Translations under genes and position numbers: made by a program
Source: Candidatus Woesearchaeota archaeon
GTDB taxonomy: Archaea > Nanobdellota > Nanobdellia > Pacearchaeales > GW2011-AR1
NCBI GenBank assembly: GCA_964547875.1
Contig: CAZJPE010000005.1
Span: 27,543-91,542 of the forward strand
DNA length: 64,000 bases
Direction of reading: 5' to 3'
Part shown: positions 1-64,000 of the stretch, piece by piece
Layout of the letters: every line of letters starts with the position of its first letter
How positions within the stretch are numbered: the stretch's first letter is position 1
The notes under the pieces: model-generated
What the model saw: only the letters and a program-made list of their open reading frames with translations
What the model was told of the DNA's origin: nothing
Databases searched by the model: none

Positions 1-1371
1 AAAAAAATCTTCTCTGCTCAAATCAATATAGCAATAGCTTTTTCTAATGACCTTCAGCATCTCTTCAACATCCCAAATCTTAGAAATAGCCATCCCAAAT
101 ATCTGTTGCGATAATACGTCAAGTGCGTTTTTGGGAATCTCAGTATTGTCTATCTTTTTCTCTACCATCTCTTTCATTAAAATCCCGCATTCAACCAAAT
201 CATCCCTATCTAATACAATAAATCTTCCCTTTGGATTTTCATGCAACCTATGCCCTGCTCTTCCAATTCTCTGCAATGCTCTAGAAACGCTCTTTGGGCT
301 TCTCAATAAAATAACTAAATCAATGCTCCCTATATCAATCCCCAGCTCAAGTGATGTGCTGGAAACAACAACTTTCAATTCCCCATTTCTCAACCTGTCC
401 TCAATCTCAAATCTTTTTTCCCTACTCATAGAGCTATGATGTGCCCCTATAAGTCCATCATATTTTCCCGGAAAATGCAAGTCAAGATAATGCACGATCC
501 TTTCAGTAGCTGCCCGCGTGTTAGTGAAAATCAATGTCGTCTTATGCTCCTCTATCAATTTGTCTAAAATTCTATACAGCTCTTTCTGACTCTCAACACT
601 CTCGGCTTCTAATATGCTCTTCCCAGGAAAGTTCAAATCTATCTCTATTTTTTTCATTAATTTAACGTCTGCAATCAGGCAATCTCTTCCTCTTCCAACT
701 AAAAATCTTGCAATCTCTTCTACTGGCGAGATAGTAGCGCTCAAGCCAATTCTCACAGGCTCTATCAAGCTTATATCACACAATCTTTCCAGGCTAAGCG
801 ATAAATAAGCTCCTCTTTTATTAGTCAAAGCATGAACCTCGTCAACAATTACGAACTCAACAGCGCCCATCTTCTCAACAAATCTTCTACTAGTCAATAT
901 AATAGCAAGGGTTTCAGGTGTTGTGACTAAAATATGTGGAGTTTTTTTCAGCATTTTTTGCCTCTCATTTATTGAAGTATCTCCTGTTCTCATAGCCACA
1001 TTAATCCCGAACTTCCTTCCCCCTATTTTCTCCATTTCGTCTAAAGGACCCTTTAAATTAACTTCAACATCTCGCACAAGCGCCTTCAAAGGACTTACAT
1101 AAACAGCATAAACCTTATCTTCTAATTCTTTTTTCTCATCCAGCTCTATCAAATAATTTAAAATAGAGCCAAAAGCAGAAAGAGTCTTTCCGCTCCCTGT
1201 CGGCGAAGAAACTAGTATATTTTTTCTATCTCTTATGTTCAGCATAGAATATCTCTGCGCCTCGCTAAACTTGCCAAATTTCTCCTTAAACCACCTCATA
1301 GTTACTTGATTAAGGGAATTGAAAATCTCCTCATCACTATTAGGCTTCTGTATAAAATTCACATTTGTCAT
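1..1371 (-). CDS. Lhr-like DEAD/DEAH-box superfamily II helicase, N-terminal part. The gene runs off the window start (C-terminus missing).
   Basis: Minus-strand translation from ATG at 1371 reads MTNVNFIQKPNSDEEIF...GSGKTLSAFGSIL...VIVDEVHAL...QRIGRAGHR. These are Walker A, DEVH and helicase motif VI. There is no stop before position 1, so it is absent from the ORF table. Plus-strand ORFs 47-439 and 614-808 are antisense artefacts. Confidence 0.7.
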   Translation of the reverse strand, partial: MTNVNFIQKPNSDEEIFNSLNQVTMRWFKEKFGKFSEAQRYSMLNIRDRKNILVSSPTGSGKTLSAFGSILNYLIELDEKKELEDKVYAVYVSPLKALVRDVEVNLKGPLDEMEKIGGRKFGINVAMRTGDTSINERQKMLKKTPHILVTTPETLAIILTSRRFVEKMGAVEFVIVDEVHALTNKRGAYLSLSLERLCDISLIEPVRIGLSATISPVEEIARFLVGRGRDCLIADVKLMKKIEIDLNFPGKSILEAESVESQKELYRILDKLIEEHKTTLIFTNTRAATERIVHYLDLHFPGKYDGLIGAHHSSMSREKRFEIEDRLRNGELKVVVSSTSLELGIDIGSIDLVILLRSPKSVSRALQRIGRAGHRLHENPKGRFIVLDRDDLVECGILMKEMVEKKIDNTEIPKNALDVLSQQIFGMAISKIWDVEEMLKVIRKSYCYIDLSREDFF

Positions 1372-1405
1372 AGAAAATCTCTAAAACAAAACAATATAAA
1401 TCTTC

Positions 1406-1726
1406 TCAATATCTAAAAATCCTATACAACAGCCTAATCCCCTTGGCTAAATTTCTTTCTTCTCTTACCAACTCCCATAATCTTATTTTAGCATCAACAA
1501 CCTCTTCTCTTTGAAAATAAGGCGTCTCATCTCCCTGAATCTTATAAGGAATACATATCCCTCTCAATTTATCCTTCTTCTCAATAATCTCCTGTAATCT
1601 CCTATCAATCTCTTCTCTTCCTTTCCTAAATCTCTTTAAAATCATGTTCTGCTGAAAAATATAATATTTATAAACTTTTATATAACGCCTAATCTCTCTA
1701 TATTCATGCCAAAAATATCCCAACAA
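1406..1726 (-). CDS. Hypothetical protein, 106 aa, basic.
   Basis: ORF directly downstream of the helicase on the same strand. No recognisable motif. Confidence 0.3.
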   Translation of the reverse strand: MLGYFWHEYREIRRYIKVYKYYIFQQNMILKRFRKGREEIDRRLQEIIEKKDKLRGICIPYKIQGDETPYFQREEVVDAKIRLWELVREERNLAKGIRLLYRIFRY

Positions 1727-1975
1727 AAAAAAGATAAAATAGCAGAGCAGATATTATACTATTTATTCTCAATCGCCCCAGAATCAACATTTACAACAGA
1801 AATAGCAAAAGAGGTTGCAAGAGACGAAGAATTTACAAAAGTAATTCTCCAATCTCTCAAGGACAAAAGTCTAATAATAGAAATAAACAAAAATCCTAAA
1901 GGAGTTCAATATATAAAAAGACAGCGCTGGCGCATATCAAATCAAGCCTTTGATGCATATAAATCAAAAATATAA
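1706..1975 (+). CDS. Small winged-helix-like DNA-binding protein.
   Basis: 89 aa. YLFSIAPESTFTTEIAKEVARDEEFTKVILQSLKDKSLI resembles a wHTH recognition helix and wing. Confidence 0.4.
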   Translation: MPKISQQKKDKIAEQILYYLFSIAPESTFTTEIAKEVARDEEFTKVILQSLKDKSLIIEINKNPKGVQYIKRQRWRISNQAFDAYKSKI

Positions 1976-2017
1976 AAAAATACAAATCTATATTAATCCT
2001 CGTTACTTAAGAATCAA

Positions 2018-2725
2018 ATGGATAAAGAAAAGCTTAAACAAGCATTTGCAAAAGTAAAACAAGACATAGACGTCATTAAAACTGAAATTCAAGAATTAAA
2101 ACGAACCTTAGACAGACAGACAGACACTTCGACAGACAATCAGACAGAAAACACGAAAAATTCAGCAATCCAACAAATAAACTCACCAGAAAACCTGATT
2201 CCAGCACATTTTCCAGCAGATAATTTTCGTTTAAAAGCCTTAAAAAGCCCAAATTCAAGCATTTCCACAGGAAACAAAGGAGTTCCAGCAGACAGTCAAC
2301 AGACAGACAAACAGACAGTCAACACAACACGAAATCAAGGGGGAAAGTTCGCTTTAAATAAAGAAGACGTTATTAAAGAAAACAAGATTAATAAATTAGA
2401 AAAATTAGCTGATTTTATTGATTCCCTCGACGATATAAAAAAAGATTTAAGAGCAAAAATCAAAAAATTAACAAAACAAGAGATGTCGGTCTTTACATCA
2501 ATATACTATCTGGAAGAGCAAGGTCTTACTGTGGATTATCCGCTTCTCGCAGAAAAGCTTTCTTTAACAGAATCCTCAATTAGGGATTACATTCAGCGCC
2601 TCATTAAAAAAGCCATCCCAATAGAAAAATCAAAAGAAAATAACAAGAAAATCATCCTCACTATCTCTCAAACTCTCAAGAAAATAGCCTCTTTAAATAC
2701 AATTCTTAATCTTAGAGAACTCTAA
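2018..2725 (+). CDS. Coiled-coil / low-complexity protein with C-terminal HTH (putative transcription regulator).
   Basis: N-terminal heptad-like segment, Q/T/N-rich low-complexity middle encoded by CAGACA-type repeats, C-terminal LTKQEMSVFTSIYYLEEQGLTVDYPLLAEKLSLTESSIRDYIQRL (HTH-like). Confidence 0.5.
   Translation: MDKEKLKQAFAKVKQDIDVIKTEIQELKRTLDRQTDTSTDNQTENTKNSAIQQINSPENLIPAHFPADNFRLKALKSPNSSISTGNKGVPADSQQTDKQTVNTTRNQGGKFALNKEDVIKENKINKLEKLADFIDSLDDIKKDLRAKIKKLTKQEMSVFTSIYYLEEQGLTVDYPLLAEKLSLTESSIRDYIQRLIKKAIPIEKSKENNKKIILTISQTLKKIASLNTILNLREL
2111..2148. repeat. Imperfect (GACA/CAGA)n microsatellite inside CDS 2018-2725. A second patch lies at 2288-2322.
   Basis: gacagacagacagaca ... 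gacagaca ... cagacaga. The same unit recurs at 2288-2322 (cagacagtcaacagacagacaaacagacagtcaac). Confidence 0.7.
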
Positions 2726-2875
2726 TTATCCCGTTAAACGAATAACTATTATAAACTCATAAATAAACACAACTCAATCTTCAGCATCAGAAAAATTGAT
2801 CCTTTTTCTCCAAATTCACTCCAATTTTTCCTCATTTAATCTTTATTAAGTTCGTTTATTCTAATTATTCCGAAC

Positions 2876-3577
2876 TTAATTCTCACTTTTACTCAAACTT
2901 AAATCTTTTATCTCCTCACTTTCATCCAATTTAACCTCACTTTTCTCGTTTTTTTCTTCTTTTCTGTTTTTTTTAACTCTCACTTTTGCGTATTTTGCAA
3001 ACTTTTCCCTTATTTCTACAGGTATAAACACTCTTTTTTTCCCATTTTTTTCAATAATCTCTTCAATCAGACCTTCACTTTTCTGTTTTATGGCATTAAT
3101 TTGTCCTCTTACTGTAGCTCTCTCTTTCCCCAAAAGAAGAGCAAGATCCTCATAACTTAGCTTCATCTCATTATTCAAAAGAGCCATAACAACTAGCCTT
3201 TCACTAGAACTTAATTCCTTCAAAATTCCATAAAAATTAGCTGTTTGAACAGGTGTTTGAACAGCTTTTTGAACACCTTCAACAGCTGTTTGTTTGTCTA
3301 AAACAGCTAATTTTCTAAACAGCTGTTTGCTTTTCATACTCTCATTCACTAAATTAATCGTCTCTCTCAAGCCCTCTATCTCCTCTTTTATCGTCGATAA
3401 ATCCCGCCGTAGCAAAAAAACAACATCAAACAGCTGTTTATCCCGCTCATCAAGGTGTTTAACCCACCTTCCAACATCATTCATGTCTTTTTTTACTTCA
3501 GAAAAGCCTTTTTTAGTTTCTTCCTCAAGTCTTTTTGCCCTCTTTCCAAAAAACCAATCAAACATGAATTTATACAA
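2876..3577 (-). CDS. Coiled-coil protein with C-terminal HTH (putative transcription regulator). Contains an internal (QxAV)n tandem repeat.
   Basis: 233 aa. C-terminal LSSSERLVVMALLNNEMKLSYEDLALLLGKERATVRGQINAIKQK is HTH-like. Convergent and architecturally similar to 2018-2725. Confidence 0.5.
   Translation of the reverse strand: MYKFMFDWFFGKRAKRLEEETKKGFSEVKKDMNDVGRWVKHLDERDKQLFDVVFLLRRDLSTIKEEIEGLRETINLVNESMKSKQLFRKLAVLDKQTAVEGVQKAVQTPVQTANFYGILKELSSSERLVVMALLNNEMKLSYEDLALLLGKERATVRGQINAIKQKSEGLIEEIIEKNGKKRVFIPVEIREKFAKYAKVRVKKNRKEEKNEKSEVKLDESEEIKDLSLSKSEN
3235..3330. repeat. Coding tandem repeat of a 12-bp unit built on the palindrome AACAGCTGTT. It encodes (Q-T/K-A/P-V)n in the minus-strand protein.
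   Basis: agctgtttgaac / aggtgtttgaac / agctttttgaac / aacagctgtttg / aaacagctaatt / aaacagctgtttg. Minus-strand translation is ...QTAVEGVQKAVQTPVQTA... Confidence 0.7.
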
Positions 3578-3700
3578 ACCCTTATACTATTTAAATTTTG
3601 CGTTTTTAAGCCCTATTAAGGCAAACGAAGAAATCAAATTTAAAATTAACAAAAAATAAAATAAACACCATAAAATTTCCATAAACACCCCAAAATCAGT

Positions 3701-3718
3701 TTTAAACAGCTGTTTAAA
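3701..3718. promoter_or_regulatory. 18-bp perfect palindrome TTTAAACAGCTGTTTAAA flanked by four direct ATAAACACC repeats. It is a candidate operator in the divergent promoter region.
   Basis: The palindrome is self-complementary. ATAAACACC occurs at 3661, 3681, 3715 (TTAAACACC) and 3725. It lies between divergent genes 2876-3577(-) and 3905-4264(+). Confidence 0.45.
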
Positions 3719-3904
3719 CACCCATAAACACCCCTATCGTCGATAAACGAAGTTTACCTTACCTTGCTTAAAAAATCAACATTCTTTTCCTAGCTCTTCA
3801 ATCCTCTCAAATATGAAATTAAAACCAGACAAAAGAGAAACTTATTTAAACATACTCTTCTTTTAATTAAAACATTTTCAATAGAATGAAAGGAGGTAAT
3901 TATA

Positions 3905-4264
3905 ATGGCAAATACACAAAAAACCTTTGCACTGATTTTAGGCATAGTATTGCTTCTCGTTGGCATAATTGGATTTATCAACAATCCTTTAGTAGGCGAT
4001 AACAGATATTTTGGAACAAATACCTTTCAAGACATACTGCATCTAATAGCAGGCGCAATAGGCGTCTATGTCGGAACAAAAGGAAGGGGCCCAACATACA
4101 ATTCAACAATAGGATGGATTGGCATTGTTTTAGGCATTCTTGGATTTATTCCAGGAATAAAAGGCCTGCTGCTTAATTGGTTTAATATAAACACAGAGAT
4201 AAGCGTTTTACACGTAGTAATAGGGATTGTTGCGCTGGCAGTCTATTACAAAGCAAGCAAGTAA
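3905..4264 (+). CDS. Small integral membrane protein (3-4 TM helices).
   Basis: Highly hydrophobic and Gly-rich (ILGIVLLLVGIIGFINNP..., IGWIGIVLGILGFIPGIKG). RBS-like aggaggt lies 8 nt upstream. Confidence 0.5.
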   Translation: MANTQKTFALILGIVLLLVGIIGFINNPLVGDNRYFGTNTFQDILHLIAGAIGVYVGTKGRGPTYNSTIGWIGIVLGILGFIPGIKGLLLNWFNINTEISVLHVVIGIVALAVYYKASK

Positions 4265-4293
4265 ATAATAAGCCATCTTTTTTCTTCTTTTTT

Positions 4294-4509
4294 ATGAATT
4301 TTAAACTTCTTTTCTTAATAGGCTCGATCCTAACATTCTTAGGCCTTTTCTGGATGCTCCTTCCTCACGCTTTTCACGATAAAATCATAGAGAATCAGCA
4401 CATTATCCACATTATTCAAGGCCTAATTCCAACATTACTAGGCCTAATCATGATGGTAAATTCAGAAAATAAGCTAAAATATCTAAGCAAAAACAAAAAC
4501 TTCAAATAA
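4294..4509 (+). CDS. Small membrane protein (2 TM).
   Basis: 71 aa, hydrophobic segments. Tandem with 3905-4264. Confidence 0.35.
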   Translation: MNFKLLFLIGSILTFLGLFWMLLPHAFHDKIIENQHIIHIIQGLIPTLLGLIMMVNSENKLKYLSKNKNFK

Positions 4510-4572
4510 AGTTATCTCACATGAATTTATACACATAAAAAACCGAAAAAACCCCAAATTTTCTCCCAATAT

Positions 4573-4627
4573 CAAAAACATTAGCCACAATAATTCAAGG
4601 CACGAAGTGCCGTCCGCGCCCGACAAA
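4573..4627. repeat. Copy A of a 53-nt conserved element with a perfect GGCAC-GAA-GTGCC hairpin.
   Basis: caaaaacattagccacaataattcaaggcacgaagtgccgtccgcgcccgaca. A second copy at 5288-5340 has one mismatch. Confidence 0.8.
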
Positions 4628-4658
4628 CAATTATAAACGATATCTATCTAATAATTTT

Positions 4659-4949
4659 ATAAACAACATTATCTTTGAAATCGTCGATAAAACAGGAAAA
4701 AAGATAATACTGACTAAAGAAAGATGGACACATATAAGGCAAAAACATGGACTTATTGAAAATCCAGAAGAGATAGAGCAAACACTTACTAATCCAATAA
4801 AAATCATTTTTATCGAGGAGAAAAACAAAACATATTTCTATAACTATTTCAAACATAAGCACAAATCCAGATTTTTAAAAGTTATAGTTAAATATATAAA
4901 TAATCAAGGTTATGTAAAATCAGCGTATTTCACAAGAAGCATAAAATGA
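4659..4949 (+). CDS. DUF4258-like (toxin-like) protein. The ORF has no canonical start codon: it is either a pseudogene or uses a non-canonical start.
   Basis: Frame is open from 4539. It encodes ...IILTKERWTHIRQKHGLIENPEEIEQTLTNPIKIIF..., and its TGA overlaps the ATG of the DUF2283 gene (ATGA at 4946-4949). There is no in-frame ATG, GTG or TTG. It is not in the ORF table. Confidence 0.3.
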   Translation: MNNIIFEIVDKTGKKIILTKERWTHIRQKHGLIENPEEIEQTLTNPIKIIFIEEKNKTYFYNYFKHKHKSRFLKVIVKYINNQGYVKSAYFTRSIK

Positions 4950-5191
4950 AAGGAAAAATGGAAATTTACTATGACGAAGAATTAGACTACTTAGAGATAT
5001 TCGTACAGAATCCTCCTCCAAACTACGGCGAGGATATCGAAGAAGATATAACTCTTTTTAGAGACGAAAATACAGACGAAGTTGTAGGAATAGGGATCCA
5101 AGAATTCAAAGAAAAAACAAAAAACCTCAAAGACATTAAATTACAACTCCCCTTTGAAATCAACTTTCTCCAATTACCTATAAATAAATAA
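4946..5191 (+). CDS. DUF2283-family small protein (antitoxin-like partner of DUF4258).
   Basis: MEIYYDEELDYLEIF...DEVVGIGIQEF matches the DUF2283 signature (YD-E-D-LYI). Start overlaps the upstream DUF4258-like ORF. Confidence 0.5.
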   Translation: MKGKMEIYYDEELDYLEIFVQNPPPNYGEDIEEDITLFRDENTDEVVGIGIQEFKEKTKNLKDIKLQLPFEINFLQLPINK

Positions 5192-5194
5192 TAT

Positions 5195-5265
5195 AGCTAA
5201 AACTTCCTCACATCTCCAACAACTTTTAGCATAAGCAAAAAGTTCGGGTTAAACGAAAGATTTTT
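5195..5265. repeat. Intergenic cassette-boundary repeat, family R1, full copy 1.
   Basis: agctaaaacttcctcacatctccaacaacttttagcataagcaaaaagttcgggttaaacgaaagattttt. Confidence 0.8.
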
Positions 5266-5287
5266 AAATAAATCTATCCCTCAGTCC

Positions 5288-5340
5288 CAAAAACATTAGC
5301 CACAATAATTCAAGGCACGAAGTGCCGTCCACGCCCGACA
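5288..5340. repeat. Copy B of the 53-nt hairpin element.
   Basis: caaaaacattagccacaataattcaaggcacgaagtgccgtccacgcccgaca. It lies 48 nt upstream of the ATG at 5388. Confidence 0.8.
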
Positions 5341-5387
5341 GCATTAAGCAAGCAAAGATTTATTAATAATAAAACCCAGAAAAAAGT

Positions 5388-5633
5388 ATGGAACAAAAAC
5401 ACATAACTTTAGAAAAAATATATTATGCAATACAAAATATACAGAGAGAACTAAGCAACATTAAAGAAAAGCTAGATTGGGAAACAGACTTTACAGAAGA
5501 GGAAAATAAGGAATTTATTGAAGGGACAAGAGAGGCATGGAAAGAAATAGACGAAGGGAAATATACCACTTACAATTCTCCGGAAGAATTTCTATCTACA
5601 TTAAAAGAGAATGATAATAAAAGAAAGCGATAA
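5388..5633 (+). CDS. Putative type II antitoxin (paired with the RelE/ParE-like toxin downstream).
   Basis: 81 aa acidic protein. The C-terminal motif AWKEIDEGKYTTYNSPEEF is shared with orphan ORF 47643-47837. Overlaps the toxin gene by 23 nt. Confidence 0.5.
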   Translation: MEQKHITLEKIYYAIQNIQRELSNIKEKLDWETDFTEEENKEFIEGTREAWKEIDEGKYTTYNSPEEFLSTLKENDNKRKR

Positions 5634-5853
5634 ATTCAAAAGTATTAAATCTAAAATAGATAAAAGTTATCTCACCAAGCTTGAAAAATTAATTAAGAAG
5701 ATTATAAACAATCCAGAAATCGGCAAACCAATGATGCACGAAAGAAAAGGCACAAAAGAAGTTTATCTTCCACCATTTAGGCTTTCTTATTCTTATGATA
5801 GTTCTGCAAATATATTAATCTTTCTCGATATTTATCATAAAAAACATCAATGA
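5611..5853 (+). CDS. RelE/ParE-family toxin.
   Basis: 80 aa. KLIKKIINNPEIGKPMMHERKGTKEVYLPPFRLSYSYDSSANILIFLDIYHKK has the typical RelE/ParE fold pattern and gene-pair arrangement. Confidence 0.55.
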   Translation: MIIKESDKFKSIKSKIDKSYLTKLEKLIKKIINNPEIGKPMMHERKGTKEVYLPPFRLSYSYDSSANILIFLDIYHKKHQ

Positions 5854-5874
5854 GTAAAAATAACAAAATCTCTC

Positions 5875-5913
5875 AGCTAAAACTTCCTCACATCTCCAAC
5901 AACTTTTAGCATA
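5875..5913. repeat. Family R1 repeat, copy 2 (5' half).
   Basis: agctaaaacttcctcacatctccaacaacttttagcata is identical to 5195-5233. Confidence 0.8.
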
Positions 5914-5979
5914 CAATAATTAAGGCGTAAAGCACTATGAAACCGAAAAATATAAATACTTCTGTATCATTATTGTATC

Positions 5980-6195
5980 ATGGAAATAGAAACAACAACA
6001 AGAAAATGGGGAAATTCAATAGCTATAATCATACCCGCAAGCATAGTTGAACAGCAAAAACTAAAAGAAAACGAAGAAGTTATAGTAAAAGTTGATAAAA
6101 AGAAAGTCAAAGCAGGAGAATTATTTGGATTCCTCAAAGACTGGAAAAGGTCAACAGACGATATATTAAAAGAGGCAGATAGAGGATGGGATTAA
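5980..6195 (+). CDS. AbrB/MazE/SpoVT-type antitoxin (VapB-like).
   Basis: RKWGNSIAIIIPASIVEQQKLKENEEVIVKV is a swapped-hairpin AbrB motif. Overlaps the PIN gene by 10 nt. Confidence 0.6.
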   Translation: MEIETTTRKWGNSIAIIIPASIVEQQKLKENEEVIVKVDKKKVKAGELFGFLKDWKRSTDDILKEADRGWD

Positions 6196-6557
6196 AATAC
6201 TTCTTTGATAGCTATGCAATAATTGAGATACTTAAAGAAAATCCAAAATATTCAATTTATACTTCAGAAATTGCAGTTTTAACTATCTTTAATCTAGCTG
6301 AAATATATTGGTCTGCCTTACTTGATTATGAAGAAGACAAAGCAAATATTATTTTTGACACATATAAGAAGGCAGTCATCGAAATTGACGACGATACCCT
6401 CAAAGAAGCTATAAAATTCAGAAAAGAGCACAAAAAGCAAGATCTCTCCTACGCAGATTGCGTAGGATATGTCTATGCCAAACGCAATAATCTAAAATTT
6501 CTTACAGGCGATAACAAATTTGAAAACCTTCCCTTCGTAGAATTCGTGAAAAAATAG
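6186..6557 (+). CDS. PIN-domain toxin (VapC-like).
   Basis: 123 aa. Begins YFFDSYAIIEIL (PIN N-terminal acidic-residue motif). Its position downstream of an AbrB antitoxin supports the call. Confidence 0.5.
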   Translation: MGLKYFFDSYAIIEILKENPKYSIYTSEIAVLTIFNLAEIYWSALLDYEEDKANIIFDTYKKAVIEIDDDTLKEAIKFRKEHKKQDLSYADCVGYVYAKRNNLKFLTGDNKFENLPFVEFVKK

Positions 6558-6558
6558 A

Positions 6559-6603
6559 AACTTTTTGCATAGCAAAAAGTTCGGGTTAAACGAAAGATTT
6601 AAA
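6559..6603. repeat. Family R1 repeat, 3' half copy.
   Basis: actttttgcatagcaaaaagttcgggttaaacgaaagattt matches the 3' half of 5195-5265. Confidence 0.7.
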
Positions 6604-6626
6604 AATAAGAATTATCCCCATTTACT

Positions 6627-7061
6627 ATGAGAATAAAATCATTGAAGGCATTAACACTAGCAAGCTTACTTTGGTGTCAGGGTTGTGAAGAATCAAAAAA
6701 ACAACCAGATTTAATAGGATTAGTAAGTATTTCTGGCATTCCAGTCGCCCCCCAACTTGAGACTTCTAATTATGGAGGTTCATTATCTTTTGTTATAAAG
6801 AACAGAGATGGCTCCATGTTAGCAACACTATCTCATTTTCAACCTCATTATATTGACAAAAAAACTTTGGGTCAGATTAGCTCTCTTTTACACTCCGAAA
6901 TTTCAGATGGAGACGAAGACATTATAGAATGTAAAGGGAATTTTAACAAAGATGGAGTTTTTGAAGTCAAATACATAAAAGGAAATGATTTTGGAACTTA
7001 TTATACTCATCTTAACGGAGATCTTTATCTTATTGGCATCAAGAGTTTCAAATCCCCCTAA
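6627..7061 (+). CDS. Secreted protein or lipoprotein (signal peptide, Cys near the cleavage region).
   Basis: N-terminal MRIKSLKALTLASLLWCQGCEE. 144 aa. Confidence 0.4.
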   Translation: MRIKSLKALTLASLLWCQGCEESKKQPDLIGLVSISGIPVAPQLETSNYGGSLSFVIKNRDGSMLATLSHFQPHYIDKKTLGQISSLLHSEISDGDEDIIECKGNFNKDGVFEVKYIKGNDFGTYYTHLNGDLYLIGIKSFKSP

Positions 7062-7112
7062 AACTTCGCACAAGCACCATTAAGAGTACTTTTGAGAGTT
7101 CTAAAGTGTTAA
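7057..7112. repeat. Degenerate family R1-like repeat.
   Basis: cctaaaacttcgcacaagcacc...gttaaaacgaa. Partial match to the R1 ends. Confidence 0.4.
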
Positions 7113-7157
7113 AACGAATCTAATTAATTTTATATAGAGTTTATACCCAATTCTCTT

Positions 7158-7451
7158 ATGGTTTTTCAAAATATTTTTATAGATTTAGGCAGTTCTATGA
7201 TAACAGGTATTCTTGGAGGATTAGTAATTGTTTGGTTTTTTAATGGAATTCATTATTTTGACAAACAACTTAAATTTAAAACAAGATATGGAAAATACTC
7301 CTTTATTTTTTATTTACTATATATTTTTCTATTATTTATTTCATCTGCTGTTTTTTTATTTACGCGCATCGATAGTTTTTCTCTAGTGGCCTTTGGGATA
7401 GGGATTGCTTTCGAGATTATAATTTTGATTTGGCGTCCAAAATTGGGCTAA
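7158..7451 (+). CDS. Small membrane protein (3 TM).
   Basis: 97 aa, strongly hydrophobic. Confidence 0.35.
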   Translation: MVFQNIFIDLGSSMITGILGGLVIVWFFNGIHYFDKQLKFKTRYGKYSFIFYLLYIFLLFISSAVFLFTRIDSFSLVAFGIGIAFEIIILIWRPKLG

Positions 7452-7460
7452 ATCCTTCAA

Positions 7461-7520
7461 GCTAAAACCTTTTCTCGTCTCCAAAAACTTTCAGCACAAG
7501 AATAAAGTTCATTTAAATTA
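7461..7520. repeat. Family R1 repeat, divergent full-length copy.
   Basis: gctaaaaccttttctcgtctccaaaaactttcagcacaagaataaagttcatttaaatt is colinear with 5196-5255 (gctaaaac-ttcctcacatctccaacaacttttagcataagcaaaaagttcgggttaaacg). Confidence 0.65.
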
Positions 7521-7525
7521 TCGGA

Positions 7526-7798
7526 TTAGTAAATATTATCATGATGGTCAAAATCAACAAAAAGGATAAATTTCCCCACCAAATCTACTTTAAACGTCAA
7601 AACAAAGTGCTTATCAATATGGACACGCTTAAATTCTTTCATATCATATCGTAGATTTTTATAATGTTGAATTGAGACTTCGTCAGAGCCAACAATCTCT
7701 TTAATCTTTTTATTTATTATCTCAACTTTTTTCTTATCTTTCTTTATCAGTTTTGATATTTTAACCTTTAACTCATCACTTAAGCCAAAGTCAAACAT
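7526..7798 (-). CDS. RelE/ParE-superfamily toxin.
   Basis: 90 aa. ...YKNLRYDMKEFKRVHIDKHFVLTFKVDLVGKFILFVDFDHHDNIY. Follows its antitoxin with a 0-nt gap. Confidence 0.5.
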   Translation of the reverse strand: MFDFGLSDELKVKISKLIKKDKKKVEIINKKIKEIVGSDEVSIQHYKNLRYDMKEFKRVHIDKHFVLTFKVDLVGKFILFVDFDHHDNIY

Positions 7799-8086
7799 TT
7801 ATACCTCACAAAGCCTATCTAATTCTTCAAAACTCATCTTTCTATGCCCATATTTTTCTAAATGTTTATTAGCAATATCAATAATCTTTTTCACATATTC
7901 TTCATTAGCCTCTTTTTCAACAATTTCATCCCCATATATTTCAGCAAACTTATTTATGGCTTCAGATTTATCATTCAATCCATATTTCGCTTTAATAACG
8001 GATAATACTCTATTTGCATAATTATTCAATCGTATTCTTGCAGAGATTTCTTTTTCCATAGCACTTAGTATGCACATTATATACAC
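7799..8086 (-). CDS. Putative antitoxin. The real start is probably an internal Met at 8077 or 8059, because 8086 is a GTG.
   Basis: 95 aa. ISARIRLNNYANRVLSVIKAKYGL is RHH/antitoxin-like. Immediately upstream of the toxin. Confidence 0.45.
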   Translation of the reverse strand: MYIMCILSAMEKEISARIRLNNYANRVLSVIKAKYGLNDKSEAINKFAEIYGDEIVEKEANEEYVKKIIDIANKHLEKYGHRKMSFEELDRLCEV

Positions 8087-8105
8087 ACAGATTATTTAAA
8101 TCTTT
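8087..8105. promoter_or_regulatory. TATA-containing motif ACAGATTATTTAAATCTTT, shared with the TrmB gene promoter (26206-26223).
   Basis: 18-19 nt identical at both sites, just upstream of minus-strand gene starts. Contains TTTAAATA (TATA-box-like) within the imperfect palindrome AGATT-N-AATCT. Confidence 0.4.
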
Positions 8106-8276
8106 CTACAGAAATCTTGCTAGAACAATAATTCAAGTTGAGGAAAATTACATATTTTCTTGAGACTCTTCAGCTTGTTCTTCTTTAGGATGTTCCTTTT
8201 CTTTCTGCGCTTTCTGTTTTCCTTTTTATGCCAGTTATTAAAAAATGCCATATATAAATTTATGGTTTCAAAAAAT

Positions 8277-8663
8277 CTACTCGCACATCGGCTTATAAGC
8301 TTCCCAATACGCTCCCAATAAATACGCATTCAAAAGCGTAAAAATAAATCCCATATACCATCCCTTAAAGTCAAGAAATAAATGGAAAAGAAGGATATTT
8401 AGAGTAAATGGAGCAATAAGCACTGCTCCAAAAGGAGCACATTTATTTATTACAAAAAGCAAGCCTACAATAACAAATACAAGCGACATTACAGGAACCA
8501 TATATCCTGTTGCAAATAAAGCTGTTAAAAATGCCATTGCCTCTTCATTAAATTGAGGATTGCCAGGCAAAAACATGAAAAATCCATTCAAACCAAAAAT
8601 AATAAGCGCAATGCCAAATATAATTCTCACAACCTTTGTAAATGTAATCTCTCTCATGGACAT
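8277..8663 (-). CDS. Integral membrane protein (4 TM).
   Basis: 128 aa, hydrophobic throughout. Confidence 0.45.
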   Translation of the reverse strand: MSMREITFTKVVRIIFGIALIIFGLNGFFMFLPGNPQFNEEAMAFLTALFATGYMVPVMSLVFVIVGLLFVINKCAPFGAVLIAPFTLNILLFHLFLDFKGWYMGFIFTLLNAYLLGAYWEAYKPMCE

Positions 8664-8716
8664 GCTTAACTAAACTAATATTTAAATATTCCTTTCCTTA
8701 ATTTATTTAACTAAAA

Positions 8717-9154
8717 ATGAAAAGACAAAAGACCTCTCTAATTATATTAATTTTTGTTTTATTAATAATACTTGTAATTCTATCTTCTATCTATCAAAAT
8801 TCAATTAGTAAAAATCAATGTAATTACGGCTCTGGAACAAAAAACTATATCGGCAAATCAGAAGAAGAATGCTCAAGAATCCAATTTCTTTGCACCCTAG
8901 GATTCCAAGAATTTAGTGATAATTGCGGTTGCGGATGCGAGAAAATCAACTATAAGCAAGAACAGAATCTCTGCCCGCCAGAAAGCAGAAATGCAGATGC
9001 CTGCATTCAGTTATATCAACCCGTCTGCGGATTCTTTAATTCTGAAAAAATTCAATGCATTAAATATCCATGCACGCAAACCTTCTCCAATAGCTGTTTT
9101 GCCTGTATGAATGAAGATATTTTATATTGGACAGAAGGAGAATGCCCTGAATAA
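8717..9154 (+). CDS. Secreted Cys-rich protein with a Kazal-like motif.
   Basis: Signal peptide MKRQKTSLIILIFVLLIILVILSS. Motif CIQLYQPVCGFFNSEKIQCIKYPCTQTFSNSCFAC resembles the Kazal C-x-Y-x-PVCG...C...C spacing. Confidence 0.45.
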   Translation: MKRQKTSLIILIFVLLIILVILSSIYQNSISKNQCNYGSGTKNYIGKSEEECSRIQFLCTLGFQEFSDNCGCGCEKINYKQEQNLCPPESRNADACIQLYQPVCGFFNSEKIQCIKYPCTQTFSNSCFACMNEDILYWTEGECPE

Positions 9155-9162
9155 ATTCTAAA

Positions 9163-9369
9163 TTATTTTTCAATTATTTTCTTTAATATCTTTCGTCTTC
9201 TTTGCCTGTCTTTCTCCATAGAGGCAATTTCTTTCTCATAATAATCTACTAATTCTCTTTTACCTTCTTCAAATGTGATTTCTTTTTTGCCCCCATGAAG
9301 TTCTATCTGTTTTTCTATAGAGATAATGCTTTTCTCAGGTCTTTTTCTTCTTTTTGCCATATTCCTCAA
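9163..9369 (-). CDS. Small highly basic/acidic protein, module partner of the AbrB-NTase gene. Paralog of 28288-28473.
   Basis: 68 aa, KRRKRPEK..., conserved VDYYEKEI. Start overlaps the 3' end of 9335-10129 by 35 nt. Confidence 0.45.
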   Translation of the reverse strand: MRNMAKRRKRPEKSIISIEKQIELHGGKKEITFEEGKRELVDYYEKEIASMEKDRQRRRKILKKIIEK

Positions 9370-10129
9370 TCTCCCTTTCTAATAAACCGACTAATTTTTC
9401 AGCTAATGAAATATCAATCTTCTCTTTTATTTTTTTATTATCCCTAATTAAACTATAAATTCTATATAGCTTTTCATATTCTGCTTTAGTTATTCCTAGC
9501 ATCGTAATTAACCATCTCTCAAATTCTCTATTTGAATATTTCTTTTCATTCAATATAGACCTAATGATATAAAGCCCTCTTAATCTCAATAAGGATGAAT
9601 AAATAACTGCTTTTGATTTTAACATTGAGCTATCTAATTTATCCATTTCAATCAGTTCCTTATTTATCCCAATCATTTTTTTAGAATCTTTGAAATATAA
9701 TTTAAAAGAATTTATATTTAGTTTAATAAAATTTTTCAATTCCTCCAAAAGCCCCTTATTTAGAATAACTTTAGCGTCTATCAACTTAGAATAAATTATT
9801 TCTGGGCGCTCTTTCAGAACAGAAACAATGGCATTTAATGTAGTAATAATCACCTCATATTTTCCCATTTTTATCTTTTTATTAATATTATTAGTTATAA
9901 CTAGTATATCTATGTCACTTTCTTTAGTTTTTTCTCCCCGCGCATAGCTTCCAACAAGATAAACTCCAATAATATCTTCAAAATATGGCTCAAGAATTTC
10001 TAAAACATCTTTTTTTATGTCTAATGGTTTTTTAACTAACTCAACTTTCGCTTTTCCATTCAGCCATTCCCTAGGAAGAATGACCCCTGCAGAATTTCCT
10101 ATTCTAACAATTTGTTTTATTAATTTCAT
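9335..10129 (-). CDS. AbrB/SpoVT-like N-terminal domain fused to a minimal nucleotidyltransferase domain plus a C-terminal helical domain. Paralog of 28448-29260.
   Basis: VRIGNSAGVILPREWL (AbrB swapped hairpin). GVYLVGSYARGEKTKESDIDILV (Pol-beta-type NTase GS...DxD). Confidence 0.6.
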   Translation of the reverse strand: MKLIKQIVRIGNSAGVILPREWLNGKAKVELVKKPLDIKKDVLEILEPYFEDIIGVYLVGSYARGEKTKESDIDILVITNNINKKIKMGKYEVIITTLNAIVSVLKERPEIIYSKLIDAKVILNKGLLEELKNFIKLNINSFKLYFKDSKKMIGINKELIEMDKLDSSMLKSKAVIYSSLLRLRGLYIIRSILNEKKYSNREFERWLITMLGITKAEYEKLYRIYSLIRDNKKIKEKIDISLAEKLVGLLEREIEEYGKKKKKT

Positions 10130-10185
10130 GTTATAACAAAGTTATAACACTATTTAAATATTACTCTATAAATTTCTTAAGAGTC

Positions 10186-10512
10186 TCACAAAAATCTCTT
10201 TAATTTTTTCCTCAATAAAACTATAAGCCGAGGATCATTCATTATATAAATATCCTTAATATTTAATATAATAATTTTTTTACCTTTAGCCTCGGAAAAG
10301 TTCTCCAAAATAAAATCCTTATGTGATTTTTCCATGCAAAAGATAATATCTGTCCACATAATAGAATGTTTATCAATTACTATAACTGATAGAGGATTTA
10401 TCTCGCATGATTTTGCCTCGTACTTTCTATTATCTCTAAACAAACCTTCTGCAGTCGGGCTTCTATTCAAATTTGCGTTGCATACAAAAAGCAGATGTTT
10501 TTTTCTTATCAT
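10186..10512 (-). CDS. Low-molecular-weight phosphotyrosine phosphatase / ArsC-like fold.
   Basis: N-terminal LLFVCNANLNRSPTAEGLF matches the CX5R P-loop of LMW-PTP. Confidence 0.5.
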   Translation of the reverse strand: MIRKKHLLFVCNANLNRSPTAEGLFRDNRKYEAKSCEINPLSVIVIDKHSIMWTDIIFCMEKSHKDFILENFSEAKGKKIIILNIKDIYIMNDPRLIVLLRKKLKRFL

Positions 10513-10514
10513 AG

Positions 10515-11339
10515 CTATCTATCACTAAATGATTTGCTTATCTTTATATTCCAGAAACTCGGCAATGGATTATCTACAAATCCTTTAAAATTATCAGAAT
10601 AAATATAAGTCAATCCTTTGTAATTTTTATATCTCTCAAATCCATTTTCAATTTTATCATAAATATCTCTAATTATCTTTCTTTCAAAATTCTTCTGCAA
10701 CAATGAGGGTTTTTTCAAAACAAGATAATCTGCCTGCCTTAATGCGTTCACGTCGATATTAGAAGAATTCTGCGATATGAATAAAACACTTATGCTTTTA
10801 TGTCTTGCTATTAAAATCAGCTCGCTTAATAATTTATTCGCACTGCTCATTGCCTTTCTCGAGCTGAACAATATTCCTCCCTCGTCAACTAAAATAAATG
10901 AATTATTTTTCGCCTGCGAAGCATCCTCAATAACTTCTATCCAGGAAGGCATTTCTTCTTTCTTAAAACCCAAGGCAAAAATCTTCTTCTTCTTTTCAGA
11001 ATATAAATTCTCAATAAAAGACAATCCAAAAGCAGTTTTTCCAGAGCCTCTTGCTCCCACAATAATTCCTATTTTACTATCAGCGCCAATAACAGAGTTT
11101 TCAAAGGAATTAAATTTTCCCCTCTCTGATTTTACAACTTTAATTTCCTGATAATCTGCAGTCATTGAAGCTCTCTTTTTTTCAATTTCTTTTTTTCTGA
11201 AAATTCTGCTTATCTCCTTAACTATGTCATAGCATCCCACTATAAAATAGTATGGTATCTTTATAATAAACCATAAGAACTTGATTAAGCTGACAAATAA
11301 GACTTTTAATAAATTAATTTTCTTTCTCTTTTTTGCCAT
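10515..11339 (-). CDS. P-loop NTPase with N-terminal TM helix (Zot/AAA-like).
   Basis: GIIVGARGSGKTAFG (Walker A). ILVDEGG (Walker B). N-terminal LLKVLFVSLIKFLWFIIKIPYYFIVG is hydrophobic. Confidence 0.5.
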   Translation of the reverse strand: MAKKRKKINLLKVLFVSLIKFLWFIIKIPYYFIVGCYDIVKEISRIFRKKEIEKKRASMTADYQEIKVVKSERGKFNSFENSVIGADSKIGIIVGARGSGKTAFGLSFIENLYSEKKKKIFALGFKKEEMPSWIEVIEDASQAKNNSFILVDEGGILFSSRKAMSSANKLLSELILIARHKSISVLFISQNSSNIDVNALRQADYLVLKKPSLLQKNFERKIIRDIYDKIENGFERYKNYKGLTYIYSDNFKGFVDNPLPSFWNIKISKSFSDR

Positions 11340-11399
11340 TATAACTCCTTTAACAAATTATAAAAAAGAAGTTTATAAATATCCTGTTTCTTTAAACTT

Positions 11400-14186
11400 T
11401 CATCTATTTCTTCTTGCTAATGTATAATATCCAACAACTCCTAATATAATAATTACTCCAATTATCAACCATAATATGCCCTTAGATATAGGTTTGGCTT
11501 CTGAAGGAGTTTCAGTAGGGGGAGGAATTTGCGCTTGCGCAGCCTCTTCAACAACCCTCTCAATTTTTTCAGCAATTGCAAAGAAGCTAAATGACATCAA
11601 TTCTACTTCAAAATACTCGTTTTCAGAATCAGAATTTATATATTTTGTTTCTAATTCATTCCATTGATTAGAATTTACATCATACCTAAACAATACTACT
11701 TTATCTTTTGTTAGCCCATTACTAATTAGCCAAGATTTTTCAACCTGCAATGTTATCACGCCTTTCTTTATATTATTTTCCAAATTTCGTGACTGTATTT
11801 CTAAATATTTATAGACCTTCCCAGATTTCTCAACACTTACATTTACGGGCTTTCCATCATATTTTATAACAGTTACCTTTACATTTTGTGCAGGATTATT
11901 AACTTCAATTGATATTTCTTTTAATCCGATCTCCTTATCATTTATCTTCATTATTGTTACATTTCCAGGCGTTATTTTTGTCCAACTATTTGTTTTTGTA
12001 GTTTTGTTAGTTGCTGTTACAGCACCACTGCCCCCGCCCCCACTAGAGGTACTAGTAGAGGTTCCAGGAGAAGACGAAGCAGGAATGGCTGCCCCGGTTA
12101 TACTCGGTCCAGTTCCAGAAAAATGTGGCAATCTTACCCATATTTGATTTGAGGTCGTGTTGATATAACAAGGGTTTGTAATATTAAATAATGTGGAGTT
12201 AGTAGTGCAAGTTATGTTATTTAAAAGATACTGCCAATCATTTTTCTTATTAGAATAATGAGAGAAGTTTCCTGCAAAAGCAGTAGAATTCGTACCATTA
12301 ACAGTAGCATTCCATATAACATTCCAATTATCGTCATAAAAAACAGGAATACTTATGTTGACAGGTTGTGTATCATTTAATCCCGTGCTTGCAGATTCGG
12401 AATAAGGAACAGAAACTAAAACATAATCATATACTGTAGGTCCGCTAGATCCGAATCTTAAGGCAGCACTGAAATCATTTCCTGATGTTCCATTCTTTGT
12501 TTTGTCATCAAATAAAGCATCCGGCGGACCAGACGCCATCATATCAACATTTACATAGTGTACTAAAATGCCCGCTGTTCCCATTCTAAAGCTTAGTTTT
12601 CCTCCCCCAATTATTGCAGACATAGGATTAAAGTCCTGCATATTTGTAGAACTCCCTATTACACAAGCGCCAGGAGGATCCGGAACATCGCATGTCAAAT
12701 TTGAAATATAAAGCCCCATTGTTATAGACGACGAACTTAATGCGCTATCAATGGCTTGTGGATTAAATGAATTTATTGTGATGTTACTCACATTTCCATT
12801 TGCATTATTGTCAGTTATAAGCTGGGCAATAGTAGGAGCAATTCTTTTAGGAGCATAATTTCCTCCTCCTACAAAGATATTCATTTCTTTAATTCCTGTG
12901 ATATTTAATAAAGGAATTGAGAAATTTCCACTACTTGATTGTCCAACATCTTCAACCCATGTAAATTCAATTGCCCCATAATTGGAATAATCAACAGTTG
13001 TTTCAATATGCACAGAAGATTGGCTCAAACTGCTGTTTGTTGCGTTAACTAATTGGAATACTTGTTTAGCTACGCCCCTATTTTTCTTTTGGGCAAAATT
13101 ATTTGCATTGTCCAAACTAAAGTTCGAACTGGCTCCTATTAGACCGTACATTGAGAAGTTAATTCTTACCCCCGCAGCACCATAAGATAAACTTATATTA
13201 GCAACCCCGCCATAATACCGGCTTCCATTGCGCGCAGTGGCAAATAACAAATAATTCGCGGTTTCAGCAGAGGCGGGCAAGGTTATATTATAGAATCCGC
13301 TAGTAAGGTTAAAAAGATCAGTAAGTCCAGTCCCAATAAACGTGCTTAAATTAAATGGCATGGCTCCAAACGTAGCATGGACCATATTACCCGGCTCAAG
13401 CATAAACGGTACGACTGTAAACTCGTCCCAGCCACCAGTGCTCGTAACATTGCTGGCATTGATAAAACCTGTAATTTGAGGCAAACTAAGGGTTATATTA
13501 AATTGCTTATAAAGCGTTCGCGTAGTAGCATTATATCGGGATATATTCCCAGAAGTTGTAACTATATTGTAACTGTTAGTAGATGTAAAATTATTCCAAT
13601 TAAAGAAAGCAGGCAAACTTTGATTAGGAAAGACAGTAATAGAATAATTCCTATCCCTAGGAACAACTATATTCGCCTCAAGAACCCCGTCACCAAAATT
13701 ACTCGCAATTAGATAGCCGAGTGCAGAATCTTTAATTTGATAATTAAACGGAATTCTCCCTCCCGACGAATTAATTGCAGTAATATTAATTGTTCCGGCT
13801 TCTCTTAAATAAAATAAATTATTGCGTAACTGAGTAAAAACGAACACAGGGAAAGCAGGCAAACTTTGTCCAACATAATCGACATATGAACCGTTTTTAT
13901 GGGTTATAAGGGGCTCATATAACCAATTTACGCTTTCAGGAATAGTTATATTAAACCAACCGCTCGCATTTGTAGTTGTAGAATTATATCCTGCAGACAC
14001 AAAACCATTTACACCACCCGAAAAAATATTTCTCATGGTTATATTAATTATAGAATTATTCAATGCGTTTCCATTAATATCATAAACAGTCCCGTTAAAC
14101 TCAAAAGCGCTAACTAGTCCAATAGTTGCAAACATATATATTGATATCACAAAAATCAAAAAGCTCAAATATCCGGTTTTCATCAC
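11400..14186 (-). CDS. Large cell-surface glycoprotein (S-layer-like). Signal peptide, about 45 N-x-S/T sequons, Ser/Thr/Gly linker, C-terminal TM anchor.
   Basis: 928 aa. N-terminal MMKTGYLSFLIFVISIYMFATIGLVSA. STSTSSGGGGSG linker. C-terminal GILWLIIGVIIILGVVGYYTLARRNR. Confidence 0.6.
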   Translation of the reverse strand: MMKTGYLSFLIFVISIYMFATIGLVSAFEFNGTVYDINGNALNNSIINITMRNIFSGGVNGFVSAGYNSTTTNASGWFNITIPESVNWLYEPLITHKNGSYVDYVGQSLPAFPVFVFTQLRNNLFYLREAGTINITAINSSGGRIPFNYQIKDSALGYLIASNFGDGVLEANIVVPRDRNYSITVFPNQSLPAFFNWNNFTSTNSYNIVTTSGNISRYNATTRTLYKQFNITLSLPQITGFINASNVTSTGGWDEFTVVPFMLEPGNMVHATFGAMPFNLSTFIGTGLTDLFNLTSGFYNITLPASAETANYLLFATARNGSRYYGGVANISLSYGAAGVRINFSMYGLIGASSNFSLDNANNFAQKKNRGVAKQVFQLVNATNSSLSQSSVHIETTVDYSNYGAIEFTWVEDVGQSSSGNFSIPLLNITGIKEMNIFVGGGNYAPKRIAPTIAQLITDNNANGNVSNITINSFNPQAIDSALSSSSITMGLYISNLTCDVPDPPGACVIGSSTNMQDFNPMSAIIGGGKLSFRMGTAGILVHYVNVDMMASGPPDALFDDKTKNGTSGNDFSAALRFGSSGPTVYDYVLVSVPYSESASTGLNDTQPVNISIPVFYDDNWNVIWNATVNGTNSTAFAGNFSHYSNKKNDWQYLLNNITCTTNSTLFNITNPCYINTTSNQIWVRLPHFSGTGPSITGAAIPASSSPGTSTSTSSGGGGSGAVTATNKTTKTNSWTKITPGNVTIMKINDKEIGLKEISIEVNNPAQNVKVTVIKYDGKPVNVSVEKSGKVYKYLEIQSRNLENNIKKGVITLQVEKSWLISNGLTKDKVVLFRYDVNSNQWNELETKYINSDSENEYFEVELMSFSFFAIAEKIERVVEEAAQAQIPPPTETPSEAKPISKGILWLIIGVIIILGVVGYYTLARRNR

Positions 14187-14248
14187 ATCTCTTTATAATT
14201 CCATTAGAAAACAGAACTTTATAAATCTTTTTTTATTTAGAATCCTAA

Positions 14249-14320
14249 GCCTCTATAGCTCAGTGGTAGAGCGCGAGTTTCGTAAACTTGAGGTCGGGGG
14301 TTCGAATCCCCCTAGAGGCT
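14249..14320 (+). tRNA. tRNA-Thr (anticodon CGU). No encoded CCA, no intron.
   Basis: Acceptor GCCUCUA/UAGAGGC. D-arm GCUCAGUGGUAGAGC. Anticodon loop UUCGUAA. T-arm GGGGGUUCGAAUCCCCC. Confidence 0.85.
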
Positions 14321-14430
14321 TTATAACAAAAAACCAAAAAAAGAAGAATCAACTATAGAAAATAAAAAGCTTTAAAAATATCCCCTATCTATTTATTTGG
14401 AATTAAATTTAAATAAAAAACATTGAGAAG

Positions 14431-15048
14431 ATGAGTAATTACATAGACCGCCTTTTAGAAAAAAGCGAGCATAAGAAATGGGAAGGAAAAATAAATAGGA
14501 AAGTAATGGTTACTACTTTTATTATAGGCTTAATAATTGTCATTGGCCTTTCAGCCTTTTTCTTTACACAGGATACAATAGACTATACTTCTAATGGACA
14601 GCCAAAACAAACAAGCGGATTTTTAATAGGTTCTATTATTAGCAGCGTTGGGTTCTTAATACTACTCTTAAACTTTTTTTCCAATTACGTAGTGGAATAT
14701 GCTATAACAAACAAGAGAGTTATAATAAAATCCGGTTTGATAGGAACAGACTATAAATCTATATATTTCGAGCAAATTACGCAAGTTATCATTGATGTAG
14801 GATTAATAGGAAAAATATTCGGCACGGGAAACATAAAAATTGATACTGGAAAAACAGAAACCTACTCAAGTGGAGGAGGAAGAGCAGGCAATGCACATAT
14901 TAAAACTAGAACAATGCACGATATTTTAAAAGATATAGACAATCCTTACGATATCTATAAAATATTACAGCCCACAATAACAAGCAGAAGAGAAAGCCTT
15001 TATTCAGGAAGAGCAGACAGAGAGGCCAATCCTCAATATTATAAATAA
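14431..15048 (+). CDS. Membrane protein with bacterial-type PH (bPH_2/DUF304-like) domain.
   Basis: Two TM helices followed by YAITNKRVIIKSGLIGTDYKSIYFEQITQVIIDVGLIGKIFGTGNIKID. Confidence 0.5.
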   Translation: MSNYIDRLLEKSEHKKWEGKINRKVMVTTFIIGLIIVIGLSAFFFTQDTIDYTSNGQPKQTSGFLIGSIISSVGFLILLLNFFSNYVVEYAITNKRVIIKSGLIGTDYKSIYFEQITQVIIDVGLIGKIFGTGNIKIDTGKTETYSSGGGRAGNAHIKTRTMHDILKDIDNPYDIYKILQPTITSRRESLYSGRADREANPQYYK

Positions 15049-15087
15049 GTCTAGGAGGCTTTATCAAAACATTTTTAAAATCATAAA

Positions 15088-15315
15088 TTGTTTTTAAATA
15101 ATAAAATGACAAGCAATCGGGACTTAAGAAAATTTCAGGACTCAGAATCAGTTCAAGCAGCTTTTTCAGCGCTTGTATCTGGCAAAAGATCAGGATACAA
15201 GGCAATCATAGAAAGGAGAAAAGACCTCCCAAAATGCAAAAGCTGCCAGAAAATGCTCGAGGGAAATGAAAAATTCTGCCCAGAATGTGGAGCAAAAACT
15301 AATTTCAACGCATAG
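15088..15315 (+). CDS. Small zinc-ribbon protein.
   Basis: CKSCQKML...CPECGAKT is a C4 ribbon. Confidence 0.4.
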   Translation: MFLNNKMTSNRDLRKFQDSESVQAAFSALVSGKRSGYKAIIERRKDLPKCKSCQKMLEGNEKFCPECGAKTNFNA

Positions 15316-15345
15316 CTTTATTAATTCTATTCAAGAATTATTATT

Positions 15346-17034
15346 ATGAAAGAAAAAATAATTAATTTATTGATAAAATTAACAAATTTAAAAGAAGCAG
15401 AAATCTCGCAGTTAATAGAACCCCCCCCAGACGAGAAACTCGGAGATTATGCTTTTCCATGCTTCGTTCTTTCTAAAACTATAAGAAAAAGCCCTAAAGA
15501 AATCGCAAAAGAGTTAGCAAAAAAGATTAATCCATCTGAAGAAATAGAAAAAGTAGAAGCAATTGGTCCATATGTTAATTTCTTTCTCAATATAAAAAAC
15601 CTGGCAGAAAGTACGCTGAAAAAAATACAAAAAGAAAAAGATAAATATGGCTCTTATAAGATGAATAAGAAAATAGTTATAGAATATATTGGCCCGAACA
15701 CAAACAAACCGCTTCACGTAGGCCATGTCAGAAATATCGTCATAGGGCAGTCAATTGCCAATATCCTCAAGCATACAGGCAATAAAATAACAATGGTCAA
15801 CATAAACAGTGATAGAGGCATACACATCTGCAAATCAATTGTAGCCTATGAAAAATTCGGGAAAAACGACTCGCCTGAAAAAGCAGGAAAAAAACCAGAT
15901 CATTTCATAGGCGATTATTACGTTAAATTTGCTCAGAAACTAAAAACTAATCCAGAACTAGAGAAAGAGGCGCATGAATGCCTTAGAAAATGGGAAGCAG
16001 GAGATAAAAAAACCCTCGCCTTATGGAAAAAAATGAATGTCTGGGCATTGCAGGGATTTAAGAAAACTTATAAGAAATTCGATATTCATATAGACAAGGA
16101 ATATTTTGAATCTAAGATTTATAAAGAAGGCAGGAAAATAATTTTAGACGCCCTTAAAAAAGGCATTCTCATAAAAAAGGATAATGCCATCATAGCAGAT
16201 TTAAAAAAATTCAATTTAGACGAGAAAGTTCTCTTAAGAGCAGACGGAACATCTCTATATATCACTCAAGATATCTACTTGGCATTATTAAGAAAAAAAG
16301 AATATAATTTTGATAAAATGCTCTATATTGTTGCAAATGAGCAGAACTATCACTTCAAGGTTCTTTTTGCATTGTTGGAATTATTTGGCTATAAATGGCA
16401 TGATCAATTACATCACCTAAGTTACGGAATGGTTAATCTAGAATCAGGCAAAATGAAATCAAGAGAAGGAAATGTTATAGACGCAGACGATTTAGTGGAA
16501 GAAATAGAATCTCTTGCTCTGAAAGAAATAGAATCCCGCTATAAAAATCTGGAAAAGAAAGAAAAACTAAACAGGGCAAAAGCAATAGCAATGGCATCGA
16601 TAAGATACTATTTCCTAAAAATAGAAAAAATAAAAGATATAACATTCAAGCCAGAAGAAGCAATAAACTTTGAGGGCAACACAGGCCCATATCTTCTCTA
16701 CACATATGCAAGAGCGAAAAGCATTCTAAGAAAGGCAAAATATTCTCAAAATCAAAAGTATAAAATAGGCAATGTTACAGAAAAAGAAAAACAATTATTA
16801 ATACATCTTTCAAATTTTCCTGAAATTATTCTATCTGCCCATAATGCTCTCGCTACAAATCTTGTTGCAAATTACGCTTACAATATCTCGCAAATTTTCA
16901 ATGAATTTTATCATGCTGAAAAAATCATTGGTTCTGTAAACGAACCATTCAAATTAGCTCTAGTTGATGCATTCTCTCAGGTATTAAAAAATGCTTTATC
17001 TTTATTGAATATTCAACCATTAGAAATAATGTGA
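15346..17034 (+). CDS. argS: Arginine--tRNA ligase.
   Basis: 562 aa. HIGH motif PLHVGHVRNIVIG. Overall class I ArgRS architecture, including the anticodon-binding C-terminus. Confidence 0.85.
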   Translation: MKEKIINLLIKLTNLKEAEISQLIEPPPDEKLGDYAFPCFVLSKTIRKSPKEIAKELAKKINPSEEIEKVEAIGPYVNFFLNIKNLAESTLKKIQKEKDKYGSYKMNKKIVIEYIGPNTNKPLHVGHVRNIVIGQSIANILKHTGNKITMVNINSDRGIHICKSIVAYEKFGKNDSPEKAGKKPDHFIGDYYVKFAQKLKTNPELEKEAHECLRKWEAGDKKTLALWKKMNVWALQGFKKTYKKFDIHIDKEYFESKIYKEGRKIILDALKKGILIKKDNAIIADLKKFNLDEKVLLRADGTSLYITQDIYLALLRKKEYNFDKMLYIVANEQNYHFKVLFALLELFGYKWHDQLHHLSYGMVNLESGKMKSREGNVIDADDLVEEIESLALKEIESRYKNLEKKEKLNRAKAIAMASIRYYFLKIEKIKDITFKPEEAINFEGNTGPYLLYTYARAKSILRKAKYSQNQKYKIGNVTEKEKQLLIHLSNFPEIILSAHNALATNLVANYAYNISQIFNEFYHAEKIIGSVNEPFKLALVDAFSQVLKNALSLLNIQPLEIM

Positions 17035-17080
17035 AATAGAGAACAAAAAACCTTAAATATTCATCAAAACACACATTAAA

Positions 17081-17253
17081 ATGGATCCAGTAACTATATT
17101 ACTTATGAATGGATTTTTTTTATCATTTCTATTATTTATCTTGCTTATAGTTTTAGCCTCGAGAAACGGTCGCCCGAGGCGCAAATTAAAGGGCAAAAGC
17201 AGGATAAAAGAAGATATCAAGAAAATCAAAGACCAGATTAATGGCGAGTAATA
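17081..17253 (+). CDS. Small membrane protein (57 aa), unannotated.
   Basis: MDPVTILLMNGFFLSFLLFILLIVLASRNGRPRRKLKGK... It is below the ORF-table length cut-off. Confidence 0.25.
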
Positions 17254-17285
17254 ATATTTAAAAGTAATCTATTACACATTTCTCC

Positions 17286-18122
17286 ATGGGCGAGGTAATT
17301 ACTCTTGTAAAATTGAAAAAAAGAATTTCCCCATATGATTCTACTTTAGTAGGGGGCGTTTTTGATTTGTTTCATGTCGGTCATCTTCGTTATCTCAAAC
17401 AATGTAGCGAGTTAAAAAGACCATTAATCGTAGCAGTTCAGTCCGATAGAACTGTAAGAATTCGAAAAGGATTTAATAGGCCCATTATAAATCAAGCACG
17501 ACGTGCAGAAATTGTCGCAGCTCTTGGTTTTGTTGATTTTGTGCTTATCTTAGATAAACCTTCTCATCATCATCATTATCTTAAAACCATCAAGCCAGAA
17601 TATTATGTCTTTTCAAAGGAGACTATGAAGCATAGAACCAATAGAGCCCGCCTAATAAAAGAAGAATTTCCTTATACGAAAATAGTTTTTCTTAATAAAG
17701 ATGTAAGACAATCAAGTACGAGTTTTATTGCTAAGAAAATACTTGCTCAACGCGATTATGATAAAATAGAAGACCCTATCATTCGACGACTTTATTATCT
17801 CGCAGATCACAGCAAAGCTTCAATTGGTAAAATCTCTGCCCTTTTAAAATATCAAGAGAAAATTGTTGCAGAGTCAGATAATATCGAAAGTCTAGATATT
17901 CATGCAGAGGAGATTATTATGAAAAAGGCAAAAAGTATGAATGTCCCATTAAACAAAACAGAATTATACATATTAATTCCTCCTTGTATTTTATGTGCGC
18001 AAAAAATTTTGGAAAATAATATAAAAAAAGTGTATTACTTACATGAATATGGGAATGATGATGGAATGCAATTTCTCCGCAAAAACAATATTAAAGTAGA
18101 AAAGATTAATAGTAAAAAATAA
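17286..18122 (+). CDS. Fusion of a cytidylyltransferase-like nucleotidyltransferase (HxGH family) with a C-terminal CMP/dCMP-deaminase-like zinc-binding domain.
   Basis: GGVFDLFHVGHLRYL (HxGH NTase motif). HAEEIIM...(20 aa)...PPCILC matches the deaminase H-A-E...PCxxC signature. Confidence 0.55.
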   Translation: MGEVITLVKLKKRISPYDSTLVGGVFDLFHVGHLRYLKQCSELKRPLIVAVQSDRTVRIRKGFNRPIINQARRAEIVAALGFVDFVLILDKPSHHHHYLKTIKPEYYVFSKETMKHRTNRARLIKEEFPYTKIVFLNKDVRQSSTSFIAKKILAQRDYDKIEDPIIRRLYYLADHSKASIGKISALLKYQEKIVAESDNIESLDIHAEEIIMKKAKSMNVPLNKTELYILIPPCILCAQKILENNIKKVYYLHEYGNDDGMQFLRKNNIKVEKINSKK

Positions 18123-18194
18123 CTTGTTTTTCCAATAGAGTTGTCCTGAAAATTTAATATGAATTCTCATCAAACCAAATAGTTTATATATCCA

Positions 18195-18440
18195 TTACAG
18201 CTGCTCTAAAATGTAGAGCAGCTGGCGCGTCAGCCCTGCGCCATTCGCAAATGGGCTTCATGGCGAGCTGAAAGAGGCGCGTGAGACCGCAGATAAAAAG
18301 TCTCTTGCCGGACGTTGACGTTTTGTCCTGTTCGATCGTGCCTCTGTGAAATGGGTCAGGCCTTGATCGGAGCAGCCCTAAGCAGAAAGCATGGTGCTTA
18401 TAGGGTTGCAGAACCGAGAAAGGCATGAGGAAGCTTTTTG
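18195..18440 (+). ncRNA. Probable signal recognition particle RNA (SRP/7S RNA). The ends are approximate.
   Basis: About 245-nt GC-rich island in an AT-rich intergenic region. GGGUCAGGCCUUGAUCGGAGCAGCCCUAAGCAG matches SRP RNA helix 8 (GUCAGG..CC..GGA.AGCAGCC.AAGGCAG). A TATA-like tttatata lies at 18184 and a T5 tract at 18436. The minus-strand ORF 18184-18426 is rejected. Confidence 0.5.
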
Positions 18441-18562
18441 TCTAAAATCAAGCAAACCTCTTCTCTACACTAGAAGAGTTTTATGTTCAAGAAATCCGGC
18501 AGATTATTCAAAATCAAAGGAAAAAACTAAAACTATAAAAACAACTTTTATCTGAAATAATA

Positions 18563-19063
18563 ATGTACAAAAGAGGAATCAGCGAAATAATGAGTTATGT
18601 TCTATTAATCCTTGTAGCAATAACAATCAGCACCCTTGCCTATGGTTTTTTAAAGCTATATGTCCCAAAAGAAAAGCCAGAATGTAAAGAGGGAATTAAT
18701 CTAATTATAGAAAATGCACAATGCAAACACGAAGCAAATGGCATAAATAATTTATCTCTTATACTACAAAATAGAGGATTATTTAAAGTCGATAGGGCTT
18801 TTATCAGAATTGGTTTTGAATCAAGAGAATTTAGAGAAGATGTTCCAAAAAACAATCCAATAACTTTAGCAAATAAAACAACCTATGACGAAGGTTTAAA
18901 CCCTAAAGAATCAACGCGCACTCTTGTCTATGAGCTTCCAGCTATTTACAACGCAGTAGGAAATTATATCCTAGAGGTTCAGCCAGCTCATTTCACAAAA
19001 AATGATGACATAGAATCTCTAGCGCTCTGCCCCCCAATCAAACAAATAATAGCTTGCAGTTAA
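18563..19063 (+). CDS. Type IV pilin-like protein (class III signal peptide).
   Basis: MYKRGISEIMSYVLLILVAITISTLAYGFL is a KRG-hydrophobic prepilin peptidase (PibD/FlaK-type) site. Confidence 0.5.
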   Translation: MYKRGISEIMSYVLLILVAITISTLAYGFLKLYVPKEKPECKEGINLIIENAQCKHEANGINNLSLILQNRGLFKVDRAFIRIGFESREFREDVPKNNPITLANKTTYDEGLNPKESTRTLVYELPAIYNAVGNYILEVQPAHFTKNDDIESLALCPPIKQIIACS

Positions 19064-19135
19064 TTTTTAGACATTAAAATATATAGTTTATTGTGTTACA
19101 ACAAACTATATATAAGAAAACCTCGCTGAATTTTC

Positions 19136-20290
19136 ATGAAATTCGCCCATTTAGCTGATTGCCATCTAGATGGCTGGAGAGTGCCTGAATTAAACGCTTT
19201 AAACCTACAATGCTTTCAAAAAGCACTCAGCATGTGCATTAAGCAAAAAGTAGAATTTATTCTTATCGCTGGCGATTTATTTGATTCAGCATATCCCTCT
19301 ATAGACATACTAAAAGAGACATTTAGGGAATTTAGAAAGCTTCAGGATGCAAATATTCAGGTATTTATAATTGCAGGAAGCCATGATTATTCTGTTTCAG
19401 GAAAAACATTTCTTGATGTTTTGGAAAAATCAGGATTTTGCAGGAATGTCGCCCATTTTGAAGAGCACAATGATAAAATACTTCTGCAGCCGACAATATA
19501 CAAAAACGTTGCTATTTACGGCTATTCCGGAAAGAAGTCAGGTTTAGAGATGGATGAAATAGAAAGAATAAGACTGCAGGATTCTCCGGGTCTGTTTAAG
19601 ATATTAATGCTGCATACTGCAATAAGGAGTGTTGTTCCAAATCCAAAAATTAAATCAGTTGACGATTCAAAACTGCCTCCTGTAAATTATTTAGCTTTAG
19701 GTCATTTACATATAAGCTACAGCAAAAACGGCAAGGTCTATCCGGGCCCTCTCTTTCCAAACAATCTCTTGGAGTTAGAAGAGCTTCAGAAAGGCGCATT
19801 TTACATATTTGACAATGGAAAAATAGAAAAGCAGGAAATAAAGCTGAAAGAGACGATCATCCTCAATTACGAAATTCACGACACGTCAAAAGCAACAGAG
19901 GAAATACTCTCTCTATTGGAAAAAACGCCTCTTAAGGATAAAATAATTATTCTAAAATTGATAGGCATAATAGAGCAAGGAAGAATTTCAGACATAAACT
20001 TTGCAAAAATATTAAATTTTGCGAAAGAGAAAGGCTCCTTTCTTCTCCTGAAAAACATATCAAAACTCTCATTCTTAGAGCCAGAATTGCAATTAGAGAC
20101 AATAGACACAGAAGACATAGAATCGCAAATTATTAAAAAATTTGAGATGTCAAATAAAAACAAATTCAATTATCTTATCAATTCCCTAATAAGAATTCTT
20201 CAAATTGAGAAAAACGACGAAGAAAAATCAGCAGTATTTGAAGAAAGACTATTATCAGAAGCAAAGAGGATAATCAGATATGAAACTTAA
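19136..20290 (+). CDS. mre11: DNA double-strand break repair nuclease Mre11.
   Basis: MKFAHLADCHLDG..IAGDLFD..GSHD..GHLH are calcineurin-like phosphoesterase motifs. Overlaps rad50 by 11 nt. Confidence 0.8.
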   Translation: MKFAHLADCHLDGWRVPELNALNLQCFQKALSMCIKQKVEFILIAGDLFDSAYPSIDILKETFREFRKLQDANIQVFIIAGSHDYSVSGKTFLDVLEKSGFCRNVAHFEEHNDKILLQPTIYKNVAIYGYSGKKSGLEMDEIERIRLQDSPGLFKILMLHTAIRSVVPNPKIKSVDDSKLPPVNYLALGHLHISYSKNGKVYPGPLFPNNLLELEELQKGAFYIFDNGKIEKQEIKLKETIILNYEIHDTSKATEEILSLLEKTPLKDKIIILKLIGIIEQGRISDINFAKILNFAKEKGSFLLLKNISKLSFLEPELQLETIDTEDIESQIIKKFEMSNKNKFNYLINSLIRILQIEKNDEEKSAVFEERLLSEAKRIIRYET

Positions 20291-22406
20291 AAGATTAATG
20301 CTTAAAAATATAAGATCGTACAAATATGAAGAAATAACATTCCCAGAAGGAGCCATATTGCTCGCAGGAGACATAGGCTCAGGCAAAACATCAATCTTAT
20401 TGGCAATTGAATATGCTCTGTTCGGGCTTCAGCCAGGCCAGCGAGGCTCTTCCATTTTAAGAAACAGCGCAGACTTCGGCCAAGTCTCGTTAGAATTTGA
20501 AATAAGCGGTAAAAATATAATCATTGAGCGTAAATTAAAAAGAAACCATAAAAGCGTGACAAATGAGTCAGCGTCTATTAAGATAGATAATGAAAGAATA
20601 GATGCCTCGCTCACAGAAATAAAAATCAAGGTGCTAGAATTAATCGGCTATCCGCAGGAATTTATCAAGAAAAATAACCTTCTTTACCGCTACACAGTAT
20701 ATACTCCGCAAGAGCAGATGAAGCAGATAATCCTTGAAGACGCAGAGACAAGACTAAACGTATTGCGCCATATTTTGGGAATAGACAAATATAAGAAAAT
20801 CAGGGAAAATCTCGCGCTTTTTTTGAATAAATTAAAAGAAGATTCAAAAGTTCTCCAAGGAGAAATAAAAAATCTTGATGAAGAAAAGATAAAATTAGAA
20901 TCAAGAATGTCACATTTAAAAGATTTAAACGAAGAAGAATCAAGAAAAGTCCAGAATTTAGAATCTAAAATTATTAGAACTGGAAAATTTGAATCAGAAG
21001 TTATTCAATTAGAATCAAAGATAAAAGAAAGAGAATATCTGGAAAAAGAAATTGAAAAAATAAAGATTATGGTTGCAAATAAATATGAAAATTCAACATC
21101 TATTGACAATGAATTTCAAGAATTAAAAAAAGCCATCTTAGAAGCAGAAGTGTTTAATGAGGATAATTACAAGCAGATTCTTAGCAATATAGAGCAAAAG
21201 AATAAAAAGATAGAGGGGCTGAATTCGCAGTATTTCGCTATTTCAAGCGAGATATCCTCTTTAAAACAGCAGCAGTTTGAAATGACCGCAAAAAAAGAGC
21301 GCATATTCAACATAGAAATCTGTCCAACTTGTTTGCAAGATGTTCCAGAGATTCATAAGCACAATATTCTTAATGAAACAGAAAGCATTTTAAACAAGGC
21401 AAGGCAGAGAATAATCTTTTTAGAAAAAGAAGCAATAATTTTTTCAAAGGATATTGAGAAATATAAATTTGAAAAATCCGCTCTTGACGAAGAAAAAATA
21501 TCAAAAGAAGTTCTAAGAACAAAATCAACATATCTTGAAAAAGAAAAAAAGAAGCTTCAGCAGCTCGTAAGCGCGAAAGAGGATATAAGGCGGGAGCTGG
21601 AGATTCTCGATAAGAACATAATAGTATTAAAAGAAAAGATATCAGAGCTTTTTAAGTTTGATAATCTATTAAAGCTTAAAAAATTAGAATTGCAGACAGC
21701 GAGCAATGAAGAGAGAAAGGCAGAGATATCTCTAGCGCAGATAAATAAAGAAATTGATTTGACAAAAACAGAAATTATAGTTCAAGAAAAATCAATAAAT
21801 GCAAAGGAAAAATCAAAGCAGAATCTCACATTCCTGCAGGAATTATTTGACTGGCTCTCCCTGAATTTTCTCGAGCTTGTGGAATTTACAGAGCGCAATG
21901 TCATGATAAAATTAAGGCAGGAATTCTCAAGGATTTTTAGTAAATGGTTTGATGTGCTTGTCCAGCAGGGCTCATTAAGCGTCAGGCTTGACGAATCATT
22001 TTCCCCAATAATAATCCATAATGGTATAGAAATGGAATACTCTTTCTTGTCTGGCGGCGAAAGAACAGCTATCGCATTAGCATACAGGCTCGCTCTCAAT
22101 CAAATTATTAACTCAATGCTTAGCAAAATCAAAACAAAAGACATCGTAATTCTTGACGAGCCAACAGACGGCTTTTCAGAGACCCAACTTGGAAAAATGC
22201 GCGATATCTTGCATGAACTAAAAGTATCTCAGCTTATTATTGTAAGCCACGAGCAAAAAATAGAAGGCTTTGTTGATAATATAATTAGAATAAAAAAAGT
22301 AGAAGAAATCTCTCGTTTAGAGCATAACAATGTTCACCCAACTCAAGAAAATGCTATTAGAGATTTAAATCAAATAATAAAAAAGCCACTAATTCAAATA
22401 GCATAA
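20280..22406 (+). CDS. rad50: DNA repair ATPase Rad50 (SMC-like).
   Basis: N-terminal GDIGSGKTSILLAIEYALFG (Walker A). Long coiled coil with CPTC zinc hook. C-terminal LSGGERTAIALAYRLAL (signature) and ILDEPTDG (Walker B). Confidence 0.85.
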   Translation: MKLKRLMLKNIRSYKYEEITFPEGAILLAGDIGSGKTSILLAIEYALFGLQPGQRGSSILRNSADFGQVSLEFEISGKNIIIERKLKRNHKSVTNESASIKIDNERIDASLTEIKIKVLELIGYPQEFIKKNNLLYRYTVYTPQEQMKQIILEDAETRLNVLRHILGIDKYKKIRENLALFLNKLKEDSKVLQGEIKNLDEEKIKLESRMSHLKDLNEEESRKVQNLESKIIRTGKFESEVIQLESKIKEREYLEKEIEKIKIMVANKYENSTSIDNEFQELKKAILEAEVFNEDNYKQILSNIEQKNKKIEGLNSQYFAISSEISSLKQQQFEMTAKKERIFNIEICPTCLQDVPEIHKHNILNETESILNKARQRIIFLEKEAIIFSKDIEKYKFEKSALDEEKISKEVLRTKSTYLEKEKKKLQQLVSAKEDIRRELEILDKNIIVLKEKISELFKFDNLLKLKKLELQTASNEERKAEISLAQINKEIDLTKTEIIVQEKSINAKEKSKQNLTFLQELFDWLSLNFLELVEFTERNVMIKLRQEFSRIFSKWFDVLVQQGSLSVRLDESFSPIIIHNGIEMEYSFLSGGERTAIALAYRLALNQIINSMLSKIKTKDIVILDEPTDGFSETQLGKMRDILHELKVSQLIIVSHEQKIEGFVDNIIRIKKVEEISRLEHNNVHPTQENAIRDLNQIIKKPLIQIA

Positions 22407-22872
22407 CTATTCAGACTTCTTGTTTTCCGTCGCCATTGCTATTACTCTAGGTATGGCGATGCCCCCATCTTCCAGTATATAATGCACAACATCTTTGACT
22501 TCATAAATATCAATTCTAGGAGATTCATTAGATACAGAATAATTAACTCTATCTCCTACTCTTGGCAATACATGCCCTTCAACAGATCTTTTTTCTATTA
22601 TAATATGTTTATCAGAATCTATAGTAAAAGGCTAAAATAATTCCCCCAGATGTCTTTTACTATATTCGAGAGAACAAAAAGCCTAGTTAATTATTTTGGT
22701 CTCTCGTTATAATAACAAAAGATTATATTCAATGTAATGTTCAATTGTCATAATATTCTTTAACTTTTTCCTTTTTATTAATTTCGATCCTGCAAAATAC
22801 TCATTGTCAAATATCCGAAAAACTTAAATACCTGAAATCTCATATTCTATATAGAAATTCTAGATTCTTAAA

Positions 22873-23526
22873 ATGAATGAAGAAATATCCAAGAATATCT
22901 TGAAATCAAGCACGAGTCTAGTGGGAATTGTATGCAAAGATGGAATTGTTCTGGGCGGAGATAGAAGAGTCACGGCAGGAACTCTTATTATGGGCAAGAA
23001 TTACAGAAAAATTCTAAGAGTTAATGATTATCTTATTGTCGCTTATACAGGAGGCGTTGCAGACGCTCAATTGACAAATAAGATCCTTGCAGCAGAGTTA
23101 AGACTGCAGGAATTAAGGACAAAAAGCAAATCAACAGTAAAAGAAGCAGCAAATCTCTTGTCAATGCTCACATATAGAAATATAAGAACTCCTTCAATGA
23201 TTTTAAGCATAGTAGGCACATTAATAGCAGGCTTAGATACTAATGGAAAAGCCTCGCTCTTCACAATAGAGCCTGCAGGCGGAGTCTATGAAGTGGAAGA
23301 TTACGATGCGAACTTCTCTTCAGGAATGCCTTACATTCTCGGAATTCTTGAAAGCGAATACAAAAAAGAGCTTACAGTTGAGCAAGGAATAGAATTAGCC
23401 AAGAAATGCCTTAAATCTTCAACACAAAGAGATGTAGGCTCTGGAAATGGTATAGATATATTCTCTATAACAAAGTCAGGGCTAAATCATGCAATATCAG
23501 AAGAAATAATTCATCAATTCAAATAA
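22873..23526 (+). CDS. psmB: Proteasome beta subunit.
   Basis: Propeptide then TSLVGIVCKDGIVLGGDRR (Ntn-hydrolase Thr region). 217 aa. Confidence 0.8.
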   Translation: MNEEISKNILKSSTSLVGIVCKDGIVLGGDRRVTAGTLIMGKNYRKILRVNDYLIVAYTGGVADAQLTNKILAAELRLQELRTKSKSTVKEAANLLSMLTYRNIRTPSMILSIVGTLIAGLDTNGKASLFTIEPAGGVYEVEDYDANFSSGMPYILGILESEYKKELTVEQGIELAKKCLKSSTQRDVGSGNGIDIFSITKSGLNHAISEEIIHQFK

Positions 23527-23549
23527 TTTAATGTTTATATATTCTTAAA

Positions 23550-25442
23550 ATGGTTGATATTTTGAAGACTATCAAAGAAGAGCTTCCAAAAGTCATTGTT
23601 GATGCAGCGTTTGAAGGAGCGAATATAGTTCTCTACACAGACGACAAAGATTTTCTGCGCAACAGCGAACAGCAGATTAGAAATGTTGTCAATAAAATAA
23701 AGAAGCGAATTGATATACGAGCTGATAAAAAAATTCTTCTCAATGAAGCAGAAACAGAAAAGACTATTCGCGCCCTAATCCCAGAAGAGGCGGGGATAGC
23801 AAACGTTATATTTGACGTGCAAAGAAGCGTTGTTATAATAGAAGCTAAAAAACCAGGCCTTGTTATAGGCAAGCAAGGCTCAATCCTTGCAGATATTAAA
23901 AAATCAACATTCTGGCTTCCCCAAGTACAACGAAGTCCTTCAATTCCGAGCAAGATAACTGAAAAGATAAGATCAGTTTTATATGCTAATAATATCTACA
24001 GAAGAAAATTTCTAAATGATATAGGAAAAAAAATCTACAAGGAATGGAACCCTGAAAAAATGGATATGTGGGTTCGCCTTACTTATTTAGGAGGCGGCAG
24101 GCAGGTCGGAAGATCCTGTCTGCTATTGCAGACTCCAAACTCAAAAATCCTCTTAGATTGCGGGATTAATCCTGCTATCGCAGAAGGCCCTGAAAGATTT
24201 CCTTATTTAGACGTAGCAGAAATAGGAAATCTCTCTTCAATTGATGCAATTATTCTCTCACACGCGCATACAGATCACGCAGGTTTAATTCCCTACCTAT
24301 ATAAAATGGGATATACAGGCCCTGTATATCTTACAGCTCCAACGAGAGACATTGCAGCATTGCTCGCCCTTGATTTTATCGGAGTAGCATATAAAAAAGC
24401 AGAATTTCCTTTATATAAGGGAGAAGACATTAAAGAAATGGTCAGGCACTCTATCTGCCTGGAATATGGCGAGGTCACAGACATAACACCTGATGTAAGA
24501 ATAACGTTCTATAACGCAGGCCATGTACTCGGCTCTGCGCAAGTTCATATTAATGTAGGAAATGGTCTTCATAACTTTGTTTATAGCGGAGACACAAAAT
24601 ATGGGAAAACCCGCCTCCTAGATCCTGCAGAAAATCGCTTTCCTAGAGTAGAAGCTCTTCAACTAGAAGCGACCTATGGCGGAAAAGAAAATGTCCTGCC
24701 TCCACGCTCTGAAACAGAAAAATTATTCATTGAACTTACGAAAAAAACAATTGAAAGAGGTGGAAAAATCCTCTTCCCAGAATTAGGGCTTGGCCATTCA
24801 CAAGAAACAATGCTCAGAATAGAAGAAGCAATCCGCACAGGAGAATTGCCTAAAATACCTGTTTATATAGATGGCATGATATGGGACATTAACGCAATTC
24901 ATACGGCCTATCCAGATTTCCTAAGCTCTTCAGTGAGAAGCCAAATCTTACAAGACAACAACCCTTTCCTTTCAGATATATTTAAAAGAATAGGCTCTCC
25001 TTCAGAAAGAAATGAAGTCTTAGAAGGCGGTCCTTGCATAATTGTTTCAACATCAGGAATGTTAAATGGAGGGGCATCTGTGGAATATTTCAGAAATCTA
25101 GCAGACAATCCTAAAAATCTCCTAGTTTTTAGTTGTTTTCAGGGCGCAGGCTCTCTGGGAAGGCAAGTCCAGGAAGGGAAGAAAGAAGTCAATTTGGGAA
25201 AACAATACAATAACGAAACGCTAAAAGTAAATTTAGAAGTAGAAACCCTAAACGGACTTTCCTCTCATTCAGGAAGGAATGAGCTGATGCAATATGTAAA
25301 CAGAATGAACCCAAGGCCTAAAAAAATCGTTATTAATCATGGCGAACCTACAAGATGTCTTGATCTTGCTTCAAGTATTTACCGCACTAATAAAATAGAA
25401 ACCGCTGTCCCAAGAAATCTTGAGACAATCAGGCTGAAGTAA
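23550..25442 (+). CDS. aCPSF1-type beta-CASP RNase (KH domains + metallo-beta-lactamase + beta-CASP).
   Basis: 630 aa. N-terminal KH-like segments. LSHAHTDHAG is the MBL HxHxDH motif. C-terminal beta-CASP region. Confidence 0.85.
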   Translation: MVDILKTIKEELPKVIVDAAFEGANIVLYTDDKDFLRNSEQQIRNVVNKIKKRIDIRADKKILLNEAETEKTIRALIPEEAGIANVIFDVQRSVVIIEAKKPGLVIGKQGSILADIKKSTFWLPQVQRSPSIPSKITEKIRSVLYANNIYRRKFLNDIGKKIYKEWNPEKMDMWVRLTYLGGGRQVGRSCLLLQTPNSKILLDCGINPAIAEGPERFPYLDVAEIGNLSSIDAIILSHAHTDHAGLIPYLYKMGYTGPVYLTAPTRDIAALLALDFIGVAYKKAEFPLYKGEDIKEMVRHSICLEYGEVTDITPDVRITFYNAGHVLGSAQVHINVGNGLHNFVYSGDTKYGKTRLLDPAENRFPRVEALQLEATYGGKENVLPPRSETEKLFIELTKKTIERGGKILFPELGLGHSQETMLRIEEAIRTGELPKIPVYIDGMIWDINAIHTAYPDFLSSSVRSQILQDNNPFLSDIFKRIGSPSERNEVLEGGPCIIVSTSGMLNGGASVEYFRNLADNPKNLLVFSCFQGAGSLGRQVQEGKKEVNLGKQYNNETLKVNLEVETLNGLSSHSGRNELMQYVNRMNPRPKKIVINHGEPTRCLDLASSIYRTNKIETAVPRNLETIRLK

Positions 25443-25443
25443 A

Positions 25444-26190
25444 TTATCTTTCAGACAATTCCCATAGATTATAGAAGAAAGTAGCAAAGGATTGTGCTAT
25501 CTCCGGATTTTTAATAGAAAGGCAAGATGGCTCTTCTCCATAAGTAAATATCAATACACGATTTTTCATAATATCGATCGCCGCTGGGGTAATTCCTTTG
25601 AGTATCTTTATTTTAATGAATTTCATCTTCTTAAGATTCTCATAATATTCTGAATTTTTCTCTGAAAAAATAAGCTTGCAAACAATCTTTTTATTTATCC
25701 TTTCTTTATGCCATCTCTGCCAAAGTAGATTATATTGTTCTCCTTTTGATGAACGAATGCCCATTGCTAGAACCTCATCGTTTTGATTTAAATCAGATAA
25801 TGCTTCGAATATTGCTGTTTGTATTCCTTTAAATCCCCTAAAAAGACGGATTTCATATTCTTTCTTACCAGCTCTCTCTAATGCTAATAATAACGGCATT
25901 TCTTTGATAAGCTGATGTTCTTTATCTTTTAATTCTCTTTCCTTTTCATGAAGAAAGTCGAGAATCCTGTTAGGTGAGGCCGCACTAAAATATTTTGTTT
26001 TTTCTTTGACAATGAAACTCGCTAAACCTTTTCGTATGAGTTTATCTAGAATTTCATAAATCTTGCCACTAGAAATTTGAGCTTCTTCAATAATCTTGCC
26101 TGTAGTAGTCTCGCCTATCTTAAGAAGGGCCGTATAAACTATAATTTCTCCTTTTGTAAGACCTATCTGCTCAAGTAGTTTTTCGTTCAT
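25444..26190 (-). CDS. TrmB-family transcriptional regulator.
   Basis: LLEQIGLTKGEIIVYTALLKIGETTTGKIIEEAQISSGKIYEILDKLIRKGL is the TrmB N-terminal wHTH. TrmB-like C-terminal domain. Confidence 0.65.
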   Translation of the reverse strand: MNEKLLEQIGLTKGEIIVYTALLKIGETTTGKIIEEAQISSGKIYEILDKLIRKGLASFIVKEKTKYFSAASPNRILDFLHEKERELKDKEHQLIKEMPLLLALERAGKKEYEIRLFRGFKGIQTAIFEALSDLNQNDEVLAMGIRSSKGEQYNLLWQRWHKERINKKIVCKLIFSEKNSEYYENLKKMKFIKIKILKGITPAAIDIMKNRVLIFTYGEEPSCLSIKNPEIAQSFATFFYNLWELSER

Positions 26191-26205
26191 AATATAAATT
26201 ATTTT

Positions 26206-26223
26206 ACAGATTATTTAAATCTT
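26206..26223. promoter_or_regulatory. Second copy of ACAGATTATTTAAATCTT, about 25-30 nt upstream of the TrmB ATG (minus strand). Likely TATA box plus operator.
   Basis: Identical to 8087-8104. TTTAAATA is centred about -27 relative to the ATG, which suggests a leaderless mRNA. Confidence 0.45.
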
Positions 26224-26284
26224 CTTATTTACACCTCACTTAGTAGGAGATAATATTTATAAATAAATATATATCTGCTTTAAA

Positions 26285-26827
26285 ATGGTAAAACTCGGTA
26301 TATTCGGTGGTTCTCGAATAGAGAATCCAAATGTTATTCCAGAACTTAGGCAGATTGGAAAACCTATCGTAGATGTAGAAGTTATTATAACAGGAGCATC
26401 ACCTGGCTATCCTTACGAGGTTGTTAAAGAGAGCTACAAGCAACCAAGAAAAACCCTTATTATCGGTATATCTCCTTTTTCAAATGAAGAAGAACACGTT
26501 GAAAGAGGATTAATAACAGATAGTCATGATCATATTTTTTACACGGGGCTCGGAACTCATCTTTCAGGAAATGAAGCATATCAGGCTAGAAATCATATAA
26601 ATACTGCTTTATCAGAAAGAGCATTAATTCTCCCTGGAAGAGAAGGAACATTAAGTGAATTAGAACTTTGCATACAACAAAGGAAGCCATTTATTTTATT
26701 TTCTGGAATAGATGCTTTATGGGATCGAAAAACAGAGGAAATGATAGAAAGATATGATTTTCGGCAATATTCTCGAGGAACTCATTGTGGGGAAATTATT
26801 GATTTTATTCTTGGGAGGCAAAAATGA
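26285..26827 (+). CDS. LOG/SLOG (TIGR00725-like) Rossmann-fold nucleotide-binding protein.
   Basis: 180 aa. GIFGGSR...IITGASPG pattern. Confidence 0.4.
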   Translation: MVKLGIFGGSRIENPNVIPELRQIGKPIVDVEVIITGASPGYPYEVVKESYKQPRKTLIIGISPFSNEEEHVERGLITDSHDHIFYTGLGTHLSGNEAYQARNHINTALSERALILPGREGTLSELELCIQQRKPFILFSGIDALWDRKTEEMIERYDFRQYSRGTHCGEIIDFILGRQK

Positions 26828-28212
26828 GTAAAAATAATTTCTTAATGAGCGAAGAAGACCTTCCTCTTTATGACCTTCCACAAATATTTGCAGCTTCTAC
26901 TACATGGTTTAAAGCTGGAATGAAAGATACTATTGCTACATTTGACTTGATTGTAAGAGAAATGCCGCCCCATAGAAATTTCCTTATTTTTAATGGATTG
27001 GAAGAAATTGTCAAGGGTATTTTGAACTGGAAATACAAAGAGGAAGATGTTCAATATCTTCTTAATGCAAGTCTTATCACATCAAAATTTGCAGAATATC
27101 TTAGAAACTTCAAATTTGGCGGCACAGTTTATGCAATGAAGGAGGGAACTGTCTTTTTCCAAGGAGAAACTATTGTAAGAATTACAGCACCCCTTATTGA
27201 AGCAAATCTTCTTACTATGTTTCTTATGAATACTTTATCAGGAAATACAATGTTTCTCTCAAAAGTTATCAGAAGTGTTATTGCTGCAAAACCAAAAATA
27301 TGCTTGGGAGTAGCCGGCTTACGTGCACAAAGCTTTGAGTCTGCTCTAAAATGTGCAAGGGCATCTTACATTGCAGGAGCAATTGGAGGCAATTCTGTGC
27401 CTGCTGTTGCTAAAAAATTGAATACTCCTCTTATTCAGCCACTTACAGTAGCTTACCATGCTGTCATTAAGTCTTTTCCAACAGAGTTAGAAGCTATGAG
27501 GAATATGGCTAACTTATTCAGAGGTAGAATAAGCCTTATGGTTGATACTTATGACTTTAATCAAGGAATTAAAAATGCTATTATAGTAGCTAAAGAATTA
27601 AAACAAAAAGGCCTTTCTTTATATGGAATAATGATTGATAGTGGAGATTTATCAAAGCTCTGTATTCAAGCAAGAAAGATGCTAGATGAAAATGGATTTC
27701 AAGATATTAAAATTACTATTGCCAGTAATCTTGATGAATATAAGATTCAAGAATTAAATGAGAAAAATATTCCAGCAAATGCGTTTCTTATTGCTACAGA
27801 GGCCATATCTATCCCTGACGCTCCTAAATTAGAAACGATTTACAAATTAGCTGAATTGAGATCTCAAAATAAAATTACTTACTGTGCAAAATTCGCCCCA
27901 GGAAAAGAAAGTTATCCAGGAAAAAAACAAATATTTAGAATTAAGAAAGAAGGAATTATTGAAAAAGACATTATTGGATTGGAAGACGAAAATCTCGGAG
28001 AATCACTTTTGATTGAAGTAATTAAAGATGGTAATTTAGTTTATGATCTGCCTAATCTGGATTATATTAAGCAATTTGTCAATATGCAAATTGGTCAGTT
28101 ACCAAGGCATCTTTTAGAGTTAGATAAACAACATAGCTTAAAAGTAGAGATCAGTCAAAAATTAGGCGAATTATTTGATAGAGTAAAAGAAGAACATAAT
28201 CCCTTTCATTAG
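26824..28212 (+). CDS. Nicotinate phosphoribosyltransferase-family protein.
   Basis: 462 aa. Its length and internal layout fit the NAPRTase/PncB family (N-terminal domain then the conserved TYDF motif region: MVDTYDFNQG). ATGA overlap with the upstream gene. Confidence 0.55.
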   Translation: MSKNNFLMSEEDLPLYDLPQIFAASTTWFKAGMKDTIATFDLIVREMPPHRNFLIFNGLEEIVKGILNWKYKEEDVQYLLNASLITSKFAEYLRNFKFGGTVYAMKEGTVFFQGETIVRITAPLIEANLLTMFLMNTLSGNTMFLSKVIRSVIAAKPKICLGVAGLRAQSFESALKCARASYIAGAIGGNSVPAVAKKLNTPLIQPLTVAYHAVIKSFPTELEAMRNMANLFRGRISLMVDTYDFNQGIKNAIIVAKELKQKGLSLYGIMIDSGDLSKLCIQARKMLDENGFQDIKITIASNLDEYKIQELNEKNIPANAFLIATEAISIPDAPKLETIYKLAELRSQNKITYCAKFAPGKESYPGKKQIFRIKKEGIIEKDIIGLEDENLGESLLIEVIKDGNLVYDLPNLDYIKQFVNMQIGQLPRHLLELDKQHSLKVEISQKLGELFDRVKEEHNPFH

Positions 28213-28287
28213 AAAATCAAGTTAGAATCCCTTTCAAATAAAATAATCTGACAAGGAATAATATATCCAATAAAAAACAAGACTAAA

Positions 28288-28473
28288 TTATCTTTCAAGT
28301 TGCCTTTCTTTTCTTCTCTTAACTTTATCTAAATTAGAAATTTCCTTCTCATAATAATCTGCTCTTTCTATGTTATCCTCTTCTATTGCAATTTCTCTTT
28401 TTCTTTTATGAATATTTATCTGCTCTTTCAAAGACGCAATTCCTTTCTCAAGCCTTTTTGATCTTTTCACCAT
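28288..28473 (-). CDS. Small basic protein, partner of the AbrB-NTase gene. Paralog of 9163-9369.
   Basis: 61 aa. ADYYEKEIS is conserved with 9163-9369 (VDYYEKEIA). Overlaps the 3' end of 28448-29260 by 26 nt. Confidence 0.45.
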   Translation of the reverse strand: MVKRSKRLEKGIASLKEQINIHKRKREIAIEEDNIERADYYEKEISNLDKVKRRKERQLER

Positions 28474-29260
28474 ATTTTTTTATTTCCTCTCGAAGAAGGT
28501 TAATTAATTTTTCAATTAATTCTATTCTAACTTTTTCTTTAATTTTTTTATTATTTTTTATGCTTTTATAAAAATCATAAATTTTATTAATCTCTTCCTC
28601 ACTCAATTCAGTTTTATAAATTAGCCACTTCCTAAATTCGTTATTAAAATATTTTTTATTTTTTAAAATACAATTCATCATATAAATGCCTCTTAATCTT
28701 AACAATAAGGAATAAATAATTTCTTTAGATTCGAGATTTTTGCCTTTTATTCTATCTAATTCAACAATCTTTTTGTTAATGCCCATTATTCTTTTGCATT
28801 CTTTAATATAATTACTAAAATTTTTTAAAGAAATATTTATAGAAATAAGTTCTTCCAATAACGACTTATTAATTATAGGTTTAGCTTCTAATAAACTAGG
28901 CAATATCATAATAGGACTTTTTTTAATTGTACTTTTTATGCTTTTAAGGGCATATATATCAATATCATAAATTCCAGAGATTATGTGTTTCCTGATATTT
29001 TTTGAGATAGCAATAATATCTATGTCGGAATCTGCTCGCTGTTCGTTTCTTGCATAACTCCCTACTAAATAAATGCCGATAATGTCGTTTAAATAAGGAT
29101 CAAGAATGTTTAAAATCTCATTTTTAATCTCGTTAGTTCTGTCTATCAAAATAATCTTGACTTGCTTTCCAAGCCATTCTCTAGGCAATAAAACTCCAGC
29201 ACCATTGCCCCATCTAACAACATTTAACATTTCTTCCATGTTTAAACATAGTTTAAACAT
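28448..29260 (-). CDS. AbrB/SpoVT-like plus nucleotidyltransferase fusion protein. Paralog of 9335-10129.
   Basis: VVRWGNGAGVLLPREWL. GIYLVGSYARNEQRADSDIDIIAI. About 45% identity to 9335-10129 over the full length. Confidence 0.6.
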   Translation of the reverse strand: MFKLCLNMEEMLNVVRWGNGAGVLLPREWLGKQVKIILIDRTNEIKNEILNILDPYLNDIIGIYLVGSYARNEQRADSDIDIIAISKNIRKHIISGIYDIDIYALKSIKSTIKKSPIMILPSLLEAKPIINKSLLEELISINISLKNFSNYIKECKRIMGINKKIVELDRIKGKNLESKEIIYSLLLRLRGIYMMNCILKNKKYFNNEFRKWLIYKTELSEEEINKIYDFYKSIKNNKKIKEKVRIELIEKLINLLREEIKKYGEKIKKA

Positions 29261-29357
29261 CTTTATAAACCTTTTGACATAAAAAGTATTAAAAACCTTC
29301 TCGTATAGATACCCTTATGGTTGCTGGATTCATAAAAACCCGCCGGAGGTTTTTATT

Positions 29358-30281
29358 ATGAAACATTCTATAGCCATCGTCGTTCTACTTTTAGGCATGT
29401 TTTTTATCACGCAATTAATTGGAATAGCAGTAATTAATCAATATACTCCTAAAATAGAGCAAGTGATAGACGAGCAAGGGAATCTGACAAATATAACGAC
29501 TTATAATCTCCCATATGGAATGGATCCTCCCCAAGACATCAAGCCAGCCAGTACGCTTATTTCAATAATAATAGCGATTGCGATTGCAGTAATCTTTATG
29601 TTGCTCTTGATGAAATATAGGGCAGAATTCTTCTTAAGAGCATGGTTTTTCATTGTCGTAGCATTAGCATTAGGAATAACGTTAAATGCATTTATGCAAA
29701 AAATCCAATATGCTTCATTGATAGCAATTTTAATAGCAATTCCATTGGCGATATTAAAGCTCATCAAAAGAAACATTATTGTACATAATCTCACAGAACT
29801 GCTCATTTATCCAGGAATTGCAGCAATTTTTGTCCCTCTCTTGAATGTTTGGACAGTAATTTTGCTTCTAATTTTAATCTCAATCTACGACATTTACGCT
29901 GTATGGCACGCGGGCTTCATGCAGAAAATGGCGCAATATCAGATTAAAAAATTAAAATTCTTTACAGGCTTTTTCGTCCCGTATTTAGGAAAAAAAGAAA
30001 GAGCATCTCTTCAGGAAATTAAAAAAAATGTCAAATTTAAAGATAAAAAGATAAAAGTAAGCGTCGCAATACTTGGAGGAGGCGATGTTATTTTTCCTAT
30101 AATACTCGCAGGCGTTGTATTTAACCAGCTCGGTTTTATTCAAGCGCTTCTAATAAGCATAGGAGCAACAATAGCACTAGCCTCGCTCTTTTACATCTCA
30201 AAAAAAGGTAAATTCTATCCTGCAATGCCGTTCATATCAGCAGGATGTTTTGTCGCATTAGGAATAGCTTTTTTAGTTTGA
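29358..30281 (+). CDS. Presenilin/signal-peptide-peptidase-like intramembrane aspartyl protease (A22 family).
   Basis: Polytopic. YD motif (ISIYDIYAV). GxGD motif (LGGGDVIFPI). PAL-like motif (YPAMPF). Confidence 0.5.
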   Translation: MKHSIAIVVLLLGMFFITQLIGIAVINQYTPKIEQVIDEQGNLTNITTYNLPYGMDPPQDIKPASTLISIIIAIAIAVIFMLLLMKYRAEFFLRAWFFIVVALALGITLNAFMQKIQYASLIAILIAIPLAILKLIKRNIIVHNLTELLIYPGIAAIFVPLLNVWTVILLLILISIYDIYAVWHAGFMQKMAQYQIKKLKFFTGFFVPYLGKKERASLQEIKKNVKFKDKKIKVSVAILGGGDVIFPIILAGVVFNQLGFIQALLISIGATIALASLFYISKKGKFYPAMPFISAGCFVALGIAFLV

Positions 30282-30396
30282 TTATCATAATGTGCATTTA
30301 TACCCCAGATATCTGCCCCCAATAAAGCAGTATTTGTCATAACTCCATAATGAACAAAAACGAAAGGTTTAAATACTGCTTTATTGTCACTCCTTT

Positions 30397-31200
30397 ATGA
30401 TAATGAAGCAAGATTTAGTGAATAGAATTAAAGAATATTTTGATCTTAATATTTACGAAACTAAAGTATGGATAGCTTTGCTTTCAAAAGGTATTGCCTC
30501 AGCAGGTGAGGTTGCAGAGCTTTCAGGAGTTCCAAGATCAAGAACCTATGATGTTCTGGAGTCTCTTGAAAAAAGGGGCTTCGCAATAGTTAAAATAGGA
30601 AAGCCAGTAAAATATCTTGCTGTAAAGCCAACTGAAGTCATTGAGAAGATTAAATCAAATACATTAAATGAAGCTCAAGAAAGAGTCAAATCCCTATCTA
30701 ATTTAAAAGGAAGCCAAGAATACATGGAATTAGAGCAGATATACGATGCAGGAATTGTCCCGATAAAATCGCAGGATATTACGGCAGCGCTCAAAGGACG
30801 TTCTAATATTCTATCAAGACTAAAAGAAATTATAGAAAACGCCAAGAAAGAAATATTAATCTGCACGTCTGTTACTGATTTTGAAGACAAGAATCGTATA
30901 TTAATTCCACTATTAGAAAAAGCACTAAAGAAAGACATAAAAATCAAGCTTGCGCTTTCAGGCGATATGGAAAGAATAAAGAGATTAAATATAAAATCTG
31001 ACATAAAGCCCCGTCCTATTGACTCAAATGCGCATATCTTTATGGCAGACAAGAACGAGGTTTTATTCATAATCACTCCTCCAAATTCAAATGACGAAAT
31101 AGGAGTCTGGCTTAACTCTCCGTTCTTCACAGAATCTCTTACAGACATTATAGAAAACTCGCTTAAAGCCCAAGCACAGCAAAAATTAAAAGCCCAATAA
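30397..31200 (+). CDS. TrmB-family transcriptional regulator.
   Basis: IYETKVWIALLSKGIASAGEVAELSGVPRSRTYDVLESLEKRGF is the wHTH. TrmB_C-like C-terminus. Confidence 0.6.
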   Translation: MIMKQDLVNRIKEYFDLNIYETKVWIALLSKGIASAGEVAELSGVPRSRTYDVLESLEKRGFAIVKIGKPVKYLAVKPTEVIEKIKSNTLNEAQERVKSLSNLKGSQEYMELEQIYDAGIVPIKSQDITAALKGRSNILSRLKEIIENAKKEILICTSVTDFEDKNRILIPLLEKALKKDIKIKLALSGDMERIKRLNIKSDIKPRPIDSNAHIFMADKNEVLFIITPPNSNDEIGVWLNSPFFTESLTDIIENSLKAQAQQKLKAQ

Positions 31201-31213
31201 TTTCAATAAAACC

Positions 31214-32077
31214 ATGGCAAGAATTAAATCTGAATTAGTGCTTCTTGAGCCAATCATAGAAAAATATTCATTTGCAAGAATCCTTGACGCAGACGAAAAA
31301 AGGGAATTATATCAAGAAGTAAATGAAATTGTAGAAAGAGATTACGAAAACATTCCGGCTTTTCCAGCTTATTGGAAATTTAATGAAGAGACAGGGAAAA
31401 TAAATGGCTCAAATCTTCCTATACTTATTCTTGCTAACAAAATTCTCGCCAAGAAAAACCAGAGAACACTTACATTCGTAGAAGGAATTAAATTAGATAA
31501 AGCTAAAAAATTAAGCAATGAAGTTTATAGGGATTTTGGCTTAGTAGTTTATAGTCCAGGAGAGCCAAACAAGGAAATAGCTGAATTGCTTGTTAAAGAA
31601 GCAAATAGAAGAAATTGGGAATTGCCAGTAATAGCCCATCCATCTGCTTTAGAAATTCCTTCAAGAAAGGCGAATAATAATTATAGAATAGACATACTAT
31701 TTTCAGATAATGATTCTTTAATCATTTCAGGAGAAGAAGCAAGAGAAGTTCTAAAAGAATTCTACGCTCATAATTCTGGCGTTTGCAGGCTGGACCGCGG
31801 CGGGCTCGGCTTCTGGGATGCCGGCTGGGACCTCTTGGCCAGCTCTTATGCTGACGGTCGGGTGGATTGGATTCGTGGCGAAGCCACGCACGAAAATTTA
31901 GAGAGAGAATTATTCGCTGAAATTGAAAGAAGTGCACAAAAATCACCTTATTCAACAAAAGAAGCATTAAAAATGTATAAAGTTGTTGAAGAAATAAGAA
32001 AAGGCGATGTAAAAATTTCTGATTTAGAATCAAGATTATCTCAAGTTTCAAGTTTTCTTGAAAATCTCTCTAAATAA
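31214..32077 (+). CDS. Hypothetical protein, paralog A of a recently duplicated pair. It carries a GC-rich hypervariable segment (candidate DGR variable region).
   Basis: 287 aa. About 88% nucleotide identity to 52236-53066 over roughly 560 nt upstream of the island. The island encodes ...NSGVCRLDRGGLGFWDAGWDLLASSYADGRVDWIRGEAT... Confidence 0.6.
   Translation: MARIKSELVLLEPIIEKYSFARILDADEKRELYQEVNEIVERDYENIPAFPAYWKFNEETGKINGSNLPILILANKILAKKNQRTLTFVEGIKLDKAKKLSNEVYRDFGLVVYSPGEPNKEIAELLVKEANRRNWELPVIAHPSALEIPSRKANNNYRIDILFSDNDSLIISGEEAREVLKEFYAHNSGVCRLDRGGLGFWDAGWDLLASSYADGRVDWIRGEATHENLERELFAEIERSAQKSPYSTKEALKMYKVVEEIRKGDVKISDLESRLSQVSSFLENLSK
31790..31891 (+). other. Hypervariable GC-rich island A (candidate DGR variable region).
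   Basis: 102 nt at over 65% GC, with GC-rich third codon positions, inside an AT-rich gene. It differs from island B at about 30 positions, almost all in codon positions 1-2. Confidence 0.5.
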
Positions 32078-32170
32078 TCTTATTAGCTACATTAAGAAAA
32101 AAGATTATAAGCAAGATTAATAAAGAAAAACAAATAACTTTAAAAATTCTGATTTTATTAATATATCAGC

Positions 32171-32863
32171 GTGTCTAAAAAATACCGTCCAGACAAAGAA
32201 GAATACATAGAAGGAATTGGTCAATTTCTATATAATATAAAAATTCCTTCATTTGACAAATCTCTCGAGGCATTGGCAGATATGGGTGCTTCTATTCCAT
32301 CAACAAGAGATTTTGCCTTTGTAATAATAAAAACAGGAAGAGAAATCTATGGCCCTGTAAGAGAAGCGATAATTCATTATCCTAACGAAGGGAATTTATT
32401 AATAAGAAACTCCTTAATTCTTGAATCTAAAGCGTTGGCAGAATCAGGCGCAATCGCCCATGCGCATGGAAAAGAGATTTATCTTGAAGGAGAACACGAG
32501 GAAAAAGCAAGGCTCCTTCTTGAAAAAGCAAAAAAATATCCTGAAAATGACGAAGCAATATTTTTAAGAAATCATCTCCTTATTTCAACACAAAGATTCT
32601 CTGAAGATAAAAGAATAAAATGGCTTTTTGGCGATACGCAAGAAGATATTAATGCTATTTTAAATAAAGAACATATAAAAGAGATATCCTTCCATGTCGA
32701 CTCAAAAGACGAAGTCAATAGGCATGCGAAACCCTATACAAACCAATTATGGCTTACGCTCTTTAGCAAAGACATGTCGGGTTTTTCAGGGAATTTAAAA
32801 TTTTTTCATAATAGTATCTCTATTCATGCTGTTAAAAAACCTAAACCAGATCAATCCCACTAA
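32171..32863 (+). CDS. Hypothetical protein (230 aa).
   Basis: Clean ORF, no recognisable motif. Confidence 0.4.
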   Translation: MSKKYRPDKEEYIEGIGQFLYNIKIPSFDKSLEALADMGASIPSTRDFAFVIIKTGREIYGPVREAIIHYPNEGNLLIRNSLILESKALAESGAIAHAHGKEIYLEGEHEEKARLLLEKAKKYPENDEAIFLRNHLLISTQRFSEDKRIKWLFGDTQEDINAILNKEHIKEISFHVDSKDEVNRHAKPYTNQLWLTLFSKDMSGFSGNLKFFHNSISIHAVKKPKPDQSH

Positions 32864-34121
32864 TTCCCATATCTCTTATTTTATCTCTTTGCTTTTCTTT
32901 AAACCTTTCTAAGAATTCCTTAAGAGAAAAATTAACTATCTCTCTCGCATGCAAAAAACCGCCCTTCTCAAATGCATTTTTATTGTATCTCTTAAAAGCA
33001 TCAGCCTGCTTTTTCATGCTAATAGGCGGTCCTTGCTTAATAACCTCCTTCTTAGACTTGGCAACAATGTAAAAATTAGAATCCTTTCCCTCACTATAGA
33101 GAAATTCCTTTTTTAAAATATCAAAATATCTCGCAATTTCTGATTCCAGAAATCTAGAAAATTTCCTCATTTTTGCTCCAGCAATATCGCCTGCCTGTCT
33201 TTCAGTAGTTATTGTAATATCCAAAAATTCTGCATTTTCATCCTTAGCAAATCCCCGCAGCTTATCAATGTCTAATTCATCTGGCTTAAAAAAATCTGCA
33301 GAGGGCCTTTTTAAAAATTTCCTAGCCCTATCCTGAAATTTATTAAAACTCTCTTTATTTAAAGCAGACAATACGTTTCTTTCCTTCCATGTAGGATCAA
33401 CTAAGATAATAGGACTTTGCAATTTATTTTCATTCAATGAAAAAAGCACATCAGACTTATTCTTATAATGCCCTTCAATATCAATTACTATTCTATCCTT
33501 TGCAGAAATTAATTTTTTAAGCATATTGACAAATGTTTTATAATAGATTGTTAAGCATTCAAGTCCATATCCAGAAAATCCCAAAATATATGTTTCAGCC
33601 CCATAAACGCCCTGTGCTTCACAGAATTGTTTGGCTAATAAAATTTCACTAGCAATATTATTACCTCTTAATTTTTTTCTTACATAATTCACGTGAAAAT
33701 AGCTCAAATCAGTTACATTTCTTGCCTCTTTAGGGGTTTTTATTCTATATACCGGAACTATCTCAAAATATAAATTATTCTTTGTTTCTAATCTAAAATA
33801 ATCCCTGCTCCCATGTATCTTTAAAAAATTCAAGTTTAATCTTCTCCCAGCATTCTTCACAATGTTCTCTAAGATATCAGATATATTATCCAGCTTCCAA
33901 TTAAATCTTACGAAAATATCAATGTCGTATTTGTTTTTTTTAACTAAAGTTCTCTTTGCATAACTCCCCCCGACAAATACCTCTGCATCAATCTTTTCAT
34001 TTTTTATCTCCTCTTTTAGCTTTTCAACTATATTTTCTGTCTCTTGCTTCAAATAACTCATAGTTTTATTATCAAGGACAAGCTGCCTTGTCTGTTCATT
34101 AAGTATACTCTTTAAATTCAT
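32841..34121 (-). CDS. cca: Archaeal-type (class I) CCA-adding tRNA nucleotidyltransferase.
   Basis: 426 aa. VFVGGSYAKRTLVKKNKYDIDIFV is the class I NTase motif (GS...DxD). Length and layout are typical of archaeal CCA enzymes. Confidence 0.55.
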   Translation of the reverse strand: MNLKSILNEQTRQLVLDNKTMSYLKQETENIVEKLKEEIKNEKIDAEVFVGGSYAKRTLVKKNKYDIDIFVRFNWKLDNISDILENIVKNAGRRLNLNFLKIHGSRDYFRLETKNNLYFEIVPVYRIKTPKEARNVTDLSYFHVNYVRKKLRGNNIASEILLAKQFCEAQGVYGAETYILGFSGYGLECLTIYYKTFVNMLKKLISAKDRIVIDIEGHYKNKSDVLFSLNENKLQSPIILVDPTWKERNVLSALNKESFNKFQDRARKFLKRPSADFFKPDELDIDKLRGFAKDENAEFLDITITTERQAGDIAGAKMRKFSRFLESEIARYFDILKKEFLYSEGKDSNFYIVAKSKKEVIKQGPPISMKKQADAFKRYNKNAFEKGGFLHAREIVNFSLKEFLERFKEKQRDKIRDMGISGIDLV

Positions 34122-34145
34122 ACCAAAAGAAAATAATATATCTTT

Positions 34146-34535
34146 TTAATCCTTCCGTAAATCTTCTTTTACATATGGAGTAATATCAATAATGTATTTC
34201 CCATCCTCTAGTTGATAAACCCTTGGCTTTCCAGAAAACAGCTTGGACAGATCAATTAAATATTTTCCTTCTTTAATAATCTTCACGCTCTCAAAATCAA
34301 GAAATACAGGCGCTTCTTCATCTTTAATGCCTGCGATTTCTCTAACGTCTTGTTCAATTTTGTTCTTTTCATTAGAACTGAGCTCCATGTCAGCATATAA
34401 TTTATCGCCAATTTGTTGCAATTTCTCCTTCTTTATATAAAAGAAAAATTTCCCTCCACAATCCAAGCACCCTGTTAAAATCTCTTTTGAACCATCATCA
34501 TAAAGCTTAGAGCAATGAACGCATTTATATGGCAT
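34146..34535 (-). CDS. Zn-ribbon protein (archaeal conserved, GTPase-associated module).
   Basis: CVHCSKLYDDGSKEILTGCLDCGGKFF is a C4 zinc ribbon. Confidence 0.45.
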   Translation of the reverse strand: MPYKCVHCSKLYDDGSKEILTGCLDCGGKFFFYIKKEKLQQIGDKLYADMELSSNEKNKIEQDVREIAGIKDEEAPVFLDFESVKIIKEGKYLIDLSKLFSGKPRVYQLEDGKYIIDITPYVKEDLRKD

Positions 34536-34704
34536 AAAAAATTTACAAAAACAAAGTTAATAAATATTAGTATAATCTGATTTTATTCTTATAGTGTCTC
34601 GTCACGAGGCTAGCCTGTAGCAACCAAAACTTTAAATATAAGGTAAGATTAATCTTGCCATGGTAAAAATAGACATTAAGTCAAAAAAATCTACAAAAGC
34701 AATT

Positions 34705-35136
34705 CTAGCTCAACAGTAGCTCAATTTTCTTAGGGTCTTTCTTAATCTCCTTTACTAATGAAGCAGGACCAATAACAGTAAGCGCATTATTATCCCCAAC
34801 AAGTCTCTTCGCAATTCCATATCTCATCTTGACAAAGATATTTTCGTTTTTTATGTCAGGCTCAACTACTGCAAGCTCTATTCCCTTAAAATCTCTGATA
34901 TGGTCAACCATAGCCATCGTATCTTCAATCAAGCGCGCTTCTTCTTCAGCCCGCAATCTGCCATGCAAAATCACGATTTTATTGCCCAAAACAAGGTTTA
35001 ATATTTTCTTGACTCTTTCAGCAATGCCCATTTCCCTAACCTCTGAAAATGGCATGACTTGTATCTGCAATCCACTTTTTTTTAACTTTTTCATCTTATC
35101 TTTATAATTTTTTAGCCAGCTTAAATAAAGATTCAT
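34705..35136 (-). CDS. Hypothetical protein co-transcribed with the small GTPase.
   Basis: 143 aa. Start overlaps the GTPase gene end by 35 nt. Confidence 0.45.
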   Translation of the reverse strand: MNLYLSWLKNYKDKMKKLKKSGLQIQVMPFSEVREMGIAERVKKILNLVLGNKIVILHGRLRAEEEARLIEDTMAMVDHIRDFKGIELAVVEPDIKNENIFVKMRYGIAKRLVGDNNALTVIGPASLVKEIKKDPKKIELLLS

Positions 35137-35740
35137 AAAACTCGTCTATATTTAAACTATCTTTTGCGGAAATTCCAACAACTTCATATTCTGGAAATGC
35201 GGCCTCTAATTTTTTAATGTCTGATTTTTTTAAATCTATTTTATTTCCAACTACAAGCAGAGGAATCTTCCTCGCTACAAGATTGCCTATAATAGTTATG
35301 TTTACTTGCGAGTATGGATTTTCAGACGCATCTAGCACAACTACAACCGCATCCATATCATCAAGCCATTTTATAGAATCAATAATCCCTTGAGTTGCTT
35401 CTTTGGCTCTTTTCTTCGCCTCTCCTCTATTCAATCCATGCTTTAAAAAATCCTCGTAATCAATCTTAGTCGCAATTCCAGGAGTGTCAACTATCTTAAA
35501 TGACAATTTTTTTCCCTTATAATCTATATCAACTTTTTCTTTAAATTGCACGTTTCTGGTTTCATGCGGAATCTTGCTCACTGCTCCAAGTTCTTCGCCT
35601 GTCCAATCCTTGCATATAATATTCGCTATAGTTGTTTTCCCGGAATTTGGAGGCCCATAAAAACCAAGTTTAATGTCATCTCTTCTTCTAAAGAGGCTCA
35701 TAAGTATGCGCCTTGAAAATCTTTTCAATATCTTTAACAT
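35102..35740 (-). CDS. Small GTP-binding protein (P-loop GTPase).
   Basis: GPPNSGKTT (G1). DTPG (G3). GNKIDL (G4). Confidence 0.65.
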   Translation of the reverse strand: MLKILKRFSRRILMSLFRRRDDIKLGFYGPPNSGKTTIANIICKDWTGEELGAVSKIPHETRNVQFKEKVDIDYKGKKLSFKIVDTPGIATKIDYEDFLKHGLNRGEAKKRAKEATQGIIDSIKWLDDMDAVVVVLDASENPYSQVNITIIGNLVARKIPLLVVGNKIDLKKSDIKKLEAAFPEYEVVGISAKDSLNIDEFYESLFKLAKKL

Positions 35741-35745
35741 CTAGT

Positions 35746-38379
35746 CTAGAAATTAGGCTGTTTAATAAATCTTGCGTCAATAGGCTTTCCCTGCCTCTTT
35801 TCCAATTCAGCTCTTACTCTTCTATTCTCAAAAATCTTAAATATGGGTATTTCCCACATTCCTGTCCTTTTTCCGTCTATTTTCTTAAATGCATAAGTTA
35901 TTCTCTCCCCTGTCCAGCCAGTCCCCTTTAGTTTCTTTCTTATCTCATTATCACTCAATCCTGATACTCTCGCATTATAAATAAAATTGACTAAATTATA
36001 AAGATCATTGCTGTTCTTGAATAAATGTCTTTCATATCTTCTCTTATACCATTCCTGCAATATAATGTAGAGAACAAGCGTCCCTAAAACAACGATGCCT
36101 AGCCAGAAAAATAGCTTTTTCCAGGGAAATGGTATCTCACATTTAGGATCCCCAAATTCACAAATCTCTTTTTCGTCAATAACAAAGCCTTTCACAGGAG
36201 CAATATAAGCTCCAAGCTCTGCAACCTCAATCTTTTCCTTAATTGCGAATTCAATATCCTGCTTCGTTTCAATACCAACATAAGCCGCACCGCCCTCATC
36301 AACTGGTTTCTGTCCGTAATCTTGCGAGAAAATCAAGCTGTCAAATGGATAATCAATAAACAGCAATCCTGCTTCTGCTCTTTCTTTAGGGCTTATTTTA
36401 AGCTTAAATCTAGTCAGAATGTCTTCCTTTGCTCCATCTGAAAAAACAGAAATTAGTTCAAATTCCACATCTGTTTTATAATTTGCCTCGCCCCATCCTA
36501 TTATCAGCTCTCTTAATTTATCATTATCTGCTGCATCTGTTCCAGAAATGCTCTCAAAATATCCCACATCAATATTCTCAAATCCAATTGCAATAGGCAA
36601 GATTCCTTCTATACCACCTACAATTCTGTAAGGAATATTCAAATCCAATAAACTGCTTACAATGTCTATGTAATCCTTGTCAGAGCTTGCATTCTTAAAT
36701 GATTTTTCTAAATCAGACAGCGACTTATTTAATTCAGCAATGTCAATCTCTTCTCCAATCACTTCCTGCAAAAATAAGGGAAAACTCTTTATCTCTTTAT
36801 CTATATCTTTCAACCTAATTTTATAGTCTGCTATTGTTTTATTTGCAGACTCTTTTGCATTCCCCGCAATAATATTAAACTTTTTAATCGCTATTACTCC
36901 GTCTTTCCTTTTCAATTCAACTTCTATTGTAAATGTCTTAGCTTCTTTATATCTATGATTTATGCTCTTTCCATTGGCTTCTTCAATTACCCCATCTCCA
37001 AAATTCCATTTAGACGAACTAATATTAAAAGATGTTACTGCTTCAAATCTAGTTTCCAAACCCAAATACGCAAATCTCGTATTCAAATTAAAATCAAAGC
37101 TTTCCTCTATATCAATATTTTCCCTAAATATGAGATTATCATTCAAATACAAAGCAAATTTATCTTCTTTTGTTCCAATAGGTATTGTAAATTCCGCAGG
37201 CTCCAAGTTGATTTCAATTCCTTTCGCGTTTATTGTCGCAGGCTTTACAGAAACTTCATAAAATTCAGCAGGCGCGTCAAATAAAATATTTCTGTCATAA
37301 AAGCTCAATTTTACATTATTCAGATTAATATTCTGGGATAACCCGCTTAGCTTTACAGGAACAACGCAATATGGCTTGCATTCAATTCCATCATCTTTTC
37401 CATATCTCTCATTAATATAATTATATATCTCATCTTCTAATTCACTATCGTTAACTCTCGTGCCTGCTTTTCCATATTCCAATGCCCTGGCAAATATCTC
37501 AAAATCAGAATTATCTGTCCCGCATCTTGGATTTTGACTCTCTGATTTTATCCTATATTCCACATTACTGGAAAAATCCCCACTAATGCAAACCAATAGC
37601 TTACTCTCAACAATAGAATTATATTTTATAACGCATTCAAGATTTTCCTCTGCTTGTGTAGACTGCGGAAGTTTGCACTCTCCTAATTTATTATAATCAA
37701 GCTCCCTCAGGCTAATCTTTAAGTTTCCATTGTTCTTTAATTTTTTAACCTTCGCCCCTACAGCATATGCTGGCGCAGCAGGCAATGTTATGTTCTCGCA
37801 TATCTCGTCTTGCGTTATCGTCGCCTCTCTATATGCTCCGCTGTTTAAGTTATTGTTAAAACATCCATAATTATTGCTAGAGCATGAGCTGTTTGTATAT
37901 TCACTAGTTGTCATAACATCTTCTTTATCTGCTAAAACATCAATAAAAAGAGGCGTCTTGCACGAGTTTGCGATATCGCTATTTACAGAAAATTCAATAT
38001 CATTTATAGAGCTAATTTCCTCTCCCTCTATCCTTAATCCAATAATTTTATCATTTTCAAGATTAAATTCTCTAATTGCGTTTCCAAGCACGTATTCGTC
38101 AGCGCAATTAGCGCTGCTACATTCAAAATCACCGCCTTCAACAAATTTATTCGCTTTTAACAAGCCAAATAATGTAATGTTCCCTATAAAATTGCTTTTC
38201 AAGAGAGAATCAGCTCTTTCCTGCTTCAAACTCAAATTCACGCTTCCCTTAATTATCTCGCCAGCTCTGTAATCCTTTTGCAAACTATTCTCATGATATT
38301 CAAAAGCTCCCACAATGCTGATAAATAAAATATTCATTAAAATTATCAAATAGCAAACAAAAACCTCTCTTTTTCCCAT
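35746..38379 (-). CDS. Large cell-surface protein (877 aa) with signal peptide, C-terminal TM anchor and about 90-aa cytoplasmic tail.
   Basis: N-terminal MGKREVFVCYLIILMNILFISIVGA. C-terminal WKKLFFWLGIVVLGTLVLYIILQEWYKRRYERH then a basic tail. Confidence 0.55.
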   Translation of the reverse strand: MGKREVFVCYLIILMNILFISIVGAFEYHENSLQKDYRAGEIIKGSVNLSLKQERADSLLKSNFIGNITLFGLLKANKFVEGGDFECSSANCADEYVLGNAIREFNLENDKIIGLRIEGEEISSINDIEFSVNSDIANSCKTPLFIDVLADKEDVMTTSEYTNSSCSSNNYGCFNNNLNSGAYREATITQDEICENITLPAAPAYAVGAKVKKLKNNGNLKISLRELDYNKLGECKLPQSTQAEENLECVIKYNSIVESKLLVCISGDFSSNVEYRIKSESQNPRCGTDNSDFEIFARALEYGKAGTRVNDSELEDEIYNYINERYGKDDGIECKPYCVVPVKLSGLSQNINLNNVKLSFYDRNILFDAPAEFYEVSVKPATINAKGIEINLEPAEFTIPIGTKEDKFALYLNDNLIFRENIDIEESFDFNLNTRFAYLGLETRFEAVTSFNISSSKWNFGDGVIEEANGKSINHRYKEAKTFTIEVELKRKDGVIAIKKFNIIAGNAKESANKTIADYKIRLKDIDKEIKSFPLFLQEVIGEEIDIAELNKSLSDLEKSFKNASSDKDYIDIVSSLLDLNIPYRIVGGIEGILPIAIGFENIDVGYFESISGTDAADNDKLRELIIGWGEANYKTDVEFELISVFSDGAKEDILTRFKLKISPKERAEAGLLFIDYPFDSLIFSQDYGQKPVDEGGAAYVGIETKQDIEFAIKEKIEVAELGAYIAPVKGFVIDEKEICEFGDPKCEIPFPWKKLFFWLGIVVLGTLVLYIILQEWYKRRYERHLFKNSNDLYNLVNFIYNARVSGLSDNEIRKKLKGTGWTGERITYAFKKIDGKRTGMWEIPIFKIFENRRVRAELEKRQGKPIDARFIKQPNF

Positions 38380-38380
38380 C

Positions 38381-39838
38381 TCATGCTCTCCTTCTAAAAC
38401 TCAATAAAGCATAAATTATAGCAATACCAAGAATACTAATCATAAACTGCCAAAAGCCAAAGAAAGGAAGTATCAAGCTTGGCGCAAACCCGCATAACGC
38501 GCTTGTTGTTTCTCCATCTAAGCCATCGCAGTCATTTTCATCAGCAGTGTTTGTAAACTCTGTTGAAGTGCAGCTTACTTCAGGCTCAAAACTTGTTAAA
38601 TAGGTTATTGTAGCAGAATTATCAGTACACTCTCCATATTCTGTTTGTATATTACATCCTCCTACGCACTCTTGCGTCACACCCGGAGGCAAAGGGGCAG
38701 GAATAGCTGTCCAGCGAAACTCACATATGTCAATATTCGCATTCCAATTACAATCGCATCTTATCTCATCCCCATTATTTCTCGTATTCCCGCATCCTGC
38801 TCCTCCGACAAGCCCAGATACTTTTTCTATATCCGCCTCATCAGCCCGCCATGCAGACTCTGGAGCGTTTTCGCATTCATTTTGCTCATCAAATTGAGCG
38901 CATCCATTTTTTTGGACTACAGGCTCATCAATTATTTGTTTCTTTAAATTTATCATACCACTTTTCTGCTCATATTGCTGTACACTTTTTGCAATAAAGA
39001 ATAATTCTAATTGATCTTCATTATTGTCATCTCCTGCAAAATCGGCAAGCGTGAATATGTAATCAAATATCGCTATTCCATTTGCGTCGCTTTTAATAGT
39101 TAAGCCAGAGCGGATAAGATCAGAGCAGGTTGTATCCAATGCATAGCCTAAACAATCAGTGTCATAAATATCATAATTAACATTATTATTTGCTGAAACA
39201 CCTGCCGCAATTAATTTTACACTCGTATCCAAATTTATGTCAAATCCATTCGCCAATTCATTTCTATTAACATTTGCCCAATATGCATCTGGTTGAGAAG
39301 GAGGCGGAGGTCCTGCTATCGTGCTACAACAAATCACATTATTATAATTAGTTCCACTAGCTATCTCTAAATGAGCGTTAGTATTAGAAGATAATCTTAC
39401 GACAATCTCCTCATTAGCTCCATTGCAATTAGATGGAGAGTCTAATCTGCAATTTAAATCCCCATAACAGATTTGCATCGAATAACTTCCAGAAGGACCT
39501 TCAGCGTGCGCATTTGTGCTGGCGCTTAATCTTAATACGCCATTAGCCCCACTACAAACCCTATTGCCATTTCCATTCACTCCAAAAATATCATTATAGC
39601 AAATCTCCGTAGTATAACTCCCCGCCCCATTAAATAGTTCTCCATGAGCATTTGTATCCGCGCTCAATCTCAAAATAATCTGATCTTGCGAGATACAGCT
39701 ATTAGCAGAGCTGACTAGATTTAAGGAAAACATAAAAGCTACAAAAATAGCTATTGTAAATAGCGCGCCTCTTCTCATCTTTCTGAAAACGAATAAAACT
39801 TTATAAAGATTTGTAACAATCGTTATCCCCCCGCCCAA
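38381..39838 (-). CDS. Cys-rich surface protein with three tandem RLSxxTNAH repeats and a C-terminal TM anchor.
   Basis: VLRLSADTNAHGELF / VLRLSASTNAHAEGP / VVRLSSNTNAHLEIA. C-terminal LILPFFGFWQFMISILGIAIIYALLSFRRRA. The signal peptide probably starts at the internal Met (MRRGALFTIAIFVAF). Confidence 0.55.
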   Translation of the reverse strand: MGGGITIVTNLYKVLFVFRKMRRGALFTIAIFVAFMFSLNLVSSANSCISQDQIILRLSADTNAHGELFNGAGSYTTEICYNDIFGVNGNGNRVCSGANGVLRLSASTNAHAEGPSGSYSMQICYGDLNCRLDSPSNCNGANEEIVVRLSSNTNAHLEIASGTNYNNVICCSTIAGPPPPSQPDAYWANVNRNELANGFDINLDTSVKLIAAGVSANNNVNYDIYDTDCLGYALDTTCSDLIRSGLTIKSDANGIAIFDYIFTLADFAGDDNNEDQLELFFIAKSVQQYEQKSGMINLKKQIIDEPVVQKNGCAQFDEQNECENAPESAWRADEADIEKVSGLVGGAGCGNTRNNGDEIRCDCNWNANIDICEFRWTAIPAPLPPGVTQECVGGCNIQTEYGECTDNSATITYLTSFEPEVSCTSTEFTNTADENDCDGLDGETTSALCGFAPSLILPFFGFWQFMISILGIAIIYALLSFRRRA

Positions 39839-40245
39839 ACGTAAATCTTAACTATTTTTGGCTCAAATTTGTCAAGCGTTGCGCTTATGATTCTTTCCCT
39901 AGAGTACAACTCTGCAATATTAGCAGGATAATAGTTTTCGCCCGCGCAACTCTCAGAAACACCACAAATGCTCACACTATACTCCAATCTTTGGTTCAAT
40001 ATCCTTTTTTTCAAAATATCCATTATCTCGTTTTCAGCCTCCATGCTATTACTATCATCATTTATCACTTTTTCCCTCAATACCTTGTCTTTTGCAATTT
40101 CGTTTAAAATATCATCAAATACCAGGTTCTCGCTCTCCTTCCTAGTATCTTGTAAAAAAAGCATGACAATTGCGCTCGCAAGAATAAAAACCGCAATTAC
40201 TGCCTCAACAATTCTCCATATTCCTCTTTTGTTTTTTATCACCAT
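39823..40245 (-). CDS. Pilin-like protein (class III signal peptide).
   Basis: MVIKNKRGIWRIVEAVIAVFILASAIVMLFL. Confidence 0.45.
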   Translation of the reverse strand: MVIKNKRGIWRIVEAVIAVFILASAIVMLFLQDTRKESENLVFDDILNEIAKDKVLREKVINDDSNSMEAENEIMDILKKRILNQRLEYSVSICGVSESCAGENYYPANIAELYSRERIISATLDKFEPKIVKIYVWAGG

Positions 40246-40973
40246 ATCCTTAATATCAAATCTGCGAAAATTACGCTTCCATCCTCGCGTAATATCTCCA
40301 CGCGCCTTACATTGGAAAACACCTCAACGCCCTCAGGGCGCTCTCTCTTAGCCTCAATCTCCTCGCCTGAATCAAACACAATGTTAAATTCAAAATTAAC
40401 AGAGCTTGGCAGATTAAATTGCTGTTTCAATTTTTCATAATTATCATAATAAGACGCATTTAATGCCTTTATTTTCTTTTCAGACATGAATTTAATCTTA
40501 TCAGAAGAGATTATAGAATATTCATCATCATTCAATTGTCCTCCTCCGCTAGGGCCACTTCCAGGATTAATGTCCTCGCTAAACCTAAATATGGCAAATC
40601 CCTCGCTTGGATCTCCGTCATGTACAGAATCTGCCTTAAAATTAATATTATCGCTAGCTCCTTCACGCCGTGATTCAACAAATGTCCCATGCCTATTCTC
40701 TGCTCTTACATTTTTTATATTGTCAACACCAGAAATCTTTATTTTCCTAAATTCGCTACCGCTGCCCATGCCACTTACGTCCATCTTTACATAATAGCTC
40801 TCAACCTCTGTGTTCGTATTTTCAATAATTTCCCTAAAAGCATAAGAAGTCGCAGATTCCACAATCCTTGAGGTCTGCGATGGGCTAAAAAAATAAAACG
40901 CAAATATTACAAATCCAATAAATATCAAAAAAGACAGCATAACTTCAATATGACTGATTCCTCTTTTCTCCAT
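40239..40973 (-). CDS. Pilin-like protein (class III signal peptide).
   Basis: MEKRGISHIEVMLSFLIFIGFVIFAFYFF (KRG then a hydrophobic helix). Confidence 0.5.
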   Translation of the reverse strand: MEKRGISHIEVMLSFLIFIGFVIFAFYFFSPSQTSRIVESATSYAFREIIENTNTEVESYYVKMDVSGMGSGSEFRKIKISGVDNIKNVRAENRHGTFVESRREGASDNINFKADSVHDGDPSEGFAIFRFSEDINPGSGPSGGGQLNDDEYSIISSDKIKFMSEKKIKALNASYYDNYEKLKQQFNLPSSVNFEFNIVFDSGEEIEAKRERPEGVEVFSNVRRVEILREDGSVIFADLILRIW

Positions 40974-41024
40974 GGCAGAAAATAACCTTATAGATTTATA
41001 TAACTTGTCCTGTCTCTAATATAG

Positions 41025-41786
41025 ATGGATAAAAATGCAATACTAGAAGAAATCAAGAGAAAAAAAGAGCTTTCAGGCCTTGCAGACTCCCTTGTTTCAA
41101 ATATTCTTGATAATTATTTAAGAAGGCATAATATAGAATTTAATGCTCTTAAAAAAAAAGAAATTAAGATTGTAATAAAAGACATTAGGGCTGAATTGAG
41201 AAATCTAGCAGGAAGATTTCAAAAAAGCCTGAAAAAAATAGAATTAAAAAATGAAAATATAAATGAAATTTTAAAAACTCATGCCTCAACGTCAGAAAGG
41301 TTTGATTTTTATCCAAAATTAAGAGCCATGATAAGATCACTGAAAATAAGCTCAATTCTCGATATTGGTTGCGGATTAAATCCAATAGCTCTAGCTGATA
41401 AAAAAATATATTATTATGCATCAGATGTTAATGAAGAAAATCTTGCATTAATAAGAAAATTCTTTGAGAAGCATAAAATCAAAGGAGAAGTTTTCACTTA
41501 CGACATTAAAAATCCAAATACGAGTCTTCCCAAATCAGACTTATGCCTGATGCTTAAGCTCTTAGACATTGTAGAGACTAAAAGCCATGAAATAGCAAAA
41601 GCAATAATAGAAAAAATAGATTACAAATACATTCTAATAAGCTTTGCAACAAAAACTCTTTCAGGAAAAAGAATGAGATATCCAAGAAGAAAATGGTTTG
41701 AATTTTTATTAAAAAATTTAAACTGCGAATACAAAACCTTTAGCTCAAATAACGAGCTCTTCTACCTAGTTAAAAAATTATCCTAA
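41025..41786 (+). CDS. Class I SAM-dependent methyltransferase.
   Basis: ILDIGCGLNPIALA is motif I (GxGxG-like). 253 aa. Confidence 0.5.
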   Translation: MDKNAILEEIKRKKELSGLADSLVSNILDNYLRRHNIEFNALKKKEIKIVIKDIRAELRNLAGRFQKSLKKIELKNENINEILKTHASTSERFDFYPKLRAMIRSLKISSILDIGCGLNPIALADKKIYYYASDVNEENLALIRKFFEKHKIKGEVFTYDIKNPNTSLPKSDLCLMLKLLDIVETKSHEIAKAIIEKIDYKYILISFATKTLSGKRMRYPRRKWFEFLLKNLNCEYKTFSSNNELFYLVKKLS

Positions 41787-42644
41787 AAAGACGTTTGCTC
41801 CTGTAGAGATCAGAAATGCGCTAATAGCAAGTATAAACGAATGCCTTATTCCAGCTTTTATGCTTCCTTCAGCCAGCTTGCCAATAGTCAATCCTGCTAA
41901 TAGACCCTGCGCCAGTAAAAGAAATAAAAATGGTCTTGCCAGCTCTTCTGCATTAAATACACTTTCCGTTTCCAAATCTCTTGCTGATGTAAGCTCTCCT
42001 ACTGAAAGCTTTCCAAAACTTCCCGCGCTTCCAACCAATGGCAAAATATTGAATTGCATAACTAGCATAATTCCAATAAATATAAAGAATATTATGTATC
42101 CTTGGACAACAAGGCTGTAAATTGCAGCCCGCCTTTCTTTCTTCAACTTATCTGCTTCTGAAATTGACTTAGCGACAGATTCCAAGATATAATCTATTTC
42201 TCCTCCAGCTCTCTCAGCCTCTCTTATCAACGCAACAGCTCTGTTAATGACATTGCTTCCTACGTCAGTTGCAAAATTCTCAAGAGCCTTGCTCACAGAT
42301 ATACCTAATGATATCTGATTGGCTAATTTATGAATATAACTAGTCAGCTCACCATAATTATTTTTTCTCATGTTAATAATGCTCTTGCTTACAGGCGTCC
42401 CTGTTGCAACGCTTTCAGCGAGGTTCCTGGAAAATTCAAGGAACATCTCCCTTATTCTTTCTTCTTTTTTATTCTCTAAAACAATGCCTAAAACAAAAGG
42501 GAGGAAAAAGATAGCTAGGGCAATTCCTAATAAAAATAAGAATAAATTTAAATCCTTCCCAATTGTAAAATAATAAACAATATCGCCGACTATTAAGATA
42601 GCTCCTGATATTATGCCAAACCAATGCATTCTTTTTAGTGTCAT
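41778..42644 (-). CDS. Type IV pilus/Tad platform membrane protein (TadC/FlaJ-like), second half.
   Basis: Polytopic membrane protein with a T2SF-like cytoplasmic helical segment. ATGA-type 1-nt junction with 42646-43953. Confidence 0.55.
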   Translation of the reverse strand: MTLKRMHWFGIISGAILIVGDIVYYFTIGKDLNLFLFLLGIALAIFFLPFVLGIVLENKKEERIREMFLEFSRNLAESVATGTPVSKSIINMRKNNYGELTSYIHKLANQISLGISVSKALENFATDVGSNVINRAVALIREAERAGGEIDYILESVAKSISEADKLKKERRAAIYSLVVQGYIIFFIFIGIMLVMQFNILPLVGSAGSFGKLSVGELTSARDLETESVFNAEELARPFLFLLLAQGLLAGLTIGKLAEGSIKAGIRHSFILAISAFLISTGANVFLG

Positions 42645-42645
42645 T

Positions 42646-43953
42646 TTAGTAATTAGGTTGATTTATGTGTATGAAAGCAAGGAAAAATATGTTAATTATT
42701 GCAATAACTGAAATAATCAGAAAAGTTAGCTGCGTTATGCTAAGACCTATGTCAAAACTTCCAATAGTCAATAAAATTAGGAACAGCATCAATACCATTG
42801 GAGCAGCTATAACAACGCTGATATAAACATCCATAAAAGTCTCTGCAGTTTTTGAATATTTTTCTCTTTCCAGCCTATAGTCTATTAAAAGTGTTTCTGC
42901 TCTTTTGTTAAAAAATTCTGCAAAATCTCCCCCAGAAGTAATAGTAGTTGCCAAACCAGAGAATAATTCAGAGAGTTTAGTGCTCGGCGTTGTCGCGGCA
43001 GTATTGTTCAGCGCAGTTACAAGATCATATCCATAAAGATTAATTTGATTAATTATCTTCCTTATCTCTTTTCTTAAATAAGGGTACTCTCTGCTCAATC
43101 CTATAATCCTGAAAATTTCGCTTGGTTGTATTCCAGAACCAGAAATAGCACTCATATGAATTACAGCAAATGGCAGCTCTTGATTGATCCTTCTTGAAAG
43201 ACCTTTCTTTTCAGTTGTAGGATAATAATAAAGTATAAAAAACATCACGATAGGCACAATAATCGGTATCCAGAATATCTGCACTAATCTGATTAAATAA
43301 TCACCCTCAAACATGCTGAAAAAAGGCCAGTCTATCCCAACATTAAAGAATAATAAGCCAAACATAACTAAAAAAGATGCAATAACGCTTAAACAAACCG
43401 TTAAAAAAATCATCGCCAGATAAGCATGAAACAATAAATCTATATTGGCCTTTCTCAATTCCTTTGATAAATTCTTAAAATGGCCCTTATTAATCAAATA
43501 TGTTGCAAAATCCAAAAATAATTTATTCGCTAATTTCAAATAACCTCTCGCAGCCTTGAATTCAGTATATTCCTCTAATTTTGATTCCTTCTTCCGTCTC
43601 CTTTTTAATCTGCTTATATGGCTCTCTCTTATGCTTAGCTCCTTAAGCAATTTTTTTCTGTTCCTTATAGGAATAGTCGCATCAAACTCGCGCTCCTTTA
43701 TCTTTACGCTAACTTTCTCTAATTTTTCTTTCTTTGCAATACTCCCGGGTAGTTTCTTGGCTAAAGAGATTAGGCTCAACAAATCTGGAATAGAATCATT
43801 TATAATTCTTAAGCTGTTTATTAAAGCATCAATGGTCTGCATTAGCAATTTCTTTTCAAGAGGAGCAGCAGAGGGCAATTTTTGATTATAAGATGAGATC
43901 TCTCCAAGCATTCCCATCTCTGTTTCTATATTCTTTTTAATGCTTTCAATCAT
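42646..43953 (-). CDS. Type IV pilus/Tad platform membrane protein (TadB/FlaJ-like), first half.
   Basis: 435 aa. Cytoplasmic N-domain plus multiple TM helices. Immediately downstream of the secretion ATPase. Confidence 0.55.
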   Translation of the reverse strand: MIESIKKNIETEMGMLGEISSYNQKLPSAAPLEKKLLMQTIDALINSLRIINDSIPDLLSLISLAKKLPGSIAKKEKLEKVSVKIKEREFDATIPIRNRKKLLKELSIRESHISRLKRRRKKESKLEEYTEFKAARGYLKLANKLFLDFATYLINKGHFKNLSKELRKANIDLLFHAYLAMIFLTVCLSVIASFLVMFGLLFFNVGIDWPFFSMFEGDYLIRLVQIFWIPIIVPIVMFFILYYYPTTEKKGLSRRINQELPFAVIHMSAISGSGIQPSEIFRIIGLSREYPYLRKEIRKIINQINLYGYDLVTALNNTAATTPSTKLSELFSGLATTITSGGDFAEFFNKRAETLLIDYRLEREKYSKTAETFMDVYISVVIAAPMVLMLFLILLTIGSFDIGLSITQLTFLIISVIAIINIFFLAFIHINQPNY

Positions 43954-44111
43954 ATCAACCTCTTTATTTCAGCCTGAAATTTTAAAATCTCCCCCTTAGC
44001 AGCGCTAAGCATCTCAATATCCTTTTTTTTATAAGCCTCTTCCAATTTCTCCACAGCATCCCTCATGCTATTCAATAACTGCGCAATTAAATTAATCCTC
44101 TCTTTTTCCAT
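43950..44111 (-). CDS. Unannotated small coiled-coil protein (53 aa) between the ATPase and platform genes.
   Basis: MEKERINLIAQLLNSMRDAVEKLEEAYKKKDIEMLSAAKGEILKFQAEIKRLI. Its TGA overlaps the ATG of 42646-43953 (ATGA). Confidence 0.35.
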   Translation of the reverse strand: MEKERINLIAQLLNSMRDAVEKLEEAYKKKDIEMLSAAKGEILKFQAEIKRLI

Positions 44112-44184
44112 ATTCAATAAAAACCAGAATGATTTATATACTTTTCAATTTACAAGTCAGCTCACTAAAGCAGAGATAGATTAA

Positions 44185-45711
44185 TCATAATCTAATACCA
44201 TACTTTCTTAACACAGCATCAGAATCCTTATAATAATCATTAATTATTTTTCCAACCTCCTCAAAGCTGAAAATCCTTCTCAAATAAAGCTCGTATAATA
44301 GTCTCGCTCTTAGCATAAACTCCTGCTGAAGTTGCTCAAGAGGAACCCCACTTCTTAAAGAAATCTTCTCTAATACTCTGCTTTGCTTTTTGAAATAAAA
44401 TTGGTCATCTCTTGGATTCCATATAAACGGCGTATTAATAAGCGCAGTTCCATCTCTATTAATATTCACAACCTCAACAATCTCTCTTATTCTTCTAGTC
44501 TCTTGATTTTTCACAATAACATGCGTGGCAATAGCAACGCAATCCAATGAGTTTACCAAAGTCGGAGACAACTCTATCGGAGGCGTTTGCAATCTTCTCA
44601 CTAGTGTATCTACAGAATCAGCATGCATCGTACTCAAGCTTGAATGCCCAGAAGCCATGCCCTGAAATAAGACAAAAGCTTCTTTTCCTCTCACCTCTCC
44701 TACAATCATATAATCTGGATTTTGTCTGAATGAGCTTTTTAATAAAGCAAACAAATCAACCTCTCCAACTTTCCCTATGCCAATAGAGGTTCTTGAGACA
44801 GCAGGCAGCCAATTCTCTCTCGGAATGTTTAATTCTCTAGTGTCCTCGATAGAAACGACTCTCGCCTCAGGCGGTATGAAAAAAGCAATCGCATTTAATA
44901 AAGTGGTTTTGCCACTGGCAGTAGCTCCTGTCACTAGCACATTCGCTTTGTTTTCAATAAGTATCCAGAAATACGCGAGCATTTCAGGGCTCAATGTTTT
45001 CATTGCAATTAATTGAGTTGGCGTCCATGGAGTCTCTGTAAATTTGCGAATGCTGAAAGTAGGCCCTCTTGAAGTCACGTCTTTTGTGTATGTGGCATTG
45101 ACGCGACTCCCATCTGGCAAAGAGCCGTCAAGTAGAGGCTGTGCATATGAAACATATCTCCCACATCTCTGCGCGAGTTTCTCAACAAAACTTGCAAGTT
45201 TGTCAGCGTCTTTATATAGAATACTCGTGCGTAAATTCCTATACATCCTATGAATAATATATACAGGCGTATTGGAGCCATTGCATTCAATATCTTCTAT
45301 GAAATAATCCCTTAGCAATGGATCAATCTCGTTAAACCCTATAAAATCCCTGAAGAGAAAGTAAAAAATCTTTCTATATGATTCGTTGTTAATCTTAATA
45401 TTCAATTCATCAATTAATAATTTTGCAGTTTTATCAATGTATTCTATAGTAGCTTCTATAGTCTTTTCAACAGCAACATTTATATTAACTAGCTCAAGCA
45501 TAGCAGCTTCAACCTGTTTTAGCACTTCTTGCTCGTAATCGTCCAATAAGGGCTCTTCCAGTTCATATACTACCTCATTGATTTTATCGTCCCAATGAAT
45601 GTGGGCAGTTGCAAAAGGCGAGATAAGACTGTATCTGATGTCTAGCTGTCTCTTATCCTTGACTCTTGGTAAAGAGGGCATAGGGGGATTGAGATTAATT
45701 GTCACTACCAT
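44185..45711 (-). CDS. Type II/IV secretion ATPase (FlaI/TadA/PilB-like).
   Basis: VLVTGATASGKTTLLNA (Walker A). DYMIVGEVRG (Walker B). His-box region. 508 aa. Confidence 0.8.
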   Translation of the reverse strand: MVVTINLNPPMPSLPRVKDKRQLDIRYSLISPFATAHIHWDDKINEVVYELEEPLLDDYEQEVLKQVEAAMLELVNINVAVEKTIEATIEYIDKTAKLLIDELNIKINNESYRKIFYFLFRDFIGFNEIDPLLRDYFIEDIECNGSNTPVYIIHRMYRNLRTSILYKDADKLASFVEKLAQRCGRYVSYAQPLLDGSLPDGSRVNATYTKDVTSRGPTFSIRKFTETPWTPTQLIAMKTLSPEMLAYFWILIENKANVLVTGATASGKTTLLNAIAFFIPPEARVVSIEDTRELNIPRENWLPAVSRTSIGIGKVGEVDLFALLKSSFRQNPDYMIVGEVRGKEAFVLFQGMASGHSSLSTMHADSVDTLVRRLQTPPIELSPTLVNSLDCVAIATHVIVKNQETRRIREIVEVVNINRDGTALINTPFIWNPRDDQFYFKKQSRVLEKISLRSGVPLEQLQQEFMLRARLLYELYLRRIFSFEEVGKIINDYYKDSDAVLRKYGIRL

Positions 45712-45744
45712 ATATCAAATAATAATAAACAATATATAAAACTT

Positions 45745-45981
45745 TCATCCTAAAAATGCAGGAGCAATATAGAATAATGCTACAAATAAGACGTTAAAGA
45801 TTATGCCCCAAATAGCAAATTTCTTCCCATCAAATCTTTTTATTAAAACAATAATGTTCATGACAAATCCTATGATTGTTGATGTCAATCCCAGCCAAGC
45901 CAATGAATAAAGATTAAGAATAAATATCAATGCAAATACTAATGAAGCACAAAAGCCAATTATTGCCAATAACTTACTCAT
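45745..45981 (-). CDS. Small membrane protein (2 TM).
   Basis: 78 aa, hydrophobic. Confidence 0.4.
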   Translation of the reverse strand: MSKLLAIIGFCASLVFALIFILNLYSLAWLGLTSTIIGFVMNIIVLIKRFDGKKFAIWGIIFNVLFVALFYIAPAFLG

Positions 45982-46013
45982 CTAGCAATTAAACTAATAG
46001 AGATATATAAACA

Positions 46014-46547
46014 TTACGAAATTTCGCCGATGTCAATATTATGTAGATTATTTAATATCCCTTTGTTTTCTATGGAGAATTTATAGGGCGTGACTGAAGA
46101 GTCAAATTTTTTTTCAATCTCCTGATTTTCAAAGCTCAAATTAGCAGTATTTTTATATTGAACTGTCAAATTGACAACGCTTGTTTTTCTTTCCTCCACG
46201 CTTTCTACAATAACCCTTCCAACTGGAATTTTTATGCCAGGCTCGCTGTAAGGCTTTGTCAGCTCTCTCAATACAAAAACAATCTTATCGTCGTCAGAAT
46301 CAAAATACAGCTCGCCCTTTCGCATGCCAAATTCAACAATCCTTTTGTTGTCTTTCCCGGTGTCTATGACCTCATTGATTTTATCGTCTAAAAATCCAAG
46401 GGACGCAATTGTCTGCTCAATAACCAATCTGTCTCTCTGCTCATTAATTTTTGGCATTACAAATGTCAATACTAGCGCAATCAAGGTTAGCCCAATTAAG
46501 ATATATATTACAGTCTCAATCCATACTTGTCCTTTCTTATTGTTCAT
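46014..46547 (-). CDS. Type IV pilin-like protein.
   Basis: MNNKKGQVWIETVIYILIGLTLIALVLTFV is a class III signal peptide. Confidence 0.55.
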   Translation of the reverse strand: MNNKKGQVWIETVIYILIGLTLIALVLTFVMPKINEQRDRLVIEQTIASLGFLDDKINEVIDTGKDNKRIVEFGMRKGELYFDSDDDKIVFVLRELTKPYSEPGIKIPVGRVIVESVEERKTSVVNLTVQYKNTANLSFENQEIEKKFDSSVTPYKFSIENKGILNNLHNIDIGEIS

Positions 46548-46548
46548 T

Positions 46549-47058
46549 TTAGTTGCATTTAATCAATTTTATTGAATCAGACAAATCACAGATTTTATTC
46601 TCTTTAATCACAGGGTAAATCTCAACTCTCTCATATATTAAATTAGAACTATAATTATAAGTCAAGGCAGAATATTTCTCTCCAGGAATTATAAGCTTTC
46701 CATTGGCAACATCCTCAAGCATCTTCACTTCATTGTAAATCGTATTATTTTTAACAGCTACAAGATTACTTGAGCCTCCATCTTCCAAAAATCTCAAGCT
46801 AAATCCCTCAACTTTTTCAGAATTCGAATCAGTTTTTATAGTTATCAGATATCTGTCATTGCTCTCGTCATAGCAGTTATAGCCAAATGACTGATCAAAT
46901 TTAAAATAATCCCTATATTCAAAGCAGCTCGTGCTTTCCAATGAGCGATTTACAAAAGGAATTACAATATTGCCAACTATCACAACAGCCGTAATTGTTA
47001 ATAATATAATCAGCATATTTGCAACGACATCAGACATACCTTTTTTTTTAACTATCAT
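46549..47058 (-). CDS. Type IV pilin-like protein.
   Basis: MIVKKKGMSDVVANMLIILLTITAVVIVGN is a class III signal peptide. Confidence 0.55.
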   Translation of the reverse strand: MIVKKKGMSDVVANMLIILLTITAVVIVGNIVIPFVNRSLESTSCFEYRDYFKFDQSFGYNCYDESNDRYLITIKTDSNSEKVEGFSLRFLEDGGSSNLVAVKNNTIYNEVKMLEDVANGKLIIPGEKYSALTYNYSSNLIYERVEIYPVIKENKICDLSDSIKLIKCN

Positions 47059-47546
47059 GCAACAACTCTCGCTATTTCAGCAAAATCCTCTGCGCATGTA
47101 TAAGGTTTTTTATATGTCTCTCCCTCTCCTAAAATAACAGGAACAACTATTAATTCATCTCCACTAGAAACACTCCCTCCAAAATCCACAGAGACGCCTT
47201 TTCCCCCTCCCTTTGGCAAACCATTGTCAAAAATCCCAATACCAAGATTTTCAACAGCCCCTGTGCCTCTTTTCCTAACTTCTATCCCATAAAGAGGAAC
47301 GTTTCCTATATTATTAACATTAATTTTTCCTCCACCTAATAATTCAGCCTCTGCACTAAAATCAATGTCATCACAGAAAGACTCTATTGCCTCAGCTCCT
47401 CCTCCCAAATCCTTTTGAATCTTTTCCCCAATCCATGTCCTTGCCCATATAAATATAATTAAAACAAGCACTAAAGCAAGCGATATTAAAAGAACCGTGG
47501 CAATAACAGGCGACAATCCCCTCTTTCCCCTCTCTTTCCCTTTCAT
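47055..47546 (-). CDS. Type IV pilin/archaellin-like protein.
   Basis: MKGKERGKRGLSPVIATVLLISLALVLVLIIF matches the archaeal flagellin/pilin N-terminal GLSPVIATVLLI. Confidence 0.6.
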   Translation of the reverse strand: MKGKERGKRGLSPVIATVLLISLALVLVLIIFIWARTWIGEKIQKDLGGGAEAIESFCDDIDFSAEAELLGGGKINVNNIGNVPLYGIEVRKRGTGAVENLGIGIFDNGLPKGGGKGVSVDFGGSVSSGDELIVVPVILGEGETYKKPYTCAEDFAEIARVVA

Positions 47547-47642
47547 CTCAATAAGAACTAGTTATTATTTAAAAACTTAATTGCATGTCCATTTATCAAA
47601 ATTAAAGGAGAAATTTATTAACCTTTCTTTCATTTAAAAAAT

Positions 47643-47837
47643 ATGGAAGCAAAACAAATTACTTTAAATCAAGTTTATGAGAAATTAGTCAAATTAGAAA
47701 GCTATATGAAGAAATTAGATAATTATATTGAAGATTTAGAGTTTGCCAGGCAGACAGCAGAAGCTTGGGAAGAAATAGAAGAAGGCAAAGGAAAAACCTA
47801 TACTCTAGAAGAATTCCATGAAAAGTTAAAAATATAG
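47643..47837 (+). CDS. Orphan antitoxin-like small protein (paralog of 5388-5633).
   Basis: AEAWEEIEEGKGKTYTLEEFHEKL versus EAWKEIDEGKYTTYNSPEEFLSTL. Confidence 0.4.
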   Translation: MEAKQITLNQVYEKLVKLESYMKKLDNYIEDLEFARQTAEAWEEIEEGKGKTYTLEEFHEKLKI

Positions 47838-47864
47838 ATAAATTATTCAATCAAAACCAAAAAC

Positions 47865-48839
47865 TCAACTCGGTTTCACATTATTCTTAGTTATGTATTC
47901 AAACGCAGAATAAGCCGCAGTGCAGCCTTCTGCAACTCCTGTAATAGCTTGCTTGAAAGGCTTGTCAGCAACATCTCCCGCGGCATAAACTCCTTTCATG
48001 TTTGTTTCAGATGTTTTATGGTCAATTACAATTTCTCCCTTTTCATTTAATTTAACTCCCAATTTCTTAGCCAAATCAGACAATGCAATATGCCCTATTG
48101 CAATAAAAACCCCGTCTAATTTCAATTCCCTGCTTCCCTTGTATTCTTTGTCTAAAATAACTCTTTCAACAAATTGCTTTCCTTTAATCTCGACAACATT
48201 TGTCTTAGTAATAACTTCTATTTTTTTATTTGCTTTTACTCTTTCCATGTTAATAGGCTCTGGGCGAATTTGCTCGCCTCTGTAAATAATATAAACCTTT
48301 TTTGCGTGCTCTGACAAAACTAAAGCCTCTTTAGCAGAAGAATCTGCTCCCCCAACAACAGCTACAACCTTATTTTTATATAATATTCCGTCGCATAAGG
48401 CGCAGTAAGCCACACCTTTATTCTCAAATTCCTTGCTTCCAGGAACTTCCAATTTGCGCCATTTTGTTCCAGTTGCAAATAATATAGTTTTTCCCCAATA
48501 CGCGTTTTTATTCGTCTTGACATTAAAGTCCTCTTTTTTCTTTTCAATGTTTTCTACTCTTTCTTCTTTAATTGTCACAAGCTCGTAAGAAAGCGCATGC
48601 TCTTTTATCTTGTCTGATAATTCTATTCCTGTTAATCTAATAAAGCCAGGATAATTCTCAACAACATTTGTCGTTGTGATAACCCCGCCAAGAGGCAATT
48701 CAGTTCCATGTGATGCTCCAAGACATAAAGTCTTTAATCCTAATCTTGCGCCATACATTGCAGCAGCCAATCCTGTAACTCCTGCCCCTAAAATAATAAA
48801 ATCATATTGCTTTTCATTCTTAATCTTTTTTTCTTTCAT
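47865..48839 (-). CDS. trxB: Thioredoxin-disulfide reductase.
   Basis: YDFIILGAGVTGLAAAMYGAR (FAD GxGxxG). CALCDG (redox-active CxxC). GGADSSAKEA (NADPH site). Confidence 0.8.
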   Translation of the reverse strand: MKEKKIKNEKQYDFIILGAGVTGLAAAMYGARLGLKTLCLGASHGTELPLGGVITTTNVVENYPGFIRLTGIELSDKIKEHALSYELVTIKEERVENIEKKKEDFNVKTNKNAYWGKTILFATGTKWRKLEVPGSKEFENKGVAYCALCDGILYKNKVVAVVGGADSSAKEALVLSEHAKKVYIIYRGEQIRPEPINMERVKANKKIEVITKTNVVEIKGKQFVERVILDKEYKGSRELKLDGVFIAIGHIALSDLAKKLGVKLNEKGEIVIDHKTSETNMKGVYAAGDVADKPFKQAITGVAEGCTAAYSAFEYITKNNVKPS

Positions 48840-48846
48840 AAATCTC

Positions 48847-49344
48847 TTAATAAAAATCTCTATATAAATTATTCGTTAATAATCTAATCATAGAGAAAAT
48901 CCTATCAATTTCATTAAAGAAATCATCAAAATTCTCTCTTTCCTCGTAAAAAATACTTTTCATATTAATAGAAAGTCTTGTGAGAATATGTTTTTCTCCA
49001 AAATATTTTTTGCTAATAGTATGCGCTAATTTTCTTGTTTTTATTTCATTACTAATACCTAAAGCATGAATATATTCATGAAGCAAGAGATGAAAGAGAT
49101 AATATTTGACAAGGGAAGGATATCTTTGTACAATTTTTCTTAAAGGACTTGTGTTAATTGCTATAGTATTTGAATAGGGATGATATAATGCCCCAATAAA
49201 ACCATTCTCATAAAACCCAAGCTCACTAAATACAATTTCAGTATTCAAGCGCTCTATTCCAGTATACTCGCCAACAATCTCCTTTACAATGCTAAATAAA
49301 TCATAAATTGATGACGCGTTTCTTATTTCTCTTTCATAACTCAT
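48847..49344 (-). CDS. Putative HExxH metal-dependent hydrolase.
   Basis: LLLHEYIHALG. Confidence 0.35.
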   Translation of the reverse strand: MSYEREIRNASSIYDLFSIVKEIVGEYTGIERLNTEIVFSELGFYENGFIGALYHPYSNTIAINTSPLRKIVQRYPSLVKYYLFHLLLHEYIHALGISNEIKTRKLAHTISKKYFGEKHILTRLSINMKSIFYEERENFDDFFNEIDRIFSMIRLLTNNLYRDFY

Positions 49345-49420
49345 TTTTGCTTAAAATCTTTTTAAGAAAACCTCCACACAACTTTTTATTTAAACATTTG
49401 TAATAATTTAACAATAATAA

Positions 49421-49675
49421 CTACTTAATCTTAAGGAGCTTTCTCAATTTAGGCTCGTCAAACCCAACAACAATCTTTCCATCTATATCTATAACAGGCA
49501 CGCCCATTTGCCCTGATCTCTTAACTATTTCAGCCGCAGCCTTAGAATCGCTCCCAACGTCAATCTCTTTATATTTTACATTATACTCTCTGAAAAATTC
49601 TTTTGTCTTTTTACACCAGGGGCACGTTTGAGTGGTATAAATAGTAACTTTCATCTTAATCATAAATTCTTGCAA
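49421..49675 (-). CDS. Glutaredoxin/NrdH-like small redox protein.
   Basis: VTIYTTQTCPWCKKTKEFF (CPxC in a thioredoxin fold). 84 aa. Confidence 0.7.
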   Translation of the reverse strand: MQEFMIKMKVTIYTTQTCPWCKKTKEFFREYNVKYKEIDVGSDSKAAAEIVKRSGQMGVPVIDIDGKIVVGFDEPKLRKLLKIK

Positions 49676-49745
49676 ATTATATTATATAAATTATTCGCTT
49701 GCGCTATTTGCAAAATTATATTAACATATCATTTTAAAAATAGAT

Positions 49746-50219
49746 ATGGATTTATATCTAAAGCAATATTTGGAAAAGCACGACATTAAATACAAAATTT
49801 ACAAGCATAAGGCAGTTTTTACAGTAAAGCAATCAAGCTTAATAAAAACAAAAATTCCAGGAAAACATACAAAATGCCTTTTTCTAAAAGACGAAAAGCA
49901 GGATTTCTATTTAATAGCACTCCCGGCAGAAAAGCGCCTGGACACAAAATCTCTAAAAAATAAACTAAAAATTAAAAAACTCAATTTTGCAAGTACAGAA
50001 GAATTGAAAAAAGAATTAAATCTAATACCAGGAAGCGTCTCAATTTTTGGCATGATTTACGCAAAAAATACTAATTTAATAATTGACAAAGAACTCTGGG
50101 AAGCAGAATCAGCAGGTTTTCATCCCAATATAAACACTTCAACAATAGTTTTAAATCATGAAAATCTTGAAAAATTCTATAATTCATTAGAAATAAAAAA
50201 GTCTATTATGAAATTATAA
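49746..50219 (+). CDS. YbaK/ProX-like aminoacyl-tRNA deacylase domain protein.
   Basis: KCLFLKDEKQDFYLIALPAEKRLDTKSL...IPGSVSIFGMI. Confidence 0.5.
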   Translation: MDLYLKQYLEKHDIKYKIYKHKAVFTVKQSSLIKTKIPGKHTKCLFLKDEKQDFYLIALPAEKRLDTKSLKNKLKIKKLNFASTEELKKELNLIPGSVSIFGMIYAKNTNLIIDKELWEAESAGFHPNINTSTIVLNHENLEKFYNSLEIKKSIMKL

Positions 50220-50959
50220 TGGAGAAAAAATATGCTTTTATATTTGCCTTCATAATCACAATACTCATAGCAATAAATTTCTTTTTATTCAAAACACAAT
50301 TCTCTCCGCAAAAGGAAATAGTAAAAATATCCCTTGTTATAGATGGCGATACTTTAGAATTAGAAGACGGAAGAAGAGTTCGTTTAGCAAATATCAACGC
50401 CCCTGAAAAAAAAACTCACAATTACGAATTAGCAATAAATTATTTAAATAAATTTCAAAATCAATCACTAGAATTAGAAATAATAGGCATAGAAAAATAC
50501 GGCAGAATATTAGCCAGAATTTATACTCCAGATTATGTAAATCTGGAATTAGTAAAACAAGGTTTCGCATCAAAATTCCTTGTAGAAGAATCAGAATTAA
50601 AAGAATTCGCAAATGCAGAAGAAAGGGCAATAAACGCAGGAAATGGAATATGGAAAAAATCAAATTTCGCAAATTGTTTAGAGTCTAAAATAGATAAAAT
50701 AAAAGAAGAAATCACTATCGCAAACCAATGCCACAAGCTTAATATATATTCTTGGATTCTAAAAGACGAGAGTACAAAATACTATAAATTCAAAGAAATA
50801 GAGATAGAAAAAATAACTCTTCATACATCTATTGGAAGGGATAATGCAACAGACATATTTTGGAACTCAAAAACAAACATTTGGAACAATGATAGAGATA
50901 GTTTATACATTTTTGACAAAGAAGGCAATCTCGTTCATTATAAAAGTTATGGCTATTAG
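50219..50959 (+). CDS. Membrane-anchored staphylococcal-nuclease (SNase/thermonuclease)-like nuclease.
   Basis: N-terminal TM. VIDGDTLELEDGRRVRLANINAPE (SNase motif). ARIYTPD..VNLELVKQGFA. Confidence 0.6.
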   Translation: MEKKYAFIFAFIITILIAINFFLFKTQFSPQKEIVKISLVIDGDTLELEDGRRVRLANINAPEKKTHNYELAINYLNKFQNQSLELEIIGIEKYGRILARIYTPDYVNLELVKQGFASKFLVEESELKEFANAEERAINAGNGIWKKSNFANCLESKIDKIKEEITIANQCHKLNIYSWILKDESTKYYKFKEIEIEKITLHTSIGRDNATDIFWNSKTNIWNNDRDSLYIFDKEGNLVHYKSYGY

Positions 50960-51650
50960 CCTTTTATTTCTATTATCCCCAATAATAATATCTGCCTTGG
51001 AAATACAGCTAAATGCGCCAAATTCAGTAAATATAAATGAGGAATTTAAAGTATCAATTAGCGCAGACACCCAAGATATTTACGATGTAAAAATCTTTGT
51101 AGAGGATGAGAATTCAACTTCAAAAACAATCTCGCAAATTTACAATGGCAATAAATGGCAGAGTTCATATTATTACATAAAACAAGCATTTCCATCTCAA
51201 TCAGAATTTAGCTTAAAAATTACAAAGACAGGCGAATGGAATATATGCGCAAGACTAAGAAAAGAAGCTCAAAATCCTTCTGCTCCAATATGCAGGCTGA
51301 TAATGGTTTTATTAAATGAAAAGGATAAAGAAAAATCTGAAGAAAAAGTAGAAGCAAATCAGCAAGAAAATAATGAAGAATTAGGAAAAGAAAATATAGG
51401 GAATGATATAAAAAATGAGTCAAAATTAGAGAATAATAAGGAAATCGTAAACTATAATATAAACAGATCAAATTCACAAATTAACTTAATCCAAGCACAA
51501 GAAAAAATAATATTAAATCCGAAGCAATCCAAGAAAGAAGAACAACAAGTCTTTATAACAAAATATGATAAAATAAGAAATGGAATTATTTACTCTTTCA
51601 TAGCTTTTTGTATAATCCTCATTATTTTATTAGCTCTTAAAAGACTCTAA
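50950..51650 (+). CDS. Secreted/anchored hypothetical protein. The start is chosen at the internal ATG after the upstream stop.
   Basis: MAISLLFLLSPIIISALEIQ (signal). C-terminal IIYSFIAFCIILIILLALKRL (TM). The table ORF 50832-51650 overlaps the SNase gene. Confidence 0.4.
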
Positions 51651-51683
51651 TAATGTTTAAAAGTAGTCTTTCTATAAAATATC

Positions 51684-52211
51684 ATGGCAAAATTCCAGGC
51701 AAATATGATTCTTGAAATTCTCGGCAGGCCTCAAGAGCATGTAAAAGAAGCCCTGAACGCGCTAGTCACAAAGCTTGGCTCTGAAAATGGCATAAAACTG
51801 CTTGAAAAAACACATCATGAACCAATCCCTGTTGAGAATTCAAAGGATTTGTTCACAGCATTCGCTGAATTAACTTTAGAATTAGAATCATTAAACAACT
51901 ATTTTGGAATTATGTTTGCCTACATGCCCGCACACATAGAATTAGTCCAGCCCGAAAAGATAACTCTTGGCAATATAGACTTGAATGAATTGGGAAATAA
52001 ATTAATCCAAAGATTGCACGATTATGACGCAATAACAAAAAAAGCGCTTGTTGAAAATGAAATACTTGTAAAAAAGCTTCAAGAAATAGCCCCTAATCTT
52101 TTCAAGCAGCCAGAACAGATTCAAAATAAAAAGCAAGAAATAAAAACAAAGAAAACTAAGTCTTTAAAGAAAATAAAGAAATTATCAAGTAGTTACAAAA
52201 GAAAGATTTAA
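51684..52211 (+). CDS. Hypothetical protein (175 aa).
   Basis: Clean ORF, lysine-rich C-terminus. Confidence 0.4.
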   Translation: MAKFQANMILEILGRPQEHVKEALNALVTKLGSENGIKLLEKTHHEPIPVENSKDLFTAFAELTLELESLNNYFGIMFAYMPAHIELVQPEKITLGNIDLNELGNKLIQRLHDYDAITKKALVENEILVKKLQEIAPNLFKQPEQIQNKKQEIKTKKTKSLKKIKKLSSSYKRKI

Positions 52212-52235
52212 ATATCCTTTATCTTTAGAAAATTC

Positions 52236-53066
52236 ATGGTAGAAACAGCATCTCAAGACATTGTATTACTTGAGCCAATAATAGAAAAATATTCAGTTGC
52301 AAGACATTTAGGCTCTGACGAACAAAGAAGTCTTTATGAAGGTATAAATGAAATTGTAGAAAGAGATTATAAAAATGCTCCAGCTTTTCAAACTCGTTGG
52401 GATTTCAATGAGCAAACAGGCGAAATAAATGGCTCTAATATCTTTAGAGCAATTCTTGCCAACAAAATTCTCGCAGCAAAAGGAGAAAGAACACTTACTT
52501 ATGAAGAAGGAATGAAATTAGATAAAGATAAAAAATTAAGCAATAAAGTTTACAGAGATTTTGGCTTAGCAGTCCATAGTTTAAGAGAACCAAACAAGGA
52601 AATAGCTGAATTGCTTGTTAAAGAAGCAGAAAAAAGAAGTCTGGAATTGCCAGTATTAGTTCATCCTTCTGCTTTAGAAATTTCTTCAAGAAACGTTAAT
52701 AATAAATATGGGATAAACGTACTCTTTTCAGATAATGACTCTTTAATCGTTTCAGGAGAAGAAGCAAGAGAAGCTCTAAAAAAGTTTCATGCTTATAATT
52801 CTGGCGTTTGCAGGCCGTGTCGCTACTGGGACGGCGACTGGGTTGCCGGCTGGGTTGACTTGGCTGGCTCCAGTGCTTGCGGCAGGGTGGATTGGGTTCG
52901 TGGCGAAGCCACGCGTGAAAATTTTCAGCAAGATGATTTAATGAAAAAGGAAAGCGAACTTTACACTTCTAAACAAATTATACAGGCAGCAAGCGAAATA
53001 GATTTAAATCTTTTAAGAGAGAACAAATTAGAAGACATCTTACTTAGAAAATTAAGGAATAAATAA
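52236..53066 (+). CDS. Hypothetical protein, paralog B of the duplicated pair, carrying the second hypervariable GC-rich segment.
   Basis: 276 aa. ...NSGVCRPCRYWDGDWVAGWVDLAGSSACGRVDWVRGEAT... Similarity to paralog A ends abruptly at the 3' edge of the island. Confidence 0.6.
   Translation: MVETASQDIVLLEPIIEKYSVARHLGSDEQRSLYEGINEIVERDYKNAPAFQTRWDFNEQTGEINGSNIFRAILANKILAAKGERTLTYEEGMKLDKDKKLSNKVYRDFGLAVHSLREPNKEIAELLVKEAEKRSLELPVLVHPSALEISSRNVNNKYGINVLFSDNDSLIVSGEEAREALKKFHAYNSGVCRPCRYWDGDWVAGWVDLAGSSACGRVDWVRGEATRENFQQDDLMKKESELYTSKQIIQAASEIDLNLLRENKLEDILLRKLRNK
52815..52916 (+). other. Hypervariable GC-rich island B (candidate DGR variable region).
   Basis: Same length and register as 31790-31891. 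The flanks are near-identical, but inside the island 14 of 34 codons differ, mostly NNC/NNT codons changed at positions 1 and 2. Confidence 0.5.
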
Positions 53067-54284
53067 TCAAGGCTTCAGCTTCTCTTCAGCTTCCTCAACT
53101 CTTTTGTTAAAACTGCTTTCTCCCTTGGTTTTTCTATATTTCCAGAATATAAATAAAACTATAACGAAAAGCACTCCTGCTATTGTATATCCAATCCATG
53201 GGCTGTATCCCCCAGCTTCTTCTTTTGCGCATTTTCCAATACAGCACGCTCCGTCTAAGCTTGCCCTAACTTCTCCGTCACAGCTCTCTCCAGCAGTGCA
53301 GATAATCCCATTCAAATTTGGGCAATATTCTAATTTTTCGTATTCTTCTAAATAAGGCGTTTCTGCCTCGTCCTGCTTTTCAGTAAATTTAATCATAACA
53401 GGCAGCTCAATAAAGAAACCATCGCTTCTAATAAAAATGCTTTGATTAATTCCGTTTTTTTTCATTTCTTCGTCTACATTTCCTATGAGGCTTATGTTTA
53501 ATTCAGCAGCTCCCTTGGCTTTAAGATTGATATTTTCTGCAGAGAGAGAAAATATTGTTTTATCATGCTCAATATTGACATTTATGTCTTCTTCTCCAAG
53601 ATTTATAATTTGAAATGGATATGTTGCCTTATCGCCTGAAAGCACAACGCTCTCAATGCTCTTAGGATTAATTTCAAGTGCGTTCTTTAATTTTGAAATT
53701 ATAAAAGCATGAAAAACATACTTGCCTATATTTGTCTCAATTAATCCGCTCCCGTTCACGCCAGCTATTGAAAACAAAATATCATTTCTTCCCGGCTTTA
53801 AAATAATTTCTCTCTCATTAGGAAAGCTTAAATTTATTGTTTTTTCAGAATCCTCATTCAATTGGATAGAAACAATAAAATCCTCTTGCGCAGAGATAAA
53901 TCCAGGCTTTATTGAATAATCAGTCAAGTTTTCTATAACAGAAAAATTCTGCCTGAAATCAGCAATCTCTGTCCTTCCAGCAGAAGTTGTAGCAATATTA
54001 TTTATAACAAGAGTATAATTATTTGCATTCTGAGGAGCAATTGCCCAGAGAAAATATTTATTCTCCAGTTTCCTTAAATCATATTCAATCGGAATAGCGA
54101 CATGCCCTCTAAAAAATTCAACATCTTTTTTGTCAATTGGCTCAAGAATATTCCCGCTAATCTCAATAATTATTGTCTCGCCTCTTTCATATTCTGCTTT
54201 TAAATCTGTTGAAACTGCACTAACACTCTCTAAAAATAAAAGAATTAGTGCACAAAAGAATATCAATATTTCTCTCTTTTTCAT
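53067..54284 (-). CDS. Cell-surface protein with signal peptide and a C-terminal Cys-rich - EEAGG - TM - basic tail module.
   Basis: MKKREILIFFCALILLFLESVSA. C-terminal CPNLNGIICTAGESCDGEV..CCIGKCAKEEAGGYSPWIGYTIAGVLFVIVLFIFWKYRK. Confidence 0.5.
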   Translation of the reverse strand: MKKREILIFFCALILLFLESVSAVSTDLKAEYERGETIIIEISGNILEPIDKKDVEFFRGHVAIPIEYDLRKLENKYFLWAIAPQNANNYTLVINNIATTSAGRTEIADFRQNFSVIENLTDYSIKPGFISAQEDFIVSIQLNEDSEKTINLSFPNEREIILKPGRNDILFSIAGVNGSGLIETNIGKYVFHAFIISKLKNALEINPKSIESVVLSGDKATYPFQIINLGEEDINVNIEHDKTIFSLSAENINLKAKGAAELNISLIGNVDEEMKKNGINQSIFIRSDGFFIELPVMIKFTEKQDEAETPYLEEYEKLEYCPNLNGIICTAGESCDGEVRASLDGACCIGKCAKEEAGGYSPWIGYTIAGVLFVIVLFIFWKYRKTKGESSFNKRVEEAEEKLKP

Positions 54285-54292
54285 GTTAATTT

Positions 54293-57200
54293 TTATATAG
54301 GGTTTAAGTTAAATATTTCCAATTTATTTAGACTCATATTAATAGATCTTGTTTGTTCTATAAAACCAGATTTACTCACATTAATTGTATAATTTGAGAG
54401 AAAGAATTTTCCGGTAACATTCCTTTTGTACTCAGCAAGATGCTCTCTAGCGATACCTCCATTTATATCGGTTATAACATTAAACCATGAAAGACCATTC
54501 TTATCAGATGCGGATACATTAGCACTAGCAATTGGATTACCAGAAGAATCATTCACCTGCACATTCAAATACCATGCAAAATAAAAAAATGAATTGCTTG
54601 CGTTCCAGGAAAAAATATTATTTTTAAGAGTTGTATTGACAAGAGTTGCATTGTTTCTATTATTTGTAAAATACAGTTCATAATCAGACCCAGAAGATGC
54701 TCCAGAGCCAATAAACGAATCGTATACAATGACGCTACCATTTTCACCTGAGAAATAGATAATTGGATCATTTCCACCTCCTGCTGTAAGATTAGAATTG
54801 TAAACTGTTGAACTATTCCCAGATAAATCTAAAGATATAACAGTTCCAGAACTACTGCTAGCATAAGTTATTATGTCTCTTAATGTGAAATTATTTGCAT
54901 TAACGTCTATTCCTGTACCGCCTAAGCCAGCCGTATTATAAGTAATAATTCTTGGAGAACCCCCAAACAAGGTTATATTGTCTGCAGATATAGTAAAGCA
55001 AGTTCCTGTAGATGATATATTTGGACCAAGAGAATAAACTACATTTGCTCCATTTAGAGTGGCACAAGATGTAATCCCTCCTAATGTAAATACCTCATCT
55101 CTATTTGATGTAATGTTAATACTTCTAATTAAAGTTGGATAACCTAATTTAGAAACATTAAATGTGTAGTTATTCTGATTTCTCGTTACAGAAGAATTCC
55201 TCCAATACTGAAGAATTTCCTGTCTTGAAATTCTGCCATTAGCATTTGTTAATTGAGAGAAAGCAATTGCTCCAGATACATTTTTTGCTGTAACATTTGC
55301 ATTTTCAATAGAATTTCCAATGGCATTATTGACTTGTGCATCAAAGTACCAATAGACATTTGCTCTTGCTGTAGAACTTGAATCAAAAGCTGGTCCTGAA
55401 GTATCCGTAAGCGTTACATTCTTAAAGTTTACAATTCCTGAAGAAGGATAACTGAAGTAAACATCGTTTGTTGTAGAGGCATTAATAAAAGAATCATAAA
55501 ACATGTTACCATCAACAGATTCTACAAAATAAATCCCCTCCGAATTGATATTATTAGCTGTTCTAATCTGATTATTTCTAAACGTATTATTAACACTTGC
55601 CTCAATATAAATTCCTCTTGCGCCATTTGTTGAAGTTGTTATTGTGTTATTGCTTATTATATTGAAATTAGAATTACTTGGAGAAATTCTAATTGCATCT
55701 GCTGATCCAGATGTAATAACACTGTTGTTATTAATAAGATTATAAGAACTTGCATCTAAACGAATGCCATAACTGTTTAATCCAGATGTATTAATTATAT
55801 TATTACTAAACGCGTTATTATTTGCGTTTCTGAAATATACATTATATTTACTTGTTCCGCTAGTGTTTCCTTCTTCAAATATTAAATTCTTTATTATTGT
55901 CTGATTCATTCCGAAAACATAAACTCCATATCCAGAGCTTCCGCCAACACCATATGTAATCTTATATCCTTTTCCATCTAAAGTAATATCATTTGCAGTA
56001 ATCGTGAAGCATGTCCCATTTGATTGAACATTGTTTTGCAATTTATAACTTGTAAAAGAAACATTTAATTCCTGACATGAGGTAATATTAGTTAATAATT
56101 CATTTCTTATCTTAAATGATTTAGACACAGACGAATTTGTGTTTATTCCGTCAGTTGCAAGCACTTTAACCTTGCATTCCTCACACTCTTCCAGTTCAGA
56201 AGAGTTTAATTCCAATTTTGTATCATTAAAGTCTATTTCTAATGTTGTATAATTGCTTCCATTATCAGCACTAAATAATACTGCATATGCTAAAGTATCA
56301 TTATCTACATCAGTTCCATTCCAAGTTACATTAAATATCCTCTTTGTGAAAATCTGCCCTTCAAGATTTGTCGTTATATTTAGTGATGGCGTGTTTGCTG
56401 TGCGGTTTACTTCGTCTAAGATTTTAGTGTTATTCTTTATTAATATTTTAGTTACATTATTAGAAAATGGAAGAACAAATGCAAAGGCACTCACATTAAC
56501 TTCCGTAGTATTTCCTCCAATCTCAGTAACCAAAAATTGTGGTTCAAATTTTAATTCAAAAAGATTAGTGGCATTTTCCTCAACTATTAAAGAAAAATTG
56601 CCTATGGACGATTCATTTTGTATGTATCTCTCATCTAAAATATAAGAATAGTCATCAATTTCTACAGTTCCATTTTTATGAATCGCACCACTTATTAAAA
56701 TGCCAAAATCTACACTTAAGATACTTTCTAAAGAAGAAAAAATATCTAAAAGATGAACATAACTTTCGCTATCAATCCACCTTAAGGTTTCGTTATTTGC
56801 GCTGCCCATCATATTATATAAATTAATTATTCCATTTCCAGAGCTCCAAGGAATTAATTCTCCAAAGGTAGAAGTTGGACATCCTTCTGGATCGCTTAAG
56901 CATATTTGATCTAGAGAGCCATTATTATCCAAATCACCATTAGGGCATACTCCTAATTTTAATTTTTGTGTATGCCATTTATCACTAGAATGCTCGTCAC
57001 ATAAACCTAAAGTATGTCCTATTTCGTGAGCGGCACTATGTCTTACGCCTTCTTCAACTAAAACCGCGTTAGGACCATAAACTAAAAAAGAAATATTTCT
57101 AGAAACACTTATACCCTTGGTTCCATTTCTACCATGATTCGCGAACCAGCCATTAGGCAATATGCCAACTACCCTATCAGTAAATATATTACTTAACTTA

Positions 57201-57529
57201 CGACTTTTATATACATCTCTCAATAAAGGATATATCTCGCTATCATCTAACACAAAACCTATATTTGAATCAAAAATTTCTTCCTTTATTTTAATTAACA
57301 ATTCGCCATTAGCCAAAGGATAAGTAGAATTAATAAATTCTGTATTATTAAACACAGTTTCTGTAAAAGTTGAAGACTTCTCATCAATTGGAACAAAATC
57401 AATTTTGAAAGTCCGAGTATCTATTACATTTATGTTTATGCTACTAGAAATACCACTTACTATTCCCATTAATAAAATCGATATAACGGAAATAATAATT
57501 ATTTCGGCTGGATTATTTTTCTGTAACAT
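54293..57529 (-). CDS. Large secreted zincin metalloprotease with parallel beta-helix repeats and many N-glycosylation sequons.
   Basis: HSAAHEIGHTLGLCDEHS (HExxH). Long runs of NN(x)..SG..I repeats typical of right-handed beta-helix (PbH1). N-terminal TM/signal. Confidence 0.6.
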   Translation of the reverse strand: MLQKNNPAEIIIISVISILLMGIVSGISSSININVIDTRTFKIDFVPIDEKSSTFTETVFNNTEFINSTYPLANGELLIKIKEEIFDSNIGFVLDDSEIYPLLRDVYKSRKLSNIFTDRVVGILPNGWFANHGRNGTKGISVSRNISFLVYGPNAVLVEEGVRHSAAHEIGHTLGLCDEHSSDKWHTQKLKLGVCPNGDLDNNGSLDQICLSDPEGCPTSTFGELIPWSSGNGIINLYNMMGSANNETLRWIDSESYVHLLDIFSSLESILSVDFGILISGAIHKNGTVEIDDYSYILDERYIQNESSIGNFSLIVEENATNLFELKFEPQFLVTEIGGNTTEVNVSAFAFVLPFSNNVTKILIKNNTKILDEVNRTANTPSLNITTNLEGQIFTKRIFNVTWNGTDVDNDTLAYAVLFSADNGSNYTTLEIDFNDTKLELNSSELEECEECKVKVLATDGINTNSSVSKSFKIRNELLTNITSCQELNVSFTSYKLQNNVQSNGTCFTITANDITLDGKGYKITYGVGGSSGYGVYVFGMNQTIIKNLIFEEGNTSGTSKYNVYFRNANNNAFSNNIINTSGLNSYGIRLDASSYNLINNNSVITSGSADAIRISPSNSNFNIISNNTITTSTNGARGIYIEASVNNTFRNNQIRTANNINSEGIYFVESVDGNMFYDSFINASTTNDVYFSYPSSGIVNFKNVTLTDTSGPAFDSSSTARANVYWYFDAQVNNAIGNSIENANVTAKNVSGAIAFSQLTNANGRISRQEILQYWRNSSVTRNQNNYTFNVSKLGYPTLIRSINITSNRDEVFTLGGITSCATLNGANVVYSLGPNISSTGTCFTISADNITLFGGSPRIITYNTAGLGGTGIDVNANNFTLRDIITYASSSSGTVISLDLSGNSSTVYNSNLTAGGGNDPIIYFSGENGSVIVYDSFIGSGASSGSDYELYFTNNRNNATLVNTTLKNNIFSWNASNSFFYFAWYLNVQVNDSSGNPIASANVSASDKNGLSWFNVITDINGGIAREHLAEYKRNVTGKFFLSNYTINVSKSGFIEQTRSINMSLNKLEIFNLNPI

Positions 57530-57824
57530 TTTTTATTCCTCGGAAAATTAACTCCATCAAGGAGAATATTAAATAGAAGATAATTAAAAATATAGCGCCC
57601 AATATTTTTGTATTTTCAATTCCAATTGGAGCGAAATAAGTGCAATTAAAACTTCCACCATCTACTTTAAATTCCTCAATACATTCGCTATACGGCCCTA
57701 AAAATAAAAAAGTAATAAAACTCGCAATTATAGTTAAAATTACCTTCCATATACTTAGTTTAAAAAATTCCTTCCATCCAACTTTCTGACTATTTTCTTT
57801 TTTCATTTTCACACCTCCCTTCAT
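57513..57824 (-). CDS. Small membrane protein (tandem paralog 1).
   Basis: WKEFFKLSIWKVILTIIASFITFLF. Paralogous to the adjacent 57827-58126. Confidence 0.4.
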   Translation of the reverse strand: MKGGVKMKKENSQKVGWKEFFKLSIWKVILTIIASFITFLFLGPYSECIEEFKVDGGSFNCTYFAPIGIENTKILGAIFLIIFYLIFSLMELIFRGIKNVTEK

Positions 57825-57826
57825 AT

Positions 57827-58126
57827 TTATTTTTTAACATTTTTAAAACTCTCCTTCGCAATTAAATATATAATACAAATTGCACAATAGACTAATAATA
57901 TTTCTATTAGATAAGCCAAAAGAGATACTATTAATGAAGTAAATGGCACAATAACCGTATCCCTGCCAGTTATAAAAAAATGTGAACTCCAAAGATAAGG
58001 GAAATATTGTAATGCCTCAAAGAAAAATAAAATCGCTGTTAAAACAATAGTTAAGACTATCTTTTTCAAATTAGGTCTAAAAAATTCCTTCCATCTACTT
58101 TTCTTTAAATCTTTATCTTTCCTCAT
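57827..58126 (-). CDS. Small membrane protein (tandem paralog 2).
   Basis: RWKEFFRPNLKKIVLTIVLTAILFFF. Confidence 0.4.
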   Translation of the reverse strand: MRKDKDLKKSRWKEFFRPNLKKIVLTIVLTAILFFFEALQYFPYLWSSHFFITGRDTVIVPFTSLIVSLLAYLIEILLVYCAICIIYLIAKESFKNVKK

Positions 58127-58159
58127 TTTTACCTCCTTTCATATTTAATTTTTTCATTA

Positions 58160-59224
58160 TCAGATCTCCTTGACAGTTATTTGAATCTCCTTATTGCTCC
58201 CAGCAGTATTAGGAATAAAAAATAAATCAATATTTTTCTCTTGCTCTGAATTAATACTCGCATTTGTAGAAGTTTTCAAAACCCCATCAAAATACAAAGA
58301 AACATTAATATTTCTGTTAACAATGCCTACATTCTTTATTAAAGATCTTAGCAAAGTAGTTTTACCTTTTACCAAATCAACATCTTTTATAACCTGAATT
58401 GGAATAATATCAAGAATTTGCAATCCTGTTGTTGGCAAACGATCCTTCGATCCGGCAAAACCGCTTAGATTATATGGTTCGTCACAAATAAAATCAGAAT
58501 TAGTATCAAAACATCCTTCAGCGTTAGAATCATAACTACTCCAATAGTTTCCTTGCTCAGAAATGTTCCAAGCATTACATAAAGAACACGAATCATCAGA
58601 AACATGGATACTATTATTTATGAAACTGTTAAGCCAAGTAGTTATAAGAGTAACATCTGGATTTTGACCATTTATTCTTATACCTATAGAGTTATTCAAA
58701 AAATTATTTCGGGTTATATTTGTATATCTAGTATCTACGGCTCCGAAAAAATGTATGCCTTTAGCATTATTTTTAAAGAGATTATCAGAGATTGTAGTAA
58801 AATATGCCACAGATCCCATTCTCATACCTTCAGTATTATCTTCAAAAAGATTTGATATTATTTTATTATTCTCCGCTCTTACACCAACATCGTAACCATT
58901 TAACAGAAGCCCACCATAACCAGAGTAATTTTTTATTTGACAGTTCTTTATCGTATTGAAATCATGATCTCCCCATATTTTTATTCCAACTGAAAAAATA
59001 CCGCTTTTATTTCCAATCAAAACAGAATTATTGCAATCAAGAGTTATATAATCTCCCTCTATTTCAATACCGCTAGATAAAGAATAAGTCCCTGTATTAA
59101 AAGTCGTATTTTGAGTAACATCGCAATTGTCAGTAGGTGTTGAACCACATTCAACAGCAAAGCTGTTATCTATAAATCCTAAAAAGATAAATAATGCTAT
59201 AAGTATTAAAATTTTAGCTTTCAT
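58160..59224 (-). CDS. Secreted right-handed beta-helix repeat protein (NosD/pectate-lyase-like fold).
   Basis: Signal MKAKILILIALFIFLGFIDNSFA. Repeats NNKIISNLFEDNTEGMRM / NLFKNNAKGIHFF / NNFLNNSIGIRING. Confidence 0.5.
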   Translation of the reverse strand: MKAKILILIALFIFLGFIDNSFAVECGSTPTDNCDVTQNTTFNTGTYSLSSGIEIEGDYITLDCNNSVLIGNKSGIFSVGIKIWGDHDFNTIKNCQIKNYSGYGGLLLNGYDVGVRAENNKIISNLFEDNTEGMRMGSVAYFTTISDNLFKNNAKGIHFFGAVDTRYTNITRNNFLNNSIGIRINGQNPDVTLITTWLNSFINNSIHVSDDSCSLCNAWNISEQGNYWSSYDSNAEGCFDTNSDFICDEPYNLSGFAGSKDRLPTTGLQILDIIPIQVIKDVDLVKGKTTLLRSLIKNVGIVNRNINVSLYFDGVLKTSTNASINSEQEKNIDLFFIPNTAGSNKEIQITVKEI

Positions 59225-61017
59225 TTACTCATCTCTTTTAACTTTCTCATTGTCTCTTCTAATTCCCCGTCTTCCTTTGACCTTACTCCTCTTGTTGCTC
59301 TCATTGCAGGACCTCTTACAGGCATTCTTGAGCCATATCTCATCATAGGCATCATTCCCTGGAATCCAGGAGGCCTTCTTGCGCTTGCCATTGCACTCTC
59401 ATCCCTTCCTCTTTTCCTAGTATGCCACCAAATTTGCAATTTATGCCTGTATATTATTGCCAAAATAACAATGAGAATTAAAACTATCAATATCACAATC
59501 CATATAGTTGAAATTCCTCCTCCTGCTTCCTCTTCCTTTTCCTTGCAGCACACATCGCCAAAATCAGGGCAGCTTTCGCTTAATTCATCTTCGCTATCAG
59601 AGCAGCTGGTTTTGCATAATCCATCAGCAATAGCGCATAAGTTTGTGCTTGGTATATTTTCACACGCCCCATTAACACAGCAACTGCCGTCTGCAGATTG
59701 CTCTATTGCTCCAGTGCATCTCTGATTTGAAGCGCAGATTAATCCTCTCTTTTCAGCGCAAGTAACATCCTGCACTTTAATTGTACAACAAGAATCTCTG
59801 AAATTCTGGCAGGTAAATCCCTCTAAAACACTTCCCCCTGTAGCTGAGCATTCATTTGCAGCCTCGCAGAAATGCCCTGTTGATTCACACGAGTTAAGTC
59901 CGCCTCCAGGAGAACTGCCTGCTCTCGGCCAGGCAGCATATAAAATAAATCCCGTGTCTCTTATGTTATTATTGTTCCAGCATCCCTCTCTTGTCTGCAC
60001 GCTCAAAAGATAATTCTTTGCGCTTTCAACTTCTCCTGCTCCTGTTCCTGATAATGCAAGCAAAGCAAGTGCGCTGTCATAGAATCTATTATAAGGGCTT
60101 CCTATAATATCCCAATACTGCCCTAATTTCTGCTTTTGCACAATATCAGCGTACATGTCTCCTCCTCCAATTAAAATGAATAAGAAAGCACTTGGAAGAA
60201 AGCGCTGATTATCGTCTGAAAGCGCAACTAAATAAGGCATGTAAGGTGTGGCGTCTTCCTTTGCTTTTCTCAAAGCAAGCGCTGCCCAGAGAGTTCCTTC
60301 ATAATCGCACTTGCCTCCTATTGCAAGGCATTTTGAATTAACTTTTTCATTTGTCGTTCCTAATGATGCGCTGGAATGCGTTTCAGAAGATACAAAAACA
60401 GTGCTTCCTGCCTTTTTCTGATAAACAAGAGTTGTTATAAAATCTTCATCGCACGAAATCTCAAACTCTTTGTCAAGGCACTGTTCTCTGATTCTTAGCC
60501 AGTATCCATCATATCCAATTTCCAGGCAAGAGCCAGGATTTCCCTCTAATTTCATGTCTTCTCTTACGCGTATTTTTGTCTTCTGGGAATCATATCCAAT
60601 ATTGCATTCAGAAGCAACATGATTTTCAATGTCAATCTCTAAATACCATGTCAATTCCTGCGTATTAATTGCTTTTGACAAAAGCCAGTCTTTTACTTCT
60701 TTTGTATTTTTTCCAATTCTGTCATATGCCATTAACGCTTGCGCGCTGTCTTTTATATTACATGTCTTTGGCCAGCAAGATTCTCCAGATTTTTTCTCAC
60801 CTTCTATTTTTTCAGCAAGCTTATTGTTAGAGCCTAAAGCCAAAATTCCAAATACAGCATCTTGCAATGAGAAAGAGCTTTTGTCTTTAATTTGAGTTTC
60901 CAGGCATTGATATGCTTTGTCAACACCTACTTTCTCATCTATGGGAGTTTGCGCATTAACAAAAACAGAAAACAATGCGGTGAGCATAAATAGTAGAATA
61001 ATCTCTCTTTTTTTCAT
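59221..61017 (-). CDS. Cell-surface protein with prenyltransferase/alpha-alpha-toroid-like repeats, Cys-rich stalk, TM anchor and Met/Arg/Pro-rich cytoplasmic tail.
   Basis: MKKREIILLFMLTALFSVFVNAQ. Repeats QDAVFGILALGS / AQALMAYDRIG / GTLWAALALRKA / DSALALLALSGTG. C-terminal CPDFGDVCCKEKEEEAGGGISTIWIVILIVLILIVILAIIYRHK. Confidence 0.5.
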   Translation of the reverse strand: MKKREIILLFMLTALFSVFVNAQTPIDEKVGVDKAYQCLETQIKDKSSFSLQDAVFGILALGSNNKLAEKIEGEKKSGESCWPKTCNIKDSAQALMAYDRIGKNTKEVKDWLLSKAINTQELTWYLEIDIENHVASECNIGYDSQKTKIRVREDMKLEGNPGSCLEIGYDGYWLRIREQCLDKEFEISCDEDFITTLVYQKKAGSTVFVSSETHSSASLGTTNEKVNSKCLAIGGKCDYEGTLWAALALRKAKEDATPYMPYLVALSDDNQRFLPSAFLFILIGGGDMYADIVQKQKLGQYWDIIGSPYNRFYDSALALLALSGTGAGEVESAKNYLLSVQTREGCWNNNNIRDTGFILYAAWPRAGSSPGGGLNSCESTGHFCEAANECSATGGSVLEGFTCQNFRDSCCTIKVQDVTCAEKRGLICASNQRCTGAIEQSADGSCCVNGACENIPSTNLCAIADGLCKTSCSDSEDELSESCPDFGDVCCKEKEEEAGGGISTIWIVILIVLILIVILAIIYRHKLQIWWHTRKRGRDESAMASARRPPGFQGMMPMMRYGSRMPVRGPAMRATRGVRSKEDGELEETMRKLKEMSK

Positions 61018-61051
61018 CTCAATTCTACGAATACATAATTTAAAAACATTC

Positions 61052-62566
61052 TTACTCTGCTTTTCTAAATTTTCTTAAAACTTCTACTATTGGATTCTTC
61101 GCATCCGTCTTTTCATCAAGCAATCCTAAATCTTTATAGAAGCTATTATTGCTATAATTTGGAGGCAGTATCTGCTTTTTCTGCTTCAGATGCCAGTCTA
61201 TCTGGCTTTTTACATATCCTTCTTTCAATGGAGTCTCATTTAATTTATTCCATTCCCTGACTTTCATGTCAATATATTCTGGAGAGAAATTCAGGCTCTT
61301 TAAAAACGTCAATAAAATAAATAATCCTCTCTTCTTTCCATCTTTCAATCCTTTCAATAATTTCTTAATAGGATTAGGAAACATCTCTTCATTCACTCCT
61401 TTTACATCTATTTTTTCATACGAGCTCTTTCTAATTTGCTCTTCTCCTTGCATCCGCATTTTCTTCCATTCTAATGCAGATGCCAATAGCCTTTTTCCTT
61501 CGCCAATTTCATTTTCAGGAAGAAAATCCAAAACTCTAACTCTTAAAGGGCTCGCATCTCTCGCAGGCTCAAATTTTTCAATTTCATTTTCTTTTATTAC
61601 AACACTCGCAAGTGCAGTTTTCTCATGCAATGAATACGGCATCCTGAACAAGTGCCTTGAAGCAACTAAAACTAAATCAAGCATAGCGTGGTTTTCAACT
61701 AATTCTCCTCTTATCTCTCCGAACATTTCATGATATTTATTTGACGAAAGAGGCAATTTTTTGTTGTTGGGGTCTTTGCAGTTATTGCAGTAATAATAAT
61801 CTGCCGAGCTTACAATTTCTAAAATGCCCGCACATTTTTGATTTAAGCATTGCACTCTCCTTTTATTTTTTATGTCTCTTCTTTCAATTTCAAGATTGCA
61901 TATGCTGCATTTCAATTTAGTCAACTCCCCTTTTGAAGCAATATTATCGCAATTCTTGCAGCATATTCTTATTACATCTTTATTTTTCTCCAACTGACTG
62001 AAGCTTGCAATCTTTCCAGCTCTTTTTCTAAATTCAGGCTTAATCTCATTGAAAATAAATTCTGTTATAGCCCTCGGCCATTCTGGAAAAGATTCTCTCA
62101 TCAACTTTCCTTCATATTCTTCTGGAAAAGCCTTTCCAGAAACAATAATATGAAAACCCTTATTCCCGCTGAATTTAATCCCATAATTTTTTATCTCATA
62201 TCTTTTAAATAGTTCTAATATTAATTTAGCTGCTTCTTTAGAGATGTCTAAATATTGCGAGTCTATATCAATAAGCAAGTCCCATCCTTTCCTTAAATTA
62301 TTAAGCTCCCCAATATTCATTTCAGAGCTTATCTGCAGCGGGTCATGCCATATTTCTTCAGAAGAATGAAAGCTGGTTGCCCCATTCCTTACCAATCCGC
62401 CAATGTCAGAATCGTATTGAATTGTATCAGGCCTTTTCCCAAATTGCTCAAAATACTTCGGCACAATCTCCCTGTTCTTGGCAAATTTTAATATCGCCTC
62501 TTGAATCTTAGGATTAGAATAATATATCGCTGTTATCTTCCTTATTCTATCTTCTTTTTCTTCCAT
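61052..62566 (-). CDS. priS: DNA primase small catalytic subunit PriS with an about 150-aa C-terminal helical extension (possible fused PriL/PriX-like domain).
   Basis: LLIDIDSQ (DxD). KFSGNKGFHIIVS (SGxRGxH). Zn-binding Cys cluster CCKNCDN...CSICN...CLNQKC...CNNCKD. 504 aa, against roughly 350-400 for a typical PriS. Confidence 0.65.
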   Translation of the reverse strand: MEEKEDRIRKITAIYYSNPKIQEAILKFAKNREIVPKYFEQFGKRPDTIQYDSDIGGLVRNGATSFHSSEEIWHDPLQISSEMNIGELNNLRKGWDLLIDIDSQYLDISKEAAKLILELFKRYEIKNYGIKFSGNKGFHIIVSGKAFPEEYEGKLMRESFPEWPRAITEFIFNEIKPEFRKRAGKIASFSQLEKNKDVIRICCKNCDNIASKGELTKLKCSICNLEIERRDIKNKRRVQCLNQKCAGILEIVSSADYYYCNNCKDPNNKKLPLSSNKYHEMFGEIRGELVENHAMLDLVLVASRHLFRMPYSLHEKTALASVVIKENEIEKFEPARDASPLRVRVLDFLPENEIGEGKRLLASALEWKKMRMQGEEQIRKSSYEKIDVKGVNEEMFPNPIKKLLKGLKDGKKRGLFILLTFLKSLNFSPEYIDMKVREWNKLNETPLKEGYVKSQIDWHLKQKKQILPPNYSNNSFYKDLGLLDEKTDAKNPIVEVLRKFRKAE

Positions 62567-62679
62567 TTCTTTTACATACCCTTATATATTATAATCTTTA
62601 TTGTCCTCTTAACATACTAGAAATTTATTACCTATCTTAACACAACAATACTTAAAAACAAAAATCTCCCATTAAAACA

Positions 62680-63408
62680 ATGTTATTAAGACTAGAAAAC
62701 CCAAGATTATTTTCTGACATAATCTCAATTATTTCAGAGCTTGTCACAGAAGTAAAAATAAATGTTTCAAAAGAAGGGCTATCTTTGACAGCAGTTGATC
62801 CCGCAAATGTAGCAATGGTTCACTTTAAGATGCCGGTTGATTTATTTTCCGAATATCAATTGGAAAAGCCAGAGGTTTTAGGCCTGAATCTTGACAATCT
62901 AAAAGCTGTTTTAAGAAGATGCAAGCCAGGCAGCGCTCTTACTCTGCAAAAACAGGATAATTTTCTAAAATTAAGCATATTTGACAGGATAAAGCGCGAT
63001 TTTAACCTCGCTCTTTTAGACATTGACGTAGAAGAAAAAGAAATGCCAAACTGGGAGTTTAATTCTGTCATAAAACTGAATTCTGATTCATTAGTTGAAG
63101 TCTTGGAAGACTGCACTGTTGTATCAGACGCCTGCACATTCACAGCAGAGCCATCAAAGCTCATAGTAGAAGCATATGGCTTGCACTCAGCAAGAATAGA
63201 ATTCTCATCAGATGAGGCAGAAATACACTCTGCAAATAGCACTGCAAGATTCTCCCTAGAATATATGAACAAGTTTGCCAAAGGAGCAAAAATCTCAAAC
63301 CGCGCCCAGCTCTCATTTTCAAACAATCACCCTCTTAGGCTGGATTTTCCCACAGGAAATGTAATGCTCTCGTTTGTTCTCGCGCCGAGAATTGAGCAGG
63401 ACGATTAG
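62680..63408 (+). CDS. pcn: DNA polymerase sliding clamp PCNA.
   Basis: 242 aa. LFSDIISIISELVTEVKINVSKEGLSLTAVDPANVAMVHFKMPVDLFSEY is colinear with archaeal PCNA domain 1. Divergent from priS. Confidence 0.85.
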   Translation: MLLRLENPRLFSDIISIISELVTEVKINVSKEGLSLTAVDPANVAMVHFKMPVDLFSEYQLEKPEVLGLNLDNLKAVLRRCKPGSALTLQKQDNFLKLSIFDRIKRDFNLALLDIDVEEKEMPNWEFNSVIKLNSDSLVEVLEDCTVVSDACTFTAEPSKLIVEAYGLHSARIEFSSDEAEIHSANSTARFSLEYMNKFAKGAKISNRAQLSFSNNHPLRLDFPTGNVMLSFVLAPRIEQDD

Positions 63409-63430
63409 ATAAAGGGAGATATAGATTAAA

Positions 63431-63748
63431 ATGACAGATATCGGAAGTCCAATAAAAGAATTTATAGAACAAACAAAGAATCAGGCACTTGCAGGTTTAG
63501 GGGATTGGGAATTTAAAGCACCTATAGAATTAGAATTGAATGCTATTGTTTCTGGCAAGATTGGAGGAGGTATTGATATTAAGGTAATCAATTTCGGATC
63601 TAAAGTTGAGGCTGAACAACAGCAGAAAATTAAGATTTCTATCGGACCAAAAGATGAAGCGGAGCAAGAGGAAAAGAAGGCAAGAATAGAGACGGCAAAA
63701 TATCTTCAAAAAAGACCTCACTTTGCTATACCTAACGCAAACAAATAA
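63431..63748 (+). CDS. Hypothetical protein (105 aa).
   Basis: Clean ORF 22 nt after PCNA. Gly-rich middle, acidic C-terminal half. Confidence 0.35.
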   Translation: MTDIGSPIKEFIEQTKNQALAGLGDWEFKAPIELELNAIVSGKIGGGIDIKVINFGSKVEAEQQQKIKISIGPKDEAEQEEKKARIETAKYLQKRPHFAIPNANK

Positions 63749-63834
63749 CTTTTACACAAGAATTGCTTTATAGACAAAGTCTCTCTTCATATGTATTGTT
63801 AACTTAGAGCTATCTAATTGCCCTATTTATAAAA

Positions 63835-64000
63835 ATGAAAAAAGAAAAATATGAAAAAAGATTAATACAAGGAAAAGAAGTTAGAATTAAAATTATTAAA
63901 CAATTACATGGGGCATGGGCAGGATTAGATGGAAAGACAATAATTTTAAATGAAAAAACAAAGAATTCATTTAATAAAGAAGGAATAGATTCAATTTTAC
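63835..64000 (+). CDS. Hypothetical protein, N-terminal part. The gene runs off the window end.
   Basis: MKKEKYEKRLIQGKEVRIKIIKQLHGAWAGLDGKTIILNEK... No stop before the window end. Confidence 0.25.
   Translation, partial: MKKEKYEKRLIQGKEVRIKIIKQLHGAWAGLDGKTIILNEKTKNSFNKEGIDSIL

Follow-up and report, generated by a model that had tools for sequence, protein, structure and literature searches.

The locus examined here raises the question of what kind of genetic system holds an array of six short gene units interspersed with related repeats, at 4.5-8.2 kb of a 64-kb stretch of archaeal DNA (hereafter the window). The initial annotation had read it as an integron-like cassette array. All six gene units that it had listed were confirmed to be real (Table 1). 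In particular, the ParE toxin of unit 2 (E=1e-6) and the MazE/AbrB-type antitoxin and PIN toxin of unit 3 (E=7e-9 and 2e-10, respectively) lie above the Pfam cutoffs, and the RelE/YafQ identity of the unit 6 toxin rests on named homologues, several of its 1516 DPANN homologues being RelE or YafQ by source naming. These parts of the proposed cargo stand; the PBECR2/DUF4258, DUF2283 and DUF2683 assignments are weak matches only and two of the genes are orphans. The cargo displays the arrangement typical of type II toxin-antitoxin modules, a small antitoxin gene adjoining or overlapping a toxin gene of known family. The DUF4258/DUF2283 pair of unit 1, whose first gene (4659-4948) has no ATG, GTG or TTG start, is weakly suggested to be such a module. 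Unit 2 was also found elsewhere as a stand-alone 524-bp contig. The nearby anchor protein matches no Pfam or NCBIfam family, with weak HTH matches only, and its homologues adjoin an equivalent hotspot in 27 Woesearchaeota/Pacearchaeota loci.

Table 1. Location and composition of the genes, repeats and recombination-site-like sequence of the array.
Feature	Position	Strand	Description
Anchor gene	2876..3577	-	233-aa coiled-coil + C-terminal HTH protein; transcription directed away from array
B copy 1	4562..4625	+	half-site-like ACATTAGCCACAA, 6 nt, palindrome GGCAC-GAA-GTGCC, GTCCGCGCCCGACA, TATA-like box
Unit 1	4659..5191	+	PBECR2/DUF4258-like gene + DUF2283-like gene; weak Pfam matches
A, full copy	5196..5271	+	direct repeat 1, direct repeat 2 ending AGCATAA, 6-nt gap, box 3 (AGTTCGGGTTAA); nhmmer E=5e-14
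B copy 2	5277..5340	+	followed by TATA-like box and ATG at 5388
Unit 2	5388..5853	+	DUF2683-like antitoxin + ParE-family toxin
A/B hybrid	5876..5945	+	5' 38 nt of A, then decayed B; fusion point ...AGCATA followed by CAATAATT...; nhmmer E=4e-8
Unit 3	5980..6557	+	MazE/AbrB-type antitoxin + PIN toxin
Partial A	6559..6608	+	10-bp hairpin + box 3, then BRE/TATA-like box
Unit 4	6627..7061	+	orphan 144-aa protein, lipoprotein-like N-terminus; matches no family
dif-like Xer core site	7063..7090	+	ACTTCGCACAA GCACCA TTAAGAGTACT, 11-6-11, inside conserved element 7052-7112
Unit 5	7158..7451	+	orphan 97-aa membrane protein
A, diverged full copy	7461..7520	+	...AGCACAA, gap GAATAA, box 3 AGTTCATTTAA; nhmmer E=1e-14
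Unit 6	7526..8086	-	RelE/YafQ-family toxin (7526-7798) + antitoxin
B-like fragment	8125..8140	+	ACAATAATTCAAG; read directly in sequence

The repeat described in the initial annotation, here termed element A, consists of direct repeats of a roughly 12-nt motif, and its copies were recovered where they had been placed. GCTAAAACTTCCTCACATCTCCAACAACTTTTAGCATA is identical at 38/38 positions between 5196-5233 and 5876-5913, AGCAAAAAGTTCGGGTTAAACGAAAGATTT at 30/30 between 5234-5263 and 6571-6600, and the copy preceding unit 6 is colinear with A, although diverged (63% ungapped identity); the number of A matches expected by chance, judged from shuffles, is 0. The head and tail of the sequence at 7057-7112, regarded earlier as a degenerate copy, align colinearly with A; the core between them is a separate 28-bp dyad that is unique in the window. 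Each unit was said to be followed by a repeat, but unit 6 lacks an A copy on its far side. No further A copies were found elsewhere in the 64-kb window. An nhmmer profile detected 1-4 copies per genome in 11 genomes, all in a single orientation and no more than about 5 kb upstream of the HTH gene, and no copies outside the hotspot, either in the rest of the window or in the related 20-kb loci. The repeats are locus-specific on this scale and not ordinary promoter or terminator elements common genome-wide, which had been named as one part of the outcome that would refute the cassette reading.

Element B, which was overlooked in the initial annotation, joins a half-site to a GC palindrome and lies immediately ahead of a TATA box. 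Its two 64-nt copies share 91% identity, remnants occur at 5914-5945 and 8125-8140, and the family was found in 9 other genomes, among which the fourth dyad position of the palindrome covaries. A, B and the corresponding elements of the relatives all share one orientation.

Integron attC sites fold into an imperfect end-to-end hairpin, in which R'' (RYYYAAC) pairs with R' (GTTRRRY), L'' pairs with L' and some bases are extrahelical; these repeats are conserved in structure and not in sequence, and the IntI integrase carries an IntI-specific insertion. Element A displays the opposite behaviour to the conservation of architecture alone that had been ascribed to it, with a strong sequence consensus across 23 non-redundant copies and no RNAalifold consensus structure on either strand. 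The folding check proposed earlier revealed weak, local structures that never span a whole copy (-2 to -9 kcal/mol). Most are matched by shuffled sequences; the hairpin of the partial A at 6559-6608 has z=-4.8. Control attC sites, in contrast, pair their two ends. A covariance model derived from 10 attC sites that had been tested by experiment, one of them from Nanoarchaeota, gave no match in the array (4.5-8.2 kb) at E<=10 with filters off, and none in 13 related loci. Moreover, the recombinase found at this locus in relatives, described below, is XerA-type and lacks the IntI-specific insertion. The view that such arrays are essentially undescribed in archaea is outdated, as nine archaeal phyla, Nanoarchaeota among them, were reported by Ghaly et al. 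2022 (PMC9668308) to carry integrons and integrase-less attC clusters whose cassettes include toxin-antitoxin genes. In an integrase-less cluster of this type, an IntI encoded elsewhere would act on the repeats as attC sites and recombine them in folded single-stranded form. This reading agrees with those reports, with the alternation of cassettes and repeats, with the toxin-antitoxin cargo and with the A copies of this genome resembling each other more than copies of different genomes. Set against the folds, the covariance search and the type of recombinase, it is nevertheless highly improbable, and an integron identity is rejected as far as these tools reach. Chromosomal integrons and attC clusters (PMC9668308) do resemble the locus in the platform of recombinase and primary site seen in relatives, and in short, one-orientation units rich in toxin-antitoxin genes. 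They differ from the locus, which has neither an attC fold nor an IntI, conserves the sequence of its repeats and not their structure, and provides each unit with its own promoter-like sequence.

The dyad between units 4 and 5 presents the two imperfect inverted 11-bp arms and 6-bp centre of Xer/dif sites, which serve in chromosome resolution. It scores 25.4 bits with a weight matrix trained on other genomes only, while the second-best site in the window scores 11.3 bits and 20 shuffles reach at most 18.4. Its left arm is identical to published bacterial dif XerC arms at 10/11 positions, and the whole site to published proteobacterial dif sites at 17/28; random 28-mers of the window average 8.3/28, with a best left arm of <=9/11. 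Complementarity between its arms is 6/11, compared with 9-10/11 in orthologous sites, and distant relatives display near-perfect 11-6-11 dyads, such as AGTTCGTACAA GATATA TTATACGAACT. In locus L034, one arm is 11/11 identical to the Neisseria XerC arm. A chromosomal dif is a single-copy site in the terminus region of replication; the 64-kb window has one such site, and about 20 related 20-kb loci, six of them outside the training set, contain one orthologous dyad each, located in related genomes 0.8-1.9 kb upstream of the coiled-coil/HTH anchor gene. A weaker second dyad was observed in the window at 2849-2876. The 7063-7090 site is very probably the target of the XerA-type recombinase, to which its orthologues are tied by genetic linkage, as either the chromosomal dif or a dedicated site.

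The absence of an integrase from the window, stated in the initial annotation, was borne out: no tyrosine recombinase gene, xerA and integrase included, was found within the 64 kb. The associated tyrosine recombinase that was to be sought beyond it belongs to the locus in relatives. A xerA-type gene starts 39-48 nt after the dyad in four of them (L024, L028, L032 and L042) and lies farther from it in L026, L037, L034 and L038. These proteins score 236-265 bits against the XerA equivalog NF040815, passing its cutoff of 220, but remain below the cutoff of 265 of the integron-integrase model TIGR02249 (about 214-218 bits), where the match is split in two. According to published reviews, xerA/dif modules exist in some archaea, and the sites of Xer-exploiting elements may conserve the XerC side only.

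A and B both appear to combine the left half-site of the dyad with a 6-nt gap and further sequence. In A, box 3 (AGTTCGTTTAA) is identical to one dyad arm at 10/11 positions and lies exactly 6 nt past ...AGCAYAA in 7/13 A copies; the B equivalent is ...GCCACAA, 6 nt and then the palindrome. Within the array zones, forward AGTTCG shows a 3.2-fold enrichment (p=1e-4), and its occurrences split 19:8 by orientation. A half-site kept in this way is the pattern of degenerate sites of bacterial Xer-exploiting elements, and A and B may therefore be recombinase-binding remnants or accessory sites. Several observations weigh against a Xer reading. The weight-matrix scan found no second full dyad in the array, with A and B scoring below noise level, so that complete 28-bp sites do not bound every unit as they do in bacterial dif modules; the half-sites inside A are direct and not inverted, an arrangement incompatible with normal tyrosine-recombinase catalysis; and the 6-nt gaps of A and B are unlike the dyad central region of the same genome.

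Comparison with about 25 related Woesearchaeota/Pacearchaeota loci revealed that the hotspot beside the coiled-coil/HTH gene is conserved while its gene content varies between genomes; toxin-antitoxin pairs, small membrane proteins and an HNH protein occur on both flanks of the dyad in different genomes. Locus L008, syntenic on both flanks, contains no more than A-B-121aa-A-TA, and the window has five additional units at this place; L004 has other genes between the same repeats. In L002, unit 4 is replaced by an unrelated 170-aa gene abutting the dyad left arm, and a homologue of the unit 5 membrane protein occupies the same position. A ParE unit bracketed by A-like repeats is present in L019. 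Thus, the variation in content at repeat boundaries expected of a cassette-like array was found between related genomes. No circular or excised form of the units was found, nor a near-identical strain pair distinguished by a single unit. Copies of A are also found behind conserved genes for small membrane proteins (families F2, F9 and F16), and therefore not every A marks a recent insertion.

Taken together, these data lead us to favour, with about even confidence, the interpretation that the array is a lineage-specific accessory-gene hotspot built around a Xer-type recombination module (xerA/dif) in the chromosome of a tiny-celled DPANN archaeon (Woesearchaeota/Pacearchaeota). Accessory genes would have accreted around the module, and A and B would be traces of, or sites used in, the insertion, loss and reshuffling of the units by Xer, with B doubling as the upstream part of each unit's promoter. 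Because the recombinase gene is absent from the window, such exchange here would depend on XerA encoded in another part of the genome. Xer-driven mobility of the units is inferred.

The position of B, which in all copies examined is 0-12 nt upstream of a TATA-like box and gene, is explained equally well by a purely regulatory role. A and B may be lineage-specific regulatory DNA (operator, promoter or terminator modules) of co-regulated small genes, read by a regulator such as the neighbouring HTH protein; genomes would then differ through homologous recombination, duplication and deletion between repeats, and the dif-like site would be a mere neighbour. In agreement with this, box 3 of A or the sequence following it forms, by eye, a BRE/TATA about 25-30 nt before several start codons, the ~21-nt spacing of the A direct repeats suits cooperative protein binding, no neighbour other than the regulator-like HTH gene is universally conserved, and the A/B fusion at 5876-5945 is explicable by deletion between TTAGC microhomologies. 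However, the A copy at 7461-7520 and its orthologues, which adjoin the same toxin gene in L002, L004 and L008, sit between a pair of convergent genes and have none downstream to drive; the half-site and 6-nt spacing are common to A, B and the dyad; the same flanks are found on unrelated genes in different genomes; and the elements can still be aligned between genomes with anchor proteins of only about 50% identity. We therefore regard a regulatory origin as possible but rather unlikely.

The GC-rich hairpin or dyad conserved in B, with its one covarying pair, could also belong to small non-coding RNA genes or to non-autonomous MITE-like elements spread by their own transposition, and the TATA-like box that closes the full A (5196-5271) is positioned such that a transcript could begin in B copy 2. 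Such an origin is improbable: the elements have no Rfam match, A has no conserved structure, and covariation of the palindrome is equally expected of a dimeric binding site. Furthermore, terminal inverted repeats and target duplications are absent, copies are restricted to one locus and one orientation, and in other genomes B lacks a consistent upstream promoter.

A hotspot built around a xerA/dif module finds its closest parallels among systems that use Xer recombination. Integrative mobile elements exploiting Xer (IMEX) at bacterial dif sites include the CTX/TLC phages, the gonococcal genetic island and EludIMEX-1 (review PMC5357621). As here, they place accessory DNA in tandem beside a dif-type site and lack a recombinase of their own; their junction sites retain one arm for recombinase binding and diverge on the other side, as A and B may also do. 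In contrast, the present units are tiny (0.3-0.6 kb, one or two genes), and their archaeal host has a single XerA-type enzyme. IMEX lie beside dif and are bounded by a second, often degenerate, dif-like site in which one arm persists together with the central region. The units of the array lie on both sides of the dyad, and A and B have a left-arm-like half-site and 6-nt gap, but the gaps do not match the dyad centre and the A half-sites are direct repeats. Integration and excision of the present units are putative.

The dif modules of Acinetobacter plasmids, bounded by pdif sites (PMC6449649, PMC13141974, PMC12907356), are likewise short, often toxin-antitoxin modules delimited by Xer-related sites, and are shuffled between replicons in dependence on host Xer proteins. 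Each is flanked by complete 28-bp sites in alternating orientation, whereas the array contains a single dyad and one-way repeats, and a pdif-type module was rejected since the array has one complete site and all its elements share the same orientation. Single-recombinase xer/dif modules, namely XerS-difSL, XerH-difH and some archaeal xerA/dif (PMC2731167, PMC5357621), share with the locus the 11-6-11 dyad with dif-like arms and the recombinase gene beside the site, as seen in four relatives. They differ in that the gene in this window is no longer beside the site, and in that the site lies here within a variable gene array with satellite half-site repeats. The proposed assembly of small accessory units around a xerA/dif module suggests an undescribed route by which archaea may collect accessory genes.

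The array occupies a variable hotspot that carries its own families of elements and a dif-like site linked, in related genomes, to xerA. The surrounding DNA is AT-rich (GC ~33%) and archaeal, with genes for FttA/aCPSF1, an archaeal CCA-adding enzyme, Mre11/Rad50, PCNA and primase, and the assemblies most closely related to it bear the label Woesearchaeota or Pacearchaeota. The six one- or two-gene units described by the initial annotation are present, and their gene assignments were upheld in part: Pfam supports ParE and the MazE/AbrB plus PIN pair, while matches to DUF4258/PBECR2, DUF2283 and DUF2683 are weak. DPANN archaea yielded 1516 homologues of the toxin encoded on the minus strand, and in the source records some of these are called RelE or YafQ. 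The first gene of unit 1 has no in-frame ATG, GTG or TTG start, and is either a pseudogene or begins at ATA, ATT or ATC. To the left of the array lies a gene, termed here the anchor gene, encoding a coiled-coil and helix-turn-helix (HTH) protein of no known family, for which no significant PDB or family match was obtained. Elsewhere in the window, two nucleotidyltransferase paralogues (NTP_transf_2/Polbeta) have a 50-nt stretch in common, and a 300-nt direct repeat (78% identity) lies within a second pair of paralogous genes.

Related loci, numbered with the prefix L, comprise 27 retrieved with the anchor protein and further contigs retrieved with the toxin. Gene content between the elements differs among related genomes, a comparison that the initial annotation had proposed. 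In L008 both flanks are syntenic with the window, and the array consists only of A-B-(121-aa gene)-A-toxin-antitoxin pair, A and B being the two repeats described below. Between the same elements L004 encodes, among others, an HNH protein and one that is AbrB-like, L002 has an unrelated 170-aa gene in place of the 144-aa gene of the window, and in L019 A-like repeats stand on both sides of the ParE unit. Some units appear again in different orders, namely the RelE/YafQ pair, the HNH gene, ParE and an AbrB-like gene of 59 aa. Elements confined to one locus, combined with differing genes, define a conserved, locus-specific, hypervariable array, in which accessory genes are inserted on both sides of the dif-like site. 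The array of L026 also holds a gene related to the nucleotidyltransferases, and the variable region of the window therefore probably extends to ~11.4 kb. Two contigs with the archaeal locus, L027 and L028, were deposited as "Patescibacteria group bacterium" and "Bacillota bacterium", labels that probably reflect mis-binning.

Coordinates of the features of the array and of paralogous sequences in the window
Feature	Position (nt)	Sequence or remark
Anchor gene	2876-3577 (-)	
Motif 3' of anchor stop codon	~2800-2870	AAAGTGAGAGTT(AA)
Second dyad	2849-2876	AGTTCGTTTAT TCTAAT TATTCCGAACT; overlaps anchor stop codon
B copies	4562-4625; 5277-5340	64 nt, 91% identity
Unit 1, first gene	4659-4948	PBECR2/DUF4258-like
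A, 38 nt identical	5196-5233 = 5876-5913	
A, 30 nt identical	5234-5263 = 6571-6600	
A, diverged, colinear copy	7461-7520	
Short reverse-strand ORF in A (examples)	5233-5198; 7498-7463	
B, decayed remnants	5914-5945; 8125-8140	
10-bp hairpin	6559-6581	
dif-like dyad	7063-7090	ACTTCGCACAA GCACCA TTAAGAGTACT
Nucleotidyltransferase paralogues	9335-10129; 28448-29260	
Common 50-nt stretch	9392-9441; 28505-28554	
300-nt direct repeat	31244-31543; 52269-52568	
Paralogous genes holding it	31214-32077; 52236-53066	

The repeat recognized by the initial annotation, A, is real, and no further copies were found in the 64 kb, where shuffles predict zero. A has three parts. It opens with two direct repeats of ~12 nt (AAAACTTTCA...), ~21 nt apart, the second of which ends in AGCAYAA, and box 3, AGTTCG(N2-3)TTAA, follows exactly 6 nt later in 7 of 13 copies; in this orientation AGTTCG is enriched 3.2-fold in array zones. 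A profile of A detected 1-4 copies per genome in 11 genomes, always in the same orientation and within ~5 kb upstream of the anchor gene, with no matches elsewhere in the fetched DNA. Scans of public collections with the core of A gave one match in metagenomes, which is L002, none in species-representative genomes and two in viral contigs, both chance matches within a coding sequence. Most copies carry on the reverse strand an ORF of 8-11 codons, M-L-K-V/I-(F/L/V)-G/S-D/E-D/S-stop, with Leu codon variation (CTG, CTA, CTT, CTC) that looks synonymous. A functional micro-ORF (MLKV[FLV]GD[DE]-stop) is nevertheless unlikely, given a TATA-like box just ~20 nt ahead of the ATG and the lack of a ribosome-binding site.

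A second repeat, B, had been overlooked. It displays the layout ...ACATTAGCCACAA, 6 nt, a GC palindrome (GGCGC-GAA-GCGCC) and GTCCGCGCCCGACA, and at position 4 of the palindrome both sides differ between genomes (A-T in the window, C-G in L004, G-C elsewhere). Ten genomes contain B, frequently 10-110 nt downstream of an A, and a TATA-like box and a gene always follow 0-12 nt after its end; its pattern had no match in viral contigs. Features of a tRNA 3' fragment or of C/D or H/ACA RNA were absent from B by eye, Rfam and ARAGORN returned no match to it, and matches to known RNA families in Rfam were sub-threshold and attributable to chance. Exact-protein look-ups of the cassettes matched only short contigs broken at the repeats, and such breaks in public assemblies fit true repetition. 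In L017, the closest relative, the contig end (positions 1-50) is a tandem CAAACC(CAA) repeat directly after a B element, so this assembly breaks within the array.

The initial annotation had interpreted the array as integron-like, with repeats acting as attC sites. Folding, a covariance model and recombinase typing all reject this interpretation. Folded as single-stranded DNA, the repeats give weak, local structures (-2 to -9 kcal/mol) that mostly do not surpass those of shuffles, the exception being one 10-bp hairpin, while most of the control attC sites folded display end-to-end pairing. The reference set comprised ten experimentally tested sites, aadA7 and nine archaeal ones including one from Nanoarchaeota (Ghaly et al. 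2022 supplement). The covariance model built from their alignment and run with filters off had no match at E<=10 between 4.5 and 8.2 kb, three weak matches (E>1) elsewhere in the window, all outside the array, and none in 13 related loci. A clear sequence consensus is common to 23 non-redundant copies of A, and an RNA consensus fold is absent on both strands; conservation in sequence without a consensus structure is the reverse of attC. The statement that such arrays are essentially undescribed in archaea is superseded by the archaeal integrons published in 2022 (PMC9668308), which include integrase-less attC clusters with toxin-antitoxin cargo in Nanoarchaeota (Ghaly et al. 2022, PMC9668308).

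The segment 7057-7112, previously taken for a degenerate copy of the repeat, is A-like at its head and tail, but its core is a separate 28-bp dyad with an 11-6-11 arrangement. The same element was found in other genomes, near-perfect at some loci (e.g. AGTTCGTACAA GATATA TTATACGAACT). With a weight matrix trained on other genomes only, the window dyad scores 25.4 bits, against 11.3 for the runner-up in the 64 kb and at most 18.4 in 20 shuffles. In 549 kb of loci each locus has a single dyad, located upstream of the anchor gene at 0.76-1.9 kb, and six of these sites were outside the training set; the extra units in between lengthen this distance to 3.5 kb in the window. When compared with published proteobacterial dif sites (e.g. 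ACTTCGCATAA TGTATA TTATGTTAAAT), the dyad is identical at 17 of 28 positions and its left arm at 10 of 11, while random window 28-mers average 8.3/28 and random left arms never exceed 9/11. One dyad arm is also 10/11 identical to box 3 of A. As full dif-like sites, A and B themselves score below noise level. A second 28-bp dyad lies at the end of the anchor gene, its left arm being 10/11 identical to box 3 of A (AGTTCGTTTAA), and the two dyads bracket the HTH gene and units 1-4. L017 has the same second dyad in the same place, and L019 a similar one ~240 nt downstream of the HTH gene. The motif AAAGTGAGAGTT(AA), which is similar to the tail (TTTGAGAGTTCTAAA) of the dif-like element, recurs 3' of the anchor stop codon in L019, L021, L025, L026, L031 and L034, as it does in the window.

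No tyrosine recombinase gene is encoded in the 64-kb window. After the dif-like site, 39-48 nt precede the start of a recombinase gene in L024, L028, L032 and L042, and in L026, L037, L034 and L038 other genes lie between the two. The recombinases of related loci pass the NCBI XerA equivalog model and score below the integron-integrase cutoff. This linkage in relatives indicates the ancestral order anchor gene, dif-like site, xerA. The ancestral module is a single-recombinase xer/dif module, of the kind reported for some archaea and for the XerS and XerH systems (PMC2731167, PMC5357621). L024 has two XerA-type genes (4202-5014 and 7636-8475 of that locus), ~43% identical to each other, one adjoining the dif-like site and the other near a ribosomal-protein operon; one may have a housekeeping role and the other may serve the array specifically.

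Judged by their sequences, A, B and the dyad appear to have in common a left half-site and a 6-nt gap (AAAACTT-CG-CACAA in the dyad, AAAACTTTCAGCAYAA in A and AAAACATTAGCCACAA in B), beyond which they diverge. In the sites of Xer-exploiting bacterial elements the XerC arm is retained and the opposite side diverges (PMC5357621). These XerC-arm-only sites, together with the common half-site, favour a model in which Xer-dependent recombination, at the dyad or close to it, would account for gain, loss and rearrangement of units; A and B would be binding sites for the recombinase, either remnant or accessory, and B would double as promoter-upstream DNA. The main rival holds that A and B have a purely regulatory role and that ordinary homologous recombination has reshuffled these modules; it explains the position of B well but accounts less well for A copies between convergent genes and for the common half-site. 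Xer-dependent exchange, although favoured, is weakened by the single complete dyad in the array, by the half-sites inside A, which are direct repeats, by gaps in A and B that differ from the central region of the dyad, and by A copies that come after conserved membrane-protein genes; moreover, neither an excision product nor a polymorphism of a single unit was seen. More tentatively, and with some doubt, the DPANN archaea of this clade may possess an integron-like gene-capture platform made up of a XerA-type recombinase, a dif-like primary site and cassettes with half-site A/B boundaries, where Xer catalysis would insert, excise and reshuffle one- or two-gene cassettes.

Xer/dif modules, Xer-exploiting elements and dif modules are all known already. 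The literature searched contained no single paper that combined DPANN, XerA and dif, nor any description of a DPANN array whose one- or two-gene units surround a dif-like site and which has half-site repeat families of its own. The dyad is a candidate dif site for a lineage without a reported one, and arrays of this kind will be missed by integron finders based on attC folds. Such a platform, if true, would mean that the cassette-array principle was invented a second time, independently, and would give Archaea their first case of Xer-exploiting elements, a form of gene mobility known from Vibrio, Neisseria and Acinetobacter. Little is understood of how Woesearchaeota and Pacearchaeota, host-dependent lineages with tiny genomes, acquire and exchange accessory genes; a conserved Xer/dif hotspot with its own half-site repeat family would offer a concrete, testable mechanism of gene exchange.

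Follow-up and report, generated by a model that had tools for sequence, protein, structure and literature searches.

Organization of the two loci

The window, that is, the whole stretch of 64,000 nucleotides analysed here, carries the same two-gene unit at positions 9163-10129 and 28288-29260, in both cases on the minus strand; re-examination of both modules agreed with the original prediction on this shared architecture and orientation. Each unit consists of a large gene, a small gene that overlaps its 3' end, and a promoter region, with the following features.

Module 1
10151..10158, minus strand: TATA box, TTTAAATA, read from the sequence, with an equivalent in the same place at most of the 80 related loci
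10130..10148, minus strand: putative operator, GTTATAAC-TTT-GTTATAAC, two identical 8-bp palindromes with centres 11 bp apart, abutting the ATG
9335-10129, minus strand: large gene 1, 264 aa
10022..10129, minus strand: N-terminal domain of large gene 1 (residues 1-36), MazE/AbrB-like (DUF2080), motif VRIGNSAGVILPREW, NF033496 match
9758..10021, minus strand: nucleotidyltransferase domain of large gene 1 (residues 37-124), Pol-beta-type, G60-S61-X10-D72-x-D74 intact, PF01909 match
9335..9757, minus strand: C-terminal domain of large gene 1 (residues 125-264 and stop), alpha-helical, KNTase/HalB type
9163..9360, minus strand: small gene 1 (65 aa and stop), predicted basic helical-hairpin partner, ATG at 9360, present in public gene calls as P0126

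Module 2
29262..29269, minus strand: TATA box, TTTATAAA, read from the sequence and from related loci
29240..29258, minus strand: putative operator, GTTTAAAC-TAT-GTTTAAAC, type B tandem palindromes abutting the ATG at 29239
28448..29239 (listed as 28448-29260), minus strand: large gene 2, 263 aa when read from the corrected start, same three domains, type B N-terminal domain (VVRWGNGAGVLLPREW)
28288..28473, minus strand: small gene 2 (61 aa and stop), 26-nt overlap with large gene 2

Two translation starts were reconsidered. Small gene 1 most likely begins at the ATG at 9360 (MAKRRKR) and not at the TTG at 9369, so that both small genes overlap their large gene by 26 nt, in line with the overlap of a small charged partner that had been claimed from the sequence. 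For large gene 2 the most likely start is the ATG at 29239; the seven additional N-terminal codons of the listed gene ('MFKLCLN') come from translating the putative operator palindromes.

The large protein

The large proteins of the two modules are homologous, as had been stated, although the identity, put earlier at about 45%, is corrected to 49% over 259 aa (E 1e-74). The proposed fusion of an AbrB/MazE-like domain, a minimal-type nucleotidyltransferase and a helical domain was borne out by the structural model and by matches to NTP_transf_2 (PF01909; 41.9 bits for copy 1 and 30.9 bits for copy 2, cutoff 21) and DUF2080_fam_acc (NF033496; 23.2 and 35.4 bits respectively, cutoff 22). On the N-terminal domain the Pfam model PF09853 scored 18.4 bits, slightly below its cutoff of 21.5, and a profile built from 36 N-terminal domains matched in the PDB only MazE, PemI and VapB chains, all of them AbrB-fold antitoxins and each match weak (E 0.3-0.65). 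N12 of this domain is invariant in the homologue alignment, and in the monomer model its strands at residues 2-6 and 26-30 have a pLDDT of 65-81.

The residues G60, S61, R64, S71, D72 and D74 are invariant in 80/80 large homologues, and the nucleotidyltransferase, carrying the GSX10DXD motif, is presumably active. The AF2 model of the large protein reached a pLDDT of 90.7, with values above 90 in the helical C-terminal domain, and the best structural matches returned by Foldseek were ANT(4') (1kny, E 4e-8) and HalB (9dbj, E 2e-7). Y177, R184 and Y225 of the C-terminal domain are invariant or nearly so. This domain has no Pfam match, and searches of Pfam, NCBIfam and PADLOC returned nothing credible for it even at E values up to 10. 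The check for an HEPN Rx4-6H motif that the original prediction had proposed was run on both the C-terminal domain and the small protein and was negative for both. Incidental matches to the motif occur in the C-terminal domain of 13/80 sequences at scattered positions, no His is conserved (the column richest in His has it in 24/80 sequences), and in the small proteins an Rx4H motif anchored on the conserved His is found in only 7 of 75. An HEPN RNase domain in either place was rejected on these grounds; as modelled, the C-terminal domain is HEPN-like in its predicted fold and lacks the RNase motif.

The small partner protein

The small proteins of the two modules share 46% identity over 61 aa (E 1e-15), and the DYYEKEI motif that had been pointed out is indeed conserved between them. 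Both are strongly basic (pI about 9.9, with 19-21 K/R against 13 D/E). Among the 75 small proteins compared, the near-invariant residues are His22, Lys25, Tyr40 (present in 73/75) and an aromatic residue at position 41. Searches against Pfam, NCBIfam and PADLOC gave no credible family match, toxin families included, even at E values up to 10, and the protein is a basic helical hairpin of about 60 aa outside described families. The hairpin is visible in a natural large-small fusion (locus L042), whose model is confident (pLDDT 90) and whose Foldseek matches are identical to those of the large protein alone; on the predicted hairpin, His22, Lys25 and Tyr40 appear to form a patch.

One possible relative of the small protein was found outside the cassette (42.5 bits); it sits where an orphan Rhs cassette would have its toxin tip. 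The link is weakened in that it concerns a single sequence, without Lys25 and with Trp-Tyr in place of Tyr-Tyr/Trp; a metagenome scan for further examples returned only the Rhs-core part.

Promoter and putative operators

In module 1 about 25 nt separate the centre of the TATA box from the downstream ATG, a spacing that points to a transcript with no leader or almost none. About 76/80 loci share the order TATA box, palindrome, 3 nt, palindrome, ATG. The pattern occurs once per related locus, and in the 64-kb window only at the two modules, where 0.13 occurrences would be expected by chance. The sequence of the palindromes covaries with the subtype of the N-terminal domain, each subtype having its own: type B proteins, with W before GNS, are preceded by GTTTAAAC-type palindromes in 30/30 cases, non-W proteins by GTTATAAC in both sites in 39/46, and a third subtype, in which the gene order is inverted, has palindromes of its own at the operon promoter. 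The window carries one GTTATAAC module and one GTTTAAAC module.

Judging from this covariation in sequence, dimers of the N-terminal domain probably bind the two tandem 8-bp palindromes between the TATA box and the leaderless ATG, and the large protein would probably repress its own promoter; autoregulation of the module is well supported at this level. The promoter layout itself, with its TATA box, two tandem subtype-specific palindromes and ATG, is new in this analysis.

Distribution, linkage and genomic context

More than 1000 homologues of the large protein were found, all of about 260 aa and all from DPANN archaea, and 80 genomic loci were fetched for the counts of linkage, operators and residues. 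The small gene or a remnant of it is present at 80/80 loci. A recognisable small ORF lies directly downstream of the large gene at 73/80; at the other loci the order is inverted (2/80), the genes are fused (1/80) or the small frame is interrupted (4/80). The genes overlap mostly by 4-38 nt, and the second gene is probably translationally coupled to the first through this overlap, to judge from the gene arrangement. A programmed frameshift joining both genes over the A-rich overlap was considered and rejected, since the overlaps, by their lengths, are spread over both alternative frames; L042 has the only fused ORF, and searching specifically for the junction brought up no further case. Large and small proteins also diverge in step (Mantel r = 0.49, a value reached by 0/999 permutations). 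At 9/80 loci (about 11%) a broken small ORF stands next to an intact large ORF with every invariant residue. Broken small ORFs could also arise as assembly errors in metagenome-assembled genomes.

The flanking genes of the two window copies are unrelated to each other, as had been noted, and are housekeeping genes. The same holds more widely: among 131 flanking genes, 120 Pfam families were matched, none recurring more than 3 times and again of housekeeping type, and no conserved synteny was seen. A conserved third gene or a defence island was accordingly rejected. So was a viral or mobile-element origin, because no true family member was found on viral contigs and the fold matches in BFVD are generic nucleotidyltransferases.

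Most assemblies of the sample have a single locus. Those with at least two copies include the assemblies of this window, L046, L061, L066/L080 and L038/L039, and in four of these cases (this window, L046, L061, and L066 with L080) the copies are of different subtypes. Each of the two window copies has a relative in another genome (82% and 62% identical, respectively) that is closer to it than its partner in the window (49%); the duplication is therefore old, and a recent one was rejected. The earlier statement that the module has been copied as a unit holds as regards inheritance as a block, given the small gene or its remnant at every locus; the copying itself is ancient.

The configuration had also been called unusual and possibly new. 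Rare it is not, in view of the number of homologues, and it has probably been noted before: Makarova, Wolf and Koonin (2019, PMC6393860) described a cluster, cls.004259 (representative NEQ050), as 'MNT fused to HEPN', present in 36/67 DPANN genomes in a housekeeping context, and from this wide conservation they concluded that it may have 'some important role'. The large family probably corresponds to this cluster and would thus already have been flagged in the literature.

A putative autorepressed two-gene cassette

Several toxin-antitoxin-like features are supported, namely a conserved putative promoter operator, overlapping genes, variable flanks and multiple subtypes in some genomes. The overlapping genes, the putative self-operator and the variable context and copy number would also suit a type II-style operon in the generic sense. 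We propose, with a probability of roughly 0.4, that each locus is a self-contained, autorepressed, type VII toxin-antitoxin-like two-gene cassette of DPANN archaea. Dimers of the N-terminal domain would occupy the tandem palindromes and shut off the module's own promoter, while the enzyme, by analogy with the action of MntA on HepT in type VII systems, would act on the small partner, transferring nucleotides to the near-invariant Tyr40 in the His22-Lys25-Tyr40 patch. Nucleotidylation would keep the small basic effector, presumably a toxin, inactive, and a drop of the enzyme or of ATP would release the effector and derepress the promoter.

The varied flanks, the coexisting subtypes, the 9/80 broken small ORFs, the Rhs-tip match and the tyrosine chemistry of MntA and HalB support such a toxin-antitoxin-like reading. 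Several observations point the other way. The small protein matches no toxin family, and a soluble two-helix hairpin would be an unusual toxin; the cassette is unusually well conserved (36/67 DPANN genomes if it is cls.004259), stands in a housekeeping context and is absent from viral contigs. As for the acceptor, the invariant Y177 and Y225 of the large protein could serve in place of Tyr40.

We put forward more tentatively, and as rather doubtful, that the family represents a DPANN-wide enzymatic 'guard' cassette of an undescribed kind, in which a MazE-fused nucleotidyltransferase of KNTase/HalB type would neutralise a 60-aa non-HEPN effector by tyrosine nucleotidylation or by a sequestering oligonucleotide, and subtype-specific operators would insulate paralogous cassettes from one another.

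The wide conservation and the housekeeping context give some weight to a possible, though on balance improbable, alternative, a lineage-specific housekeeping or regulatory nucleotidylation in which the hairpin is a nucleic-acid- or ribosome-binding factor tuned by the enzyme, perhaps via the ATP level, with the operon under negative feedback. More than 1000 full-length homologues, the probable match to cls.004259, housekeeping flanks both in the window and in related loci, the absence from viral contigs and the single locus of most sampled assemblies would all agree with such a role. It is harder to reconcile with the broken small ORF beside an intact enzyme at about 11% of loci, with the lack of synteny, and with subtypes that coexist in some genomes under separate operators; moreover, the usual arrangement for antitoxins combines a MazE-type domain with tandem operators placed over the promoter core, and the small-protein-like domain at the Rhs tip occupies the position of a toxin.

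The structural match to HalB raises a further alternative, which we regard as unlikely: the enzyme would prime on its own Y177 or Y225 and make an oligonucleotide, and the basic small protein would bind this product and stay inactive until it is destroyed, for instance by a viral nuclease. HalB makes oligodeoxyadenylate, self-primes on tyrosine, negatively regulates its partner and is a tetramer, which the tandem operators would suit; it is among the two best structural matches and, for copy 2, the best NCBIfam enzyme match (NF051895, 33.6 bits over 100 residues; 24.8 bits for copy 1), and the partner in the present modules is strongly basic (pI 9.9). These scores are nevertheless far under the cutoff of 190, neither the module nor its conserved neighbours include a transmembrane effector like HalA, HalB has no DNA-binding domain, and the polymer product is purely hypothetical.

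The roles could also be reversed. MenT and AbiEii are nucleotidyltransferase toxins that modify tRNA, and the MenAT and AbiE systems pair two-lobed toxins with small helical antitoxins, so that here the nucleotidyltransferase might be the toxin and the small helical protein its inhibitor. That the small gene comes first in 2 loci would fit such an arrangement, which is quite improbable all the same: 9 loci keep a full-length enzyme with all invariant residues while the small gene is broken, the enzyme is the protein that carries the MazE-like domain, as expected of an antitoxin, and the MenT and AbiEii structures are outside the top 50 fold matches. That the large protein is an antibiotic-modifying aminoglycoside nucleotidyltransferase with a built-in regulator is very improbable, for the best fold match (ANT(4'), TM 0.52) and the weak ANT(9)/ANT(4') NCBIfam matches (12-29 bits, cutoffs 340-400, not reached) come with only 10-13% identity, the obligate small partner and self-operator are foreign to ANT genes, and members of the family occur in DPANN archaea only.

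The genomes of DPANN archaea are very small and contain few conserved genes specific to the lineage; the cassette appears to belong to these few. Should nucleotidylation turn out to neutralise a toxic hairpin, type VII systems would gain a new class of toxin, and the cassette would be a rare example of an addiction or defence module that streamlined symbionts have retained. If the guard-cassette reading is true, a type VII or Hailong-like logic would extend to toxins of a new class and to the archaea with the smallest genomes, in which it could serve virus defence or the control of the symbiont-host relationship. The short defined DNA sites, the candidate acceptor tyrosine and the catalytic residues available for mutation make the question testable.

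Comparison with known systems

The preferred reading, an autorepressed type VII-like cassette, takes its model from HepT/MntA, in which the GSX10DXD motif drives the oligo-AMPylation of Tyr104 by MntA (PMC7641770). The present modules are likewise two-gene operons with the nucleotidyltransferase first and GSX10DXD intact, and the fold match to MntA (7bxo, E 1e-3) covers the nucleotidyltransferase domain. Unlike in HepT/MntA, the partner is a hairpin of about 60 aa (61-65 aa in the window) and not an HEPN RNase, and no HEPN toxin bearing an RX4-6H (RX4HXY) motif is encoded next to the enzyme. The large protein also has an extra helical C-terminal domain and a DNA-binding-type N-terminal domain: at 263-264 aa and three domains it departs from the MntA type, defined as a single domain of less than 150 aa, and the MntA model NF047752 gave 30.3 bits for copy 1 and 25.8 bits for copy 2, not reaching its cutoff of 60.

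For MntA and HalB alike, the target is a tyrosine hydroxyl. With HalB the large protein shares the two-domain fold of nucleotidyltransferase and helical domain (about 220 columns, E 2e-7, TM 0.50-0.59 on the target) and the place of first or regulatory gene of a two-gene module. In Hailong, however, the partner HalA is a transmembrane ion channel, whereas here it is soluble and tiny, and HalB is bacterial and lacks a MazE-like domain, while the large family is DPANN archaeal. The best overall fold match is to the kanamycin nucleotidyltransferase ANT(4'), over both the nucleotidyltransferase and the C-terminal domain (242 aligned columns, TM 0.52-0.54), but ANT genes have neither a partner gene nor a DNA-binding domain.

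The motif V-[KR]-x-[WV]-G-N-S-x-x-V-x-[IL]-P of the N-terminal domain can be aligned with 'VKRWGNSPAVRIP' of MazE, and, as in MazE/AbrB antitoxins, the domain is N-terminal in the first gene and paired with palindromic operators. The C-terminal part of MazE and VapB is a short toxin-binding tail, whereas that of the large protein is a complete enzyme of 225 aa. DUF2080 proteins proper differ as well, being small, stand-alone and encoded beside transposases.

FhepTA of Shewanella, which has been shown to carry out self-directed oligoAMPylation on tyrosine (PMC13000451), also combines a nucleotidyltransferase and an HEPN-type helical domain in one chain and provides a precedent for the invariant Y177 and Y225 of the large protein. 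Unlike the large family, which is without the RNase motif, is paired with a separate partner and was not found on viral contigs, FhepTA retains an active HEPN RNase motif and forms a one-gene system carried by mobile elements.

A further close parallel is cls.004259, with which the family has in common its restriction to DPANN, a minimal nucleotidyltransferase and an HEPN-like helical domain in one protein, the housekeeping context and a conservation unusual for a toxin-antitoxin-like gene. The description of that cluster makes no mention of a MazE/AbrB N-terminal domain, of an obligate small partner or of promoter palindromes. The present analysis adds the obligate partner gene, undescribed in family libraries, the MazE-like DNA-binding domain on the enzyme, and a sharply conserved, subtype-specific promoter operator.

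The two cassettes in the window

The original prediction described a two-gene module at each of two loci, in which a large gene is overlapped at its end by a small one; both modules are present on the minus strand, and this reading of the gene architecture was correct. The copies are related as proposed, with the identity between the large proteins (264 aa and 270 aa as listed) measured at 49% over 259 residues (E 1e-74) instead of the ~45% first estimated, and the DYYEKEI motif is common to the two small proteins, which share 46% identity over 61 residues (E 1e-15).

Cassettes and neighbouring features in the window:
9163-10129, minus strand: module 1
10186-10512, minus strand: LMW phosphotyrosine-phosphatase-like gene, 108 aa, 56 nt upstream of module 1
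10515-11339, minus strand: Zot-like P-loop ATPase with an N-terminal membrane segment
11400-14186, minus strand: 928-aa Asn/Ser/Thr-rich surface (S-layer-like) protein, adjoining the ATPase gene
14248-14321: tRNA-Thr(CGU)
28288-29260, minus strand: module 2

Reading of the DNA places the most likely start of small gene 1 at the ATG at 9360 (MAKRRKR..., 65 aa), a protein that exists in exactly this form among public gene calls, and that of large gene 2 at the ATG at 29239, the 7 preceding codons of the listed gene being operator sequence read as codons. With these starts the small and large genes overlap by 26 nt in both modules. The window is AT-rich (33% G+C) and carries archaeal housekeeping genes, among them those for ArgRS, proteasome, PCNA, the archaeal CCA-adding enzyme, FttA and pilus genes, together with the origin-associated proteins OapB and OapC (PF09845/PF09846 matches), whose presence may mean that an origin of replication is close by. 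The phosphatase-like gene matches PF01451 in its N-terminal part only (29 bits); it is a curious neighbour for a possible tyrosine-modifying enzyme, and it does not recur among 80 related loci.

The copies are 49% identical to each other, against 82% (copy 2) and 62% (copy 1) between the large proteins and proteins of other assemblies, so that the duplication, or separate acquisition, predates these genomes. One cassette of the window is of type A and the other of type B, as defined by the N-domain of the large protein; different subtypes also occur together in L046, in L061 and in the one assembly from which both L066 and L080 come, and two identical copies (L038 and L039) were found in a single assembly.

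Distribution and linkage of the two genes

The cassette had been regarded as an unusual configuration; it belongs instead to a large conserved DPANN family. The large protein has more than 1000 homologues, which derive from MAGs of Pacearchaeota, Woesearchaeota and Nanoarchaeota; each of the 120 matches listed is 250-285 aa long. Scanning a single genome per species gave 174 loci, nearly all from DPANN MAGs, and 80 were kept for comparison. A complete cassette with its operator was also found on a contig from the bin of a Candidatus Dojkabacteria (CPR) bacterium (L048, JAFCCB010000002), which is either a mis-binned archaeal contig or a transfer outside DPANN.

A small ORF is recognisable directly downstream on the same strand in 73 of the 80 large genes (truncated or frameshifted in five of these), directly upstream in two, and fused to the large gene in one; in 4/80 a frameshift or an in-frame stop breaks the small frame. 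The genes overlap mostly by 4-38 nt with both alternative frames represented, which favours translational coupling and argues against a programmed frameshift. The more alike two large proteins are, the more alike their small partners tend to be (pairwise identities, r = 0.49, reached in 0/999 permutations), and taken together the comparisons indicate that the two genes form one unit. The fusion is a 312-aa single ORF (P0276, L042 2239-3177, plus strand); a search specific to the junction turned up no second example, and the ORF may be rare but real or the product of an indel within the A-rich overlap. Winged-helix plus minimal nucleotidyltransferase fusion genes (~175 aa) lie within 1-2 kb of the cassette at five loci (for example L061 4017-4565, L068 3943-4467 and L020 1702-2292), and RelE-like toxin/antitoxin pairs recur near it in seven.

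Promoter and putative operator

Copy 1 is preceded by TTTAAATA-gt-GTTATAAC-ttt-GTTATAAC-ATG and copy 2 by TTTATAAA-gat-GTTTAAAC-tat-GTTTAAAC-ATG. The same layout, a TATA box followed by two tandem 8-bp palindromes 11 bp apart and then the start codon, is found at ~76/80 loci, despite a mean protein identity of only ~41% across them. The pattern occurs once per related locus and, in the window, at the two modules only (0.13 expected by chance). Sites of the GTTTAAAC type accompany all 30 proteins with a Trp before the GNS motif (type B), and GTTATAAC is present twice in 39 of the 46 non-Trp proteins, so the palindrome follows the N-domain subtype. In the inverted-order subtype a third palindrome pair (GTAAGTAC-like) lies upstream of the small gene, at the operon promoter. 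With the TATA centre ~25 nt away from the ATG, a leaderless transcript is probable, and any protein sitting on the palindromes would obstruct the core of the promoter; both points follow established archaeal promoter geometry.

Domains of the large protein

NTP_transf_2 (Pfam) is above threshold in both large proteins and their N-termini match DUF2080_fam_acc over cutoff (NCBIfam); the MntA, HalB and ANT models of NCBIfam give sub-threshold matches only, and PADLOC matches are confined to the NTase motif region. A profile built from 36 N-domains and searched against PDB chains matches five only, all AbrB-fold antitoxins (MazE, PemI-like, VapB), each weakly (E 0.3-0.65), with 'VvkvGNSAGVlLP' aligned to 'VKRWGNSPAVRIP' of MazE. 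In the AlphaFold2 model (51 aligned homologues; pLDDT 90.7, pTM 0.79) residues 1-36 form a short N-domain rich in beta structure; an alpha/beta NTase domain follows, and from residue 125 onwards the chain makes five long helices. The top Foldseek match in the PDB is the kanamycin nucleotidyltransferase ANT(4') (E 4e-8, 242 aligned columns), followed by Hailong HalB (E 2e-7, TM <=0.59 on target); MntA aligns over the NTase domain only. Across 80 genomic homologues N12, G60, S61, R64, S71, D72, D74, Y177 and Y225 are invariant, and Y91, N124 and R184 nearly so. The C-domain has no Pfam match, and the HEPN Rx4-6H motif that the original prediction proposed to look for is not conserved in it; judging from the model, it would be HEPN/KNTase_C-like in fold only.

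The small protein

The small protein has no match in Pfam, NCBIfam or PADLOC. When 1.84 billion representative proteins were searched with a profile of it, 156 clusters matched, nearly all of them stand-alone proteins of ~60 aa. In 75 paired examples His22 (71/75), Lys25 (74/75), Tyr40 (73/75) and an aromatic residue at position 41 (71/75) are kept, and Glu44 (63/75) and Ile45 (65/75) are highly conserved; the N-terminus is basic (KRKKRLxKGIxS; pI ~9.9). In the natural fusion this part is predicted by AlphaFold2 to be a helical hairpin (pLDDT ~80-90), and helical geometry suggests that near its tip His22/Lys25 would be set opposite Tyr40/41/Glu44. Two small genes (L059 1353-1607 and L069 4719-4976) have the same ~23-aa insertion (…YRKQNKTNFIFCP.NSFN…) immediately ahead of the conserved YW-x-KEI motif, within the loop of the hairpin. 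A 51-aa ORF (L005 3845-4000, minus strand), just upstream of the module of that locus and on the opposite strand, resembles the C-terminal half of the small protein (…DYWEKEIKSFKKKKEEQERKLKK) and may have been left behind by another cassette. In the large protein the last helix (…AEKLxxLLEKEIxxY) is close enough to 'ADYYEKEIxxL' of the small one to mislead MAFFT, a likeness that may be compositional, or the helices may be related or compete for one site.

Proposed mechanism and alternatives

That the cassette is a self-repressed leaderless two-gene operon, with a predicted active nucleotidyltransferase carrying a predicted DNA-binding domain of the MazE type as its first product, is well supported by the sequence comparisons. 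The enzyme would act on its small partner, given that its close relatives MntA and HalB both use tyrosine hydroxyls: MntA puts three AMPs on HepT Tyr104 (PMC7641770), and HalB, which restrains its partner, uses its own tyrosine as the primer for oligo-dA. A type VII toxin-antitoxin-like system, with the small basic hairpin as effector, is our tentative reading (probability about 0.4); it draws on this operon structure and tyrosine chemistry, on the antitoxin-like gene order, on nine loci where the small ORF is broken beside an intact, catalytically complete enzyme, and on a match at an Rhs tip. The broken ORFs may be MAG errors. The Rhs match is a small-protein-like domain (P0275, L081 268-768, plus strand) at the toxin-tip position of an orphan Rhs cassette, scoring 42.5 bits in an ungapped alignment to residues 4-61 of the 75-sequence profile, and the N-part of P0275 matches large Rhs proteins over the end of their core; it is the only sequence that links the small protein to Rhs, and it lacks Lys25 and has Trp-Tyr at positions 40-41. 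The order there is Rhs core end, hydrophobic stretch and small-protein-like C-terminal domain; next, where an immunity gene would be expected, comes an acidic helical ORF.

A non-toxic regulatory role is somewhat less probable than the toxin-antitoxin-like reading. It is favoured by the flanks, which are mostly housekeeping genes (among 131 flanking proteins matching 120 Pfam families none recurs more than 3 times, and no flanking gene is conserved), by a search of viral contigs, which found no family member, and by the conservation of a probable match, cls.004259. This DPANN-specific cluster, with NEQ050 as representative, was reported in a 2019 survey of archaeal 'dark matter' in 36/67 DPANN genomes, a conservation that the survey authors considered unusual for a TA system (PMC6393860). 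The weaker alternatives are a Hailong-like oligonucleotide mechanism, which is unlikely, a TA pair with the roles reversed, which is more doubtful still, and an antibiotic-modifying enzyme, which is highly improbable.

The description of cls.004259 fits the large-protein family, and the enzyme part of the cassette has probably been noted before; no earlier description is apparent of the obligate small partner, the MazE-like domain or the subtype-specific operator. Among known systems the cassette is of the MNT/HEPN-type two-gene module kind, and G60-S61-X10-D72-x-D74 of its large protein is exactly the GSX10DXD motif of MntA, which was shown to drive tyrosine oligo-AMPylation by that enzyme (PMC7641770).

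Follow-up and report, generated by a model that had tools for sequence, protein, structure and literature searches.

Diversity-generating retroelements (DGRs), which use a reverse transcriptase to rewrite a ligand-binding pocket, are, to our knowledge, the only prokaryotic systems that alter a protein binding site on demand, and their presumed role in DPANN archaea is to tune the contacts made with host cells. A 2017 study by Paul and co-workers is said to have found them abundant in DPANN and CPR genomes. The 64,000-nt stretch of a Candidatus Woesearchaeota contig analysed here (the window) raises the question of whether two of its genes, each bearing a GC-rich island, are targets of such a system, and whether the system that wrote the islands is still at work. 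A first-pass annotation, made from the sequence alone, had proposed a DGR-like variable region (VR) in two recently duplicated genes. We refer to these two genes as gene A and gene B:

31214..32077, + strand: gene A, probable DGR variable (target) protein of 287 aa, intact ORF; predicted C-type-lectin-fold domain at about residues 8-225, then a helical C-terminal tail

52236..53066, + strand: gene B, paralogous probable DGR variable protein of 276 aa, intact ORF (P0003 in the family searches)

The two paralogues lie 21 kb apart. Their nucleotide identity had been put at 88%; blastn gives 80.4% across 658 nt, and a codon alignment gives 80.2% for codons 8-189. Because the N-terminal domains (N-domains) have a dS of 0.46 and a dN of 0.18, the duplication is old rather than recent as first supposed. 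Nor do the genes differ "almost only" in the island, since the two proteins disagree at 52 of 182 N-domain residues, and beyond codon 228 their tails are essentially unrelated. The stretch quoted as identical in both genes corresponds to codons 119-130 and indeed contains zero differences.

The island itself was delimited by alignment with the template repeats (TRs) of related genes described below:

31781..31865, + strand: VR-A, the span homologous to the relatives' TRs (codons 190-217), placed by aligning it in codon register to TRs and VRs from loci L001, L044 and L048

52806..52890, + strand: VR-B, in register with VR-A at an offset of +25025

In gene A, the TR profile matches 31771-31864 (nhmmer). 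The codon alignment of the two genes agrees that the islands are in register, and the 14 differences reported for a 34-codon segment are found again as 14 differing amino acids. The islands are GC-rich as described, with a GC content of 0.57-0.77 over codons 189-228 against about 0.3 elsewhere in the gene, and adenine makes up 8% of the VRs compared with 40% of the remainder of each gene. The non-variable bases of VR-A follow the pattern GTTTGCAGGC.G...CGC..C.GG..CGGC..CTGG. The changes between the genes had been placed at codon positions 1 and 2, with the third position kept. Within codons 190-217, genes A and B differ at positions 1, 2 and 3 in 10, 10 and 5 cases, respectively, which upholds the emphasis on the first two positions; the third is not strictly kept, as 5 of 28 third positions differ, all of them by C/T. 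The corresponding N-domain counts are 39, 23 and 46 (Fisher p = 0.04 for VR versus N-domain).

The ratio of substitution rates, omega, is 0.96 in the VR and 0.39 in the N-domain. At the 11 positions that vary across the family, all 22 codons of the two genes have the form NNY, for which the gene background is 46% (P ~4e-8), and 73% of these 22 codons are NNC against 11% in the background. The amino-acid divergence of the VR (12/28) is not significantly higher than that of the N-domain (52/182; p = 0.13). The VR is distinguished by the kind of change, as seen in omega and the NNY codons, and not by its amount. Moreover, the variable codons of both VRs fall where related templates have AAY codons; of the 13 AAY codons in the L001 template, 12 match positions at which VR-A and VR-B have different codons. 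The VRs of the window bear the sequence signature of DGR writing.

Neither protein matches any Pfam model. A word-indexed search yielded only 10 relatives, whereas 308 cluster representatives (clusters at 50% identity) came from an exhaustive profile search, with 67 scoring below 1e-30. Alignment of 86 sequences shows a conserved scaffold, SGVxRLxRxxxGxWxAxWxxLxxSxxxGRVDWVxGEAT, whose x columns are hypervariable; the invariant Trp/Gly residues that had been noticed between the variable ones are thus conserved in the 86 family members. In the 11 variable columns, 98.3% of residues are among the 15 amino acids accessible from AAY codons, against 79.6% in the N-domain background, and column 197 of the family holds G, R or W, that is, the NGG series. 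The AlphaFold2 model built from the 86-sequence alignment reached a pLDDT of 90 for the gene A protein, rising to 95.5 over residues 1-227, and it resembles CLec-fold structures only, among them the DGR proteins TaqVP and TvpA. According to this model, the VR would be displayed on a C-type-lectin fold. In the sequence databases, genes A and B each form a 90% cluster with one member, and population variants are not on record for either.

Evidence on the origin of the islands also comes from relatives that reside in complete DGR cassettes. P0007, which is 42% identical to gene A, is the second of two tandem paralogues in L001 (Nanoarchaeota MAG / JGI Ga0180008_1000202). About 180 nt downstream of P0007 lies a non-coding third copy of the island (L001:10983-11069), whose mismatches to the two VRs of the locus fall on TR adenines in 12 of 13 and 16 of 17 cases, and a DGR-type reverse transcriptase (RT) reading frame directly follows this TR. 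A metagenome scan added 25 further loci. The order target(-target)-TR-RT is found in L001, L044, L045, L048 and L056, and L055 and L066 carry a target and a TR without an RT. In L048, the TR/VR mismatches lie on TR adenines in 16/16 and 23/23 cases, as do 15/15 in L056. At every non-adenine base, third codon positions included, the two VRs and the TR of the relatives' cassettes are identical. The relatives' templates translate as RLNRNxNGNWNANWNNLDNSNxNGRM. Their RTs match RVT_1 and carry PLGN(M/L)TSQFFAN and Y(V/I)DD, which replaces the QGxxxSP motif anticipated in the first-pass annotation.

L044 and L045, which are 98% identical, derive from two different samples and offer a natural comparison. 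Over 2.28 kb spanning their target genes, all 18 differences fall within the two VRs and all 18 on TR adenines, and the RT region shows scattered ordinary differences. This confinement is direct evidence of a DGR diversifying members of the family in nature. Wherever a TR was found in a relative, it lies within ~500 nt downstream of the target gene. About half of the loci with enough flanking sequence, namely L003, L053, L061 and L063, are flanked by no TR and no RT. Taken with the predicted CLec fold, the target-TR-RT cassettes with their adenine-specific mismatches support the original proposal of a VR copied from an AAC/AAT-rich template, and we consider it very probable that the islands of genes A and B are true DGR variable regions of C-type-lectin-fold target proteins.

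Three observations on these loci stand apart from the argument. The motif GGCTCAG(N3-6)TGG(C/T)TAGG occurs between the TR 3' end and the RT start codon in 7/7 templates, with the TR 3' flanks at L001:11060-11095, L044:4845-4880 and L048:4665-4700 as well as in L055, L056 and L066, and it may be a spacer-RNA element for priming; between TR and RT, we found no Avd-like ORF in the seven templates. In L001, the RT adjacent to the TR (11095-11574) ends after ~100 homologous residues. A full-length DGR RT lies 6 kb off on the opposite strand (within the region L001:11763-18322). The two are separated by conjugation-like genes (TrbC/T4SS pilin, TraC-like ATPase) and a DNA methyltransferase, so that the RT seems to have been split or duplicated through an insertion or rearrangement. 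L053:93-1610 holds a tandem family pair whose VRs are only 71.5% identical, with many non-adenine differences, and TR and RT are absent from the 2 kb downstream; it is a second case of a diverged orphan VR pair like that of the window.

Both window genes also carry the cis elements expected of a homing target:

31856..31873, + strand: IMH-like 3' end of VR-A, GGTCGGGTGGATTGGATT, where GGTCGAATGGCT stands in related templates (IMH*-like, GG versus AA)

52881..52898, + strand: IMH-like 3' end of VR-B, GGCAGGGTGGATTGGGTT

31874..31888, + strand: hairpin/cruciform CGTGGC-GAA-GCCACG within the coding sequence of gene A, 6-bp stem with a GRA triloop

52899..52913, + strand: hairpin CGTGGC-GAA-GCCACG of gene B

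In the IMH-like segment, gene A has GGTCGGGTGG and gene B has GGCAGGGTGG, with GGTCGAATGG as the corresponding template sequence. Nanoarchaeal DGRs show the same GG/AA contrast (IMH TGGGGT versus IMH* TGGAAT) and a GRA-triloop hairpin within the target gene (PMC4372165). The hairpin of the window genes encodes the conserved residues R-G-E-A-T. Across 26 family sequences, its stem is paired in 97.4% of cells, with compensatory changes at 4 of 6 pairs (for example CGCGAC/GTCGCG, TGTCGC/GCGACG and TGCGGC/GCCGCA). The covariation score was reached by 0 of 500 shuffles, and every slid register collapses; at the protein level, GEA and AEG covary. Thermodynamic z-scores and folding energies of the hairpin are unremarkable, and its support is the covariation. 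The segment comprising the IMH-like end and the hairpin is 90.9% identical between genes A and B and also encodes the conserved beta5 strand. The ORFs, the IMH-like ends and the hairpins are intact in both genes.

Where, then, are the template and the RT? The sequence available around the genes was extended by L042, which covers 9.4 kb beyond the 3' end of the window on the same contig (ena:ERZ27284378:k139_112547, 114,134 bp) and brings the total to 73.4 kb. Neither blastn (word 7) with both VRs nor an nhmmer profile of the seven related TRs detected a TR in these 73.4 kb; only the two VRs themselves were matched. No RT emerged in the window from a six-frame scan for YxDD/QGxxxSP motifs or from a tblastn search using a DGR RT; L042 holds none, and the 114,134-bp contig carries none of the best 120 among 3544 RT homologues. 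Two RT candidates, P0046 and P0124, were set aside as belonging to other samples and carrying unrelated TRs. A pattern scan of genome contigs with the VR scaffold returned three DPANN contigs and ~33 chance bacterial matches. Directly downstream of both genes A and B, the place occupied by the TR in the relatives, there are unrelated genes. The 73.4 kb searched therefore lacks the template repeat with an RT beside it that the first reading had proposed to look for across the genome, and the working diversification system that it envisaged would, in this genome, be a hypothetical one. Both loci are "partial DGRs", each made up of the target with its VR and cis elements but with no TR or RT next to it.

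From the relatives, we infer that adenine-directed mutagenic retrohoming produced the VRs of genes A and B, with AAY-rich templates as the source. In the proposed mechanism, an AAC/AAT-rich TR encoding approximately R-L-N-R-N-R-N-G-N-W-N-A-N-W-N-N-L-x-N-S-N-x-N-G-R, as modelled on the relatives, would lie just downstream of the target gene(s). It would be transcribed and then reverse-transcribed by a DGR-type RT with misincorporation opposite adenines, and the resulting cDNA would replace the VR, with homing steered by the IMH-like 3' end of the VR and the GAA-loop hairpin behind it. About 11-13 pocket residues could each become any of 15 amino acids, with stop codons impossible, and the Trp/Gly/Arg scaffold would stay fixed by virtue of the non-adenine positions. 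By analogy with the templates of the relatives, roughly 10^13-10^14 VR sequences would be possible.

A comparison of the two VRs with each other bears on how many templates would be involved. VR-A and VR-B show six T/C differences at sites that are never adenine in any related template, namely at position 2 of codon 193 and at the third positions of codons 194, 206, 209, 211 and 215. These six differences exclude one shared present-day template and thereby the earlier idea that a single template repeat would match both islands. The dS of the VR, 0.39, is about equal to the gene-wide value of 0.46, and together with the six non-adenine differences this implies that no shared template has homogenised the VRs since the duplication. 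Either each VR is served by a template of its own elsewhere in the genome, or one of the two at least, and perhaps the pair, is a fossil.

We considered whether the islands might have arisen without any retroelement, as the ligand-binding loop of an ordinary duplicate pair under diversifying selection, with the GC content contributed by Gly, Trp, Arg and Ala codons. The absence of TR and RT from the window fits such an origin, as does a VR divergence (12/28) that is not significantly above that of the N-domain (52/182; p = 0.13). However, this origin would leave unexplained the exclusive use of NNY codons (22/22) with 73% NNC in an AT-rich gene, the drop of adenine to 8%, the match between variable codons and the relatives' template AAY codons, the covarying DNA hairpin in a coding sequence, and the cassettes of the relatives themselves; we regard it as very improbable. 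For VRs written by a DGR, two accounts of their present state have to be weighed. According to one, the TR and RT were lost from the lineage, and the islands are frozen products of past homing in what are now lectin-fold proteins of fixed specificity, subject to ordinary mutation and selection. The missing TR and RT in 73.4 kb are consistent with such a loss, the six T/C transitions at non-adenine sites and a VR dS close to that of the whole gene would represent drift since the duplication, and both components are likewise missing from roughly half of those family loci whose flanks are long enough (the ones named above). Paul et al. (2015) named this option for RT-less partial DGRs (PMC4372165).

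The intact ORFs, IMH-like ends and hairpins of both genes, in a segment that is 90.9% identical, speak against this account, albeit weakly since the segment encodes the beta5 strand; third positions that are still 73% C against an NNC background of 11% are less easily reconciled with it, and a DGR could sit in the other ~41 kb of the contig or elsewhere in the genome. We give the fossil account a chance just short of even. The other account holds that genes A and B are diversified in trans from elsewhere in the genome, either by one RT working with two distinct templates or by a pair of DGR cassettes. In its favour, the elements needed for homing are intact in both genes, the substituted fraction of adenine sites resembles that in VRs of active cassettes such as L048, and TRs without an adjacent RT in L055 and L066 make action in trans plausible within the family; several DGRs per nanoarchaeal genome are also documented (PMC4372165). 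Against remote service stands the position of the relatives' TRs, always within ~500 nt downstream, where the window has unrelated genes. It also calls for two separate templates, and the best 120 of 3544 RT homologues include none on this contig. It is a serious possibility, to which we assign somewhat less than an even chance, close to that of the fossil account.

Among the closest known systems are the DGRs of Nanoarchaeota DUSEL4 (Paul et al., 2015, Nat Commun, PMC4372165). They share with the window a DPANN host, a VR internal to the target gene, the GG versus AA contrast of IMH and IMH*, and a GRA-loop hairpin inside the target ORF. Their partial DGRs likewise consist of a target gene with its VR and cis elements only and were read there as fossils or as remotely served. 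The likeness observed is one of layout rather than demonstrated target homology, and the window comes from another genome and environment; unlike in DUSEL4, its two orphan loci are paralogues 21 kb apart whose scaffolds exclude a common template.

A structural counterpart is AvpA (PDB 5IOO), a Nanoarchaeota DGR variable protein of ~256 aa with a CLec fold bearing inserts (Handa et al., 2016, PMC5006420). As in the window proteins, its VR spans ~27 residues with ~12 AAY-derived variable positions and lies near but not at the C-terminus, its beta5 strand is encoded by the IMH, and an in-ORF hairpin and a helical C-terminal extension of ~46 aa are present (PMC5006420). It differs in the central aromatics, which are Trp201/Trp205 here and Phe185 in AvpA, and the tail of gene A is longer, with three predicted helices. 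Motifs listed as conserved among AvpA-like archaeal variable proteins are GxxVVVYAH, HPxxxPFxG and RFxGV. The 86-sequence family profile, run against all PDB sequences with hmmsearch, did not match 5IOO at E <= 10. We therefore file the family as presumably working like AvpA on the grounds of architecture, which matches by predicted structure and by VR and hairpin coordinates, with no sequence match to 5IOO at E <= 10. The bacterial and phage variable proteins Mtd (BPP-1), TvpA (2Y3C) and TaqVP (5VF4) differ in layout: their VRs lie at the extreme C-terminus, unlike those of the window genes, their hairpins are non-coding with a GRNA tetraloop whereas those of the window are coding, and they have an Avd accessory gene, where the cassettes of the window family have the RT directly after the TR with no intervening ORF.

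Work published in 2015-2017 already covers DGRs of archaea, their CLec-fold targets, GRA hairpins within coding regions and partial DGRs that lack an RT, and our finding leaves the existing knowledge of DGRs unchanged. It adds two more variable-protein genes to the DPANN DGR picture and puts on record a target family of considerable size (308 clusters, 50% identity) without Pfam annotation. It also provides an internal test for template sharing by dispersed VRs, based on non-adenine scaffold differences and the synonymous divergence of the VRs. A more far-reaching combination would have genes A and B diversified in trans by a distant RT with one template each, making the ~1-Mb genome host to a dispersed multi-template DGR network, and would see in the 308-cluster family, which lacks a Pfam model and detectable AvpA sequence similarity, a separate undescribed archaeal CLec-fold subclass; as a whole, we think this unlikely.

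Several further features of the window were noted in passing. The C-terminal tail of gene A (31940-32077, codons ~243-287, ...SPYSTKEALKMYKVVEEIRKGDVKISDLESRLSQVSSFLENLSK) is ~80% identical to the tails of P0009 and P0010, two proteins that are otherwise unrelated to gene A and whose bodies are homologous to the product of the next gene, 32171-32863 (BLASTP E = 7e-7). Such a tail is absent from gene B and other family members, and the resemblance suggests a swap by recombination with the neighbouring gene family. Homology of the gene at 32171-32863 to the target family itself found no support (hhalign probability 3%). No signal peptide is obvious by eye in either variable protein.

Large secreted- or surface-looking proteins adjoin or neighbour the variable-protein genes, encoded at 54293-57529, 53067-54284 and 35746-38379, all on the - strand; their features include a beta-helix with CarboxypepD_reg, a Cys-rich sequence with a C-terminal membrane anchor, and PKD domains. 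The 1-kb segment with the lowest GC content of the window (28001-29000; 0.24 against an average of ~0.33) overlaps the ORF 28448-29260 on the - strand. A helicase ORF with DEVH and SAT motifs (1-1380, - strand, 460 aa visible) runs off the window start and by eye resembles the Lhr/Ski2 type. Gene calls in 1-5200 are uncertain, as several listed ORFs are not on record as called genes. The protein encoded at 3905-4264 (DUF4383) is identical to one on a 1.4-kb contig from another public run (L068, Logan SRR8863434_142085), and therefore the same or a very close organism is present in SRR8863434.

Follow-up and report, generated by a model that had tools for sequence, protein, structure and literature searches.

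Two paralogous genes carry GC-rich islands

The window, a stretch of 64,000 nucleotides from a Candidatus Woesearchaeota archaeon (contig CAZJPE010000005.1), contains a pair of paralogous genes that each carry a GC-rich island of about 110 nucleotides. Paralog A (31214-32077, forward strand) codes for a variable protein of 287 amino acids without a Pfam match, whose body and tail are of the type common to proteins P0003-P0006 and to the target encoded at locus L019. Paralog B (52236-53066, forward strand) codes for a protein of 276 amino acids and is a mosaic that joins an A-type body to a locus-specific tail. The window as a whole has a GC content of 33% (0.333), and the two islands, at 0.70 and 0.69, are its most GC-rich 80-nucleotide stretches. 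The same disparity is evident at third codon positions, where the GC fraction is 0.70-0.73 in the islands versus 0.16-0.20 in the gene bodies.

Structurally, the two genes follow the outline given in an initial annotation made from the sequence alone: a GC-rich island in each paralog, a common 3' end of the islands with the form GGGTGGATTGG(A/G)TTCGTGGCGAAGCCACGC, and a break in similarity thereafter. Past approximately position 31892 in A and 52917 in B there is no relationship between the genes, with A running on as ...HENLERELFAEIERS and B as ...RENFQQDDLMKKESE. The same annotation described the paralogs as near-identical upstream of the break, which overstates their similarity. The bodies share 79.6% nucleotide identity (538 of 676 positions) and 69% amino acid identity, values that indicate old paralogs rather than a fresh duplication. 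Within the islands, 11 differences between A and B fall on first codon positions, 10 on second positions, and five on third positions.

Homologous genes are targets in complete DGR cassettes

The initial homologue search with the window protein returned seven relatives. The protein P0005, which is 56% identical to B, is the target in the diversity-generating retroelement (DGR) cassettes of loci L004 and L008, where the gene is followed by a variable region (VR), a hairpin, a template repeat (TR), and a reverse transcriptase (RT). On the 3.4-kb contig of L004, 89 nucleotides of the gene recur 385 nucleotides downstream, and the repeat is followed by an RT that carries the DGR motifs GNLTSQ and YVDD. 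A degenerate pattern derived from the invariant VR/TR positions yielded the further loci L007 and L008. Among metagenome contigs this pattern matched three loci, two of them with a TR and an RT and all from other organisms, and it produced no matches in one-genome-per-species contigs and none in viral contigs. Tracing of RT relatives led to loci L013, L015, L017, and L019, each of which has a target of approximately 240-270 amino acids directly upstream. A TR could be read in L013, L015, and L019, and these three loci, as well as L007, share the cassette order target-VR-hairpin-TR-RT.

In the two cassettes for which mismatches were counted, TR and VR differ almost exclusively at adenines of the TR (18 of 19 mismatches in L004 and 19 of 20 in L007). 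Because the targets adjoin a TR and an RT and because the mismatches are nearly confined in this way to adenines, loci of the L004 and L007 type are DGR cassettes and the gene family to which A and B belong is a family of DGR variable proteins.

A TR for the window islands would be expected to be of the GTTTGCAGG...CGAATGG type. The targets of L013 and L015 are more distant from the window proteins than are P0005 and the targets of L007 and L019. An apparent second copy of the gene start and tail in L013 reflects a scaffold gap rather than biology.

Differences between the islands concentrate at adenines of related templates

The islands can be aligned in register with the TRs of L004 and L007, which serve here as proxies from other organisms. 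This alignment places VR-A at 31781-31865 and VR-B, the island singled out in the initial annotation, at 52806-52890, both on the forward strand, and VR-A is homologous to the related TRs. Relative to the two TRs, VR-A is changed in 20-21 of the 27-28 columns that hold a TR adenine. Such columns make up 27-28 of the 86 in the alignment and account for 18 of the 25 differences between VR-A and VR-B (Fisher test, p = 5.5e-7 with the L004 TR and p = 1.4e-6 with the L007 TR). This concentration identifies the islands as variable regions, and the complete cassettes around homologous genes lend further backing to the same assignment, which had been proposed from the sequence of the window. Homing probably acted on both copies in the window.

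Seven of the 25 differences occur at columns that lack an A in the related TRs, and five of these are at third codon positions. These seven differences argue against a recent rewriting of both VRs from one shared TR. Third-position divergence is 5/37 in the VRs and 44/177 in the gene bodies, and is not clearly lower in the VRs. In addition, the two regions end differently. VR-A terminates in GGTCG, as do the TRs of L007 and L019, and VR-B terminates in GGCAG, as do those of L004 and L013, a distinction that would fit the existence of two separate TRs.

Gapless scans of both strands of the window with VR-A, VR-B, and two foreign TRs recovered only the two VRs. The adjoining 9.4 kb, available as a right-side extension (L010; positions 65138-85866 of ENA ERZ27284378 k139_112547, a metagenomic contig of 114,134 bp in which the window occupies 12459-76458), likewise yielded no TR, and it brings the total covered to 74 kb. 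A six-frame motif scan of the same 74 kb for ORFs with YxDD or GxxxSQ found no RT, and the six RT relatives that were traced all come from samples other than that of the window.

An IMH-like motif and a covarying hairpin accompany each variable region

[quoted passage not shown] On the forward strand, this motif is GGTCGGGTGG at 31856-31865 in VR-A, with GGGT at 31860-31863, and GGCAGGGTGG at 52881-52890 in VR-B, with GGGT at 52885-52888. The initial annotation had assigned the IMH to the conserved GC-rich 3' end of the islands, and an IMH-like motif indeed resides there. However, it is located slightly upstream of the string that was named, which consists mostly of the spacer and the hairpin described below. 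In six cassettes (L004, L007, L013, L015, L019, and the second DGR of L001, a sister strain introduced below) the VR carries GGGT where the TR carries GAAT. The full contrast is ...G-AA-T(G/A)G in the TR versus ...G-GG-T(G/A)G in the VR, and homology between the two stops 2-3 nucleotides further on. Both VRs in the window have the VR form, GGGT. A corresponding distinction between an IMH (TGGGGT) and an IMH* (TGGAAT) has been described for the DGRs of Nanoarchaeota (Paul et al. 2015, PMC4372165).

Eight nucleotides after each VR is a hairpin with the sequence CGTGGC-GAA-GCCACG, located at 31874-31888 in A, where it encodes RGEAT, and at 52899-52913 in B, in both cases within the coding region on the forward strand. 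Within the window, the 13-mer GTGGCGAAGCCAC has exactly two occurrences (31875-31887 and 52900-52912), whereas approximately 0.17 matches would be expected by chance even with two mismatches permitted. The presence of a hairpin or cruciform after the island had been anticipated, and the 23-nucleotide core does fold into a GC-rich 6-bp stem closed by a GAA loop, with energies of -6.4 kcal/mol for the forward strand and -6.5 kcal/mol for the reverse strand (z of -2 to -3). When folded in a 61-nucleotide context, the energies are not unusual. The argument for structure consequently rests on the 23-nucleotide core and on covariation.

Evidence for covariation was obtained from an alignment of 11 loci that was hand-anchored on the loop. 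In this alignment, 95.5% of the cells are paired and double changes are present in five of the six base pairs. Shuffled controls never reach the observed values, and controls in which the stem was slid are at most 53% paired. The stem variants include CGTGGC/GCCACG, GTCGC/GCGAC, GTGCC/GGCAC, GACGCC/GGCGTC, ACGACGCC/GGCGTCGT, and AGTGGC/GCCACT. Pairing is retained while the encoded peptide varies among RGEAT, CREAT, SAEGT, and YDAKGV. Covariation at the expense of the amino acid sequence is clean comparative support for a putative structural DNA signal within the gene. The canonical stem is damaged in L007, L019, and L012, and the VR/TR pairs of L007 and L019 nevertheless still look functional.

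Presumably, the hairpin contributes to homing as an element of the target site. This role is suggested by analogy with the Bordetella phage system BPP-1, in which a structure located just beyond the TR/VR homology is required for retrohoming, with a conserved loop and no constraint on the sequence of the stem (Guo et al. 2011, PMC3240598).

Paralog B is a mosaic gene

The sister strain L001 comes from the same sample as the window, was deposited under the name "Candidatus Woesearchaeota archaeon", and is syntenic with it, with P0007 as the orthologue at locus B. The flanks of this locus are 78-91% identical at the nucleotide level on either side of the gene. The body of P0007 cannot be aligned with that of B at the DNA level, and homology returns only at position 52880. 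As proteins, the two share 38% amino acid identity overall and 27% over the body. A three-way alignment of A, B, and the L001 locus reveals that B resembles L001 through the region of the ATG, resembles A as far as the hairpin, and again resembles L001 from GAAAATTT onwards. These 8 nucleotides (52917-52924, forward strand; counterpart in A at 31892-31899) are common to the A-type and the orthologue-type sequences and contain the 3' junction of the mosaic. The tail of B (52914-53066, forward strand) matches the P0007 tail of L001 at 141 of 150 nucleotides (94%) and is predicted to form a long helix. The tail of A (31889-32077, forward strand) is of the common family type LExEL...KExALK.

Because the body of B follows A and its flanks and tail follow L001, B is evidently a chimera in which an A-type variable domain, including the VR, IMH, and hairpin, is set within a locus-specific frame. 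The A-type domain is probably the incomer into locus B, given that NFQQDDLMK, with which the B tail begins, is similar to NFQPDNLMQK in the tails of P0007-type relatives. The L012 locus lacks synteny to the window locus and is not usable as an outgroup for polarising the mosaic.

The identity break is therefore a junction within the mosaic, situated where the variable domain ends, and not a DGR homing boundary. The initial annotation had expected the end of the duplicated segment to coincide with the IMH. In fact, the break is situated about 26 nucleotides beyond the end of TR-VR homology and past the hairpin. This expectation was a conflation, since a DGR predicts that homology between TR and VR ends at the IMH but does not predict that paralogs diverge there. 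Alignment of orthologous loci had been proposed as a check, with gradual divergence along the whole gene counting against a discrete boundary. The L001 locus instead exhibits an abrupt break, and the element at the boundary is kept with compensatory changes.

Variation of this kind is not limited to the B locus. Family pairs with 58-76% identity in the body have tails that are only 3-14% identical, and the break between P0007 and P0136 is found approximately 12 residues beyond those encoded by the hairpin. At most 17 residues follow the hairpin in 19 of 52 family members, and in some longer proteins from the profile search the variable domain is C-terminal. The tails after the hairpin are interchangeable modules throughout the family.

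The protein family and its predicted structure

A profile search (E <= 0.001) places the window proteins in a family with 981 cluster representatives, whose members are approximately 255-290 amino acids in length. Neither the window protein nor the family is matched by any Pfam family, and no related PDB chain was recovered by sequence with profiles of 7, 52, or 133 members or with single sequences (E <= 10). AlphaFold2 modelling of B with an input of 52 sequences gave a pLDDT of 89.8, whereas the model built from seven sequences (pLDDT 40.6) was unusable.

In the model of B, the residues encoded by the IMH form a strand (220-226) and the tail forms a helix (227-274). The variable domain closes with the strand GRVDWVRGEAT, which is specified jointly by the motif and the hairpin. 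The position of the identity break at this switch from strand to helix places it at a domain boundary. A Foldseek search with the model produced nothing at E below 0.1, and among its weak matches C-type-lectin domains recur, including CLEC5A.

Origin of the islands and of the mosaic

We consider it likely, with a probability of about 0.85, that A and B are DGR target paralogs equipped with a VR, an IMH, and a hairpin, and that B is a mosaic of the kind described above. According to this reading, the islands would once have been written from TR cDNA, with TR adenines copied randomly. Templating by an adenine-randomised TR would account for paralog differences that fall mainly on codon positions 1 and 2 and for an island that defies the AT-rich codon usage of its surroundings. 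The IMH-like GGGT, which corresponds to GAAT in the TR, would mark the point where information transfer from the cDNA stops, and the GC-rich stem with its GAA loop, 8 nucleotides further on, may make the site a homing target as in BPP-1. To yield the mosaic, an A-type block extending from about the eighth codon to just past the hairpin would have been placed between the promoter side and the tail that belong to the locus. We infer that recombination was the route, perhaps with the conserved nucleotides of the IMH and hairpin serving as a crossover point in otherwise diverged members, and with selection retaining only those exchanges that fall at a domain boundary.

A reading without DGRs, in which the islands are GC-rich hypervariable loops shaped by diversifying selection or of foreign origin, would be compatible with the failure to find a TR or RT in the window. 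This explanation is very improbable, because homologous genes reside in cassettes with a TR that matches the same region, because the differences between A and B favour adenine columns with p about 1e-6, and because the stem covaries at a cost to the amino acid sequence (RGEAT, CREAT, SAEGT). Granting that the islands are VRs, they might be fossils of a lost DGR that now drift as ordinary sequence, or live remote targets that are rewritten in trans by a DGR, with its RT and one or two TRs, elsewhere in the genome. We judge the fossil interpretation to be nearly an even bet. It accommodates the lack of a TR and RT in 74 kb, and decay has precedents among relatives. The second DGR of L001, at a distance of 4 kb from the orthologue of B, has an RT truncated to 44 codons, and the window has no counterpart of this 2.7-kb cassette, suggesting that DGR decay and loss are ongoing in the lineage. 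Likewise, the family member in L012 is interrupted by in-frame stops and its hairpin is broken. Moreover, the five third-position differences at non-adenine columns are C/T differences in the direction that AT-biased drift would produce. The perfect, identical hairpins, the intact reading frames, and a GC content that is still very high count against the fossil reading. Live targeting is plausible at somewhat less than even odds. Both ORFs and both IMH motifs are intact, the hairpins are identical even though their flanking codons differ, and the GC fraction at third positions in the VRs has remained at 0.70-0.73, compared to 0.16-0.20 in the genes. Together with the identical hairpins and the high overall GC content, the intact frames and IMHs argue for recent templating. 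The GGTCG and GGCAG ends match two TR types, as would be expected if two TRs are in use, and VRs that lack an RT and are possibly diversified remotely are known in Nanoarchaeota (PMC4372165). The 74 kb in which TR and RT were not found, a result that weighs against live targeting, represents a single contig and is all the sequence covered. Differences at non-adenine columns also speak against a recent shared template, and at third positions the VRs have not diverged significantly less than the body.

The DGR site might also have produced the break itself, either by gene conversion that began at cruciform breaks and copied in the whole variable domain of a paralog, or by an RT that, with priming at the hairpin, turned a complete (leaderless) mRNA of a paralog into cDNA that took the place of the domain. 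In B, the replacement begins within the first few codons and stops 4-11 nucleotides beyond the hairpin, an extent that such a process could leave behind, and cruciform breaks have been proposed previously (Guo 2011, PMC3240598). We nonetheless regard this origin as improbable. The body of B does not look as though it arrived as error-prone cDNA, because the differences between A and B outside the VR are symmetric in spectrum and free of adenine bias (36 of 116 are at A, where the base composition is 40% A), with transitions dominating. At 20%, the A and B bodies have diverged as far as the flanks have from their counterparts in L001, and hence A was not the donor in a recent transfer. Furthermore, the junction between P0007 and P0136, about 12 residues past the hairpin, is at no fixed nucleotide, and selection alone could place the junction of B at what is a domain boundary in the model. 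In a broader form of the same idea, the IMH and hairpin may constitute a preferred breakpoint for the exchange of whole variable domains or C-terminal tails among paralogous DGR targets, with an exchange beginning at cruciform-triggered breaks or with cDNA that the RT makes from an entire paralog transcript. We view this speculation as a long shot, although, if it is true, DGR target sites would drive modular gene shuffling in addition to point diversification.

Relation to known DGRs

The A and B sites are of a kind that has already been described, and their cis elements and architecture match those of Nanoarchaeota DGRs. A 2017 study by Paul and colleagues reportedly found DGRs to be abundant in DPANN archaea. 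The Nanoarchaeota elements, known from DUSEL4 single-cell genomes (Paul et al. 2015, Nat Commun 6:6585, PMC4372165), include hairpins that lie within the target gene and have a GRA trinucleotide loop, and VRs that lack a nearby RT were read by those authors as fossils or remote targets. The window resembles this system in its GGGT/GAAT IMH, its intragenic GAA-loop hairpin, its DPANN host, its internal VR followed by a C-terminal extension, and its VRs without an RT nearby. It differs in that the window has no RT or TR, the host is Woesearchaeota-like, one copy is a mosaic with its junction past the hairpin, and the target family has no sequence match in PDB or Pfam.

A possible structural counterpart is AvpA, a Nanoarchaeota DGR variable protein of 256 amino acids that adopts a C-type-lectin fold (Handa et al. 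2016, PMC5006420). AvpA has a helical extension of approximately 46 residues, encoded by a stretch that includes the hairpin, and CLEC5A as its best structural match (PMC5006420). The proteins encoded by A and B are of comparable size (276-287 versus 256 amino acids), their VR is near but not at the C-terminus, their IMH encodes the last non-variable strand, and a helical tail follows. The weak Foldseek matches of the model likewise include CLEC5A. However, the family profiles of 7, 52, and 133 members match no AvpA-like PDB chain, and the AvpA motifs GXXVVVYAH, HPXXXPFXG, and RFXGV have at best loose echoes here (GLVVY, HPSAL, and GRVDWV).

Similarities also exist with the mtd site of BPP-1 (Guo 2011, PMC3240598), where a VR that ends in an IMH is followed a few base pairs later by a GC-rich inverted repeat. 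In both systems the repeat lies beyond the TR/VR homology, with a free stem and a conserved loop, and the 8-nucleotide spacer of the window falls within the 4-34 bp that have been reported. The window element nevertheless has a 6-bp stem and a 3-nucleotide GAA loop rather than 8 bp and a 4-nucleotide GRNA loop, is coding rather than positioned after a stop codon, lacks the (GC)14 tract, and has a function that is putative. In the second DGR of L001, which has the IMH forms TCTGGGGT and TCTGGAAT, a hairpin of the sequence AGTGGC-GAA-GCCACT spans the stop codon.

These results leave the known picture of DGRs unchanged. They add two more DGR VRs in a Woesearchaeota-like genome and connect these VRs with a sizeable protein family that lacks annotation. 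As the mosaic in B and the exchangeable tails show, these variable proteins also evolve by swapping modules where the variable domain ends. The findings would matter more if copies without an RT are diversified in trans, or if breakpoints cluster at the stem.

Other features of the window

Additional GC-rich islands at 12009-12116, 38787-38869, 40274-40353, and 59853-59941 were considered and set aside, as they look like ordinary coding sequence and give no match to the hairpin. A reverse-strand ORF of 109 codons (31722-32051) had been called spurious and full of Arg, Pro, and Leu. This ORF exists, and we likewise take it to be a spurious by-product because it is nested entirely within gene A, which has homologues. 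However, it is rich in Arg and Pro solely where it overlaps the island. The gene content of the window is archaeal and includes a TrmB regulator, a signal-peptide peptidase, PCNA, and primase, and a further GC-rich island, at 18191-18386, corresponds to an archaeal SRP RNA.

A conserved spacer and possible long-range pairing in the DGR RNA

The spacer between the target gene and the template repeat (TR) of the diversity-generating retroelement (DGR) appears conserved, by eye, across six cassettes. Five of these come from other organisms (L004, 1075-1320; L007, 310-550; L013, 3715-3995; L015, 3750-4000; and L019, 2760-3000), and the sixth resides in L001 (6000-6260), the sister-strain locus that is syntenic with the paralog B locus. 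By visual inspection, the spacer contains a 5ˊ stem, along with a CCACACG box and AAATTCAA; some cassettes also have GGTGGTAATTGG. Directly 3ˊ of the TR is TGGTTAGG, TGGCTAG, CCAGG or CTAAGAC, which by the same inspection matches the complement of the spacer stem’s 5ˊ arm and varies together with that arm across cassettes. This complementarity and joint change suggest that the DGR RNA might form a long-range or alternative pairing between the spacer stem arm and the 3ˊ flank of the TR, thereby enclosing the TR.

A second DGR in the sister strain

In L001, a 2.7-kb insert (5112-7830) separates the tRNA-editing-domain gene from the SNase gene, which adjoin each other in the window (junction at 50191-50219). 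An imperfect direct repeat of ~27 nt is present on both flanks of this insert. Within it is a second DGR whose target is a different protein of 256 amino acids, with a variable region (VR) at 5839-5929, a TR at 6144-6234, and a hairpin that spans the target’s stop codon. The reverse transcriptase (RT) gene is truncated to 44 codons, and the insert also carries a DUF4143 ATPase gene.

Interrupted and irregular DGR components

RT reading frames are broken in cassettes that otherwise look intact. The interruptions are a frameshift adjoining a (GA)n run in L004 (1848-1880) and L008 (1250-1275), and an in-frame TAG in L007 (1323-1325). Decay could account for them, as could recoding or, where there is a repeat, misassembly.

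In L013, the region 3ˊ of the target gene (3456-3690) presents the first 55 nt of the gene again, followed by a run of N and then the tail of the gene. Heterogeneity in the VR probably broke the assembly here, which, if true, would hint at diversification within that population. L012, from another Woesearchaeota MAG, contains a family member (5860-6490) of the same type as P0007, the target-family gene of L001. This member has in-frame stops, its GAA loop is replaced by TAA, the stem is broken, and no TR lies nearby. It is likely a decayed target.

Other features of the window

The GC-rich island at 18191-18386 is explained by an archaeal SRP RNA on the forward strand (18210-18471), whose score of 80.8 bits is below the Rfam gathering score of 96.5 but nonetheless corresponds to an E-value of 1.3e-18.

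Small toxin-antitoxin-type genes are arrayed at 4500-7500, including a DUF2283-like gene (4946-5191), a ParE gene (5611-5853), and a MazE gene (5980-6195) paired with a PIN gene (6186-6557). Between the genes lie repeated non-coding modules, comprising a pair that is 91% alike (4562-4625 and 5277-5340), a module in three copies (5180-5233, 5860-5913 and 7445-7498), and another in two copies (5234-5271 and 6571-6608). One of the modules contains a GGCAC-GAA-GTGCC hairpin. Together, these genes and repeated modules look like a cassette array.
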